A stretch of 57,292 nt of DNA, the filler included, from Jimgerdemannia flammicorona (lineage: Eukaryota), in NCBI GenBank assembly GCA_003990765.1. It is 3 parts of 3 records of this genome, joined end to end, with 100 filler letters (N's around TTAATTAATTAA, not from the genome) between each part and the next. Parts side by side here need not be neighbours in the genome. Positions count along the whole stretch, not along the records: positions 19,135 to 38,166 come from RBNJ01002045.1; 2 more parts are not named here. One strand, given 5' to 3'. Shown in pieces: positions 1-57,292 of the stretch. Made by a program: the position numbers and the translations under genes. How positions within the stretch are numbered: the first letter of the stretch is position 1; every line of letters begins with the position of its first letter. The notes beneath the pieces were generated by a model. That model worked only from the letters and a program-made list of their open reading frames with translations. It was not told where the DNA came from and made no database searches.

Positions 1-67
1 AAAAAAAAAAAAAAAAAAAAAGAGCCAGATCTCATCCGACCCCTTTCTCCCGCGCTCCCTCCCGTAG

Positions 68-909
68 CGTCCCTACCCACGACATCGCCGCCGCCGAGAA
101 TGATTTCTTCGACGCTTTCAAGGAGGAGGTCGACAAGGTCGAGAGCTTCTTCCTCAGCCGCATGGGCGACCTACGCACCGAGTTCCAGCACGTCGTCTTG
201 CAAGCCTATCAGCTGGTATGTTCACGGCCTTTATTTTCCTCCCCACTTCACCTTTATTGGCACTCCTCCGCTCATATCCCACTTCCCCACAGAAATACCA
301 CCACCGCCCCCCCGTCCTCACTCAAACCATGGTCCCGCTCTCTCCCACGACCCTGACCCATCCACCGACTCCGGACGACCTCCTCTTGGTCCTGCAGACC
401 ATGTCGACAGAGCTGCACGTCCTCGGCACCAATTACCTCCCGCTCTGCCGCACCGCCGTGGCGAAGATCATCAAGAAGCACTACAAGGCAGCCGGCGGGC
501 CGGGGCAGACGGGCGAGGCTGCGCGCACGAGAGAGGCCGTCATCTGGACCATCGAGAACGAACGAAGTTTTTGGGGGAAGGGCGGGAGGCTTGTCGAGGA
601 GATGGAAGGGGAGGTGAAGGTTGGTGTTTTATTTTTTTTTCTTTCTTTCCCTTCCCCTCCTTTTTCGCTTTTCCCTTTTCCTGGGGAACTTTTTGTTTTG
701 TTTTTTGGTTTAGAGTTTGTACAGGGAATTCTATCATTGATTCATTGTTCTTTCTGTCTTCCTTTTTTTCCTTTCTTTTTCATGTTTGTTTTGTTTTGTT
801 TTTTGTTTTTTGTTTTTTTGTTTTTTTTTTTTTTCTGTTCCCGCAGAACCTGCAATGGGAACTCACAAAATACACAGTCCGCGGCCAGCAGGACGCAATA
901 CCGTGGTGA
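68..909 (+). CDS. SPX-domain protein, 3' exons (5' part outside window)
   Basis: Exons 68-215, 293-619 and 847-909 with GT-AG introns splice in frame. Product: ENDFFDAFKEEVDKVESFFLSR ... LCRTAVAKIIKKHYK ... NLQWELTKYTVRGQQDAIPW*. Matches SPX motifs FF..L..ELxKVxxFF and LNxTxFxKIxKKHDK. Confidence 0.75.
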
Positions 910-2179
910 TTATGCCGAAAGTTGGGGGAGGTAGAGAAGTTGGGGCTACTGTCGAGTGGCGTGAGAAAGTCGAGAAGGGAACCAAGTTGCCCCGTCCACC
1001 AAAATTAAAAAGACACCTGACATTCCAGAGCACTAGTGATGGCCGGATATATTTATCTATTTATTTATTTCGCGTCCTGAGTCATCCCTTGGTCCGGCCC
1101 TCCACACGCTCTCGCTTGCAATTCAAAAATAAAGCCAAATCAAATCTATTGAGGGAAGGAAAATCAATAAAAAATAGACCGCACGGCAAGCCGTCGGGCT
1201 GGCCAGAGACACGCGGGGTTGTGCGATGAATATGTCCATTTCCGTACAATCACGCCACCTACAACGGACTAGGGGCCAATACGTTCATCGTGGCGTTATG
1301 ACCAAACTGCCATGGGTGAGGAGCGGTTTTTGGAATTTGGTGTGCTCTGGAAGGCTTCCACCGAACGTGATGACCAAAGGAGGTGATGTTGTGGTAGAAA
1401 CGGCATACATATAATTATATGTCATCAACTTTCGGACCACGGCGGGATATGGGAATCAGGTGAATGAGCGCACATCCAAAAAGTGCTCATCCGTAATAGA
1501 TTCTGACTGGTGGGATAACCGTGTAGTGCGGTTAAGGCCCATGTGAGCAAACTGCTCGAGCATGTGAGCAGCCACTCGAGCGGTTAAGGCGTGGCAGGGC
1601 AAGCCCCACCCACTTCGGGTCGCCACGAGGGCCGCCCCGCAATGATTTTCATTTCTGCAGGAAACTTCGGCAGCACGAATCGACACCTGGGGGGCTGACC
1701 CTTTGATGTGCATGGTGCTATCCGCGCTTCGCGCCGATCCCTGCCTGATCTCCCTTGCGTGACCGTGGCGTTTATTTATTTTACCAAATGGATTTGGTCC
1801 TTGCGCGGACCTCTCACCATTTGAACCTGATCCTAACCAAGCTTTGTCTTTGTCGTCCCCCGCCAACATAATCCCCCATTTCTAGAATTCGTCCATACTG
1901 AGTTTTGACAATGCGCCACGGTTACTCGATCCCCAATGCGGTTCAGGGGACCGGAGGACTCGAATTGGAATGTACGTGAGCCGTATTATTCTCCTACGAA
2001 GCCTGTCCATCTTCCAAATACAATCGATATAGGTGTCGCTATTTAACATTGTTTGCATTGCTAATGTGCTGTTTTCCCCAGCGGTTCGTTTTCTGGCTCT
2101 ATACGCCAGATAGATTGTTTTAACGTGTATTTGCGCTCAAGATTCCCCTTTAATTAGAGCCAGCGATTGTATAACAAAA

Positions 2180-2218
<39 letters not shown>

Positions 2219-4017
2219 TGTGTGATGCAAAAGCCTTTTGGCTTTACCAAGCATCACGGTAATCGAATTAAATATTATTTTATTTTTATTACATCCTTGA
2301 AATAAAGTATATCCTGACTTGTGATTTTCAATGCATACGTGATCTTTCCTTGTGGGCTATTTCATGTGGTCTTTTCTTCGCTCTTATGTTGTCTTTTCTT
2401 TTTAAAATAATGTATAAGTATAAATCCCCTTCAGTTAATTATATTTTAATAATTTTCTGTCAACGCCAGCAAACCAAAGCAAAGCTCGATGCATCGAACC
2501 ATAGGCTCAACCTGATGACAAATAATACCTCGGAGGATCCTTTAGCTTTCTTTAACAATTAGTTAACCATAGTTTTTGACTATTGTGTGGAGTTGGCTGC
2601 ACTTAGCCGATTCAATCCATCCGAAGACAGATTAGTGTTGCGCCAAATATCTTGGGTGATGATGAAATGAAGAAACTAAAAAGAGGTCGGGTTGTGGAGA
2701 GTGTCTGCTTAGTAAAGGCGAAAGGGAAACCTCTTGCACACCTAATTATGACATGTTCCGTTTCACTGTTACTCCCAAATCAGTTGATTTGGAAGAATCC
2801 ATCCCCTTCTTCTGCTCGGTTCGCTTACGATATCCACTATCCCAAGTCGGTCGAACAAGATGGACGCGAATTTGGAACGGAGCATAAGAGCGATTGTGAA
2901 CGTGCATTTGTTGAAAACTAAGCTATCACATCCAGTTAACACCCACACGTGAATTACCCTCGTCGTGCGCCCAATTTAATGACATCTGCCATAATTGGTT
3001 ATTAACCCTAAGTCGTCAAGTATTTTTTCCGGCAGGCCCATTCGAATATTGCATCTCTCGGCTGAGCGGCGATCGTAGGATCCGATAATCGCAATTGGTC
3101 CTCGGATTATCTGACGTTGGTACCCTCCTCCGTATCTCTGCGTCTCGAATATTGAGGGGGAAGGCTGCGGAATCCAGCACATAAAGATGAAGTTTTATTT
3201 ATATCGTTCCGCGACATCTGATTCTCGTGCACACGTTACATGTCTGCAAGGTCACACCAACCGTCTGGTCTGGCGGCCGCGCACGGGGACCCGATCCAAA
3301 CTAGCAAGGACTTCCATGCATCAGGATCAGATCGCGCACGGCCCGCCGTAGTCAGGTCAATCTTGATCGCCTGTATATCACTGTCTCATATTTATTTCCC
3401 CGGCTTCCAGCTGTCCCACCGCCGCTATGGCAACCAACTTGAAAACATGCCCTCCATTTCCCAAAATCCCGCCTTAGATAATCCCATCACGCGTCCCTTC
3501 GCCAAGATTGGGGGGAGATGTGGCCCTCTGGGTTATCGTATGGCCTTTGCGGCACCCAAGGGTATATATATATGCGGCCATCCCATTTTCCGTGTTGCAG
3601 GGAACGTTCTGGTGGGAACGCCGATCAGGGAAATATGGTCTGTCCGAACGGGAATATTTAATGCGCGTCGCACCGTGATTCTATAAAGCGTCCAGGTCGC
3701 GCCGACTGGAGTTTGCTCAGACTGTGCGCGAGACAGATTCGTATCGATTGCAGAAGCCTTGGAATTATATATACTTAGCCTTATATCTTAAGCAAAAAAA
3801 AAAAAAAGAGCTTCAATTTCCAGGTAATTATATTAGCTATTTCTAGAGGGAGATTGATCGTAAAATTATATGTTCGAGAGAGGTATATTCCGTCATACTG
3901 ACCATTTTCCCCTCTAATTTTCACAGCTCCCTACAATAGTATTTAGCATATATACAACCCTCAAGCCCTCCTTACGCCTTCACGACCTCCCTTCCCCTAT
4001 CCCCACCCCCCTAAGCC

Positions 4018-4449
4018 ATGATCATCACCCTCCGCACCATCAGCTCCTCCCCGCTCCTTCTCCTCTCCGTCCTCCTCCTTTCGACTCTCCTCACCTCCGC
4101 CACCCCAACCCCCAAGAACCAAAAGCGCGGACTCCCGACCAACCCGGATGAAATGACGGTTGAGCTCTTTGCCAAAACAGGCTTCTCCAAGCCCCTAGCT
4201 TCGCTCTCGGGCCCGCCCGCCCAAGGCCCGCGCATCTGCGTCCACGAGGCTAATTTCACCGTCGCCTCCGTCAAAGCTCAGCGCACAACCCGCTGGAAAC
4301 TCTACAAGGGGCACTACTGCCAGGGACCCGTTGCCCTCACCAGTGTCGGATCTAACAAGAATATTGGCGCGGACATGCCCTTCCACTCGTATAGCATCGA
4401 GTACGTCGTCCCCAGTACAATCGTCGATCAGTCGAAAAAGCGCAGGTGA
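4018..4449 (+). CDS. Small secreted protein (143 aa) with a beta/gamma-crystallin (Greek key)-like mature domain
   Basis: Leu-rich signal peptide, Kex2-like NQKR site, then two Greek-key-like motifs (ELFAKTGFS..VASVK; WKLYKGHYCQG..HSYSI). Upstream TATAAA near 3682 and a likely 5'UTR intron about 3824-3926. The fold call is by eye. Confidence 0.75.
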   Translation: MIITLRTISSSPLLLLSVLLLSTLLTSATPTPKNQKRGLPTNPDEMTVELFAKTGFSKPLASLSGPPAQGPRICVHEANFTVASVKAQRTTRWKLYKGHYCQGPVALTSVGSNKNIGADMPFHSYSIEYVVPSTIVDQSKKRR

Positions 4450-5758
4450 AAGGCGTCACGTTTCCCTCAACCATAACCACGCACAACACAACCCAAACGG
4501 CTGGCCGGGCTCTGCACGAAATGCTGGGCATTCCAGTTCAAGTTTCATATTGCTCAAGCCTTTTGCGGCCAGGGAAAACAATCCTCGTCCTGTGGGTGGG
4601 TTCCGCTTTAGTACCCAATTATGTTAAAACACACAAGTCGATCGAGTAGATGTAGATGTTCGCTTCCTGTCAAGATAGACGTAAAATCCAAGATTTCCAA
4701 GATCCTCATGTACAATACTACTTAGTCTAATTCTAGTAATTCTAGTAATTCTAGTAATCAACGAACCTACAGAATCCTTATGCCAGGGAAAAATAATAAT
4801 CAGCGATAAAATGAAAAAAAAAAAAAAAATTAAAAAATTCAGGGCTTCTCATTTCACACATAATTACCTTCCCATTCATTCGACCCTGTGACAATTTCGT
4901 ACGCGACCCACCTCGGAAATTTCCAAATCGGCCACTCGGAAACCCATGCGGTTGCTTAGTTGCCGTCCGTCGAACGTTACCCGGCGGACGAACCGAACGG
5001 CCGCAATTTGAGGCCGCATCACACGGTCCGGAACAAAGAATCCATAATCCTGTAAATGGATTTTCGTCGCCGAGAATCGTACAAATTTTCTTTTCAAAGC
5101 AATTTTTGCACACCCAAGTTCATGTGCGACGCCCGTGTGGAATATCCACCGCCGAGTTTTCCGAAATCTTGTCGCTCACGAGGGCTCTAGTTTTTCCGAG
5201 TGAAGTAGGCTCTATGTCGTCGAATTAGTGGCTTTTCATTCGTATTCTATTTTATCATGAAGCAAAGCTTATAACGTGGCTATGTAAAATGTGTGATTGG
5301 TATCGGAAGGTGAGGGGTTTGCTTTACGGAGGTATACTTGATACAAAGATACAATTAATGCACGAACAAAACTTTTTCTACGGAAATGATATTTTGATGA
5401 CGGCGGAATTGGGACGGAACTTAAAATACACGGACCTAAGGAGGACCGTGCAACACGATCCTGAAAATGATGTGTCCACGCAAACATTATTAGCGACGGC
5501 GATCAATTATGCCATCGGGAGATATTTATCCGAGCGCTTATTGAAGAAGAACGCGCCGGCATTTTTCGTGTCTGATGTCGGCGCAAACGAAATGTCACGG
5601 GGGAATGACAATGATATGGTCGTCGGCGTGCAAATGACGTCGAAAACCGGCATGGGTAACTCGTAGAATCTAATAATTGAGCTCTAGTTTCTCGTGGGCC
5701 CACCGACGTGTCCTGCGCCGAACGCCAGCACGGGAGCATTTTGTCCTTGCAAGCGAGT

Positions 5759-8700
5759 CTAGTTGAGATCTATCTGGCTCAAGGCCACCAGTCTCGCGTC
5801 GCACCCCTGGTCGTTCATGCACCCGGCTACAGCCCGCAGCCTGGCTTCAACAATCTCGGCAACGCGGTTCAGAGGTGCGGCGGGGAACAAGGACGGGCTG
5901 CCGAGGGGCGAGGTTGGCAGGCTGGCACATACCGACTGGCCCATTGGCAGCGGGACGAGGAACGGGCACGTTTCCAGCTGTCCCGCGAACGAGTAGCTCT
6001 CGGCTGCGTATGTGACGGTCCGGTTCACGTGGTTGGCGAGACCACGGAACTTCTCAAAGTTGACAACGAGCGCTGACGATCGCGGTTCGGCTTCGGCGGT
6101 CGCATAGGTGTTGTTGGTGTGGGTTGGGAGATCGGGCTCTGCCTCCACAAATGTCTTGTTCCCGTCGATGAAGAAGGTCACATCCTTGAGTACCAGCGGA
6201 AAGAATGGGATGGCGGGCGATTTAGCCTTCTGGAAGCTACGACGGTAGTTGCTCATGTTTTGGCTGAGATTGAGGAGATTTTCCAAGCTGTGCAAGGTCG
6301 CCAAATCGCGGCTTGAAATGGTCTGGGTTGAAAGGATAGAATTTTGTATGCGTTGATATAAGGATTTGTTCAAAGGAATCTCTCAAAATAACACAAACCA
6401 ACCAATGTCAAATTAGATTTGCTTCTCACCTTCCACACGTCATCCAACCTCTGAACGGGCCTGGAGGTCAGGCCCGTCACGACGAACATACAAGTATGAA
6501 AGTTGTTCATCACTCGGCAATTCTGATGAACACAATAAATTTAGTTCAGCTGTCAGCTTTGTATGCTTTAAATTTACTCGAAATAATAGGAAGGAACAAC
6601 GAGGTCGCGCTCTTACCTTGGCAATATCGATAAACTTCTTGACCATGGCTCGGCGCCCCTTGATCGTTCGTGCGGAGCAAATCTCATGCGCCACCCAATG
6701 ACTCAACTGTATATATATATATGTGTGTGTGTGTTGAATTGTGGACACGGACTTGTTAGTCTTTCGACAATGAAATCTCAAACTTCAAGACAGGATTGGA
6801 TCCGCTCACCATATTGGACCTTTTCGTGAGCTCCTCTACACGATTGTCGATTAACGGTCCCTCGGTCGAGACCCTCTTCTCTTTCTCTATCCTCCACTGG
6901 CCGTGGACGTACTCGTATGCGGTGATGCTCTTGAATAGGTGAAAGTCCGCGAGCGTCAGGTACTTGGCCACGTCGCGGGCGTCCAGTTCGAGCAACGGGC
7001 TCCCCTGAATGTCCGGCGAGTTGGGCGCCGTGCTGCTGGTCGAGCCCATGGATGTGATGGAATTGAATGAGATGAAACTAGAGGTTGAAGGACGGCGGCG
7101 GCGTTGGAGCGACACGTTCGCAAAAGTCGTTGCCGTATGGCCGGGAGACGATGGCGCCGAGAGAGATTGGACATGCGATGGGAATTGGTGGGACGGTTGG
7201 AACGGGAGGACGCGGTTATGGCGGTATCGGGTTTGATGGATACTCTGTTATGTCGATTATTTAAATATAAAAATTATTGGTTGGATAGATGCAAACAACA
7301 ACGAGACAAGTCATGCACTCACGGTTCTAAAATGTCCACACACCTGTAGCGCCAACACCCGCTTGATGCGGTCCGCCTCCCCGGTGAAGCCAGCGTGACG
7401 AACGTCTGAGTTCAAGAATGTTTCGAGGTTACGACGCAGGCTCGGGTTACCATGGAAATCCTCGTATTGCAGCTTGACCCAGCGAGCAAGGACGTCCAAC
7501 ACTCTATTTTCGGATTTTGGAGGCAATTCGGATATCGGCGACATGTTTGGTCAGTTTGTAAGAAATTTGCATAGTTTGGGGGAGAAAGAGTGCAGGAGAA
7601 AAGAGTGGGGGAATGTGGGAATAGTGGCTTGGCCCAAGGGCCTAAAGGTAAGAGTGAAAGAGAAAAAAATCTGGAATCGGCAGGAATGTGACACAGGTCA
7701 CATATATATGCACTGAAATGCATCCAAGTTTTCCCAAATCGGAGAGGACGGTGGCCTGATTTCGGATAATATATACGTACTTGACCTGGATACTCCGGGC
7801 CCACTTGTCGAAATAGGCCGTGTCGTCAGCGACCGACTGGAGATGAAATCTGGCCATCAGATTCTCAAGCAATTCCGACGACGGCATGAAGAACGTGTGG
7901 CTTAGCAGAAACGTGTCGATATACTCCATATCTGTTTATGGGAAATATGGACTTCTGAGAATTGCAAATTTCGGGGATCACCGTGACTATGCATACTTCA
8001 AAGCATATGAGAGGATAGCGTTACGCACCTTGCGTTGTCTCGTCGGCTAATCGCAAGAATAGTTTCTCTACTGTGCCCCGCACTATCTGCATTCGTCCAC
8101 TGGTCACACGCAACCACAAAACGTCTTGGCCGTTCTCGGAAATAATGGTTTGCGGCTCGATATCGTCAATATTCTGTTGGTCATCCTTCGATGCTATAAG
8201 AATACAAAAATAGTTACAACATACGTCAGCAATTCACTAAGCACAAGCAACACAAATAAAATTGGCACATGTGGAAATTGCACATGGCCTCACCCAATAA
8301 TGTTGTGTCCGACCCGAGCCAATCGTGCGCACGGCTTCGGCTGAATTGCCTCTGTAAGCAGAAGAATAATCTGAATGAATTTGAAGCTTCGAATTAACCG
8401 GTATCCGATCACGCGTGATTTCAGTATCCGACGTACCTTGTCGTTAGACAATAGCGAAACCATCGATCTGCTTCGCGCAAACAGTGCCTTCAGTCTTTTC
8501 ATCGCAGTTTGTTAAAAAAATTGTCAGACTATGTTTGGACACAGGGCGAGACTTGCAACAAAGGTTGGTGACAATTTACCCTCTTTCTTGTTTCTCTGCT
8601 TCACCGGAAATGAATGAGTCGACCTCAACCGCGGTTATTGAGGAACGTATTGACGCATCGTCTTCATGGTTCGTTTCCATTATGGGGCAGATCAGTCTAT

Positions 8701-11700
8701 CCTTCACGCTGCCTGCCGTTGTAATATCTTCGTGTTCTTTCCATTTTGGTTTGCTTTTATCGTGCTCCAACAAGAGCCCCCTGAGCATCCTCAGATCGGT
8801 TTCGCTCCTATAATGTTTCAGTCTCCTGGATCCGCTCTCAACGTCGGTGGTATTCATGCTCCCAATATCTCTTCCTCCCACAAGCGCCCGGGTCGTTAGT
8901 ACATCGTTCTTATGATCTTGCGTGGACCGGACGAACGTTGGTTCTGCGAGTGCGGCCTGCAAGAGCACCGTGGACGTCGTCGGCGGCCTGGTTCCGGTCT
9001 TATCATTGAATTCGTTCCACTCGAAAGGGGTAGAGGCTTTGAGGGCCGTCATCATGAGCCCTGGCGGTGGCGTGAAAAGGTTGGAGGCACTGACTCGACG
9101 CCGGGAGAATGAGCCCGCTCCCGGGGGGAGGGGAGGTAGATTGCTGGGGTGGCTCTGCGTGTGAGGCGGGATGTCCGCGGTCGACGATTCAGTTTGCAGA
9201 GGAACAGGATTAGGGGCGCTTATATTGAGAGGCAATGGGGGACGATTTAGGGTCGAGGATGCTTGTAGCATAGATGACGGCACGATATCTTCTTTGGGGA
9301 TAGCTTCCTGCGGCAGGTCATCGTCGTTGGTTTTCAATCCATGCAGACTTGCTGTTTTTGCCTCAATTCCGGTATCTCCGGTATCTCCGTTGTCTCTTAC
9401 GTCGTGATCCTCTTGCAACCTGTTCTGACCCCTCGCGGCTTCCGTATCTGGCATCGTCCCATCGGCCCAGCTTTCGCGTTCTCCCTCAACATCAGCTTCT
9501 CCATCACTGGCATCTTCATCGTTAAACTCATCCATCTGGCTCTGAGTTTCCTCGTCTCCATCGATGAACAAATTTTCAAGGGACAAGATAGAGTAGCGCG
9601 TTCTATCGTCACCCCTGACTACGCGAATGGAGGTTCGGCGCGCGAATGGAGACGAAAGCGTCTGAACCGAAGAGTGCTTGGACGAAATCGATCCAGCAAA
9701 TGAAATGCGACGTGTGTCTTCCGACGCTTTCGTCGAATGTGAATTCAGGTTGGCGAGGAACGTTTGACTGCCGGTAGTGAGAGAGTCAGGTATAGGAGGA
9801 AGGGGAGGGCCTTTAAGCATGGTCATGTGGGTCGTCGGGGTACTAGGTGCAGTGATATCGCGATGGACCAATGGCATGGTTGGGCTCAATGGCATGGTTG
9901 GGCTCAATGGCATGGTTGGGCTCAATGGCATGGTTGGGCTCAATGGCATGGTTGGGCTTGTAGCTTGAGGACTTGATACCGTTGGGCTGACGGGAAAATC
10001 AGGCGAAGCCAAGGGCTGGGCTCCAGAACGTTGTGTGTTGATGGATAAGCTGGACAGGTTGAAACGTGAGCGCCAGGAGATCTGTGATATATAGCATGAT
10101 AGTGTGTTGTTTTAAATTAGTTAAATCAAAAACACAAACCGAATAATTGCCAAGAAATCTTTTCTGTTGAAACTCACCCCATGCGTTGAAACAGTGGACG
10201 TAACACTGCTCATACTTGTCCTCCTCGATCTTGGCTCTGCCCCACTTCCAGTTTTAGGACCTTTAAACAAACTTTTTATCTTCTGCATCTTCGAGCCTGG
10301 CCCCATATCACGAAGTGTATCAATCTCAGGAAAGGCCCCTGGGTACGGAAAGAGATCCTCGTCCTCATCTTCAGCCTGTGTCGGGAATATGGACCGAATG
10401 CTTTTGGTGGAGCGGGTTGTGATATTTGCAAGGCTGCGGATAACCTTTTTGCGAACTTTTTGATGGGAGAAGTGCAAACGTCAACGGTCAGTCGCCTTCA
10501 CAGCAGAATTTGGATAAGTCAAGCATCGATATACACATTCTACTAATAAATATGCACGAACCTGGATTTTTGGGTTTCCTACGAATCATTCGACATTTTG
10601 ACATTATACAGATTGATAAGTTAAATCATTCAAAATACATATAAAACAGGAGCCTCCAAAAATTGCTTAGCAGGATAGCCTCAAAAAACAACACATTTTT
10701 AATGCAACATATTTCCTACAGAACGCTGGGAAAGTAAAGAAAGCAAAATCATAGCAGATACTCACATTGATTCCACGAATATTTCATTATCATCGATTTT
10801 CTTGCCAGCGCCACCGACATGAGCTGCTCTACCCATCAATCGTGATGATGCCGGAAATTGGAAACGGGGCTCCTGGGTACGCGAGCCGTGCCGTAAGATT
10901 GGAGTGGATTTGGAAGATACAGGGGAGGGAAACGCGTCGAAGGGCGCTATTTGGAGGGTCAGCGGCTGGGCTAACAGTTGGTAGATCAATAAAACGTAAA
11001 TGTATTATTAGACGTTATGTAAAATGGGATATTACCAAAACAATTCGGACATTGGGCGCAAGATAGCCACTCACTATTCGCACGTCGTCCTCGTGCAAAC
11101 AACCTGGTTCCTTCTATTGATGATCTTGGTCCGGATTTCTCGACCACTTTCGTAACGTCGGTGAAGTAATCGGTTTGGATTTTGTCGAATGCGACGGAAC
11201 CTCTCCTGCTGCGTGCTCCTGCACCAGTATAGGACATACGATCGTTAACATCGGCATATTCCTTGATCAGGTCTATAAATTCAGACAAGGCATCGACGAG
11301 GCGGTGTGCATGGGAGAGGAGAAAGATATTGATGTCTTGCGACTACATTGCGAATTTTATATTGAAAGGGTCAGCAGAAGTAGAAAATTGAATGTGTGAT
11401 CGCTAGTCTTCGAAAACTGCGACGTATTGGGTGAACATTCAATATAACCAATATACACGTGGGGAACAATGCATGAACGAAAATGCAAAACCGAATTACT
11501 TACCACCACGTCGTCAGTATCTATATGAATTTCGGTGGCTACGTTAGCATTCGCCATCAGCTCCAACTTACTCACAATCTCGCCCATCCCCATGTCCTTC
11601 CTCCTCTTGAGCAACACTCTCCTCGCGGACATGGCCACCAACTCCTTCGCCCTCCGAATCTGCTCTACCACGGCTTCCGTCTCCTTGCGAACACGTGCCA

Positions 11701-13269
11701 CGATGATTCCGTGACGTTCGAGACGTCTCTGCTCCATCTTGATATCCATGTCTTCCTCCGGATCACTACTTGATAACGAGTGGTCGATCATGAAGAATAC
11801 GGCCGTGTATTGGGAGAGGAAGGTCCGAATCATGGAAGAAAGCAGAGCGGAGGCACTGATAACAGTGATGAGAAGAGAAGAGGCAGAGGCCGCGAGTGGC
11901 CGGTGTGCTTGCGGAGAGGCTGGAGCGGTCGTTGGCATCGGGGCTCGTTTGGCGTGCCAAGGCGAGTGGTTGCCAATCACGCGCGAGGATGTAGACGAGC
12001 GGGAAATGACGGAATTGGCGTCGGAGTGATCATTCGACGAATTGAGGGAAGGAGAGGTAGAGGATGCGGATACACTACTGATCGGGCGGACTGGATTTGG
12101 AGGTGATGTGATGTGGTTTGTCTGGGCCGACGTGGATACGGACGGGCGCAGTACGAGTTCGCGGAGCGGGCGCAACTGTCCGGATTTTTTGCTGGCAATC
12201 GATGAGGATGAAAGAGACTTTGTCGGGAACGGGGGCATTAATGAGCTAGTGTTGTCGTCAAAACTGGTTGATGCTATGAAATATGGTATCAAATTCGTAG
12301 TTCGGAAAGGAGGCGTGAATAGATGCAGGAATGATTGGGGAGAATATGCCGTTTATTTACATATGTATGACGTGAAATTTCACCTTTTTCGCCAATTGGA
12401 AGCGATGTATCCGAGAATGGCGTTACGGGTGTGAGTGTTGGTTTGATATGCGCAGCCAGTAGTTTGGGCGCGAGAACCAGAATCGAAGTAAGGGTAGATT
12501 CGATCGTAGCGAGGGGGTCGCGAGAGATCTGTGTGTAACGCGTAGTGAGGTTACCATAACATGTGTCAGAGTCTCTCTTGATCTAAAGAGCTAGCAATAT
12601 CCTCCATGGTACGTGGCTTACCTCGCTGCCTTCGGATAGCGCATCCATGGGCGCAAAGGATTGATGGCGAACATCACTTGAGCGTCTAGATTCACAATCT
12701 CTGGCAGCCTCATAAATGTCATTACACTTTCCATCGCTGTCGTCGTTACCCTGCCAGTCCCGTTTCCTCTCTATAAATATCGATTCATGCATCATACGGA
12801 TATCTCGAAGCCGGTTTACGACATCGTTGACTTCATCCGACATCTTTGATGGCGTATGCCCATCATCCTCGTTCTGGGGCTCGATTGGCTTCCGCACCGA
12901 TGTGGTATATATTTCGGATTGCAGCGCACTATATTCGGCCTCGAGGCTCTCTCTTCGCAGCTTCTGGTCTACGACCGGCATGGTATCGTTGATGCCGTCC
13001 TTGTCGCCTATGGGGGACGAAGCGCGAGACGTCGATACGAAAGGAGATAGAGATGGGCTGGATCTAACCTTGCGGAGGTGTTGCGATGCACGATGAGTAT
13101 GTCCGATAGGGGGAACGAGCGGTTCACCTCCTTCAGACTCGAATGCATCAGGATTAATGTAGCCTTCATCGGTGGCTTCGGTGTCAGTGGAGGGCGCGGC
13201 CCAGGCGGGAATTTGAGACCGGAAGAAGTGCGAGAAGATACCGTAGGTGCGAGAGAAGAGCTCGCTCAT
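5759..13269 (-). CDS. Ras guanine-nucleotide exchange factor (REM/RasGEF_N + CDC25 domain), multi-exon
   Basis: REM motifs GTVEKLFLRLAD / EYIDTFLLSHTFFMPSSELLENLMARF / RVLDVLARWVK (about 7340-8100). CDC25 motifs DVAKYLTLADFHLFKSI, SHWVAHEICS, MNNFHTCMFVVTGL and PAIPFFPLVLKDVTFFIDGN (5759-7000). Long Ser/Pro-rich upstream exons. The 5' end at ATG 13269 is inferred from splice-compatible ORFs and is less certain. Confidence 0.85.
9869..9958 (-). repeat. Coding 18-bp tandem repeat x5 encoding (SPTMPL)5 in the RasGEF
   Basis: CAATGGCATGGTTGGGCT repeated five times on the + strand, in frame within ORF 8576-10012(-). Confidence 0.95.
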
Positions 13270-14708
13270 TATGTGGATGTTGTTGTATGGGCTATTTTCG
13301 TGAGAGCCGTGGCGAAGAGGGCAAATAGACGTTGCTCGCCTGCTAAGAGCTTTGCTGGAGAGACAAGAATTTTATCGCCAACCTAGTCGCTGACGCCAAG
13401 AGGCTTTGTATGCAATGCCAATGACGGAAAGAGCAAAGCGTTGTCTTTTTGATCGTCTCAGGATTAAAAAGGGTCCTCGCGTTGACGAATAAAAAAGATT
13501 TTCGACGCCCACGTTACATATTTTAAGTTGGATGGTTCGCATGCGTATTACTAATGTTTAAATGAGGATCCTCAAAACTAGCTGTCATGTGGCGTGGGAA
13601 TAAGATACGATGCCCTGTGCTTGAACAGAATGCCGCTTCGCCACATCCAAGACTTCTGAGAAATAATATCACGACCTGCAATTCCGCATCGTCTTCACTC
13701 AAAGGATGTCGTTGGCGTTCAGCTTATCGAATGCATATCATAGGCGTGCCTCGAAGCACTCCGGCGAATAAATGATAAAAAAAAGGGGATGCCAGTCCAT
13801 GATTTTGCCTTGGGAAAATCACTTCAAAGGGAGTATCGTGTGCACTGTGACTGCACCGGTCTGCCATGTGCTGGAAATTACACAAAAATCAACATGCATT
13901 GTCGAATCTAACCGTGTGGACGGTAGCCATATAACGTAATCGCACCCAACGAAAGAGTCAAACGGCCCAATCGCACTTGAAATCAACTTGAAGTTGGCCA
14001 ATCGCACTTGAAGCGCTAAACCCAAGTCATAGAAGCTGCGATTAGATGGAGAAAAAAGAAAACACAAGATCCTCTAAGGTTACATTCTCTCACCAACCAC
14101 ACATTATACCATTTCTCTGTAATCCAGATAATCAAATCGTTTGTTCAATACCAATACCAAAAGTCGATGTATTCCACGACTCACGGAAATGACACTGGAT
14201 TTGGTGAACATTATCACTCTGGTGTGTTTGGATGATATAGTTGATTACTGTCAAAAATGTCGACCATCACTGTTAAATACGTTATTATGCTTATGGCGAT
14301 CGTTCATGATAGGGATATTCCAAGGAACACAAAATTTGGCACTCGTCGACATATGTGACTGTCCATTGCGAGTGCGAAAAAGGCAATTTACGCTTTCTGT
14401 AAGAATAATGATGTGCGTGAGAAGCAGTTGGATGAAGGTCGTTGCGATAGGCTGTAAATAAAAGGAGGTCGTTTATGCTGTGGGACGAGTCTGCATGAAT
14501 CAGGAATTTATGAGTGGCACCGAACAAACCATCCAACCCAACAAGCTGCTAATATCCCACCATGTCAGAACTCGCTGATCATTCATTGCAGGGAGTTGGG
14601 CGCGTCCAGCAGCTAGAAATGAACGTTCCAGGATAATGGTATTTGAAAACTGATAGCTATACCGTTACATGGAGATATTGACATACATTGATGTAACATC
14701 CATTTTGG

Positions 14709-15850
14709 CTACTTAATTTCTTTCGCGAGTTCGACGTAATCTTTCCAGTCATCATCCGTCCATTCCACATTGGCCATTGCACCAGTTTCTCTGACCTCCC
14801 TAAAATGATCACCGATGTACGCCACACATACCTTGTGCAGGGATGGATACCTGTAGGCGAGCCCGAAGAGGATTTTGACGACGTTGTGAGCCATAAGGTT
14901 ATCGGCGATACAGTCCTCCATCGCATCCCTCAGTCCTTGCACATTGTACTTGTCGGCGATTTCGAAAAGGTTGGTGGCCTTAACCTTGGGGCACCCACGG
15001 AAGTCGAACGAGCTCGTGTACAGGTACCTCAGCATAATAAAAAAGACGTCATAATCGAAATCCGTGACCTCCACGACCATCCTTCCATTAAGGGTGCGAT
15101 CGACAGACTCCATACCAGTGCTGAAGAGGGCCGCGAAGGACTCGCTCCGGGTGGCGAGGGTTCCCATGTGCGCGTGTAGCTCCCGGTCACCGACGCGGAA
15201 GAGAACATCGTTGTGCGTCTGGTTTCCCAGGAGCGTAGAGACGGCGTCCAAGAGAGGATTAGGGGTCGGGACGGACATGGCGACATTTGGGATTTGTATA
15301 AGCACTTTCAGTAGGATGGGAGCTTCGTCGGTCTTGGCCGCATTGATCAGTTTTGATCGAAGCCTAAATTCTGGCCATCCTATAAATTGGAAAGGAATGT
15401 TACTACCACGTTTGGGGGGGGGGGAGGACCGCAACAAATGGAAATCTTACCTATATTTCTTTCTTGAGCTACAAAATCATGATATATACGGTATGGACCG
15501 ACAGCAACGTCTCCAACGTGAACGGAAACCTCGAACGTGACCTCTTTTCTAGCAAAGTATATCTGCTTGAATGTGTCGTTGTAAACGGCGTGCAAAAAGA
15601 GCGACACGTACTTGCTCGAAGTGCTTTCCGAATATCCAAACTGGATAGTACGCACAAAGTCAGACAGGACATAGCAATACAACGTTACAAAAAAAAAAAA
15701 ATGGTTCGGATAATCTACCGGGTAGAAAGCCAAGCACCATGGGTGTCTCTCGCTTGTCCAAAAGTAATCGCTAGTATATTTTTGGGGCTTCAACTTCCTG
15801 AAACCGTCAAGCTTCCATTCGAATGTGATACTGCGAACTTCGACGGGCAT
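14709..15850 (-). CDS. MATH-BTB (SPOP-like) protein, about 330 aa, 3 exons
   Basis: Exons 15850-15719, 15640-15451 and 15379-14709 splice in frame. MATH motifs TFEWKLDGF, WCLAFYP, YVSLFL and GWPEF. BTB motifs DVLFRVGDRELHAHMGTLATRSESFAALF, FFIMLRYLYT and ADKYNVQGLR. Confidence 0.9.
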
Positions 15851-16310
15851 TTGTAGATGTAGTGTTTAGCTTTTCAGGGTCTTGTGAAAGAGCTGGTAGT
15901 TGGGCTGGTAGTTAAAGCTGTTTTTTTATGAGCACTCAAAGGACAAATGATGCAACACTAATTTACGATGTCATCCAAAGCACGCGTTTTCAGGTTGGAT
16001 GTACGATACCTTTCGGAATAAATACAACGACGTGTACCCTACCCTCTTTATCAAGCTCACCCTACCTCGAGGATCTTGACACGCGCGTCGCGAATAACTC
16101 CAGCAAGTAGACGAGAGTATCAGAAACATTCTGATTATCCAGTTTACAACGTGCAGTGATAAATTGATTACAATTTCTGCATAATGGGTCGGCCTTCAAC
16201 GCGAAGACAGTGGTTCAACATTTAATCCGTTCGCGACATAGAAATTCCAGCAATGCCCACCGTGCCCTTGTAAACCTTCTCGACCAGTAGTTCGTTGATG
16301 GGATCGGGGA

Positions 16311-16354
<44 letters not shown>

Positions 16355-16552
16355 GATCGTCAATTGGAAAGGTAGTAAAAGGGGGGAGCCGGTTGGTTGG
16401 GGGTCCTGTATGGTTGCTGAATGGGACAAATCTCTGCTTGACGTATAGTTTCTTAAATTAAAAATTACCGTGACAAATGCCAAAATACTTTAGCTCGTTT
16501 ATTAAACATGACGTGTTGGTATTCTTAATAACTATTATATAATTAATATGTA

Positions 16553-17870
16553 CAGTTTACCCTCCCTAAGTGTGCGCTCTCTAAGTACACACTCTCTCTA
16601 AGTGCACGCTCAGGCTCAGTCCCAAGCTTGGACCTATAGTTCCAGTCCCATTATATGAAAGTATCACTCTATAAATACACACCATATATATTTTTGCTAT
16701 GCTCACTATAGATACTTTATAATAAACAACTATCCGATATATTCTACTATTATCCATATAACTATTTAGTATTTCAATAATGTCTTATTAATTTCTGATA
16801 TTTATACTACTTATCAGATTACTCTGCTCCAACTCTTGAATAATAATTTCTGACATTCATACTATCTGTATTTATACTTGCTGCACTTACTGTACTTATT
16901 ATACTTATTATACTATTGTACTTACTGTACTTACTGTATATACTGTGCTTATTGTGCTTACTATACTTACTGTATTTACTATATTTACTATACTTATTAC
17001 ACTTATTATATTTATTACTATATATATATTTATTATTAATAAATACTGTATGTATTATTATACTGTTGTACTTATTATATTTATTATTCTTAGTTGTACT
17101 TACTGTACTTACTGTACTTACTATACTTGCTATACTTGCTTACTTGCTATACTTATTGTACTTACTGTACTCTTACTATATTTACTATAATTACTATAGC
17201 TTTATAATAATAATAATAATAATATATAAATAAATAAGAAAATAAACTTCATTATTTAATAAACTTTTCCAATATATCTCTTAAAAAAATTATTCTTATT
17301 AATATATAAAAGTATACTTTTTATATATATATTCATAATAATAAAAAGACTCAGAGTCAATATATAAACTAGATTAAAGAATAATGAAATATTAGAGTTG
17401 ATAAAAGTACAATCTTATATATCTTAAAAATAATTGAAAAGTAACTCAATACTAAAGTTCTAAATATAGAAGTAAAGTAATATAGATTTATTATAGTTAT
17501 AGAAATTAAACTTATTTTTAAGAAATTTATATTAAATTATCAGTAATGAATAATTCTAAATAATATTATACTTATTGAGAAAGCTAAATTACTTACTAAT
17601 AGCTTTAGAATTCTTTAAGATACAATGTAATTCTCTATTAGTTAACTTCAAAAATTCAAGAAATATAATAGTATCTACTAGTAGAAACTTTAAAGAGAAA
17701 CTGCATTAGCTAATTAGGCTATTATTATTACTGCTCTACTATTATTAAATATATATATATACTAATTATTCTCTTAAAAGAATTTAAATATGGATAAAAC
17801 TAGACTCTTTTATTAATAAGAATTATCTTTCTATTATATTCTAATTTAATATTAGTCCTAAAGTCTATTT
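16553..17870 (+). mobile_element. Degenerate pogo/Tigger (Tc1/mariner superfamily) DNA transposon, 3'-truncated
   Basis: TA|CAGTTTACCCTC end with repeated CTAAGTG submotifs. Hypermutated CENP-B-like transposase: VDKSTILYILK (HTH), LIEKAK..FSIS*LQKFKKYNSI..KL*RE (cf. FSxGWLxxFKxRxGI..LHGE) and NMDKTRLFY (cf. NMDETGLFY). Confidence 0.8.
16860..17230. repeat. Low-complexity 9-bp minisatellite (TACTTACTG-like) inside the pogo element
   Basis: Direct reading of the sequence. It explains the spurious LYL-rich ORFs 16916-17233 and 16945-17190. Confidence 0.85.
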
Positions 17871-18075
17871 TATTCATCTTATCTATTTTATTTATTTTAT
17901 TTATCTTGTCTATAGTTAATCTTATCTATTTTGTCTATCTTATCTATCTTATTTATTTTATTTATTTTATCTATTTTATCTATTTTATCTATCTTATCTA
18001 TTTTATTTATTTTATTTATATTATCTATTTTATCCATCTCATCTATCTCATCTATCTTATCTATTTTTTATTTTA
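17870..18075. repeat. 9-bp minisatellite (TCTATTTTA-like), probable 3' tail of the adjacent minus-strand LINE
   Basis: On the - strand it begins shortly after the LINE AATAAA signal and is A-rich (ATAAAATAG)n. Confidence 0.7.
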
Positions 18076-18657
18076 CAGACTCTATGTTCCACAGATTTTT
18101 ATTGGAAGAGAACCTAGACTATATAGGCCAAAACTCTCCCCCACCACCCATCAAGCACTGCCCCCCCATTAACCTAGGCTAGCTATTGTCCAGCAGCTCG
18201 ACCATACCAGGCACAATAGGGCAAAGTAGCCTGTACCTCATTTTGCGCACTATGCTCTCCCTACCACCAGGGGAAATCCAGCCATATGCCAACGACCGAA
18301 AGTATATACTCAGGAACCCAATATATATACAAAGCCATACCCAAGCCAAATAGAATAGCCCCTGCTGCTCCAAAGAGAATGACAGGTAAAGAAAAAACTC
18401 TCATCAAAGTACAATATGGTGGGTAGGGCCTGGTTCTCCCAGTTGAGATGAGTAGAGAACTTACACATGAGGTAGGAGGAGATCTCCAATACCCCACTAC
18501 TCAAGCCTACAGGTCTTGATCACATTACCATGTCAGCTCCCAGTTCTAGTTAAGTGCAGCCAAGACACCTAAAATGGGTAGCCTTGGGCCCCCTGATCCC
18601 CCCAGATGACCGGGGCCCAACTCCATGAATCACCAAAAGAAGCCGAGAGTAGTGCTC
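18076..18657 (-). mobile_element. LINE 3'-end fragment, inverted copy of 56797-57292
   Basis: The reverse complement aligns by eye to the window end (…CCTAGGTTAATGGGGGG…GCCTATATAGTCTAGGTT…CCAATAAAAATC). Includes a KATHFRCLG remnant resembling the RT YLG motif. Confidence 0.8.
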
Positions 18658-18791
18658 TGAACGAGTCAATCCAGATGGGATTTGGATGGATTCGAATTGA
18701 ATTCGAATCGGATTCGAATCAACCATTGTTTTGATTTCCAAATTAGACAATTAAATGTTTACATCAATAACTTGATGAATAATCATTCAAA

Positions 18792-19034
18792 TTTGATGAT
18801 CTTGGTGTCATTTGAAAGCCCTTAATAAGGCCTTTCTAATGATACCAAGAACATTAAAATCGGATTACGTGTTGCCGAGATATTAAGGAAACCGTTCCAT
18901 TTGACGAAATTTCCAAAATCGGCGATTCAGACGTTTTCCTTCATAACTCAGCAACGCATGATCCGATTTCAATGTTCTTGGTATCATTAGATAGGCTTTA
19001 TTAAGGGCTTTCAAATGACACCAAGATCATCAAA
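18792..19034. repeat. Foldback: 103-bp inverted repeat arms (18792-18894 / 18932-19034), each containing an internal palindrome
   Basis: Arm 1 TTTGATGATCTTGGTGTCATTTGAAAGCCCTTAATAAG… is the reverse complement of arm 2 with few mismatches. Preceded by TTCGAAT repeats (18680-18720) and abuts a gap. Confidence 0.9.
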
Positions 19035-19134
19035 NNNNNNNNNNNNNNNNNNNNNNNNNNNNNNNNNNNNNNNNNNNNTTAATTAATTAANNNNNNNNNN
19101 NNNNNNNNNNNNNNNNNNNNNNNNNNNNNNNNNN
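19035..19134. other. Scaffold gap (100 nt) with TTAATTAATTAA six-frame-stop spacer
   Basis: N-run with a central TTAATTAATTAA, identical in design to the second gap. Confidence 0.98.
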
Positions 19135-20300
19135 TCTACACTCATTTATTCCAAACATAGTTACATAGTGAACAGCAGGAAAACCTCCCCCAGATTACCT
19201 GACAAGAAAGTAAGTGGGGTCAGGCCCTGAGAAGAGTAGCCTTGGGCTACCCGACACCTAATCTTAGCAAAACCAAGGTGGCCGGGGCCTGGTTCTCTCT
19301 GCCCTGAGCCACTCCCACCCCCCCCTCCTTACCAATAACAATGCACCACCAAGGCCACAACCAGCCCCCTCATACAAATAATATATACAATGAAGAGAAA
19401 TGAAATGGTATGCAGGCCTGATAAACCCCAACCATGAGTTACTCCACCCCACCTTAGCTGCCCAGTGCCAACCTACATACTTAATGAATGGGTCTGCCAT
19501 CTGACCGCCGCTCTCCCTGCCCAACTCTGAGTCAGAAGTCACCATCTGGCTTGTGATACCAGCACCTCAAGTGATACCACCATCATACCTGGTCTTACCC
19601 CAAAGGGCCACTGGACGCGACCCCAGTACCTTGAGTACCCCTGCAGCATGCATCTGGCCTACCTGCTCCTCCCTCCCCAAAGTGGCGAAGTAGTTACCTG
19701 CTGATTTCCCTGCTGATCATCACACCATCGCTGGCCAATCACCTGGCCCGATCGTCACTGCTATCTTGAATTGCACCATCCTGCATCTACCAATCACTAG
19801 TTGCCATCACCATATGTGTCAAGATCACCTCATCCACCTTTAGCCAATCATCAGCTGCACCTTCTGAAATTCTCTGAGCCCCTTCCGAAATCCCCTGGTA
19901 CACCTCTACACCTTGAGGATGCAGTGAAAGTCCCCCCCCTGAGTGAAGAAAGCCTAAGGGCCTGATCCACGTCCCCCAGCCTGCCAGAGCATGCTAGTGA
20001 ATTGGATGCTCACCACAAAGCCGGCCATGTCGCCGGATGTAAGACTCCACATCTCCTTGAGAACTTGCCAGTGGCTCCCAGAGCCTGCCTCACACCATCT
20101 GGCCCACAAAATGATGAAACCCTTGAATTCTTGAAAACTGTAGCCTTGAGGTTGGGGCAACTTGACACCATTGGACTCCTCTTCTCTCGCCGCTTCTGGC
20201 ACACCCAACCTCAGGGCACTGATGGCCCCCCTTCCCCTGCACCATAGGGATCCAATTTCCACCCAGACCTTTTGACCAGTATGGTTCAAGAGAAAGAAGT
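19135..20300 (-). mobile_element. Degenerate LINE-like fragments (minus strand)
   Basis: CpG-poor and G-rich on the - strand like the other LINEs; AATAAA near 19150 on -. No intact diagnostic motif. Confidence 0.45.
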
Positions 20301-20309
20301 CCCACCTTT

Positions 20310-23300
20310 AGCAATTACTTTAAACTAGAATACTATAAGAAGAACTACTTTAAGAACTGTTACAAGAACAAACTCAAAGCAGTTAGCTCAGTATCAATAA
20401 ATCTAGATGCTATAAATAAGAAAAATAAAAACTTACCCCAGAAGAGAAAGACTATCTAAAAAAATCTAGAGCTTATTTCTTCTGCTACCAAACAGGATAT
20501 ATGTATTATAACTAAATGTCCTAAGAAGACCAGTGAACTTTTAAGACTAGTCACCATATTATCTAAAGATATATCTATCAATCTCATTATCTATCAATCT
20601 GAACTCAAGATCAAGCTTTATCTGAAGGCCCAGATTCCTCAATATCAATTAGAAGAAGCTATTGGGCTTAACCTACACTCTGTCAAACAAGTCACTTTTT
20701 CAGCCAAAGGTCAAACTCTGGTGTCTACTGGAATTATAGTCCAATGTTCTGAAGGATATTATATCAGAATTGTACTGTAATCAGAACTTAGTATCAAATA
20801 TCACTTAGATGTTAGTGCTGATATCATTGATCCAGACTATCAAGAATAAGTTCAAGTCTTACTTATCAACCAGAAGGATCAAAACTACACAGTTAAGAAA
20901 GAAGACCAAGTCATATAAATGATTCTAGAAAAAGCAAGTCAACCTAAGGTTATAGAAGTTCAAGAACTATCTGAAACTAAGCAAGATGAAAAAGATTTTG
21001 ATAATACTGATTAAGCAGCAAGTCTTACCAAAAATCAAGCTCAAGCAATATTTATTTTCAAAGATCTAGTTAAAGAAAAAGAAGTTTAGGTTCTTATAGA
21101 TAGTAGAGCTATAGGAAACATCATTAACCAGAATCTCATCAATAATCTCAAGATTCTTATCAAGCCTGTACTCAAGAATGATATATACTATAGATAGTAT
21201 ATTACATCTTAGAGTCAATTGCTTCAAGATCCAGAAATATTAGAAATAAGTAGACTTCAAGATCATATCACTAAGAGATCATAATTTATTTTTAGAAAAA
21301 CTCTGACTTATGAAACACAATCTGAATATTAATTAGTATAAGAATGAAGTTACTCTACTTTAAGAAGTCAATATTACTATCAAGACAGACAAGTCTGTAA
21401 ATAAGACCCCAGTTATAATATTGTCAGTAATATAGAATAAGAAAGCACTTAAGAAGGAAGTATATATCTTTGTTACAATAGTCCAATCTAAGAAATAAGA
21501 CAAGAAGCTGTCAATCAATGAAAGTATTAAGTTATTGCTTAAAGAATTCAAGAATGTCTTCTCAGACAAGCTATCTGGTCTACCATCTATATAAGAAGTT
21601 GATCATAAAATCAAACTGACTCCAAGAGCTATACTATTTAAGAAATATATATACTATATATCATCTCAATTGAAGTAATCAAAAAAGAACTAAAAAAACT
21701 ACTTGTACAAGGAACTATTCAACCAAATAAGTCCCCCTATGACTCACTAGTCCTATTTGTCAAGAAGAAGAATAGTACTCTATAAACTACTATATACTCA
21801 ATAAGCTTATATTTAAGAACTAATATCTGCTATCCTTAATTGATTAAATCTTTGATACTCTCAAGAATGCTAAGTACTTCACCAAGTTAGACCTTATTTC
21901 AGATTACTACTAAATCTGAATTAAGTCAGAAGATTATATTTATAACTTTCTTTAGACTTTACAAATTTCTAATCCTAGCATTTGGTCTTATCAATATATC
22001 TGCTATATTCTAGACTCTCATGAATAAGATATTCAAGAACCAATTATTCATCTTCTTATTGATATATCTTAATAATGTTCTAATTTTTAATATAACTAAA
22101 GAAGAGTATCTCAAGTATATCTAAATAGTTCTGAAGATATTATAAAAACACAAGCTTTATACAAAGCTTAAGAAGTGTGAATTCTTTAAAGAACAAGTTA
22201 AATATCTTGACAACATTATCTCTACACAAGGAATTCATGTAAATCTATATAAGATAGAGGTAATTCAAGAATAATCTATACTATTGAACTATATAGAACT
22301 CCAGTCTTTTCTTGGTCTAGCTGGCTATTACTATTACTTTGTCAGAAACTTCTTTAGTATTACTGAGCTAATGACTAATCTTATAAGGAAGACACCTCAC
22401 TCAGATTACTATATATTCTACATCTAGGACCTCTTCTATCAACAAGTCTTCTAAGAACTCAAGAACTGCTTAACCTATACTCCAGTTCTGTATAATGCAG
22501 ATCTAAGTCTAAAATTTACTATCACTACTAATATATTAAATTTTACCATTAGAGCAGTTCTGTTATAAGATAATGACAAAGAATATTATTCTATTGCCTT
22601 CAAGTTGACTCTAGCTGAATAAAAGCTATCTACTTATAAGAAGGAGCTATGGCAATGATACATATACTAGACCACTGATGATACTATCTAGAAGATATTG
22701 AGATTGATATTATTACTGACTATCAAGTACTCAAGTATATCAATATCTAATCTACTCTATTATATTTATAAGTCAAGTAGAGTCTCAAGCTTCAAACCTT
22801 CAATCCAATGATCATTTATAAGTCAGATAAAATACTTATAATATAAGATATCTTATTTAGATACCTAGACCTCATTATAATTATATAGGTTATCTTGGTA
22901 TCTGAATTTCTAGATCAAATCAGATAAGTCTATTAAGAAGGCACTATTACTACTAGAGTTTTCTCAAATGAGCTCAAGGATATATATATATATCATTGAG
23001 GACAACCTGATCTACCATCAAGACAAAATCTATCTATCTGATAATATAAATCTCTACTATAAGATACTGTAAGAATACTATGACTCTTTACTTACTAGTT
23101 ATCTGAAATTGAGAAAATAGTTAAAAATATCTAGCATCACTACTATTGACCAAGTATGGTCAAAGAAATTAAGAACTATATTACTAGCTATAACCTCTAT
23201 TAGTACAACAAGTCTACCAACTAAGTACTAGCAGGTTTGCTACAACTACTATCAATTCTGATTAAGAAATTTAAGTAAGTTATAATAAACTTTGTAACTC

Positions 23301-23440
23301 AGCTACTATAAACTCAATATGATACTAATACTATTATCATAATTGTTTTAATCATCAGATTAAAACAATAATTGCTAAACCAACTACTACTAATACTATT
23401 ATATCTGAGATTGTAAGAATCTACTTCAAGTCTATATACT
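20310..23440 (+). mobile_element. Degenerate Ty3/gypsy internal region: zinc knuckle - dUTPase - protease - RT - RNase H - partial integrase
   Basis: Zinc-knuckle remnant about 20470-20525. dUTPase about 20600-21012 (VSTGIIVQCSEGYY, IIDPDYQE*VQVLL, ELSETKQDEKDFDNTD). Protease VLIDSRAIGN about 21090. RT VLFVKKKN, YFTKLDL..Y, IYLNNVLIF (cf. YLDDILI). RNase H TTNILNFTIRAVL, YKKEL. Integrase AGLLQLLSI. Many stops. Confidence 0.9.
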
Positions 23441-26200
23441 ATTGATCAAATACTAAATATTATATAATATCTTAGTAGAGGTATCCTAATGTTCAAAGTT
23501 AACTTAGTAAATATCTTCTACTATATTCTGATATATTAGAGAATTAGAAACTACTAAGCTTTTACTAGTATAGTTTTATCTATTTTAACTAATTTCTTCT
23601 CTTTAAACTATTTTTATCTCTATTTTTCTTTAATATCTTTAATAATATATAGCTTTTTAAATATTATAGTCTAAATATTATTATTTAGTATATATATTGA
23701 TGATATCTTTAAGGTCTACTATTTATATTAAGCTGAATACTACTCTATCTTCTTCTTTCTATCTGCTATACTATTAGATTTTTAGTATAAGATAATAAAG
23801 TTAACATTCTCTCTATCTGTCTTTTGGTTTTAAATATTGAGATCAATATATCAATTATAGAGACATATTTTTCTAAGAGTAAGATCTTATCTATTCTTAT
23901 AACAATTACTAGCCTTATCTCTTAGTTAATCATAATTTAGATAACTACTACCAAATAAGAAATATTTTCTCTTATTAGATTTCTTCTCTTTACTTGTAGA
24001 TTATTCTACATATAAGACCAATCTTTTCTTTATCATTTTGTCAATATTTCATCTTCTGTCTCTTATTCTGATCACTATATTAACTTGATTACTAATTTTA
24101 TTACTAACTTATATTAGCAGTTATAATTTCTCATATTATAGAATAGAGTTATAAATATTGCTCTAGAGGAAGAGGTTATCAATAATCAGTTTTAGACTAA
24201 TACTAGTAGCATCTATAACTTTGTAATATTTTTCAATAGAGTATAGTTCTCTATCTTTTAGTTTATAGATTTTCTTCTCAAAGATATCTAATTTAAATAA
24301 TTATATACTATTATCTTTACTATGGCTATTTGAGATCTCTATTGATAGTTCTGTTATATTAATATCTATATTGACAATTAGACTATAATGTTCTGCATCA
24401 ACTCTAATATCTTTATAATCTGAATCTCCTTAAACTCCTTTACCGCCTTCTCTTTCTAGAGATTTTATACTTGTTATAAATATAGATATCATTTATTCTC
24501 TCTTATTTCAATACTATTACTAATATATTATCTCATCTTGATCTCTTATATATAGTTTTACTCTCTCATCTTTTATATTGATCAGACTTCAATAATATTA
24601 GACTCTCTTTCTATCTCTATAGTCTTCTGCTCCTTATTGCATTCTTCCTATAGTTCAGTCTAACAGACTTTATATATTAATTATATTTAACTGACTAATG
24701 TAACTTTCATGAATTCTATACTATTAGTAATCTCTATAACTGAGATAGTTCTATTCTACCAGCTTCTAAATAATATCTCAATCAGTAAGTATATACTTTG
24801 ACTCTATAATATCTCTACCTAGCTACTATTAAATTATACCCATCTACTATTTACTTGCTTTATATCAATGCCAGCCTTCCAGATCCTTTAGAAGACTTGC
24901 TTTAGCTTCTGTAAGTTCTTCAGAACATCAAATATTAGATTAAAGGATCAACTCTATAATTATACCTCTCTATCTCTATCTCTATATTATTACAAATTTT
25001 TTTTCTCTTGAATATTACTACTAAAAACCATCTCAATTTTGCAGTGATCATTATATTGATATATTATAAATTTCTTCATTCTGATAAATTCATATAGAGA
25101 CTAATGATATTTGAGTCTAATATCAATCTCTCTCAAATTTACCTCTAATTCATTTTAATTCAAAATATTCTAATTAAATTAAGAGTTAATTTGATTTGAT
25201 TCAATTTGAATTGAGGCTCAATTCAATTCAATTCAAATTAATTATGGTCTAATTTAATTTAAAGTTTAATTTGAATCTAATTTTTTCAAAATTCAAAGCT
25301 TTATCAAAATATATTTAAATATAATAAATTTTTACTTATTTATTATATCTTATAATAGAGAATTTAGTATATATAATAAAGAATATTAAATTTGGACATA
25401 TTTTTATTGAGTTATTATATTTTTAATTAGAAATAAATATTTCAAATCAATTAGACCTTAATTTAATTTAAATTCAATTCAATTCAAATTTGATTCAAAT
25501 TCAAAAATCTCAAATTTAATTTGATTTAATTCAAATTGATTTGATTCAAATTGATTTGATTTATTTGGGAGTATTAATATAGTTTATATCTTTAGTATAT
25601 AATTCTATCTATATTATATTAGTCATTCCTTCCTCTAAAATAGACCCTTTTTACAAAGAAACTACTCTTTATATTACTATAGCATCTCATATACTATTCT
25701 CCTTCTCTAAGCCCTCTTTTTCTTCTTTTTTATCTCTCTTATCTTATTCTCTACTCTCTTGAGCATAGTTTCTTTTAGATCTATGATCTCTTTTTATAGT
25801 TATCAGGCTTCAAGCATCTACCTTTACCAGATATAACTTTTATATTAGAGCTATTTCTGATGCTATTGAGGCTAGATTTTCAGACTATGAGATTAAAATT
25901 CTTGAGTAATAATCTAGTGATATCTAATAACTATATATTTGAATGTCTATCTCTTATATCCTCTTCTTGATGATGATACTGACCTCTCATAATATGACTA
26001 GATATACTATGTGATCATATAAATTACCACCATCACATCAGCTATCTATATAGAAACTTTTACTATAATTACTTACATAGGATCTGCTTTTATACTACGT
26101 TTCAAGATTGTAAGACAGTGAAGTTTCCAATACTATAGTTTGGTATACCCATGATACAAAATCCTATAACTATGATAACCTGAGTCCTGTGACTGTAATA
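23440..26200. mobile_element. Highly AT-shifted relic TE sequence, class unresolved; ATTCAA/TTTGAA arrays at about 25100-25560
   Basis: Essentially CpG-free and TpA-rich. The ATTCAA arrays look like C>T-mutated versions of the TTCGAAT arrays at 18680-18720. Confidence 0.55.
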
Positions 26201-26336
26201 GTGCATATGCCCAATATACAAATATATATTCATTTAATTTATTATTCATGAAGGGATGGGAGGGTGGGGTTCAGAGTAGTAAGATGGGGATTTAGAATTT
26301 TGTGACATGTCAAAACTGATCAGAACATCAGAACAA

Positions 26337-26372
<36 letters not shown>

Positions 26373-26419
26373 GACCAGAACACCAGTACAAACTTGTAAG
26401 ATGCAAATATATATATTAA

Positions 26420-27030
26420 AGGATACCAAGAGTATCAATCCCAAAGAAATCAGAATCCATGTAACAGTTTCTGTCTAAGACCATGTCCAGGCAGAGCCTG
26501 TTGACAGTCATTCCTTCGACCTTCAAGATATCCAAAAAAAGGCTATCCATCGCCGTCAATGACTTCACTGTAAAGCCCAAGTCAGCGGATCTCAGAAAAT
26601 ACGGCAAAGATTTGTTCTGGGCCCTCATTTCGCAACATGAGTCCAGTCCCGCCAGGCGGCTGCTGCAGGATATGTTACCACCTCACCCAAAGAGTAGGGT
26701 CCTGCTCGAGCTCAACGGTGACCACGACCTCGACGTTATTCCCTGGGAATACGCATGGGGTAACAATGGGTATCTGGTCCATCAATGCATGTTCGCACGC
26801 GTGCACAAACCGAAGGTGCCTCAACCACCAAAACTTCCCGTCCCCATCATCCCACCAGACGATCCCAACGCCAGATCTGCATCTAGGCGATCAATTTCAG
26901 ACACTATTGAGTATGAGAAAAACAGACAAGCAGTATTATTGGAGCGTGTGTTCCCGCCAACCGTCGAGCGAATGGGCGTGTTGCTTATGAACAAGCCTGG
27001 GATGGCCACCGTACTTCATTTCATGGACAC
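26420..27030 (+). pseudogene. CHAT-domain (caspase/HetF-like) protease pseudogene fragment
   Basis: LRKYGKDLFWALI…RVLLELNGDHDLDVIPWEYA…FAR…VLHF match CHAT motifs. At about 27020, CAT TTC ATG GAC AC restores HFMGH with one added G. Another probable frameshift in the A-run near 26535. No downstream catalytic Cys motif seen. Confidence 0.65.
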
Positions 27031-28659
27031 TGTATTTGTGTTCTCTCTTCACCGAGGTTGGCGGCACTATAGCAATGTGGCTCATAGCTTGGCATTGAGC
27101 TTTATATAATCCAAGGCACGAGTTTGGTGACGCATCCCATTTAAGGTTGTGGAACGATGATGTTGACCGAGGTCCGTCACTCTACGCATGCTGAATGGTT
27201 CTACGCATACTCTCGAGGGATACGTGTGGGCTTATGCGTGGGCTTACGCGTGGGCTTACGCATGGACTTAAACGGAAACCCTTATGCATTTCGAAGTATT
27301 GGTATAGGAAATTTTGGAACGAGTTACCCAAGGAATTAGCGTAGCACCATACTAGTGAACCATGTGACAAATTTTGGTGGAACATCAGCAGCGATTGGAT
27401 ATGTTTAACTTCATGGACGAATTCAGCCGTGAAGCCTAAAACGAATCAAAGTCCATCTGCTACCCGTGGCTGATCGTAGCGGCCGGGGTGCCATCTGCAC
27501 CATGTGTAAATTTTGGCCAGGTTTAGATTAGCATGAGCAACTCCCGGGTCTGTTGGAGTTTGGCAACAACTCCACGACGAAGAGGACAGTGAAGGAGTGC
27601 AATCGCTTCAATGTGGTTGTATTTCCGTCATCGGTAGGAGGTCAGGAAGTCGGAGGCGGCGAGCGGAAGTCAGTATTTTGCAATATTCGACATACAATCG
27701 AACGTTTCCAACGTAGTTAATACAATTGAGAGTTGTTTCCAGTATAAATATTTGAATCCACGCTTTTCGTCAACGCCCTTCATGGCTTCCGCGAAAAAAA
27801 AAAGTTGGGGGACGCCTGTCTCGACATCTTGTTCGTACCGCAGCCGGAGCCATGCCTGGCCTATCCTGGGTTCCGCCCAATAAATTTCACAGATTTCAGG
27901 AGCTTGCCGAAAGCAGGTTTCCAATTTTTACCAGTATTGTACGAGGTGGCCGCAATTGTTGGCAGTTAATCATCACATATTCGTTGGTTACAGGATGTTG
28001 TGACCAAAACAATCTATTGTGGGGATGGTGATTGGTATACAGCTTTGACATACGGGGAACATAGTATTCTGAGAGTCAAACCACGCTATTGGTCGATGTC
28101 GGACTTTGTCAGGCTGTAGAAGACGCAAATTCCGAAAAATGCGTCCACGGTCGGATGACATATATTCCTCCAGAGATCTTTGAGAGAGAGCAGTACTGCT
28201 ATGGCAGCTAATGATCGGTGTCCCCCCACAAGGCGAGGCATCGATGCCTTCGAGAGGAGTAATCCTTAGTGCGCCAACAGCATTTAATAATATCTCAAGT
28301 CGATCTCAACCGGCAATCAAACGATCCTGAAGTCCGCCATCAGTTATTAGAATGGGCTTGTTTTATCGAAATTCTTTTCTCCCAGCATATACAAATCATC
28401 AAATTTTAGAAAGGCCTTCAATTATGCCTACCGTTTTCACCCAAGATGCAATTGTATGACTGGCCACCCATCAGCAAGAGACGTTTTCGAATTCATGGAA
28501 GCAAATTTGCACTCAAACAAATTACCAGATAGTACCCTTGTGGCAATCAAATCCAGGTCAGTAGCATGACAGGTCGCAGTCATCTCTGCTCACACTATCC
28601 GTAGATTTATATCTTGTTTAACTTTTTTTTTTAGAGTTGAAATTTATTATATTTATAAA

Positions 28660-29280
28660 AAAAAAAAAAAAAACTACTAGTTAAATATAATTAGTAAGAC
28701 TATGATATATATTAATTTATAAATATTTATAAAATCTTAACTAAACTAAATATAATATAAATTATACTATACTATAATTAAAAATATATATAATATAATT
28801 ATACTGTAAGATTTAGATATAAGCTATCAAATTAACTATAAATAAGATAATAAATTCAGCTAATAATATTAATTAAATTATAAAATATTGTATTCAAAAT
28901 TAATTAGAAATACTATTAATATTATATATATATACTATAATATAATATTATAATTCAATTTCAAGTCAGTCAATAGTATTGACAGATTAATATTTAACAA
29001 ATAAAATTTAAACCAAACATCAGGATGCTAATCTCAATTAAATATATATTTACTTACTCTAAGTAATATAATCTATAGTTATGAATATAATTTATACTAG
29101 AAAAATATCAGCCTAGATACTAATGATATTAGAGAATGTTTAGTAGTAACAGATAAAATAGTTAGCTATATACATATTGTAATACTTGATACTTTGAAAT
29201 TTTATACAATTATCAGATTTTACAAATACGCCATCACCTCTTTCCAATAACATATTCTACATCACACCTATCAATTACTC
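28660..29280. other. AT-rich, strongly CpG-depleted relic, probably hypermutated TE
   Basis: Composition only. Confidence 0.4.
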
Positions 29281-29319
29281 TGAATTACATTTGTGATTAG
29301 CGATATGATATCGTCACCG

Positions 29320-30300
29320 GTCCTCGACCTCATTACAAACAACTACGTCCATGACGAATTTAGCATGCGCTCCAAGATCATCAACTACCTCCGCCACTTC
29401 CTCGACAACCTTTTTTTCCTTGAGGTCGACATGCCAATGATGAACCAGCTGGCAGGAGGCGCCGCCGCTAAACCCTTCATCACCCTCAAGCTCGACCTCT
29501 TCATGGACGTCGCGCTGGAGCTCTTTCTCAAGATGCCCGTCATTGACAGCCTCGATCTTGGCTATGATATCGGACGCCAGTTCAGGAATGAAGGAATCGA
29601 CCTCACCCACAACTCCGAGTTCACCACTGGTAAGTTTTCATGGCCTACGTAGACATCCACGACAAGGTCACGTACCATCCGCAAGGACCAGAGGGACCCG
29701 CCATGGACACCAACTTCATACCCTCATTCTACAAGGTCAATATGATGGGAAAGCTGGGCGTCAAGTTTCCACTGGACGATCAGATGCATACTGATGAGAC
29801 CAAAAATTCTTCTCTGATCTATGTATCAAGAATAATGTCGAGTGCAGCGTACCAAGGACAAACGTGCAGTTGAGGACAAGTAACATTTATTTCTTCAAAT
29901 TTATCTTTTTACAACCAATTGTGCAACTTAAAACTCATACCCAACTCAACCATCCCGTTTTCCCTTTAGCTCGTCGAAGAATACACCGAAGTGGATTGCG
30001 TCAGCCCGACCTTCATAATGGGACACCCGCAGATGATGTCTCTCGGTCTGTGCGAGCGGTTCAAGTGCTTCGTCGCCACCAAGGAGATCACCAACGCTTA
30101 CACTGAACAGAATGACCCCTTCGACCAGCAGGAGATGTTCGCCCAGCAGGCCGCCGATAAGGCCGCGAGCGATGATGAGACGCAGCTCTTGATGGGAACT
30201 TTTGTCAGAGCCTTGAGTATGGTTTACCTACCCATTGGAGGGTGGGTAATGGAGATTTATAGGTTGACAATGTTCTTGATAAATTTGGCGAATATCAAGG
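29320..30300 (+). pseudogene. KRS1: Class II lysyl-tRNA synthetase pseudogene (catalytic-domain fragment)
   Basis: [88 protein letters not shown], and GGW..IYRL.MFL..NIK. Frameshifts and deletions of conserved blocks. An intron-like segment is retained at about 29870-29969. No anticodon-binding domain seen. Confidence 0.92.
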
Positions 30301-31828
30301 CACGTTTGTTTGTTTTGTTCTGGCATATGGAAAAACGGTTAGTGCAGGAAATTGGTCATGGATAGAGCACACCATACCCCTTCCCGTAATTCCACGGATT
30401 GTACAGCCTCTGCCTCTATCTTCAGTAATCTCTGGTCACCAAAAGATATCACACGGAAGCAGTTCTGCCTGGGTGGATGAAAGCAAACCAAGTGGAGGTT
30501 AATGAATCATAAAATAAAATATCGCATTGAACAAATAAACTGTTATCAAGCCACCCGAACACTGTATCACAACGAACCTTCGGGCTCTCGCGTAATACCT
30601 TGAGCAATAGCGACGGATTTCATCGCGGAACTATGGTATTTTCGGGCATAATTGTGCAAGCTTGGCAAGCTATATGGCAAAGGCAGGGTATTTTCGCAAA
30701 TGCTTCCTTCTCCGATAACCCGTACCCTCTATTAACTGCCACCCGTATATGTATAAACCGTAAATGATAATCGATTGGATGAGGATATGTTTGTTGTGTA
30801 TTTGGGCGAATGCGTGCATGAGGAATATTTCTATCTCGAATGCGTTGCATCGGTCAGTTCCAAGAACCCGACATACATAAGGTGTATATACGAACCAGGG
30901 AGGTAGGTGGGAGTGAAAAACCGTATGGAAGACGATTGAGCGTAAAAGGATGACAAGATGTTGGTCGTACAATGAATTTGATAATTGAATGATATATATA
31001 CGTATATTATTTCCTAATCGAGTAAACGTGTCTTTAACGCGCTATCCCTTCGGGATCCCTTTATCTTTCTCGTAGGCTTGTTGTTTAGCACGTGATTGTT
31101 GCGAAAGCGTTTAAGGGGCACGTGTCTCAAAAAATTGGCGTGTCCCAAATCGAGGCTTCGTGGAACGATAATCTTCTACGCAGGATGAGACCGCTAGAAA
31201 TACATCTCGGGCGGGCCGAAGGAAGTACATACGGACTCCCCATATAGTGTAGTATTTTAGTAATGAGATTAGTATAAATAAGGATGTATAGGGTTGCAAA
31301 TAAAGGGCAGTCTAAATCTGTAAGCAGCGTACATTCAGAACGGGTGCATTCAAGCAGGGATCGGATATCCTAGGAATCCTCGTATATATGACAGGTCGCT
31401 TTTCGTGTTCCTCCAGTGGTCCTAAGACGCATTTCATAATCACATAGATCCAACAATTTTCGCACCCTTTATTATCTGCAGATGGTACACCGAAAAGGCA
31501 ATCGGGCCTGTGTCAGAAGCATTGATCTGCTACAAGACTCGTACAAGTCCGTCAATCATGCCCGTCTAGCCCCGGTGTCACTGAATAACTGAATATTCAT
31601 CTCAATAGCTCAATAGTCGTAGCATCGGGTCCATAGTGACTGACACGACATTCATCCGCCCAACGTTGAAACGTGTCACAAGATTTCGAGGTAACAACAG
31701 AACGTCTGAAAGAGGAAACCTGAAAGGAGACCAGATACCTTCTTCGTATGCTGACAATTTCTGGGAAATATTATTGGTTGATAATTCTTCAGAAACATTA
31801 TCCGTATACACCTCTACCTTCATCCCCC

Positions 31829-34800
31829 ATGTCCTCCAACGAACTTCCAACCCCTTCACTTGACGAAATCAAGTCCTGGGATGAACACGGAGTCTGTGAG
31901 CACTTTCGACACCCTCTTCTCCGATTGAAACCCGACCATATAGCCATCTTGCGTGCTCAGGAAACAGATGGAGAGGCACTCATTTTACTCACCAAAAATG
32001 ACCTATTGAGACTACCATATAATTTACCAAGAGGGCCCGTGAAGAAAATTATGAACGAGATTTCCCGATTGAAAAGTGACTATCGTAGAGGGTCATAAAT
32101 ATATCGACGGTCGAGAACATTTTAATGCATTCGCTGGCTGAAACGAGAATATTGCTTTTTTTGATCTCACCAGGAACAGGCTGTCAACAAACATCTACGG
32201 CTACGGAAGGTGTGCGATTTTTCATTTATTGTCTCGACGCAACATACAACTATGTCATCCGGGATCATATTAGAACATGCCTTTCTAACTATTTGGCAGC
32301 CATTTCGCGAAGCACCTATGAAGAACGAATTAAGAACGTTAAAATCGAAATTGAACTGGTGACAAAGAATATCAAATCGACGGCCGACAAGAAAGAGAAA
32401 GATCGACTTTGCAAAGAACGATCAGGACTTCGCGAAAAAGAGCGCCTATCCCTCGCGCTCCAGCTACAAGGTAAGAGGATTATATGTAGTTAGTTTATTT
32501 CAGAAAATTCACCGAAATCCCGCGAGCTTTTGTGGTGACTAATATATACTTTCTCATCCTAGCTCCATCTTCTAATCTGGTGTCGGTTAGTAGTAGTCGA
32601 CATTTTGTGTTGTCGGATTCGCTTGATACAATGTTACCAAACTGTCTTGATCCCCCATTTTTTTTTTGTTTTCTACATATATATAGATCATACAAGACAT
32701 AAAGAACGAAATGGGTGACATAAAGATCGACACTAAAAGTATCCTCAGCAACCTCGACGAACTTCACGACAAGGTTGACAGTCTCCCCAAGCTTATGCTT
32801 GATCTTCATGAAGATACATTCCCCCGACTCTTCTTCATCTTTCCCGAAGATGGTCATTGGTGGGAGCCATCGATTGACAACCTCTTCACGAAAAAATTCC
32901 GTCTATACTTTCTCTGCGAACACGAAACCGTCGAAAACGGCAGCACGAAGAAACAGTTCCATCTGGCATTTCATGACGGCTACCCTGTCGTCCAACCACG
33001 CGAGGTATACTATTTTGATGGTCGATGTGGCATACGCTCCAGCTATCACAATACGGTTGCTAAATGGATCTCTACTTTAGTTTGTAGCTAAATATGGGCC
33101 ATACATACGTATGGTATGTCGTTTTTCTGAGCTTGAGCATCCGCACTCTCTGTGCAGGTTATCTAACATTTCCCTTGCAAAACAGATCATGCCCTGTCTA
33201 ATTCTGGCCGTACTCTTGGGAGGGCGCCTATTGGAATGCGTGCCTGCAGTCGGGAAAGCGGCAGCAGAGGTCCTACGGGCTGGCGGTGACCTTCCTTCAG
33301 TATCAGAATCTGCGATGTTTACTGACCGCGAACTTGAGTTCTGCGCGCAGACTGAGAAGGTTTTTATAACGGTTGTCTCTAACCTCGAGGCTACTGACAA
33401 CCAGGTCAAGAGATACACCGCCGATACTCCATCGTTGGTTCAGCCTCAGGGAAGAGCGCCAGGACTGATAGAAAGACCTGATCTGCGTGGACTCCAAGGT
33501 GCAGCGATACATTGATTTTTCTGTTCAAGTGTTCATGCGCCAATTTTTATATATATTTATTCACGATTTCTTTTGAAATTTTGGTTAATAGCTTATCTTG
33601 AAGGCTTGGATAACGCCAATCGGCTTGGGAATCTGCAGCGCGTGCTTCGTCCTGGGGAAAACGGTAGAGTGGCTGTGCGATGGGTGTGCAAGAATCACGC
33701 CGCGGAATGGCAGACGACAAGCGCTCTTCAGAGTCTTCATACAGTCATCGACAGCAGTTCCATAGATGGCAATGTCACGTTGGATGACGAGACTTGGGAG
33801 CTGACGTTCGTATCATTTACCTAACTTTAAAATACAACACGTGCCTTTAAATCTGCGATGTTTTCGTACTCAATGCTGATTTATTTCAATATCAGACTAA
33901 GGGGATTATCAAGAGGATATTTGCATACATTTCGAAATTCGGTATCGCGTGCGCTGTCTAGTGTCCCTTTGCGAAAAATCTGGTAATTAGTTTTGACTTT
34001 CACCTTTCTTTGTTTGTCTAGAATGATTAATGAGGAATCAAATTACAGTTTTGTAGCTTGTGAAAAGGCTCATTCAGCAGATATAGAAGTTCTTATTACC
34101 ACTGTGACCACCCTTGAAAATCTTATGTAAGTTATTTATTAATATCTTTATTTGATAAACTTAATGTAATAATAGATAATATATATCTTACTATTTAAAT
34201 ACTTATTTAGACTAAAGCAAATGAAGAATATACAGTATGATTACTTTTTATTGATTTTTTTTATTTAATAGTAATAATCTTTATAATTATATTTATTAAT
34301 ATAAAATCAACTTTATCTATCTATAGCATAAAAAATATTATTCAAAAATGTCTTACACTTAGAGAATTCGAATTTACAGGTACATCATAACAATCACAAC
34401 ATTTTTGTGCAGTAATCACATCTTACATTGAAGACTTTCATCTAGAGAAATTTTATATGAGCTTGGAAGAAGCTGTCTAAAGAGAATAATTATAGTGGAT
34501 GAAGTTGTGCAAATGAAGATAAACCTTCAATACTTGAAAACATATAAAAATTAAACTACATCTTTTTATCATTTTCTAACTATCAGCTCTATGTAACTTT
34601 TTTTTGTTTGTCTCTATAGATAGCCACATCAATGATGAGGGAGCCAGTGCAATAGCTGAAGCACTGAAAACGAACAAGAGTCTGAAAAACTTGGATCTAT
34701 GCGGTACGTAGGAATGGCGCGCGTTACATTGGTTTTTTTTTTTTTTGTTATTGCATTCATCTGTTCAGCGTTTGAGCTGATAGCAGCTGCACATGCATTT

Positions 34801-37800
34801 TACGTATTCCTTCCTACGTAGGGAATGGCATCGGTAGTCAGGGAGCCAGCGCACTAGCTGAAGCACTGAAAATGAACACTAACCTGCAAACCCTGGATCT
34901 ATGCAGTGTGTATAATGAAGCACATTATATGATTGCACTCAGCTGTTTCGTATTCCAGCTGATAGCCGCGCGTTGTATTCCACATGTTCCTCGGTAGGAA
35001 ATCGCGTTGGCGATCAGGGAGCCAGCATACTAGCCGAAGTACTGAAAACGAATACGAGCCTGCAAACCCTGAACCTACAAGGTATGTAGAAATGAAGCAC
35101 GTTAAATTTCCTGCATTGATTTGTTTAGCATTCCAGCTGGCAACCACGTATATGCATTGCATATATTTCTCCATAGGCAATCGCATTGGTGAGAAGGGAA
35201 CCAGTGCACTAGCTGTAGCCCTGAAAACGAACACGAGCCTGCAAACGTTGGATCTAAAATGTAAGAATGAAGTGCATTGCATTTTTGATTCACCTGTTAG
35301 TGTTCTGGATGACAGCCACCAATATACCTTTATGAGTTTCTCCGCAGACAACAACATTGGCGCAAATGGAGCGATTGTACTAGCCGAAGCAATGATAACG
35401 ACCAGAAGCCTGCAAAACCTGGATCTATCTGGCATGTAGAACTGAAGCACGTTACAACCCGGCATTCATCTGTTTAATATATCGGCTGACATCCACGATA
35501 TGAATTTCCGTAGGCAAGAGCATTTGCGATCAAGGAGCCCGCGCACTAGCTGAAGCACTGAAAACGAAGACGAGCTTGCAAAACCTGGATCTAACATGTA
35601 GGAATGAAGCGCATCACAATTTTTTTTTTTTTTTTTTTTTTGGCATTCATCCGCCAAGTGTTCTAGCTAACAGCCATGCATATAAATTCGCGTGTTCCTC
35701 AATAGACAATAGCATCGGCGATCTGGGAGCCAGCGCACTAGCCGAGGCGCTGAAAACGAACACGATCCTGCAAAACCTGTATCTACGTGGTATGCAGGAA
35801 TGATGCTCGTTACAACATTTTTTGATTCGTCCGTTTAGTGTTCCGGCTGACAGCCGCGCGTATGCATATATTTCGTGCGTTCCTCTGTAGGGAATGGCAT
35901 TGGCGTTAAGGGAGTCAGCGCACTAGCCGAAGCATTGGCAATGAACACAAACCTGCAAACCCTAGATCTACGCAGTATGAAGAATGAAGCGTATTATATT
36001 TTTGTATTTCATTTTTTTGATGTTGTAGCTGAAACGCCCGCGTATACACGCAATTTGTTCCTCTGTAGACAATGGTATTTGCGAGAAGGGAGCCAGCGCA
36101 CTAGGCGAAGCACTGACAACGAACATGAGCTTACAAAATCTGGATCTATGCGGTATATAGGAATGCAGCGCGTTACGTTTTGAATTCATATATCTAGTGT
36201 TCTTGCTGAAAACTATGGATGGGCACGCATTTTATGTGTTCCTCTGTAGAGAATGGTATTGGCGAGGAAGGAGCCATCGCGCTAGCCGACGCGCTGAAAA
36301 CGAATACGGCCCTGCAAGACCTGAACTTATATTGTACGTAGGAAGCATTTTTAGTGTTCGTCTGTTTAGTGTTCTGACAACCACGCGCGTACATCCCATG
36401 CATTTCTTTGTAGTAAACGGTGTCGGCAGGAAGGGAGCCGTCGCTCTAGCCGACGCGCTGAAAACTAACACGGCCCTGCAAAACCTGAACTTAGTCGGTA
36501 CGTAGGAACGAAGCACGTCGCAATTTTTTGCGTTCATCTGTTTAGTGTTCCTACTGACAACTACGCGCGTACATCCCATGCGTTCCTCTGTAGACAACGG
36601 CGTCGGCGAGAAGGGAGCCGTCGCACTAGCCGACGCGCTGAAAACGAACATGGCTCTGCAAAACCTGAACCTAGAAAGTACGTAGGAACGAAGCGCGTCT
36701 TTTTTTTTTTTTCGATCATCTTTTTAGTGTTCCAGCTGACAACCACGTGGGTACATCCCGTGCGTTCCTCTGAAGACAACCGTGTCGGCAATAAGGGAGC
36801 CGTTGCACTAGCCGACGCGCTGAAAACGAATACGGCCCTGCAAAACCTGAACCTAGAATGTACGTAGGAACAAAGTGCGTCGCATCTTTTTGCGTTCATC
36901 TGTTTAGTGTTCTGGCTGACAACCACCCGCCTACATCCGTGCGTTCCTCCGTAGACAACGGGGTCGGTGAGAAGGGAGCCGTTGCACTAGCTGATGCGCT
37001 GAAAACGAACACGGTCATGCAAAACTTGAACCTATACTGTACGTAGGAGCGAAACGCGTCGCATTATTTTGCGTTCATTTTTTTGCTGACAACCACGCGC
37101 GTATACATCTCGTGCGTTCCTCCCTAGTGAACGGTGTTGGCGATACGGGAGCCGTCGCACTAGCTGACGGGCTGAAAACGAACACGGCCCTGCAAAACCT
37201 GAACCTAGAATGTACGTAGGAACGAAGCGCGTCGCATGTTTTTGCGTTCATCTGTTTAGTGTTCCGGCTGACAGCCACACGCGTATATACATTCCGTGCG
37301 TTCCTCTGTAGTGAACAGGGTCGGCGATAATGGAGCCGTTGCACTAGCCGACGCTTTGAAAAAGAACACGGCCCTGCAAAACCTGAACCTACATTGTACG
37401 TAGGAATGAAGTGCGTCACATTTCCCTGTGTCTATCTGTTTAGTGTCCCTGCTGACAACCACACACGTATATCCCGTGCGTTCCTGTGTAGCCAACAGTG
37501 TCGGCGATTCGGGAGCCGTCGCACTAGCCTGCGCGCTGAAAATTAACACGGCCCTTCAAAACCTGAACCTATATTGTACGTAGGAACGAAGCACGTCATA
37601 TTATTTTTGCTTTCATCTGTTTAGTGTTCCGGCTGACAACCACACGCGTACATCCCATGCGCTCTTTGTAGTGAACGGTGTCGGCGAGAAGGGAGCCGTC
37701 GCACTAGCCGACGCGCTTAAAATGAACATAACCCTGCAAAACTTGAACCTAGTCGGTACGTAGGAACGAAGCACGTCGCATTTTTTTTTATTTTATTTTA

Positions 37801-38126
37801 TTTTTTTTTGCGTTCATCTGTTTAGTGTTCCAGTTGACAACCACGCACGCACATCCTCTGTAGCCAACAGTGTCGGCGAGAAGGGAGCTGTCGCACTAGC
37901 CGACGCGCTGAAAACAAACATGGCCCTACGAAACCTGAACCTATATTGTACGTAGGAACGAAGTGCGTCGTATTTTTTTGCGTTCATCTGTTTAGTGTTC
38001 CGGCTGAAAATCACGCGCGTACATCCCATGCGTTCCCTGTAGCCAACAGTGTCGGCGAGAAGGGAGCCGTCGCACTAGCCGACGCGCTGAAAACGAACAC
38101 AGCCCTGCAAAACCTGGACCTAGAAA
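31829..38126 (+). CDS. SAM - coiled coil - COR-like - RI-class LRR protein (3' end lost in the gap)
   Basis: SAM domain 31829-32075 (IKSWDEHGVCEHF…LRAQETDGEALILLTKNDL…LPRGPVKKI). Coiled-coil exon 32300-32470. PRLFFIFP…FRLYFLCEH…HLAFHDGY..VQPREFVAKYGPYI and LRGLQAYL…LGNLQRV…WVCKNH resemble the C-terminal COR region of ROCO-like proteins. Followed by 20 LRR exons. Small exons between about 33800 and 34600 are only partly resolved. Confidence 0.85.
34620..38126 (+). repeat. Tandem array of 20 exon+intron units (about 165-200 bp); each exon 84 nt = one 28-aa LRR, phase 1-1
   Basis: Exons: 34620-34703, 34822-34905, 34998-35081, 35177-35260, 35348-35431, 35514-35597, 35706-35789, 35891-35974, 36069-36152, 36250-36333, 36414-36497, 36594-36677, 36776-36859, 36955-37038, 37128-37211, 37312-37395, 37492-37575, 37672-37755, 37864-37947, 38043-38126. 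Consensus xNx(I/V)GxxGAxALA(E/D)ALKTNTxLQxL(D/N)Lx. No stops or indels. Introns share a CTGAC/CTGAT-type branch point. Confidence 0.97.
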
Positions 38127-38166
38127 GTACGTAGGAACGAAGCGCCTCCCATTCTTTTTTTTTTTT

Positions 38167-38266
38167 NNNNNNNNNNNNNNNNNNNNNNNNNNNNNNNNNN
38201 NNNNNNNNNNTTAATTAATTAANNNNNNNNNNNNNNNNNNNNNNNNNNNNNNNNNNNNNNNNNNNN
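38167..38266. other. Scaffold gap (100 nt, true size unknown) with TTAATTAATTAA spacer
   Basis: N-run. The genes on both sides are truncated at it. Confidence 0.98.
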
Positions 38267-38368
38267 TTTTTTGACTCGAGCCATTCATTTTCTTATAGAA
38301 TGCGGTTATAATCGTAATTTGCCATTGCTCATCGGTACATTCAACCTTTCTCACACGTTGCCCGACAG

Positions 38369-41300
38369 ATTTACTTGAGCGAACACGCTTGGCGGGATCT
38401 CGAGGATAATTTACGAAATCAAGATAAGGACGAGCAGCGACGTGCTAAAGAAGAGAGAAAGAACGGAGACGGTACAGCAGCGCAGCCATCACTCTTAGAC
38501 CTTCAGTCATCACGACCGGGCTCCAATTTGCTTGTTCCGCCCATGGTTCCTGGCGGACCGTACGGCGATGAGCAACGCTCATTCTATTCCGAGGATGCGC
38601 GCTCTTTCTATTCCGAGGATGAATATTATCAAGAGGATCACTATAGTGGTGGTTACAATGATACAGAGTCCGCATATGGGTCAGAGGTGTTTGCACCCTC
38701 CGGAAGTACATTTCGCGAGCTGGAGATGCGTAAAATGCTCAACGGGGATTCGAAGGGTGATGGCGTGGAGGAAGAACCCGAGATACCACGCAAAACCACT
38801 CGCGGTCGCAAGCAATGGGTGGCCCTTACCTGGTTCTTAACCTGGTGGATCCCAGGTCCTTTCTTACGATGGTGTGGCGGTATGAAACGCCCTGACGTGC
38901 GAATGGCATGGCGTGAGAAGGTTGCACTTTGCTTTGTCATTTTGGCGCTCTCGGGAGTCGTTATCTTCTTTATCGCCGTCTTCGGAAAACTCATCTGCCC
39001 CTACCAAAACGTGTTTTCGTGGAACGAGCTTCAAGCCCACGACAAGAAAGATTATGCTTACACCGCCATCCGTGGCGAGGTGTTCGACCTTACCAATCTA
39101 GTGCCCGGGCACTGGCCTAATGAAGTCATTTCGACGAGCGCCCTTTTTGCGTACGCAGGCAAGGATTCCACCGTTCTATTCCCAATCCAGGTATCAGCAC
39201 TATGCGACGGTACCACGGGTTCGGTCGATGACGCGGTGACCCTTGACACCCATGTAAACCTGACAGATCCGAACGCCGCCTATCACGACTTCCGATATTT
39301 CACCTCCGATTACCGCCCCGACTGGTACTGGAACCAAATGGTGAAGATGCGCAAATTGTATCGCATTGGATTCATGGGTTACGACCCTAAAGACCTCCAG
39401 AACCAGGCCAAGACCAATATGGCGTCTAGTGGTATTTCAAACCCCAGCTGGGCTATATTGAACAATGACATATACGATCTCTCTGCTTACCTCGCGGGTG
39501 GCCTCATTCCTCGTGTCCCTACTGGTCAACAAGTTCCCGCTAATCTCAACATGAATTTTATGGATTCGCGAATCGTTGACCTTTTCAAAACATTCCCCTA
39601 TCAGGACATCACCAAGAGCTTCGAGGCGCTTAACCTTGATTCTATCCTCAAGGAGCGTCAACTTGTCTGCCTTCGTAATCTATTTTTCATTGGCAAAACA
39701 GACAATCGCAATTCGACCGTTTGCCAATTTTCGACATATTTGCTCCTCATTATATCAGTCATGTTATGCGCCGTCATCTTGTTCAAGTTTCTCGCAGCTC
39801 TACAACTCGGCGGACGTCGCGAACCCGAGGAGTACGACAAATTCATCATTTGTCAAGTACCTTGCTATACCGAAAGCGAGGAATCTCTCCGCAAGACCAT
39901 CGATTCACTCTCCGTGCTGCGCTATGATGACAAGCGAAAGCTGCTATTCCTCATTGCCGACGGCATGCTTATTGGTAGTGGCAATGATCGACCTACCCCC
40001 CGTATCGTCTTGGATATCTTGGGCGTAGACCCCAACGTCGATCCTGAACCTCTCAGCTTCGAATCACTTGGCGATGGCATGGCGCAACACAATATGGCCA
40101 AGGTGTACTCAGGCTTGTATGAATGCTCTGGTCACGTTGTTCCCTACATCGTCGTTGTCAAGGTCGGCAAACCCACCGAGCGCCAAAAACCGGGCAACCG
40201 AGGCAAGCGTGATTCTCAGATGATCTTGATGCGATTCCTCAACAAGGTGCATTTCAATAGTGAGATGACCCCGATGGAACTGGAGATTTTCCACCAGATC
40301 AAAAATGTCATCGGCGTTAATCCGAGTTTCTATGAATTTGTTCTCATGGTGGACGCCGATACGGAGATCATGCCCGATTCACTCAACCGTATGGTCTCGT
40401 GCTTCGTGCACGATGCGAAAATCATTGGCTTGTGTGGCGAGACCATGATTTCCAACGAAAAAGATACCTGGGTGACCATGATTCAAGTCTACGAGTATTA
40501 TATCTCGCATCATCTCGCGAAAGCGTTCGAATCACTTTTCGGCTCCGTCACCTGTTTGCCTGGGTGTTTCTGCATGTACCGGATCCGCTCCGCGACCAAG
40601 AACCAGCCGTTGCTCATCAGCAACCAGATGATCCAGGACTACTCGGAGAATATTGTTGAGACGCTACATATGAAGAATCTGTTGCATCTTGGCGAGGATC
40701 GCTATCTCACAACCTTGATCCTCAAGCATTTCCCGAACTATAAAACCAAGTTCACCCCTGATGCAGCTTGCAAGACGAATGCCCCCGATCGCTGGCCCGT
40801 CCTTTTGTCGCAACGCCGCCGTTGGATCAACTCAACCGTCCACAATCTTCTGGAGTTGATGTTTTTGCCGCAACTCTGTGGTTTCTGCTGCTTCTCGATG
40901 CGTTTTGTCGTCATTCTGGATCTTCTCGGTACCCTGGTGATGCCCGCCATCGTGGTCTACCTCGGCTTTCTCATCTACAGTATCGCCGTCTCCCCGACCG
41001 CAATCCCGTTTTGGTCTGTTATTACTCTCGCGGGTGTATATGGCCTGCAGGCGCTCATTTTTATCATCCGTCGAAAGTGGGAGCATGTTGGCTGGATGAT
41101 TGTTTATCTCCTCGCGATTCCCGTTTTCTCCTTTGCGATTCCGCTCTACTCCTTCTGGCATTTCGATGATTTCTCGTGGGGTAACACTCGTGTGGTCGTT
41201 GGCGAAAAAGGCAAGAAATTACACTTGGCGTCAGATGAGGGCAAGTTTGATCCTAAATCCATCCCCCGGAAGAAGTGGACTGACTACGAGCAAGAGCTCT

Positions 41301-41968
41301 GGGAAGTGGGCTCGCACGAATCTCACGACTCCCGTGGCACAGCGCACACCGGCTATACACATGAATCCTATCGTAGCCACCGGAGTCTTGCACCCGCCGG
41401 CGCTGGTCCTGGCTCAACTGCTGGTTCTATCTACAATGACGCCGCGAGCTATTACAGCGGCAATGGAGGAAACAGTGGCCGCTCCCGCTCCAGGTCTCCC
41501 GCACCAATGGCGGCATACGACAACCAGAGCATCCGCCAGCAATCTTTCACGAACGTACCGATAGTTTCGGACCCTCGCATGTCCCGACCGTATTCGGACA
41601 TGATGTCGCAACGCGGCTCGGTGTTCATGAACCGCACGCCTTCGGAGATTGACCTTGCATATGCTAACATGCCGCCGGGCATGGGAGGTGGTTCGCGAGC
41701 CGGAAGTATGATGCCCCCTGGCGGATCTGTCATGGACGCATATTATGCATCGGGACCTGGGTCGTCGGCTTCCGGTGACGGGGCGATCTTGCCAACGGAC
41801 GAAGAAATATTGCAGGAGATTCGACGCATTTTGTCGACATCAGATCTCATGTCGATCACAAAGAAACAGGTTCGCGATGAGCTGTCTGCGTTCTTCGGTG
41901 TAGATATGAGCTCGCGCAGAGAGTTTGTCAATTCGTGCATAGAGCAGGTGTTGCAGGGAAAGCTCTGA
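38369..41968 (+). CDS. Chitin synthase, class V/VII (myosin-motor type), terminal exon
   Basis: Acceptor CAG|ATT at 38368/38369. IYLSEHAWRDLEDNLR resembles the end of the myosin-like domain. Also present: AWREK, cytochrome b5-like region, VPCYTES, PGNRGKRDSQ, VDADT, TCLPGCF, LGEDRYLT, SQRRRWINST and C-terminal DEK_C (EIRRILSTSDLMSITKKQVRDEL). Confidence 0.97.
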   Translation: MYLSEHAWRDLEDNLRNQDKDEQRRAKEERKNGDGTAAQPSLLDLQSSRPGSNLLVPPMVPGGPYGDEQRSFYSEDARSFYSEDEYYQEDHYSGGYNDTESAYGSEVFAPSGSTFRELEMRKMLNGDSKGDGVEEEPEIPRKTTRGRKQWVALTWFLTWWIPGPFLRWCGGMKRPDVRMAWREKVALCFVILALSGVVIFFIAVFGKLICPYQNVFSWNELQAHDKKDYAYTAIRGEVFDLTNLVPGHWPNEVISTSALFAYAGKDSTVLFPIQVSALCDGTTGSVDDAVTLDTHVNLTDPNAAYHDFRYFTSDYRPDWYWNQMVKMRKLYRIGFMGYDPKDLQNQAKTNMASSGISNPSWAILNNDIYDLSAYLAGGLIPRVPTGQQVPANLNMNFMDSRIVDLFKTFPYQDITKSFEALNLDSILKERQLVCLRNLFFIGKTDNRNSTVCQFSTYLLLIISVMLCAVILFKFLAALQLGGRREPEEYDKFIICQVPCYTESEESLRKTIDSLSVLRYDDKRKLLFLIADGMLIGSGNDRPTPRIVLDILGVDPNVDPEPLSFESLGDGMAQHNMAKVYSGLYECSGHVVPYIVVVKVGKPTERQKPGNRGKRDSQMILMRFLNKVHFNSEMTPMELEIFHQIKNVIGVNPSFYEFVLMVDADTEIMPDSLNRMVSCFVHDAKIIGLCGETMISNEKDTWVTMIQVYEYYISHHLAKAFESLFGSVTCLPGCFCMYRIRSATKNQPLLISNQMIQDYSENIVETLHMKNLLHLGEDRYLTTLILKHFPNYKTKFTPDAACKTNAPDRWPVLLSQRRRWINSTVHNLLELMFLPQLCGFCCFSMRFVVILDLLGTLVMPAIVVYLGFLIYSIAVSPTAIPFWSVITLAGVYGLQALIFIIRRKWEHVGWMIVYLLAIPVFSFAIPLYSFWHFDDFSWGNTRVVVGEKGKKLHLASDEGKFDPKSIPRKKWTDYEQELWEVGSHESHDSRGTAHTGYTHESYRSHRSLAPAGAGPGSTAGSIYNDAASYYSGNGGNSGRSRSRSPAPMAAYDNQSIRQQSFTNVPIVSDPRMSRPYSDMMSQRGSVFMNRTPSEIDLAYANMPPGMGGGSRAGSMMPPGGSVMDAYYASGPGSSASGDGAILPTDEEILQEIRRILSTSDLMSITKKQVRDELSAFFGVDMSSRREFVNSCIEQVLQGKL

Positions 41969-42499
41969 AAAACGAGAGTGGATGTTGAGAATTTGATGTT
42001 AAAATCTTACATATAGAGTTTCTGTATTTCTCTTTTCTTTTCTCAGTTCATCGCATCTAGTGTCAATGTTGTCAGGTATCTTGACAGCCCGATATTCAAT
42101 AATTGTATAGCTCGAGGAGAAGGGCACTCATCTGCCAATCCCAATAAAGTAAACAATTTTGGGGCCTTTATGATTACACTATCTGTTCTCACCATTTTAT
42201 TTCCAGATGTCCGCGCCTGTCATTTAGACAGCGGCCGCTGCTGGAAGTGAGCCGACTACACCAAGGACACGAGGATTTGGTTCTCAATGATAATCACGCT
42301 GCCCAACAATTATGTCCAACTTCTTTCGCCCCAGTCGAAATGGAGTCACTGGCTTTAGTTGATCTAATTTAAAATCAAAATACAAACATGAATTCACTCA
42401 TCACCATAAAAATAAAAATACTATACCTAATAAAATGAATTTCTGTTTCTTTTGGGTGTATCAAAAATCGCTTTTTTGATGTCAGTGGTGTTATGGAAG

Positions 42500-44285
42500 G
42501 TTGATATAAGTCTAGCAGAGATTCATTGTCTGCAACTAAGCAGATGATATTGGCAATAATAGTCTGTGGGAAATAAAGTGTTATTTATTCAAAGTTATGC
42601 AAATAACCTCTGAAATTCCTACTTCAGTATGAGAGAGAGACCTCAGTCATTTACATTCTTAGTAATTCAGTATGTTGTATAAAATATATTGTGTAGAATA
42701 CTTTATATAGAATACTTTATATAAAATTATAGCATATGTAATATAATGTACTAGCTCAATAGAGGCAAATTACAAGGTTGGGGCTGTTATATATGTAGAT
42801 TGACTTTGGCCCCTAGTTACTTTGTCAAAAAGTAATAAAATGTTCAATGGTTTCTGGTGCAAGTTTAGATAGTACATAATACAGATGATTTTTGTAGGGT
42901 TTCCTAATTAGGTAGAATCAGCAGACTTCTCAGTTAATGTAGATTTATTACTGAATACAGGTTCTACATAATATGGTAGAATTCTCACATTCTTCAAGAT
43001 TGGCAGTTTCTCAAATGATATAAATGATAACAATTCTCAAAATAGTAACAAGATTCTTCACTTAAACTTTGGCAGATAATTCAGACTTTGTCTAGTAAGT
43101 AGATCAAAAATAGCAGAGTTCTCAAATTTAGGCTTAATCTGATAAGTAGACCAAATAACCATGACAGACTTCTTGAATTCATGAGCTTCTCTTGATAAAG
43201 TTACATTGATCAACTACTTTATTTATATAAACAGATTTACTATAAAGATATATCTAATTGACTGACTTAGATAAGAGATAGTGGTAGACTTTAAGTTCAA
43301 AATAGCAGTATTCTTAAATTTTTCTAACTTAGTCTAGCAAGTATACTAAATCAGATCTTCTCTTCTTTATATGAAAAAGTAGACTGAAGTAAAATCAGAT
43401 ATCAAGTTCTCTTGCTTGTATTGTAAATTTTAGACTGAGATTTATTCACTTTTATCACTAGAGTATTTTATATAGTTGTGATTACTATCTGATTACTATA
43501 TTACTAATTATAAGATATATATGTAGATATATATTATTCTAATTTAATATATCTGTTATTTATATTAGTAGTATATATAGAGATAACTATATGAAATAAC
43601 TATACTGAGTAATTTATACATCATTTAACTATATTACATATAATATTTACTTATTATATTAGCTCTTACTAAAGAATAGTCTATCCTTAGACTGTTATTT
43701 GGTTATTATTCCAATATCTATAAGTATCTTTGATATCTATTCCTATACTATTATTTCCTTCTATATCTGAGTTGCTCTATTTAAGAGACTCTTCTTCTTT
43801 TTTAGAGAATAGTACTTCAATACTGCTAATAATAAACTAATAGATAACTATATTCATTCATTATATATATATCAGTAAGACTAAATTGAGCATGGATAAG
43901 TATAGAGAGATTTCTTTTATATATAGTATATAATCTATCTGCAGTAATGATATTTACTTAGATTATACTAGTAAAATTCCTAATATAGATATGGTCAGAT
44001 ATAGAGAGGTCTTGTAACTATTATCTGATTATATATTATACTTATAGTTAGTAAATTTGTAGTAATTATTGAGTAATAGTGAGGTTCTCCAGAAGTATTC
44101 AGACTTATTGGACATAGTTCTCTTAAACTTCTTAGTATATTAGTAATAGAACTAGAAGGATCTAGAGAGAGCTAGAGATAAGAATCTGAAGGTACTGATC
44201 AATTCTCTAATTTATTGTATTGAGAGAAGATATATCTTCAGTACTTTCTCCAGTATTATTTAGGTTATACAACCTTTGGAAAGCA
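42500..44285. mobile_element. AT-rich, CpG-free relic TE sequence (class unresolved)
   Basis: Abrupt loss of CpG after about 42470 and high TpA. No readable motif. Confidence 0.5.
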
Positions 44286-44289
44286 CTTA

Positions 44290-47200
44290 CAATATCATTT
44301 TTGGAGAAAAGAGACTAGCAATATAGTGACTGACAGGCAACCTGAGGTGTGTACTGGGCAGGGTGGTCTGAGTGTATTTGATTGGCAGTATGTGGAGAGG
44401 GGCCCTGGCCTCAAGGGAAGTATGAGGGATCTACTAGCAGGAGGATACAGAAGAGGAGAAAGCAGTGGTAGAGGACAGAAGTCAGGGAGAGTGAGCTTTG
44501 TGGAGATGGTAAAGAGGAGACAGTAGACATCTAGACTGGAGAGCTGGCTGAGAAAAGATAAGGAGATGGAGAAGACAGCAGTACATAGAGAAGTAGTCCT
44601 TGGTGGTGGGGGCAGTAGAGCTGGGGGTGTAGTGGCTGGGGTGAGCATGATGGCTGATGGTGACAGAACTGCCAATCTGAAAAAAAATCCAGATATGACT
44701 GCTGATGGTAGGGCTGAGGATGGAACTTGGACAGCAAGGAGATTTGGCAGATAGTGTGATGGACTTAGTAGTGGCCCTGTTACTCAAGAAGTCAATCTTG
44801 GAGTTTGTAGTTACTTTGTACTTCTGGAGCCTAGCAGTGATGGCAAAAATGGTACTGGGGCTAATTGCTAAGCAGGTGGCTAGAGCAGTATCAGTGAAGT
44901 TTCTGAAGAGATTGAAGGAAGTGGAGGTAGACTTTGAAGAGGCTGGGCCTTTGGAGGAGGTGCTGAAGGCTGAACTGACTATTGGAGAGATATGTATTCT
45001 GATGGCACATTGCCTGAGATAGAACTCTAGGGTAGTGCAACTGCTGGTGAAAGGAGTGCCCACAGTGATGGTAGCAGAGACAAGGAGGAGAGTCAAGGAG
45101 ATCATAGCTGAGTATGAGAAGGTGATGAATGTTGGATTCAGAGTTTGGGAGGGGACCTCATTCAGAACTGAAGATGTTAATATCAGAATTTGGTTGGCAG
45201 AGAAGGAAGCTACTAGAAAGGCAAGAGATTGGCCTTTAGTAATGGTCTAGAGAGCAATCTTGTATAAGGTGACAAGGGTGAAGAGGAGTGAGAAGAAGGA
45301 AGAGGACTTATTAGAAGTGCTGGAAGAGCTGAGTGGTATAGTGGAGCAGTAAGCAAAGACTTGGAAGGCTTTTGTAGAGTCAACACATTTGGAGGTAGTA
45401 GATGGAAAGCAGAATTGAGTAGACAAGGGGCAGTGAGAAAGGGTCTAGGGATGTAAGAGGCAGAAGGAGCTGCTGGCTAAATTAGAGAGTAGACCACAGA
45501 AGGATACAGGTGGAATTGAGAAGGTGGGGGGTGCCAAAGCAAGTATCTGAGCTGATGAGGGTGGAGGGATTGGGGGAAAGAGGACAGGAGAGGATAGAGA
45601 GGTAACTGGTAATAATCTATATGTGGATGGAATGTTTGAGGTCTGGGAGGAGACCTGGGAGGACTTACCTACTCCTACCCCTCTTATCAAGTGAGGTCTG
45701 GCTTCTCAAAGCAGAGTGGTAGAGAATGTACTCATGTGGGGGGCCTAGTGAGTACAATTTGGAGTTCCAGAGATAGCAAAAGGGGGACAAGTGGTGGCAG
45801 TTGGAGAGGAGGAACTTATGGTTGTCCTAGAGGTGTGGGATGAGTCTGCAAGTACAGGGGCCAATACCACAATACTGGGTGGAGAGAGGCCAGCAACTCC
45901 AGGGGGGAAGGAGGTGGGGAACCTACTTTGAATATGTAGGATGATGAATAACTTGGCAGCTGAAGAGTTGGGGGAGGTGGATCTTAGAGTAATGAGCAAT
46001 GAGTATTGGGCATGGATCTTGCAGGGGGATGGAGTGGTGATAGCATTGAAGGTGGAAATTCTTGCAGTATATCTGAAGGAAGGGTATGAGGTAGATAAGG
46101 AGAGAGAGGTGGAGCTGGCAAGTGTTGCTGGTGAGAGGGCCAACTACTGCTGGACTAAGCATCATGGATTATAGCTCTGGCAGGAGATCTGTCTGGAATA
46201 TCAGAAAGAGTTTGAGAAGAAGGTAGATGGGAAGATGAATGAGCTGTTGGCTGAATTGGAGGCTAAGAGGGCTGAAGAGGAGGAGGAGTCTGCAGAATAC
46301 AATCTGAATATGGTATAGGAAGCAATGAGCATAGAGCAGTAGAGAATGAACTTGATAATATATAGTATTTCCTTATGAATAGTACAACTACCATTTTTTC
46401 TTTGAATGTAAATGGGTTATGAGACTCTTTTGATATAGGAACATTTTTACTTGGCTGAAGAGATTGAAGGCCAATCTCTTCCTTTTACAGAATGTCAGGT
46501 GTAAGGATGATTTAGATAGGCTGGAATGGACAAAGGAATAGAGAGGTGAGGCAGTTTGGAAGAGTAAGATTGGAATTCTGATCCAGAGAGATAGAGGGAA
46601 GATATACAATATGAGGAGCTGGGAGAGATAGATTGGTCTGGGGAGAGTGAATATGTACAGATTGGGAGCTAGTTACAGTGGATTCTTGCTACTGCCCTGC
46701 TGTACAGAGTGAGTATATAGATTGGGTAAAGGGTCTCTAGGAGAGTAGAGCCCTTGCAGAGACTAGGGTGGATATGCTTAGTGGAGACTTCAATATGGTC
46801 TGAGATATGCTGGTGGATAGAATCAATAGAGGATGGGGAGCTGAGGACAGAAGTGGAGGGCTGGTAGTATGGGAGGAAGTAGAAAGACTAAGTGCTCTGG
46901 TAGATGCTGGCAGGGAGTATTGGGGTGATAGGAGAGTATACATATATTGAGCAGGGGGCCTGGAGATAAGGATTGACTGAATTTTGATGACAAGCTGCTG
47001 GGGTTTAGATATCTGGAAGTTGCTGGAGGTGGAGTGGTGTCTATGGTCAGATTATTGGGAGCTTTTAAGATAGGGACATTTTGGGGAAAGTGAGGATGGG
47101 CCTGGACATTGGTACTGCAATTCCTCTTTATTAGATGATAGAGTATTGTGGGATAAGTGGGCTGAGGATATTCAATAGAGGGTAGAGGGCTGGAGACAGA

Positions 47201-49240
47201 AAGGTGCCCCAGTTAGTGTCTGGTAGATGAGGATGAAAGAGATGGCCAGGGTTTACTAGAGAGAGGCTGGCAAGGAGACTGAGAAACAGAGGAGGTGAAG
47301 GGTGAGATGGGCTTCTGCTAGACTGGCTAGACTCTTGGAAGATTGGACAGGGCTAGTGACACTGGAGGAGAGAGAGGATTAGAAATTAATGTGGATGAAA
47401 ATAGAGGTTAGAGAACTACAATAGGTGTTGCAGGAAGAGGAGGAGGTAAGAGTGCAGAGCTTGGTGGTATGGCTTTGTTGGTAGAGTTTAAAGAAAGGAA
47501 AAAGGCTCTCAAAGTATCTCACAAGGGCCCTTCAGATAAGAAGAGTGAAGCAGAGGTGGGAAGGGGTACTGGACTCTGATGGTATGCTAGTGCATAATAT
47601 ACAAGATATTCTTAAATTATTAAAGGAATGATGGAGTAATTTATAGAGTGAGGAGGAGGGTGGGGCTGATGCTGCTGCTATTGACTAGATATTGGAGGGT
47701 TGGTACTCCTTATAGGTAGAAGGGCTGGGTGGCTTGGTGTTACCTGTTCAAGAGGAGGAGATCTACCAGATTCTTGCCATAACTATACTGGGTATGGTAC
47801 CTAGAGAGGATGATCTGCCCTGGGACTTCTGGAGGAAAATGGTGAGAGTCTTAGGGGTGCTGGGTAAGATGATGACATTGTGTGATTTGATACTACAGTC
47901 AGAGAGATGAATGAGGGAGCAGGATCTGGGGCTGGTGATACTGCTTTACAAGAATAAGAGAAGGAGAGAGGACTGGAAGAACTGGTGGCCAATCATGCTA
48001 CTGGACATAGACAGAAAGTTAGTGACTAAGATAGTGATTGCAAGGCTACAGAAGGTGGCCCAGCAAGTATTAGGTGTTGAACAGAGGGGCTTTGTAGGAG
48101 ACTGACTCATTAGAAATAGTATAGCTTGGGTACATGGAGTTATTGAAGGGACATGAGCTTGTAGACTGGATGGGTGACTGGTCTTTCTGGATCAGGAGAA
48201 GGCATATGACTGGGTAAGGTAAGTCTGATTGATAAAGATATTGGATAGGATTGGAGTATCTCACCAGTTCTAGTCAGCAATAGTCAGCCTACTGGAAGGG
48301 AGTCAGGCTGCACTCATGTGTAATGGACATAGAGAGGTGGCATTTCCCCTGAGTAGGGGTGTGCCTCAGGGGAACCCACTATTCTCTATTCTGTATGCTC
48401 TTTTTCTGGAATCTCTAATGGATAGGATTAGATGGAAGATAGTGGGGCTCTCTATCTTTGGAATTGGGTGAAAAGTTAGTGCCTTTGCAGATGACATGAT
48501 AGTCAGCCTGAGATCTATTACCAATATAGAGGAGCTCAAGAAGACAGTAGAGTGGTATAAGATATACTCTGAGGATAAACTCAATTGACACAAGTGTGAA
48601 ACAATGATGTTAGGCAATAGCCTGGTGGGAGGAGATGTCATTGGAACAATTGTCCCTACTAGAGAGGCAATATAGTACTTGAGTATCTATTTGTCAGTAT
48701 ATGGGTCAGTCCTACTGAGACTTTGGTAGGAGCAGAGGATTGCAATCTGGGGAGAGATCCTATAGAGTTGGGGAGGTTGCCACTTATTATTAGTAGGGCA
48801 TGTCTCAATTTTGAACATCTACTGGTTATCAAAGTTGTGATATCTGGCCTATCACCTGGACTTTCCAGCCTAGGTGGTGAAGAGACTGATAAAACTGATC
48901 AAGGGGTGGATCTGGGCTAGGAGAAGGAATCAGATCAGCTGGGAGGTCTTATTCTTACTGATAGTGAGAGGAGGACTTGGGCTGGTTGACTTTCTGAAGA
49001 GACTGTACTGCTTGAGAGCATAGTGGTTAAAGAGAGTAGTGGAGTTGAGAGGGCTATTGTAGAAGGTCTGAGAGATAAGGTCCTCACTGAGAGGCTCTAC
49101 AGGAGATCTACTATCCTTGGTTGGGCTTTGGAACACTGGGTACATGAGATACATACAAAGGCTTCTGGTGGGGGGTAGTGGAGGGGGTGCACTACATTAA
49201 AATATGCTGGTAGGGAAATAAAGAGGAGGTACCTTAGAAC
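44290..49240 (+). mobile_element. L1/Tx1-like non-LTR retrotransposon (ORF1 + APE endonuclease + RT), degenerate, 3'-interrupted
   Basis: APE: LNVNGL (about 46400), LFLLQ, SGDFNMV (about 46780), RID, SD(H>Y). RT: W(R>W)PIMLLDIDRKLVTK (about 47980), FLDQEKAYD, GVPQGNPL, AFADDM (48481). Many stops from C>T/G>A changes. Confidence 0.92.
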
Positions 49241-49249
49241 CCAGAAATG

Positions 49250-52200
49250 TATAAGAAATAAGGTCTCTCCTAAGGATGTCCTCACTACTCATGGTGCTTT
49301 GCCCAAGTACAAAGAAGAGTCCATGAAATCCTTGCTGTACAGACCTTACAAAATCCAGAACACAAGAAGGATAACCAAGATAGGAGGAACTCCACTAGGA
49401 TGAATGATCAAAGAAATGATCAAAGGAACCAGCAAAACCCCAGAGGACCAAGATCTCCTACTGAGAATAAAAAGAAGCAGCTCTGCAAAAAAGGATTATA
49501 CTTTATCTACAAGAAGGCAGAACACATCTCAGTCAAATGTCCTGAGAAGAGAAACAGATCAGGCAAACCCAGTAACTAGAATATTACTGTCATTGAAGAA
49601 GGTCCAAGAAAGAAGAACTCTGAGAATGTCATCAAAGTGCAGAAGATATAGTATAAGACTACCATTCCTACTAAGGTCTACTCTACTGATGCTGGGTATG
49701 ACCTCTACAGTAGCCAAGACCTCATTATTCCACCCAGTATCAATGCTACAGTGTGAACAGAGATTAGAATACAAGCTTCCAAAGGTACATATATCTGTCT
49801 TACCAAGTGAAGCAGCCTAGCCAAAGAATTCAATATTGGACTAGGAGGAGGAGTAGTTGACCAAGAATTTACTGGTGAAATCTATATCATCTTGCAAAAT
49901 TTTGGAGATACCTTATTTGAAGTCAAAATAGACCAAAGAATTGCTCAGACAATTATTAAAGAAATCTATCAAGATCTCACTATTGAAGAAGTTCCTGAGC
50001 TCTCCCAGACAGACTGTAGCAAGAAAGAATTTGGATCAATCAACAAATCTTCCAGTCAAAAGGTTATTACTATGAAGAAAGATGATGAAAACTGATATAA
50101 GAAAATTATAGACAGTTATGCACCATATGGATGATACTCTCATTTTATTGAATATACTGTATGGAATATATTGGTGAATGCCATACATGCCTCTCTAAAG
50201 TTTTCAAAATTCAATCTGAGAGATGCTAAGCCCAATAGACTGAGGAACCCAAACAAGACCACCCTCCTTGTGAAGGATGGAGAGAAACTGACTTTGAGGA
50301 GACTGATAGCAATTAGGACAATAATGAGGATGAAGAGCTCAATACCATCAAAAAGGAGGATAGTTGCATCAAGTTCATAGACCAAGTTCACAGACAGAAT
50401 ATCAATGTCTTGCTTGATAGTAGTGCTACTAGAAACTATATTAGCACCAAGACTGCCAAGAGAATTAGAACCTGAAGCAGACCAGCTACTGAGAAAAGGA
50501 ATATTACCTTTTGTGATAGTAAGACTGTACTATTGACCAAGATCTGTGAGGATCTCTTACTCAGGATTGGCAAATATTAAGAGAAGTTGGACTTCAGTAT
50601 TGTAGACCTCTCAGAATAAGATATTATCCTAGAAAAAGCCTGGTTGACCCAGCACAACTCAGATATCAACTAGAGGATCATGAGGTTAATCTGACCTATA
50701 AAGGCAGAAAGATCACCCTGATACCCCAGGAAGGTACCAACTATCACGAAATTGAAATCATCTCTGCCATCCAAATGAAGAGACTTTTCTGAAAAAAGGA
50801 AAACACCTACTTCATCTGTACTATACAAGAAGTTACTGAAGCTCTGAGTAGCCCAATCTTACCAGAAGCTCAAGAACTGTTTGAAGAATTCCAAGATATA
50901 TTCTAAGACCCTCAAGGACTTCCACTCAAGCACTAAATCCAACATGGAATTTATCTCATTCCAGGATCTAAATCCCCATACAAGAGTATCTATCAACTGG
51001 CCCAATCCAAACTCAAAACCCTCAAGAATGAGTTGACCAAACTATTGGCCCAAGGATATATTGAACCCAGCTGCTCTCTATTTGGAGCCCCCATTCTATT
51101 TATCAAGAAGAAGGATGGCTCTCTGCAAATATGTATTGACTATAGAGCTCTCAACAAGATCACCATCAAGAACCAGTGTGTCTTGCCTAGGATTGATGAG
51201 TTGCTACACCAGATCTTCAAGGCCAAGACCTTTTCACTACTAGACTTGTGAAATAGCTACTACCAGATTCTCATTAATGAGAAGGATATTGAAAAGACAG
51301 CTTTTTGAATGCAGTTTAGATACTACCAGTTTTAGGTCATACTCTTTGGTTTGACCAATATACCAGCAACATTCCAGTATCTGATGAATGATATCTTTGG
51401 ACCACTCCTCAACATCTGTATCCTTGTGTATATTGATGATATACTAATCTACAGTGAAACAATAGAGTTATACTACACTCACCTCAAACAGGTACTGACC
51501 CTTCTGTGAGAACATCAGCTCTATGTTAAGATAAGTACAAGTTCTATCAAGACTAGATTGAGTATCTGAGACTTATCATCTCTGCTGAAGGTATCAATAT
51601 AGACTCCTGAAAGATATCAGCTCTTAAGGATATTTCTATCTCTACTATCCTCAAGCTACTCCAGTACTTTCTGAGTATTGCCAATTACTACCAAAGGTTT
51701 ATTCAAGGATACTCTGCTATTGTAGTCTCACTGACTAGCCTAGCCTGCAAAGGAGTAAACATCAAGACTGAATAGACTCTCAAATGTACCCAGACTATGG
51801 ACCACCTCAAGAGACTTCTTACTGAGGCCCCAGTGCTAATTGCACCTGACCCTACTAGGCCATTCACTCTGACTACAGATGTCTCTGACATTGCTATTAG
51901 GGTAGTGCTCAGCCAAGAAGATCACCCAGTGGCTTACCTTTCCCAAAAGCTCAAGCCAGCTGAGACCCAGTATATCACCTATAAGAAGGAACTCCTGGCC
52001 ATTGTCACTGCACTCCAGGAATAACATCATTTCCTCTTAGAACAACTATTTGTAGTCTACACTGATTACTATGCTCTGTAGTACATTTACATACAGCCCA
52101 TACTGATCTACAGACAAGCCTGCTGGATGGAAATTATTGCCAACTTTAATATAGAAATCAAGTATATCCCAGGAAAAACCAACTGTATGGCTGATAGTTT

Positions 52201-53748
52201 CTCTAGATACATAGAAAACAAACTTGTCTTTATAGTTAAGATAATTGGAGACCTCACTCAAATGATCAAAGATAGCTATCAACAAGACAGCTCTCTGATG
52301 AAATTCCTTCAACTCTACCAAGACCCAGAGGCCGAGGTCCTAGAACCCATGAGACAAATGTCCAAGAGATTTACTTACCATAATAGACTCATCTATAGAG
52401 ACTATGACAGAGTGGTTATACCCAACAATGATACTCTGCAGCTCAAGATCATGCAAGAACTCCATAATGCTCCTACAGCAGAACATTTTGGTTTTGAAAA
52501 GACCTTCAATCTCCTCTTGAGAGAGTTCTACTGACCAAAAATAACCAGGATATCAAAGACTTTGTGGCCTCATATGAGATGTACTAAAGGTTCAAAAGTG
52601 ATAATAAGCTACCAGCAAGACTTCTACAACCTCTGCCTATCCCAAGTCACAACTGGGATTAGATTTCAATAGATTTTATTGTCCAGCTCTCCAAGACCAA
52701 AGCAGGATGAGATGCCATTGTGGTATTTGTGGACTACCTAAGCAAACAAGCCCATTTTGCACTCACCAAGACCACTACCACAGTATCAGAGACTGCTGAA
52801 ATCTTTCTCAATCAAGTATTTAGGCTATATGGCATATCTAGTACCATTATATCTGACTGAGATATAAAGTTTACAAGCAACTTCTGGAAGACATTCTTTT
52901 CTCTCCATAGAACCAAGCTGAAGTTCTCTACTGCCTACCACTCCCAGACTGATAGTCAAACTGAGTAAACTAATAGGACTCTCAAGCAGATGCTTAGCAT
53001 CTTTTGCTATTACAAGCAGAATGATTGAGACAAGTATCTAGCCCATGCTGAGCTTGTCTATAATAATAGCCAGCAAACCTCTACAAATAAGACTCTATTC
53101 TTTCTGAACCATGGTCAATACCCAAAGACCCCAAGCATTACTATAAAATCAGGAGTCCCAGCAGCCCAAGATCTGGCTAAGACTATTTCTGATCTTATCC
53201 AAATGACAAGAGATGCTCTCATAGAAGTACAGGACTATCAGACCAAGTATATAAACTTAAAGTGAAGAGAAGTCTCCTATAACATTGGTGACATAATCAT
53301 ACTTAGAATAGACCACTTCTACTCAGATACTCTGATACAATAACTAGCCAAAAAACTCTATGCTAAAAGAATTGGACTATACAAGATTGTGGAAAAAAGT
53401 AAAGTTAACTACAAGTTGCAACTTCCTTACAATATTCAAGTATACTCAGTATTCTATATCAGTCAATTGGTGGACTACTATGAGAACTCATTCCCTAAGC
53501 ATATAGTTCCACCACTACTCCCAATTAAGATTAATAATTACAAGGAATTTGAAATTGAGAAAGTACTTGACCACAAGGTCTGTAAATATCCCAAAACAGT
53601 CAAGCAGTTTTTTCTTATCAAGTGGAAGAGTTATCTCACCCACAATGCTACCTGGGAAAAGAAAGAAGCTCTGGAGAATATATATGAAGCCCTCTATGAC
53701 TACATGGAAATACTCACCCCTCAGCAAAGGAAGGAACTGCAGCTCTAA
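49250..53748 (+). mobile_element. Degenerate chromovirus (Ty3/gypsy): gag end/zinc knuckle - dUTPase - protease - RT - RNase H - integrase - chromodomain
   Basis: dUTPase about 49620-50040 (DAGYDLYS, *SSLA, GGVVDQEFTGEI, QRIAQ, EFGS). Protease VLLDSSAT about 50405. [26 protein letters not shown] and VYIDDILIYS. RNase H TTDVSD..VLSQ, YKKELLA. Integrase LLQPLPIP, AYHSQTDSQTE. Chromodomain FEIEKVLDHK…FLIKWKSY..NATWE. No LTR recognised. Confidence 0.95.
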
Positions 53749-54390
53749 AATTTAGAGCATATAGCAAACAAGAAGGATACTACATATTTTACCTGAAATA
53801 TATAATACTGAATATTGCAGAAAAAGGAATACTATAATTAATCAACAAGAAGACACTCAGGTGAAGGACAATCTAGCATGATATAGCAAAACATATCTGA
53901 ACAACTCTATTTCACACTATCTATATCATCTCTGCTAGATGATGACAGATGCTTTATATAGAACTTAAGAAAGCCAATGATATCGAAACCAATCTAAGTT
54001 TATCTATATGACAGATATTGTTACTAGAAATTGCCTCAGATTACAAGAAATACTATTTTCAAAAGGTTTGAACCTCCAGCTGTGACAATGGGAGCTCTCA
54101 CCCTAGATAAGGATGGCCAGTCCTCACAAATATGCCAAACAGATAAAAAAAAAGAGAACTAAGATCTGTCAACCCTGTATAACTACAACTGCAAGTAGTG
54201 ATATCTTTGAAATCAGGATTTTCTTATATAACTAGTACATGCTCTACTTATAGCAATAGGTCATATATTCTACTAGAAAGCATGATCAAAAGAAGGTTAT
54301 ACCAGATAGGTGAATAAGTATAAATACTCAAGACAAGAATACTCTGCAACTCTTATCTCTCTCTCTCTATAAAGAAAAGATAAGATAAGA

Positions 54391-55275
54391 ATGCCTACTA
54401 CTCATTATCAAACTGCCTGCCATAGCCAGCCCCTCCTAAGCCAGGTTTATCACCTCTTTGGATACATCCAGATTGCTATCCAAGGAAGGAACTGCTACTC
54501 TGAGGCCCTTAATCTCTCCAGCCAGAACCAAGGATAGTATGTCCTTGACTATTATAAACTTATCAAAAGGGCCTACCTTGCTATTAGCTATCTAGAGATC
54601 TGGTATGAATATGAAATTGGCCATCAACTCCTCCAATATACAAAGGATCTACCCACTGACCAGATCTCAGACTGGACTCACCTAGATAGGTACAAACAAA
54701 GACTAGCCAAGAAGGTATATCAAATCATGCACCATATACCTTTTGTAATTCCCAATCTCAACTATGTCCAACTGAAGGACTTCCAGAACCTCTTCTTCCC
54801 CAAGATTAATAAGCTAGAGATCAAGGTAGTCCAAGAAGCCAACTTCTGGATTACTCTCAAGTCTACAGACATCAAGCCCCACTGGAGTCTCCTTCTGAAT
54901 GATAACTCAGACCAATGGCTCCAAGGCTCTTTGAAGGACTATCTATCTGAATGGATATCCTCAGACATGAGGATCAAGAACCCTACTTGGATGGTCCCAA
55001 CTATATCAGATAGAGAACTCCTACACCAATGCCCATACCAATGTAAGAACTATTTGCAGACCTCATTGACTTCTCCATCCTGGACAGCAAGCCATCAGCA
55101 ACTGTCCCCCCTGCCACTGAAGAAAAAGGTAACAACACTGAGGAAGATTCTCTACCTTTCTCTCCCCTGGTTCTTAATTTCTGAATCAATGAGGATGTTG
55201 ATTTCTAAGGAGAGAAGGATGTACATCTTTCTCCTATATAATTCATATTACACCAATCTCAAGCAATGGTTTTAA
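54391..55275 (+). pseudogene. Unknown ORF (about 294 codons, one internal TAG) downstream of chromovirus pol
   Basis: Frame of ORF 54727-55275 extends to ATG 54391 with a single TAG at 54535-54537. CpG-depleted like the surrounding TE. Confidence 0.5.
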
Positions 55276-55279
55276 ACAA

Positions 55280-57292
55280 AAACTTGGAGAAAAGATATTA
55301 TAAAAATATCATCAAGCAAGTGTTCTGATGAGCATACTGGGTCAGGTGGATCTGGGGCTTTTGGCTGGCAGAATGTTGGGAGGGGTTATGGCCTGGGGAT
55401 GGGGGCCTTTGGAGGATTGAAGGGTGGTGAGGGCTCTGGAGGTGGACCAGTGTCTGGTGGCAATGGGAGAAGGCCAAGCCCCTCAAGTTTTGCAGATAAG
55501 GTGAAGGGGAGTGGGTGGCCGGCTGGATCTAGGGCTAGTGCTGCTGTGGCTGGGGGTGGGACTGCTGATGGTAGTGTGATGGGCAATCAGGAAAAAAAAA
55601 AGAGATGTGATGGTTGATGGAGGTGTGGGGCAGGGGTTCCCAATGCAGAAGGGAGATCTGGCCAATGGTGTAATGGGGCTGGCAGTAGCACCATTACTCA
55701 GGAAATTGATCTCAGAGTTTGCAGTAATACTGTGCTTCTGAGGCTTGGTAGTGATGGTGAGGATAGTCTTGGGGCTTATCTTGAAGCAGGTGGCTGGAGC
55801 TGCCTCAGTGAAGTTTCTGAAGGACCTGGAGGGGGTCAAGGTGGGCTTTGAGAAGATGGGTCCACTGAAAGAGATTCTGAAGAATAGAGTGGCAGTTGGG
55901 GAAGTGGTGGTCCCCATGATGCGCTGCCTGAGGTAGGACCCCAGAGTGGTACAGCTGTTGATGAAGGGGGTGCCTACAGTGATGAAGGAGAAGACTAGGA
56001 GGAAGGTGGAGGCAGTGATGGCAGAGTATGGTGATGTGATAGATGTCAGTTTCCAGGTGTGGGAGGGGACATCTATTAGGACTGGTGATGTAGATGTGAG
56101 GATTAGACTGGTAGGAAGAGAGACTACAGAAAAGATGAGTAACTGGCCCTTGGTGTTGATGTGGGGGGCTTTTGTCTATAAGGTGTCAAGGGTGAGAGGG
56201 AATGAAGAGGCAGCTCCTTTCTCTGCTACCTTACCGGTCACAAGGTTTGGTAGGTGATCTTCTGAGTCCCCTTTCCCCTATTATTACCCCCTCTACCTTA
56301 GGTTGGTTTGCTGTACCTGCAGGGACATGGTGGGAGGAGGGCAATGGTGATGAGTTGCCCCTTTATTGGTATCAGATTGGTACTTCCTCCACTTTTTTGT
56401 AGATTCTGGTGCCTTCGGCTGCATCTAAGGTGTACCTGTTTTGGTGTGGTGCCTTCTTCCTTTTGTTATCACCAATAAGATGTTGTCTCAGTATGTCTCG
56501 AGCTATGTAGGGAGTCAGCCAACCTTGGGTGTCAAGTGCTCAGTATAGGTTACCTGCAGGTCCTTGGTACCTGTGGTGGGGCCCTCTGGCTTTGGCAAGC
56601 TTCCCAGTGAGTGCGGTTCTGATGTAGGTGACTGTTTTTCAGGTGTTGTTGGGATGGGAGGGGAGATGGCTGTCACAGATAGGAGGAAGGGCGATAATGG
56701 TGAACCAGTAGGGTGCCAGGCTGGGGGCAGTCATCAGGGCTAGAGCAGATACTGCTTCGGTGGGGCCTTTTGATTGATGCAGCATGGTTAGGTGGTAGAT
56801 GTCACTATCGGCTTCTTTTGGCAATCAGCGGGGTTGGGCCCCAGTCATCAGGGGGGGTCAGGAGGCCTGAGGCTACCCATTTCAGGTATCTTGGCTACAC
56901 TCAACTGGAACTGGGAGCTGACACAGCAACATGATCGAGGCCTGCAGGCTTGAGTAGTGGGGTATTGGGGGTTTCCTCCCACCTCATGTGTAAGTCCTTT
57001 ACTCACTTCAACTGAGAGAACCAGGCCCTACCCACCATGTTGTGCTTTGATGAGGGTTTTTTCTTTGCCTGTCATTCTCTTTAGGGTGGCAGGGGCTATT
57101 CTATTTAGCTCGGTATGGTGCACAGAATGAGGTGTGGGCCTAATCAGCCCTGCTGTGCCTGGCATGATCGAGCTACTGGACAATAGCTAGCCTAGGTTAA
57201 TGGGGGGGCAGTGCTTGGTGGGTGGTGGGGGAGGGTTTTGGCCTATATAGTCTAGGTTCCCTTCCAATAAAAATCCATGGGATATGAGTCCA
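55280..57292 (+). mobile_element. Second L1/Tx1-like LINE relic: ORF1 (paralog of 44300-45250) joined to 3'-terminal segment
   Basis: Shares TTGGAGAAAAGA at its start with 44300, and ORF1 peptides (LILKQVA.A.SVKFLK.L, QLL.KGVPTVM, WEGTS.RT.DV). 56797-57292 matches 18076-18657 inverted and ends near AATAAA. Confidence 0.8.

Follow-up and report, generated by a model that had tools for sequence, protein, structure and literature searches.

The LRR array in the window (the whole 57,292-nt stretch of DNA analyzed here) appears to be the 3' part of one large, roughly 28-exon gene in a Mucoromycota fungus and to encode the sensor-type C-terminal domain of the protein. What has multiplied in this array is a whole exon-plus-intron unit of ~180 nt, repeated in tandem. 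The overall explanation that we favor, with a probability of about 0.65, is that a single gene encoding a SAM domain, a coiled coil, a middle domain, and ribonuclease-inhibitor (RI)-type LRRs has grown by tandem addition of such units and is spliced constitutively.

Anatomy of the LRR exon array

The first-pass annotation described 20 consecutive exons of 84 nt in phase 1-1, free of indels and stops and separated by short homologous introns, and this description was confirmed in full: at 34620..38126, 20 of 20 exons are exactly 84 nt, and each encodes one 28-residue LRR (27 codons plus a junction codon). Each exon border lies one base past the codon immediately after LxL. Every acceptor is AG, and the donors are GT in 19 of 20 cases, LRR exon 5 having GC instead. 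When both strands of the 57 kb window were searched with an nhmmer exon profile, exactly 20 copies were found (E ≤ 3.5e-18), with no further LRR exons, extra or inverted, inside introns (the next match, at 34500..34538, had E = 0.14). Tandem Repeats Finder reported a 180-nt period with 10.0 copies and a 371-nt two-unit period at the 3' end. One correction to the earlier description is needed. Position 34620 does mark the first 84-nt exon, but the LRR domain already begins in a 53-nt exon at 34327..34379. Any subset of exons does keep the frame, as had been claimed, but only 188 of the 190 possible exon-exon joints stay open, as joints 4-10 and 6-10 would create a TAG codon.

The 19 complete introns (80–118 nt) can all be aligned with one another, and they share a donor region, a T-run, a CTGAC-type branch site, and a pyrimidine tract with a TAG acceptor. 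A branch-site scan placed the branch sites about 35–41 nt from the acceptor, and the donor, branch, and acceptor regions are nearly identical among introns 10–19. Retention would introduce a stop within five codons of the donor in 16 of 20 array introns; introns 4 (87 nt) and 6 (108 nt) are in frame and open. Because the exons are fixed in length and frame while the introns vary and carry stops, the constraint on length and frame is confined to the exons. The intron ends are mutually complementary, such that any 5' end can pair with any 3' end to form a helix of 10 bp (pairing holds in 92.2% of the 167 cells). Covariation in this end helix is weak (reached by 22 of 500 shuffles), RNAalifold predicted no consensus RNA structure in the array introns, and the folding z-scores of single introns ranged from -2.6 to +1.2. 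Short, equipped with canonical signals, and mostly bringing an early stop if retained, the array introns fit plain constitutive splicing. The GC donor at LRR exon 5 and the open, in-frame introns 4 and 6 make some non-canonical isoforms of the gene possible.

All 20 repeats have 28 residues, as against 28–29 for the RI class, and they follow the RI-class consensus LxxLxLxx(N/C)xL (the motif as written in PMC6642158), which is succeeded by a helix with small and aliphatic residues. L24, L26, and G7 are invariant, and N1, A8, A10, L11, A12, A14, L15, N18, L21, and Q22 are conserved at ≥90%. Against the PDB, the exon profile matched 16 distinct sequences at E ≤ 0.01, with the NOD2 LRR in first place (E 2.6e-12) and RI-like, LRRC34, and RanGAP1 proteins after it. 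Against a library of 1.84 billion proteins it matched 15385 at E ≤ 1e-3; among the best 26 of these, a Pfam scan found LRR_6 in all 26 and NACHT in 10. Three array exons scanned singly gave one LRR_6 score of 15.8 bits (cut-off 23.4) and two blanks; the relatives P0006, P0102, and P0118 have LRR_6 above the gathering score. A read-through query (exon 4, open intron 4, and exon 5) shared words with three fish NLRC3 proteins among 119 candidates. An AlphaFold model of P0185, a member of the protein family described below, has a pLDDT of about 85–95 in its LRR part, and Foldseek matched the LRR half to NOD2, RI, and NLRP chains (E 1e-10 to 2e-7). On these profile and model matches, the array repeats are assigned to the ribonuclease-inhibitor/NOD-type LRRs.

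Gene model and protein family

We built by hand a model of 28 exons that starts at ATG 31829 and is open over 1127 aa, with no stop and with canonical GT-AG sites available (Table 1); the upstream splice sites were chosen by hand, and the SAM exon is joined to the remainder by frame continuity only. The predicted order is a SAM domain, a coiled coil, an unnamed middle domain, and at least 20 LRRs. The model is colinear with the family profile, which gave 6.9e-29 and 1.2e-7 in the middle domain and 8.6e-65 in the LRRs, and the profile alignment spans the joint between exons 3 and 4. The ORF at 31724-32098 matched Pfam SAM_1 (E 3.1e-5; 24.7 bits, cut-off 23) and SAM_2 (E 7.5e-5). An EAD9 match on the coiled-coil ORF (E 0.017) was below the cut-off and was set aside. 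The upstream ORFs match a Mortierella alpina protein, P0013, in its own domain order: in BLASTP, inferred exon 3 aligned with P0013 residues 249–358 (E 1e-16) and inferred exon 5 with residues 452–504 (E 3e-6). The family profile reached E 1.4e-21 on the exon 3 ORF and 1.2e-7 on exon 5 in the model, and tblastn HSPs in the exon 3 region stop at 33010. The Jimgerdemannia protein P0102 bridges the middle domain and the LRRs, and its alignment gaps fall exactly at the stop-containing introns of the window; the gap on the 5' side of exon 6 corresponds to an in-frame intron with stops. Two very AT-rich introns (GC 0.14 and 0.28) directly precede the array. A separate observation is that a lysyl-tRNA synthetase, apparently fragmented, lies upstream.

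Table 1. Coordinates of the inferred exons, the array introns, and the contig joint in the window
Feature	Position	Strand	Basis or remark
Inferred exon 1: start codon and SAM domain	31829..32075	+	Pfam SAM_1/SAM_2; splice choice by hand
Inferred exon 2: coiled coil	32174..32470	+	weak coiled-coil matches (HOOK E 6.6e-4, below cut-off); family profile from position 247
Inferred exon 3: coiled-coil end and middle domain N-terminal block	32697..33004	+	BLASTP P0013, family profile
Inferred exon 4: central, poorly conserved middle domain	33081..33498	+	weak profile continuation, hmm 401-412
Inferred exon 5: middle domain C-terminal block (W-V-C..H motif)	33592..33805	+	BLASTP P0013, family profile
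Inferred exon 6: linker 5' of LRRs	33896..33982	+	aligns to Jimgerdemannia P0102
Inferred exon 7: LRR N-terminal cap region	34049..34126	+	aligns to P0102; second alignment gap is an intron
Inferred exon 8 (53 nt): first beta-strand of LRR domain, ends in phase 1	34327..34379	+	frame continuity with LRR exon 1; resembles P0006 N-terminus
LRR exon 1 (84 nt)	34620..34703	+	frame, splice sites; nhmmer E 3.5e-18
19 homologous introns between LRR exons, 80-118 nt	34704..38042	+	alignment, branch-site scan, inverted repeats, pair counts
LRR exon 2	34822..34905	+	frame, splice sites; nhmmer
LRR exon 3	34998..35081	+	frame, splice sites; nhmmer
LRR exon 4; next intron (87 nt) in frame and open	35177..35260	+	frame, splice sites
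LRR exon 5; sole GC donor, most divergent repeat	35348..35431	+	splice sites, identity matrix
LRR exon 6; next intron (108 nt) in frame and open	35514..35597	+	frame, splice sites
LRR exon 7	35706..35789	+	frame, splice sites; nhmmer
LRR exon 8	35891..35974	+	frame, splice sites; nhmmer
LRR exon 9; last of older, more diverged block	36069..36152	+	frame, identity matrix
LRR exon 10; first of young homogeneous block	36250..36333	+	frame, identity matrix
LRR exon 11	36414..36497	+	frame, identity matrix
LRR exon 12; 92% identical to exon 20	36594..36677	+	frame, identity matrix
LRR exon 13	36776..36859	+	frame, identity matrix
LRR exon 14	36955..37038	+	frame, identity matrix
LRR exon 15	37128..37211	+	frame, identity matrix
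LRR exon 16	37312..37395	+	frame, identity matrix
LRR exon 17	37492..37575	+	frame, identity matrix
LRR exon 18	37672..37755	+	frame, identity matrix
LRR exon 19	37864..37947	+	frame, identity matrix
LRR exon 20; last before contig end	38043..38126	+	frame, identity matrix
Intron 20, first 40 nt; poly-T at contig end	38127..38166	+	sequence inspection
Artificial contig joint (N44, TTAATTAATTAA, N44)	38167..38266	.	sequence 3' of joint possibly non-adjacent in genome

Pfam scans of five upstream ORFs found no NACHT or NB-ARC match at E ≤ 0.1, nor any ROC-COR GTPase match in the upstream ORFs. Lacking both NACHT and NB-ARC, the gene is not an NLR. No Pfam family matches the middle domain, which places the gene in a family of 1168 proteins (E ≤ 1e-3 among 3116 candidates), and the 120 matches listed are nearly all from Mortierellomycotina, many of them named "RNI-like protein." The family is large and apparently undescribed: the literature searched (main texts) contained no description of such a fungal family or of such an exon-per-repeat layout. 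Both diagnostic blocks of the middle domain, the N-terminal and the C-terminal (W-V-C..H), are present in the window gene. By eye, the window ORF lacks the second Cys and the Gly of C-E-C-G, which are invariant in the 43-sequence Mortierella alignment, and it retains that alignment's His, Gly-Tyr, Tyr-Gly, and Trp/Cys/His positions. Judged by its sequence, the window protein is a divergent member of the coiled-coil/middle-domain/RI-LRR family.

Mortierellomycotina "RNI-like proteins" such as P0013 (M. alpina KAF9565977.1) run, like the window gene, from coiled coil through middle domain to RI-type LRRs, and are only 33–37% identical to it in the middle domain; most of them carry a small beta-rich N-terminal domain, whereas the window gene has a SAM domain instead. 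Of the family members scanned, the typical proteins P0013 and P0185 have only LRR families in Pfam, and P0183 additionally has NACHT and ARM_5, which may reflect a merged gene model. A TIR_2 match in P0186 was rejected, being below the cut-off and inside the LRRs. Paralogues occur as neighbors (adjacent locus tags and, twice, two loci on one contig). A metagenome scan that addressed Mortierella-type LRR arrays found 66 loci, among which the exon profile had almost no matches; the six loci examined are long uninterrupted ORFs of 771–1105 aa whose LRRs are irregular, canonical repeats being absent. On this evidence, having one exon per repeat may be a peculiarity of the Endogonales branch, to which the closest relatives of the array, three Jimgerdemannia proteins, belong. 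The record of the closest database relative is marked as a partial model of low quality, and one Jimgerdemannia protein, P0006, includes translated intron sequence at the same repeat position as the window introns.

A word-index search with the middle-domain ORF returned nothing among 43 candidates, although the 1168-member family exists, and the protein atlas proved uninformative both for the window ORF, whose matches (phage and unnamed clusters) scored 0.87 at best, and for the P0185 middle domain. In an AlphaFold model of P0185 built with 43 sequences, the middle domain has a pLDDT of 30–60, so we assign it no fold; as it also lacks a Pfam match, the function of the protein rests on analogy. 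We infer the label "receptor" from the architecture only. By analogy with other LRR proteins that have an oligomerizing N-terminus, we propose with low confidence that the LRR horseshoe binds a protein ligand and that the SAM/coiled-coil part mediates assembly or signaling.

Growth of the array and alternative explanations

The array consists of an older, diverged block (units 1–9) and a young, homogeneous block (units 10–20). Intron identity is 57–77% among units 1–9 and 76–91% among units 10–19, and in the latter the exons (75–89% identical) are about as similar as the introns. Repeats 10–20 have 74–89% protein identity to repeat 12. The residues that mark the young block are specific to this array: position 9 of the repeat is V in 10 of 11 repeats and position 20 is A in 9 of 11, whereas Jimgerdemannia P0006 shows I (10 of 11) and G (8 of 11) at these positions. 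Because the introns are homologous and the residues are array-specific, unequal recombination, which the first-pass annotation had put forward as one possible source of diversity, is the best reading. Exchange between misaligned units, by unequal crossing-over or gene conversion, would have expanded the young block and would keep it homogeneous. The array introns would be ordinary short fungal introns that are removed constitutively, one by one, so that the protein would carry all of the repeats in genomic order; repeat number and order would then differ among alleles and paralogues, not among transcripts.

The scaffold of the repeat was said to be constant and the residues around LxLxxN to vary, and this holds: there are five variable positions next to the beta-strand, namely the residue that comes after LxL, the junction codon, the x of NxV, and both x of GxxG. 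These are simply the non-consensus x positions of RI-class LRRs. In units 10–20, the 23 scaffold codons have a dN/dS of 0.22 (0.39 in the diverged old block), and the five variable codons have a dN of 0.71, compared with a dS of 0.33 and an intron distance of 0.18. A tree-based nonsynonymous/synonymous rate ratio at four variable codons was 1.3–1.6. The predicted nonsynonymous excess at exposed positions is significant only if the sites are specified in advance or the intron rate is the benchmark; with the synonymous rate and a correction for having chosen the 4 codons of 27 that vary most, P = 0.24 for all units and 0.97 for the young block, and P ranged from 0.97 to 0.0004 with the benchmark and the choice of sites. 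The excess is suggestive, not proof of positive selection. Scaffold residues would be under purifying selection, and the five positions after the beta-strand and at the helix start, the usual binding rim of RI-type repeats, would be free to change or driven to change.

The array had been reported to run into a gap. It does reach the end of its contig, in the poly-T stretch of intron 20, but the gap at 38167..38266 consists of N44, TTAATTAATTAA, and N44, and an identical construct is present at 19035..19134. As the same linker is found at two places in the window, it is an artificial contig joint. The 3' end of the gene is lost at the contig end, and the count of 20 exons is therefore a lower bound. 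These features raise the alternative that the units are real but that their number or order is wrong, through collapse or mis-joining of ~180-nt repeats. The contig breaks off at a poly-T within the array, artificial linkers connect the contigs that make up the window, young units reach 92% identity, and a short-read assembly may collapse or mis-order such units. Set against this, every unit is distinct, and units differ pairwise by 8–25%, which suffices to anchor reads; the ordered split into old and young units and the two-unit period at the array end look biological; and the Jimgerdemannia protein array is also old first, then young. We regard a partial assembly artefact as improbable.

A decaying or silent copy is a slightly weaker candidate, and we doubt it. 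The locus would be a recently dead member of a large, fast-turnover family, its open exons reflecting only its youth, and the incompleteness of the gene in the assembly, the GC donor at LRR exon 5, the AT-rich introns just 5' of the array (GC 0.14, 0.28), the low-quality partial model of the closest database relative, and the apparently fragmented synthetase upstream are all compatible with decay. However, all 20 exons remain intact next to introns that have collected indels and stops, the scaffold codons have a dN/dS of 0.22 (0.39 within the diverged old block), and a complete open model of 28 exons with canonical GT-AG sites can be built.

It is very unlikely that the array is a combinatorial receptor in which near-identical symmetric exons are skipped, stochastically or under regulation, to give many LRR surfaces per mycelium. 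Such a scheme could draw on the 188 of 190 open joints, on the near-identical splice signals of introns 10–19, and on the universal pairing of intron ends, which could loop out exons; the junction codon is itself among the variable positions, so a new exon neighbor gives a new residue. There is also a precedent in human NLRP3, which skips an LRR exon (PMC6642158). Against it, the introns are short and each has its own branch site, the folding analyses gave no consensus structure, single-intron z-scores from -2.6 to +1.2, and weak covariation, and DNA recombination explains the old-to-young gradient and the array-specific residues without an RNA mechanism. In fungi, as far as is known, short introns are recognized one at a time and exon skipping is rare. 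Nothing in the sequence demands skipping, and programmed exon skipping in this array is rated unlikely. We give equally little credence to the broader proposal that the array is a diversity generator, whether by stochastic exon skipping or because nuclei differ through frequent mitotic unequal exchange. Were it true, one locus would yield a population of LRR binding surfaces in a coenocytic mycelium, each new exon joint would place a new residue at a variable position, and the locus would be a fungal counterpart to the idea proposed for brown-algal ROCO genes. Lamprey VLR assembly would be a more distant parallel. The locus also lends itself to a clean test of whether isoform diversity in fungi can draw on symmetric exons.

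Comparison with known repeat-per-exon systems

One-LRR-per-exon modularity is already known from human NOD/NLRC and Ectocarpus ROCO genes. According to Hoss et al. (2019; PMC6642158), most human NOD/NLRC genes encode one 28-aa LRR per frame-preserving exon. The window array resembles them in having one 28-aa RI-class LRR per short frame-preserving exon (20 of 20 here) and an exon border at a fixed point next to the beta-strand. It differs in that the gene has no NACHT domain, its N-terminus comprising a SAM domain, a coiled coil, and an unnamed domain, and in that its introns are very short and mutually homologous, indicating recent unit duplication. Our literature search found no paper on an NLRC3 with LRR exons of 84 bp.

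Ectocarpus ROCO genes are described as devoting a separate exon to each LRR and as undergoing exon shuffling (Zambounis et al., 2012; PMC3341825), and ROCO and NB-ARC-TPR genes as one-repeat-per-exon genes (Front Plant Sci 2024; PMC11378527). The ROCO arrays are like the window array in their single, symmetric LRR exons of fixed length and in the variable residues on the presumed binding face; the arrays are dynamic, and a candidate diversifying receptor was proposed there too. The ROCO exons are 72 nt (24 aa), encode another LRR class, and are attached to a ROC-COR GTPase, whereas those in the window are 84 nt with no such GTPase. Ectocarpus introns hold spare and inverted LRR exons; the window introns hold none on either strand.

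Fungal NLRs offer a comparison at the level of repeat evolution. According to Dyrka et al. (2014; PMC4986451), their WD40, ANK, and TPR repeats show high internal conservation, being near-identical within a gene with hypervariable positions, as are the window repeats, and they undergo length polymorphism and concerted evolution by repeat shuffling. That survey of NLR-like receptors names WD40, ANK, and TPR sensors and no LRRs, and a 2025 survey found few NLRs in Mucoromycota (PMC12258605). The fungal NLRs and the family of the window gene are both large and lineage-specific. To our knowledge, fungal NLR repeats are not split one per exon, and they are placed after NACHT or NB-ARC.

A Mucoromycota lineage here possesses a large family of RI/NOD-type LRR-array proteins that lack an NTPase. 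If this family senses non-self (for example, endobacteria or plant partners), it would constitute an unrecognized arm of fungal recognition and an independent use of exon-modular LRR evolution. With its exon-intron units amplified in place, the Endogonales array shares its genomic design with animal NOD/NLRC and brown-algal ROCO genes.

The exon array and its repeats

The first-pass annotation had described 20 consecutive LRR exons of 84 nt each, and a scan for open-frame segments bounded by AG and by GT or GC recovered exactly these exons. All are in phase 1-1 (the two leading bases complete a codon and one extra base stands at the end), and 0/20 contain a stop or an indel. The acceptors are AG in 20/20 cases and the donors GT in 19/20, exon 5 having a GC donor. 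The introns are 80–118 nt long. The donor regions of 15 of the 20 are GTACGTAGG or a close variant, which places an in-frame TAG at the third codon, and a retained intron leads to a stop within five codons in 16/20. In contrast, introns 4 (35261–35347, 87 nt) and 6 (35598–35705, 108 nt) are stop-free and of a length divisible by three, and retention would, as read from the sequence, insert 29 or 36 residues and let translation continue. Intron 8 is likewise open, but its length of 94 nt gives a frameshift on retention.

Tandem Repeats Finder detected a period of ~180 nt (10.0 copies, 79% matches, 36348–38159) and a two-unit period of 371 nt at the 3′ end of the array. When the whole window was searched on both strands with an nhmmer exon profile, no LRR exon copies were found beyond the 20. 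The next match (34500–34538, + strand, E 0.14) is weak, lies within the AT-rich intron preceding array exon 1, and may be a decayed repeat or a chance similarity. The array had been thought to run into a gap; it is indeed cut, but the gap is an artificial contig joint, N44 + TTAATTAATTAA + N44. The same construct occurs twice, which indicates that three or more contigs were strung together to make up the window, and gene neighbourhood across the joints is therefore no evidence of linkage. The LRR contig breaks off in intron 20, within its poly-T, and the repeat number of 20 is a lower bound.

The translated exons have the consensus N-x-V-G-x-K-G-A-V-A-L-A-D-A-L-K-T-N-T-x-L-Q-N-L-N-L-x, in which G7, L24, and L26 are invariant. 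Against solved structures, the top match of the 20-exon profile was the rabbit NOD2 LRR (E 2.6e-12), followed by axonemal RI-like proteins, LRRC34, RanGAP1, and tropomodulin; in all, 16 distinct sequences matched at E ≤ 0.01. In a set of 1.84 billion representative proteins the profile had 15385 matches with E ≤ 1e-3, of which 581 had E ≤ 1e-30; in a Pfam scan of the best 26 of these, LRR_6 was present in 26/26 and NACHT in 10/26. Single exons are too short for the Pfam threshold: of three scanned, one scored 15.8 bits, where the cut-off is 23.4. We conclude that the array repeats are 28-residue LRRs of the ribonuclease-inhibitor/NOD class.

The putative gene and its protein family

Upstream of the array lie same-strand ORFs in shifting frames, the first containing a SAM domain (SAM_1, 24.7 bits; cut-off 23) and the second coiled-coil-like; none has a Pfam match to NACHT, NB-ARC, or another NTPase. 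The exon-profile search surfaced a Mortierella alpina protein, P0013 (KAF9565977.1), whose pre-LRR region matches window ORFs 32687–33091 (E 1e-16) and 33516–33824 (E 3e-6), with the order of both blocks conserved. A Jimgerdemannia flammicorona protein, P0102 (RUS28106.1), aligned to 33714–34124 with two gaps, both of which fall on short GT...AG-bounded segments containing stops. Guided by these two alignments, we assembled by hand a putative gene model of 28 exons, which is stop-free and has GT-AG introns throughout, the exon 5 GC donor excepted. The model is colinear with a 43-member family profile (coiled coil and middle domain, 6.9e-29; C-terminal block, 1.2e-7; LRRs, 8.6e-65). The SAM exon, joined to the gene by frame continuity alone, is a provisional part of it.

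When the middle domain of P0013 served as query, 1168 of 3116 candidate proteins matched at E ≤ 1e-3. Among the 120 matches listed, nearly all are from Mortierella, Linnemannia, Podila, Benniella, Dissophora, and their relatives, and many are named "RNI-like protein." Some, including some from Mortierella alpina, have adjacent locus tags, and in two cases (metagenome loci L002/L021 and L045/L054) a contig carries two members; the family tends toward local clusters. No Pfam model matches the middle domain. In the AlphaFold model of family member P0185, confidence is high only for a small beta domain at the N-terminus, for the coiled coil, and for the LRR half, and the middle domain is poorly modelled (pLDDT 30–60); the modelled LRR half matches structures of NOD2, ribonuclease inhibitor, and NLRP proteins.

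The repeats most closely related to those of the window are in three proteins, P0006, P0102, and P0118, all from Jimgerdemannia (Endogonales); P0118 contains an F-box. An Endogonales-type fungus of the Mucoromycota is accordingly the most likely source of the window. Six of 66 fetched metagenome loci were examined, and these Mortierellaceae-like sequences have long uninterrupted ORFs with irregular LRRs. The family member P0183 (Mortierella alpina, 1839 aa) has ARM_5 and NACHT N-terminal to both the middle domain and its LRR_6 array. Provided that P0183 does not result from merged gene models, it would represent a NACHT-LRR protein in a fungus, a domain combination reported as absent by surveys of fungal NLRs (PMC4986451). 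A limited literature search found no paper on the middle-domain/LRR family, which is apparently undescribed.

Unit duplication, splicing, and selection

The introns are homologous to one another (19/19 align) and share a donor region, a T-run, a CTGAC-type branch site about 35–41 nt from the acceptor, and a pyrimidine tract. In the young block, the introns of units 10–19 are 76–91% identical and exons 10–20 are 75–92% identical; in the old block (units 1–9), the values are 57–77% for introns and 64–85% for exons. Because intron identity is close to exon identity, the copied item is the exon together with its intron. The young block is located 3′ of the older block, and the order in P0006 matches: a single old-type repeat precedes the young-type ones, and translated intron sequence stands at the same repeat position as the window introns. 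The young repeats of P0006 have I at position 9 in 10/11 and G at position 20 in 8/11; those of the window have V at position 9 in 10/11 and A at position 20 in 9/11. Private residues shared across an array are the mark of concerted evolution or else of recent amplifications that occurred separately, and either way they imply unequal exchange between units. The intron homology and the array-private residues thus support well the earlier suggestion that the binding surface is reassembled by unequal recombination.

The other half of that interpretation, reassembly by exon skipping, is unlikely, and programmed combinatorial splicing of the array exons is highly improbable. That any exon subset keeps the frame holds in that the exons are symmetric and skipping is frame-neutral, and 188 of 190 exon joints stay open; the junction codon would differ with each new neighbouring exon. 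The first ~13 nt of each intron (introns in 34704–38042) are complementary to its own last ~12 nt over 10 pairs, and as this helix is common to all introns, pairing across introns is conceivable. Across 19 introns 92.2% of 167 cells were paired (29–68% when the partner was slid) by a helix derived from the same introns that scored it, and 4/7 introns folded singly formed it. However, its covariation is weak and was reached by 22/500 shuffles, and RNAalifold predicts no consensus structure in the array introns. The helix could aid the pairing of splice sites inside a single intron or, in principle, between different introns. The introns themselves, which are short, have their own branch sites, and mostly carry stops just after the donor, have the look of ordinary constitutive fungal introns. 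Exon skipping is rare in fungi.

As the first-pass annotation had noted, the scaffold is nearly constant and variation is concentrated around LxLxxN. The varying positions are the junction codon, the residue that follows LxL, the x in NxV, and both x of GxxG. In the P0185 model these positions lie at the beta-strand end, the ascending loop, and the first helical turn, the rim by which ribonuclease inhibitor binds ligands; they are also just the positions that fall outside the RI-class LRR consensus. In units 10–20, dN at the five variable codons is 0.71, versus an all-codon dS of 0.33 and an intron distance of 0.18, and dN/dS at the other 23 codons is 0.22. When trees were made from the exon and intron sequences together, nonsynonymous changes at four variable codons came to 2.0–5.3/site, those at synonymous sites to 1.6–3.5, and those at intron sites to 0.8–2.6.

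The predicted nonsynonymous excess at exposed positions reaches significance for four pre-specified sites (P = 0.0004 to 0.04) and mostly with the intron rate as benchmark (P mostly ≤ 0.04; in the old block, 0.41 with neutrality allowed at 27 codons and 0.05 with it allowed at 10), but not against the synonymous rate when picking the top 4 of 27 codons is allowed for (P = 0.24 for all units, 0.74 for the old block, 0.97 for the young block). The excess is therefore suggestive, and whether it lies above neutrality depends on the yardstick. By analogy, it is plausible that the array protein is a receptor.

Young-block introns (36334–38042, compared with exons 10–20) have changed more slowly than synonymous sites, in the pairwise distances (0.18 vs 0.33) and on the tree (0.82 vs 1.56 changes/site). 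This may be due to constraint on splice signals, to a transition bias affecting the estimated synonymous rate, or to conversion tracts.

Surroundings of the gene and comparison with known systems

The chitin synthase ORF begins just past a contig joint, so its 5′ end may be cut, and with the joint between them it need not neighbour the LRR gene. The tRNA synthetase pieces are either a multi-exon gene or a fragment. In the C-poor tract we found no tandem repeat and no long + strand ORF, and an ORF on the − strand (44482–45246) has no Pfam match.

Features of the window and their positions
Feature	Position	Strand	Details
RasGEF-domain ORF, first contig	5759–6382	−	E 1.2e-13
BTB/POZ-domain ORF, first contig	14709–15446	−	E 1.8e-15
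AT-rich blocks	16000–18000, 21000–26000, 42000–44000		GC 0.17–0.28, amid ~0.45–0.52 GC
Contig joints	19035–19134, 38167–38266		
Class II (Asp/Lys/Asn-type) tRNA synthetase core	29284–30365	+	two ORF pieces, differing frames; E 3.4e-21, 8.6e-13
Putative 28-exon gene model	31829–38126	+	CDS 3382 nt, 1127 residues
Intron preceding 53-nt exon	34127–34326		GC 0.14
LRR exon array	34620–38126	+	
Chitin synthase ORF	38318–41968	+	1216 residues; Chitin_synth_2 E 3.5e-244, cytochrome b5-like, DEK_C
C-poor tract	44000–48500		~4.5 kb; GC skew +0.42 to +0.52; + strand purine-rich, nearly without C

According to Hoss et al. (2019; PMC6642158), each exon encodes one 28-aa LRR in most human NOD and NLRC genes, the exons being strictly frame-preserving with borders at a fixed point of the beta-sheet, and one such exon is skipped in NLRP3. 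For Ectocarpus ROCO genes, Zambounis et al. (2012; PMC3341825) describe LRR exons of 72 nt with one repeat each, together with exon shuffling and positive selection. Fungal NLRs have highly conserved, shuffling WD, ANK, and TPR repeats, and no LRRs were found in them, according to Dyrka et al. (2014; PMC4986451). The window array unites the designs of the human NOD/NLRC and Ectocarpus ROCO genes with the evolutionary behaviour of fungal NLR repeats. Its product would be a fungal protein without an NTPase domain, from an apparently undescribed family.

Follow-up and report, generated by a model that had tools for sequence, protein, structure and literature searches.

Every intron of an LRR array in the early-diverging fungus Jimgerdemannia flammicorona interrupts the same codon of the repeat. 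An earlier note on this DNA regarded the arrangement as junctional diversity, in which skipping or reshuffling of exons would create residues encoded by no single exon. The question raised by the locus is whether its variable residues are generated when exons are joined or in the genome itself. We analyzed it in the window, a stretch of 57,292 nucleotides (nts), filler included, in which three contig parts are joined end to end, and all positions given below count along it. The reading that we consider probable is genome-level diversification of an apparently intact SAM/coiled-coil/unnamed-domain/RI-type LRR gene, which would encode a constitutively spliced, variable non-self sensor.

Array structure and gene model

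The array lies on the plus strand (34620..38126) and is composed of 20 exons of 84 nts, each encoding a repeat of 28 residues, with 19 introns of 80-118 nts between them. The junctions had been placed in the codon just before the Asn of LxLxxN, with 1 nt from one exon and 2 nts from the next, and this is exact for all 19 introns, which are all in phase 1. Hereafter, we count the split codon as codon 28 and its unsplit neighbor as codon 27. The residues reported for the sequential junctions (G,R,G,Y,G,Y,G,N,E,L,D,N,Y,L,L,S,L,A,S) and for the preceding position (C,C,Q,K,S,T,R,R,C,Y,V,E,E,Y,E,H,Y,V,Y,E) were likewise reproduced exactly. The gene was modeled as follows.

31829..32075, plus strand: exon 1, with the start codon and a SAM domain that passes the Pfam cut-off for SAM_1 (E = 1.2e-5) and for SAM_2 (kept in paralogues)
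32174-32209, 32300-32470, 32563-32585, plus strand: three small exons for a linker and a probable coiled coil (open frame; 5 paralogues keep the splice sites)
32687-33004, 33081-33498, 33592-33805, plus strand: three exons, unnamed domain (common to Endogone and Mortierellaceae LRR proteins)
33896-33982, 34049-34126, 34211-34234, 34327-34379, plus strand: four small exons, putative degenerate LRR or cap ahead of the array (from paralogue alignment)
34620..36333, plus strand: LRR exons 1-10, 84 nts each, starting at 34620, 34822, 34998, 35177, 35348, 35514, 35706, 35891, 36069 and 36250
36414..38126, plus strand: LRR exons 11-20, starting at 36414, 36594, 36776, 36955, 37128, 37312, 37492, 37672, 37864 and 38043
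34703..38044, plus strand: 19 phase-1 junctions splitting codon 28, the residue ahead of the conserved Asn (exon enumeration)
38167..38266, no strand: contig join (N runs around a linker with stops in six frames); the contig ends here and the 3′ end of the gene lies outside the window

Because the array is cut by the contig end (N run from 38167), 20 is the minimum number of repeats. Exons 11-20 also form a tandem repeat with a period of ~180 and 10 copies. All 20 LRR exons have AG...GT/GC splice ends; the GC donor of exon 5 (35432-35433) is the only one among 301 clean exons of the family, and the AAG acceptor of exon 13 (36773-36775) the only one among 242 family junctions. Judged from these two sites, exons 13 and 5 would be the likeliest candidates for skipping.

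Upstream splice sites were taken from the alignment with five paralogues, and the gene model is a sequence prediction. Its 31 exons (11 upstream and 20 LRR exons) keep the frame open for 1116 codons to the contig end; the N-terminal model comprises 557 residues and the LRRs begin at residue 558. The coiled-coil segment (32174..32585) gave a weak HOOK coiled-coil match (E = 0.0013), under the Pfam cut-off. The unnamed domain is marked by the motifs PRLF..P, FRLYFLCE, H.A.H.GY, KYG.Y and V.WVC and shows 68% matches to Endogone proteins. It matches 17 long LRR proteins (E ≤ 6e-10), and all 10 that were looked up are from Mortierellaceae; in the J. flammicorona genome it has at least 55 matches on at least 48 contigs. 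A Pfam scan of this domain gave no match, and the Atlas matches, at most 0.81, were uninformative. A suspected likeness to the tail of bacterial ROCOs was abandoned when none of 34 prokaryotic candidates was confirmed. In metagenome contigs of 33-34% GC, intronless genes carry the domain (L043:3959-6019; L044:945-3482 and 3725-5671); their tails are only degenerate LRR-like and their neighbors cytochrome P450-like, and judging from these contigs the domain may extend beyond fungi.

A Pfam scan of the five larger N-terminal exon frames and of 6 full-length homologues found neither NACHT or NB-ARC nor Roc/COR, the 3′ end of the gene being beyond the contig. By domain content the gene appears to be neither an NLR nor a ROCO, though it may work like sensor repeats.

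Elsewhere in the window, an intronless frame of 1216 codons (38318-41968, plus strand), which by its motifs is a putative fungal chitin synthase, lies on the next contig and is unrelated to the array. A frame at 26465-27109 (plus strand) has a motif that we presume to be reminiscent of the region ahead of CHAT protease domains, and a Pfam scan of this frame gave no match. Fragments resembling LTR retrotransposon reverse transcriptase, integrase and chromodomain were seen by eye at 50937-53748.

The family in the genome and its relatives

A DNA search of the genome gave 199 matches, and 33 stretches on 32 contigs were taken from the 150 listed; together with the window they make a set of 34 arrays among the matches listed. 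The set holds 373 repeat matches, 301 clean and 72 not clean, so that about one-fifth of the family repeats are damaged or off-register. Among the 336 well-scoring repeats, 304 have AG..GT/GC at exactly the same 84-nt register; as in exon-modular LRR genes, the rule of the family is that each symmetric exon encodes a single repeat in the same register. The unnamed domain is contained in 17 of the 33 fetched stretches, and array length differs between paralogues of this single assembly. By sequence, the window gene belongs to a large Endogonales family with dozens of loci.

Several irregular members were observed. One LRR exon (L014:74-157, plus strand) is opposite in strand to its array and has a donor other than GT; L015, L030, L032, L033 and L034 contain candidate repeat exons shortened to 60-81 nts that are still in phase 1 at both ends; and a repeat with a two-codon insertion is common to L018 and L020. 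Two SAM exons per locus are found in L030, L033, L034 and L032, and in L032 one SAM is directly ahead of the array, after which comes a second gene head. The genome has both exon-per-repeat and intronless versions of the 28-residue LRR: L052 (contig C8027), L053, L054 and L055 are intronless open frames of 1451-2415 codons, and in L052-L054 the same LRR is found in tandem after a long N-terminal part with kinase-like motifs (by eye).

The database protein P0009, labelled Jimgerdemannia, contains ten exons identical in every letter to those of paralogue L012, with introns retained; its annotation misses the exon structure and is garbled by the retained introns. Pfam LRR_6 is strong in P0009 and in the homologues. 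The Mortierellaceae "RNI-like" hypothetical proteins have the same unnamed domain followed by the same 28-residue repeat; a metagenome scan for such homologues gave three loci, none with a tandem LRR array.

Position of the split codon in the solenoid

The 20 repeats fit the RI-class consensus LxxLxLxxNxI/LxxxGxxxLxxxL (28-29 residues), and the best PDB sequence match was rabbit NOD2 (E = 2.5e-14), with RI-like proteins also among the best. A structure model was available for the homologue P0052, which stands in for the spliced protein of the window. This model has pLDDT ~87-96 over residues 451-720 and forms a regular strand/helix solenoid, for which Foldseek returned NLRP14, RI and NOD2 at E ≤ 6e-14. 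In each repeat the strand spans positions 23-25, and residues 27, 28 and 2 are in the loop after it. The split codon was said to lie at the end of the concave β-strand and in the adjacent loop, and in the homologue model it is found right after the strand. These three residues are probably solvent-exposed, judging from the secondary structure, the 18 tolerated residue types and known LRR structures. The strand-plus-loop face of LRR proteins binds ligands. Such binding is stated for VLR and PGIP in the accessible part of one report (PMC3341825).

Codon variability and selection

Family entropy was 3.67 bits at codon 28 (18 residue types at 242 junctions), 3.66 at codon 27 and 2.94 at codon 2, and did not exceed 2.4 at any other position, which bears out the description of the split codon as hypervariable and makes it, with codon 27, one of the two positions that vary most. 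When 242 units centred on the junctions were placed on a tree, eight bases of these codons fell in the fastest class (~3.1), the six of codons 27 and 28 and the first two of codon 2 (site rates 3.0-3.1), compared with 1.1 for intron interiors, 0.9 for ten third positions and 1.5 for the third base of codon 2. The Asn codon (exon bases 3-5), between the fast codons, was slow (0.07-0.5), and codon 26 was at or below the background rate. Since a slow Asn codon lies amid fast ones, the rate pattern tracks the protein and not the distance from the splice site.

This pattern bears on the explanation that there is no selection for diversity, and that unconstrained positions lie in a splice-adjacent mutation hotspot. 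The fast bases do flank the intron, and single-codon IQ-TREE fits gave omega ~1 with long trees, although kappa was stuck at 1.000 and these fits are doubtful. However, a hotspot accounts poorly for an Asn codon and a codon 26 at or below background with a fast codon 2 beyond them, and the paralogue comparison described below is more damaging to it.

With a shared synonymous rate, omega was 3.1-5.8 at codons 27 and 28, 1.8-2.3 at codon 2 and at most 1 at the other 25 codons; the codon model used a coarse grid and fixed kappa, and recombination among repeats inflates such tree-based values. With per-codon synonymous rates the excess was weaker (p = 0.045, 0.13 and 0.063 on one tree; 0.13, 0.0009 and 0.0013 on the other). 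This mixed support arises because the synonymous rates at codons 27 and 28 are raised too (2.1-5 versus 1.2). The omega of a pooled IQ-TREE fit was 1.57 (2ΔlnL = 12.2), a value that recombination can inflate, and single-step synonymous fractions were mildly below neutral (0.15-0.21 versus 0.24-0.26). From these results we infer that selection is the likely cause of the variation.

The same positions vary where there is no junction. In 162 repeats from 18 homologues no positions vary more than 27 and 28, and both also rank among the most variable in the intronless frames of the same genome (43 repeats), the two longest intronless arrays showing a small excess over four-fold sites (0.50 and 0.59 versus 0.42). 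Judged by these controls, variability at codons 27 and 28 does not appear to require the junction.

Joins of non-adjacent exons

According to the earlier note, only exon 4 or 6 joined to exon 10 creates a stop, and we found just these 2 stops in 190 forward joins. The comparison with chance that it proposed had a less clear outcome: the count is indeed low, but not beyond chance, as permutation of exon order gave a mean of 8.5 stops (P = 0.069, or P = 0.126 with adjacent joins required to be open) and random sense codons a mean of 5.4 (P = 0.31). In the family, forward skips gave 60 stops in 1626 joins (3.7%) versus 85 in 2176 (3.9%) for backward and self joins. In the 24 arrays with at least 4 clean exons, the 60 skip-join stops compare with a permutation null of 58.7 ± 9.9 (P = 0.57), and single-exon skips gave 5 stops in 209. 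A designed "junction code" behind the low stop count was rejected on the permutation value in the window and the lack of family-wide depletion. The exon ends appear to be unshaped by selection for skip compatibility, a test that is weak if nonsense decay cheaply removes the ~4% of bad joins. For adjacent joins, 0 stops were found in 242 where ~10 were expected from the marginals, indicating that the sequential joins are the translated ones.

These counts bear directly on junctional diversity at the level of splicing, whereby regulated or stochastic skipping would yield many isoforms whose junction residues are encoded by none of the sequential joins. Every exon is symmetric, and 188 of the 190 forward joins are open. 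In the window, re-joining would make new residues, as had been claimed: at 96 of 171 skip joins the residue matches neither of the two native ones, and 50 of 171 produce a residue, or a stop, that occurs at no sequential junction. For human NLRP3 (PMC6642158) and brown-algal ROCOs (PMC11378527), the accessible parts of the reports document skipping of LRR exons; exon skipping is described as comparatively low in fungi (PMC6142364, accessible part). However, stop-forming skips are not depleted, the introns are short (family median 93 nts) with consensus-like donors, codon 27 is equally variable though unsplit, and intronless arrays vary at the same sites. The proposed mechanism thus finds no support even though the residues could be made, and we regard it as quite unlikely.

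Two regimes within one array

The two halves of the array differ in history. Exons 2-10 are collinear, exon for exon, with paralogues L015, L018, L020 and L022, and in the clean pairs compared the same residue is found at seven of junctions 2-9, junction 3 being D in L015. At matched positions, 35 of 296 variable bases and 50 of 366 four-fold sites differ between these exons and the paralogues (all pairs). Exons 11-20 are homogenised exon-plus-intron units that resemble one another and a pool of similar units at other loci, with 86-92% nucleotide identity to their best matches, and are divergent at codons 27, 28 and 2; 153 of 288 variable bases differ among them, compared with 57 of 364 four-fold sites (all pairs).

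For a distance-matched comparison, pairs were picked without the variable bases. At an intron distance of 0.11-0.12, the variable bases differed at 81 of 176 positions in 22 within-locus pairs versus 16 of 144 in 18 collinear between-locus pairs, and the four-fold sites of the same pairs at 25 of 223 and 17 of 181, respectively. Six non-collinear between-locus pairs behaved like tandem copies (20 of 48 variable bases). This contrast between tandem and collinear copies speaks for diversification that accompanies recent duplication or conversion, and neither constant reshuffling nor a mutation hotspot of a permanent kind fits it well. The hotspot explanation is largely refuted because collinear paralogues change the same bases at the neutral rate, and we consider it highly improbable. 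As read from these comparisons, exons 2-10 are positionally fixed and exons 11-20 homogenised and diversifying.

Recombination and the pairing of codon halves

Homogenisation that spares the specificity codons would give a similar picture: introns and scaffold are overwritten by conversion in short tracts, those over codons 27, 28 and 2 are counter-selected or shuffle them, and old variants persist with few new mutations needed. The raised synonymous rates at codons 27 and 28 would fit, as would the 26 of 91 minimum-spanning edges at codon 27 that are multi-step. In L012 and L019 linkage falls off with distance (near r2 P < 0.001 and 0.015), and mosaic units such as unit 13 of L012 occur. On the other hand, the differences at codon 28 are mostly single-step non-synonymous (84, versus 15 synonymous and 12 multi-step), homogenised arrays have no residue patterns common by position, and exons 10-19 of the window show no linkage decay (P = 0.97). 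We give this explanation only a small share of the probability.

Within arrays, the codon halves show 13 incompatibilities versus 14.7 ± 2.4 under free reassortment, and their mutual information gave P = 0.07 with stop avoidance allowed for. Codon halves may possibly re-pair in the genome, and recurrent mutation would give the same pattern. In the dynamic pool (55 units), segment distances correlate at 0.55-0.58 across the intron and at 0.12-0.36 within exons, which suggests that junctions often travel intact; in L012, a block of four units was duplicated with all but one of its four junction codons intact. The test of incompatibilities pointed weakly in the opposite direction, with 5 versus 4.2 expected across the intron and 2 versus 4.2 across the exon (P = 0.14). 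Linkage across introns was not lower than within exons.

One may consider, as an unlikely extension, that the intron in a ligand-contact codon is a combinatorial generator, in which crossovers within the near-identical introns (germline, or mitotic among coenocytic nuclei), and perhaps skipping, re-pair the halves, yield new binding residues in a single step and leave the scaffold untouched. If true, the fungus would have a repertoire of LRR receptors whose junctional diversity is genuine. New junction residues made by skipping or by intron crossovers would be a new route to receptor diversity, for which the present data carry no sign of selection.

Proposed model of diversification

In the reading that we prefer, diversification at the level of the genome, the gene would encode a cytoplasmic protein with SAM, a coiled coil, the unnamed domain and at least 20 RI-type LRRs, one per 84-nt exon. 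The solenoid would contact its ligand via the loop after each β-strand (codons 27, 28 and 2), and oligomerisation of the SAM/coiled-coil end would produce the signal. An ancestral exon-plus-intron unit, with its intron by chance in codon 28, may have been multiplied by unequal crossing-over and conversion, so that scaffold and introns were homogenised while selection held new duplicates apart at the three exposed residues. Where the array no longer turns over, as in exons 2-10, those residues would change at approximately the neutral rate. Its place in the variable codon would then make the intron a matter of inherited geometry, and crossovers within introns may add codon combinations as a by-product. 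The family would provide a large set of fast-diversifying LRR sensor candidates in a plant-associated, early-diverging soil fungus.

Comparison with known systems

Exon-per-LRR arrays are already known from human NOD/NLRC genes, brown algae and Tetrahymena, and homogenised hypervariable repeats from Podospora. A search of freely readable text found no literature that describes this fungal family or a split LRR codon with hypervariable residues; as far as that literature goes, three features are new: a family of SAM-LRR genes in fungi, a phase-1 border that falls within a diversifying codon, and the division into frozen and dynamic halves. The comparisons below refer to the accessible parts of the cited reports.

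Human NOD/NLRC genes (Hoss et al. 2019, PMC6642158) likewise have one 28-residue RI-type LRR per frame-preserving exon with a fixed border. There, however, the border is described as within the β-sheet, whereas in the present array it falls in the loop that follows the strand, in phase 1 and before the Asn; the figures of that report may bear on the exact position. The human genes have a NACHT, which the present gene lacks, whereas recent homogenisation of repeats and introns is found here; and exon skipping has been shown there, whereas the window array is known from DNA alone.

Brown-algal LRR-ROCO genes (Zambounis 2012, PMC3341825; Teng 2024, PMC11378527) share one LRR per exon, family expansion and, as candidate immune receptors, positively selected sites on the concave face. 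They differ in having 72-nt phase-2 exons, a Roc-COR GTPase and documented shuffling and splice variants, and their type I border follows NxLx, away from the selected sites, a position on which the supplements may bear. The opposite-strand exon of L014 resembles the inverted exons of Ectocarpus ROCO genes.

Tetrahymena LRR genes (Xiong et al. 2019, PMC6564038) also have tandem LRR exons of equal length and one intron phase, and that report names a split-codon "junction" amino acid and invokes unequal crossing-over. Unlike the present array, the exons are 90 bp in phase 2 in a ciliate, and the accessible text does not claim the junction residue as a hypervariable binding site. The Mortierellaceae "RNI-like" proteins share the unnamed domain, the 28-residue repeat and the same two most variable positions; their extreme N-termini differ, one has Sel1 repeats, and no SAM was found in the 6 that were Pfam-scanned. 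Compared with V(D)J and VLR junctional systems, in which somatic joining makes residues outside the germline order, there is here no selection signature for non-sequential joins, and codon halves are statistically independent within arrays.

The WD40 repeats of high-internal-conservation (HIC) type in Podospora HNWD/NLR genes (PMC13449251) are near-identical with a few hypervariable, diversifying positions, and are gained, lost and shuffled via unequal crossing-over. They are WD40 units in NACHT-based NLRs of known allorecognition function, and one exon per repeat is not described in the accessible text. The HIC pattern (repeats 80-100% identical, few hypervariable sites) is found in exons 11-20 and not in exons 2-10, and by this analogy the Podospora repeats would be the best model for the evolution of exons 11-20. 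With its 5′ half frozen while its 3′ half is being homogenised and diversified, this single gene offers a clean natural test of how repeat receptors gain specificity.
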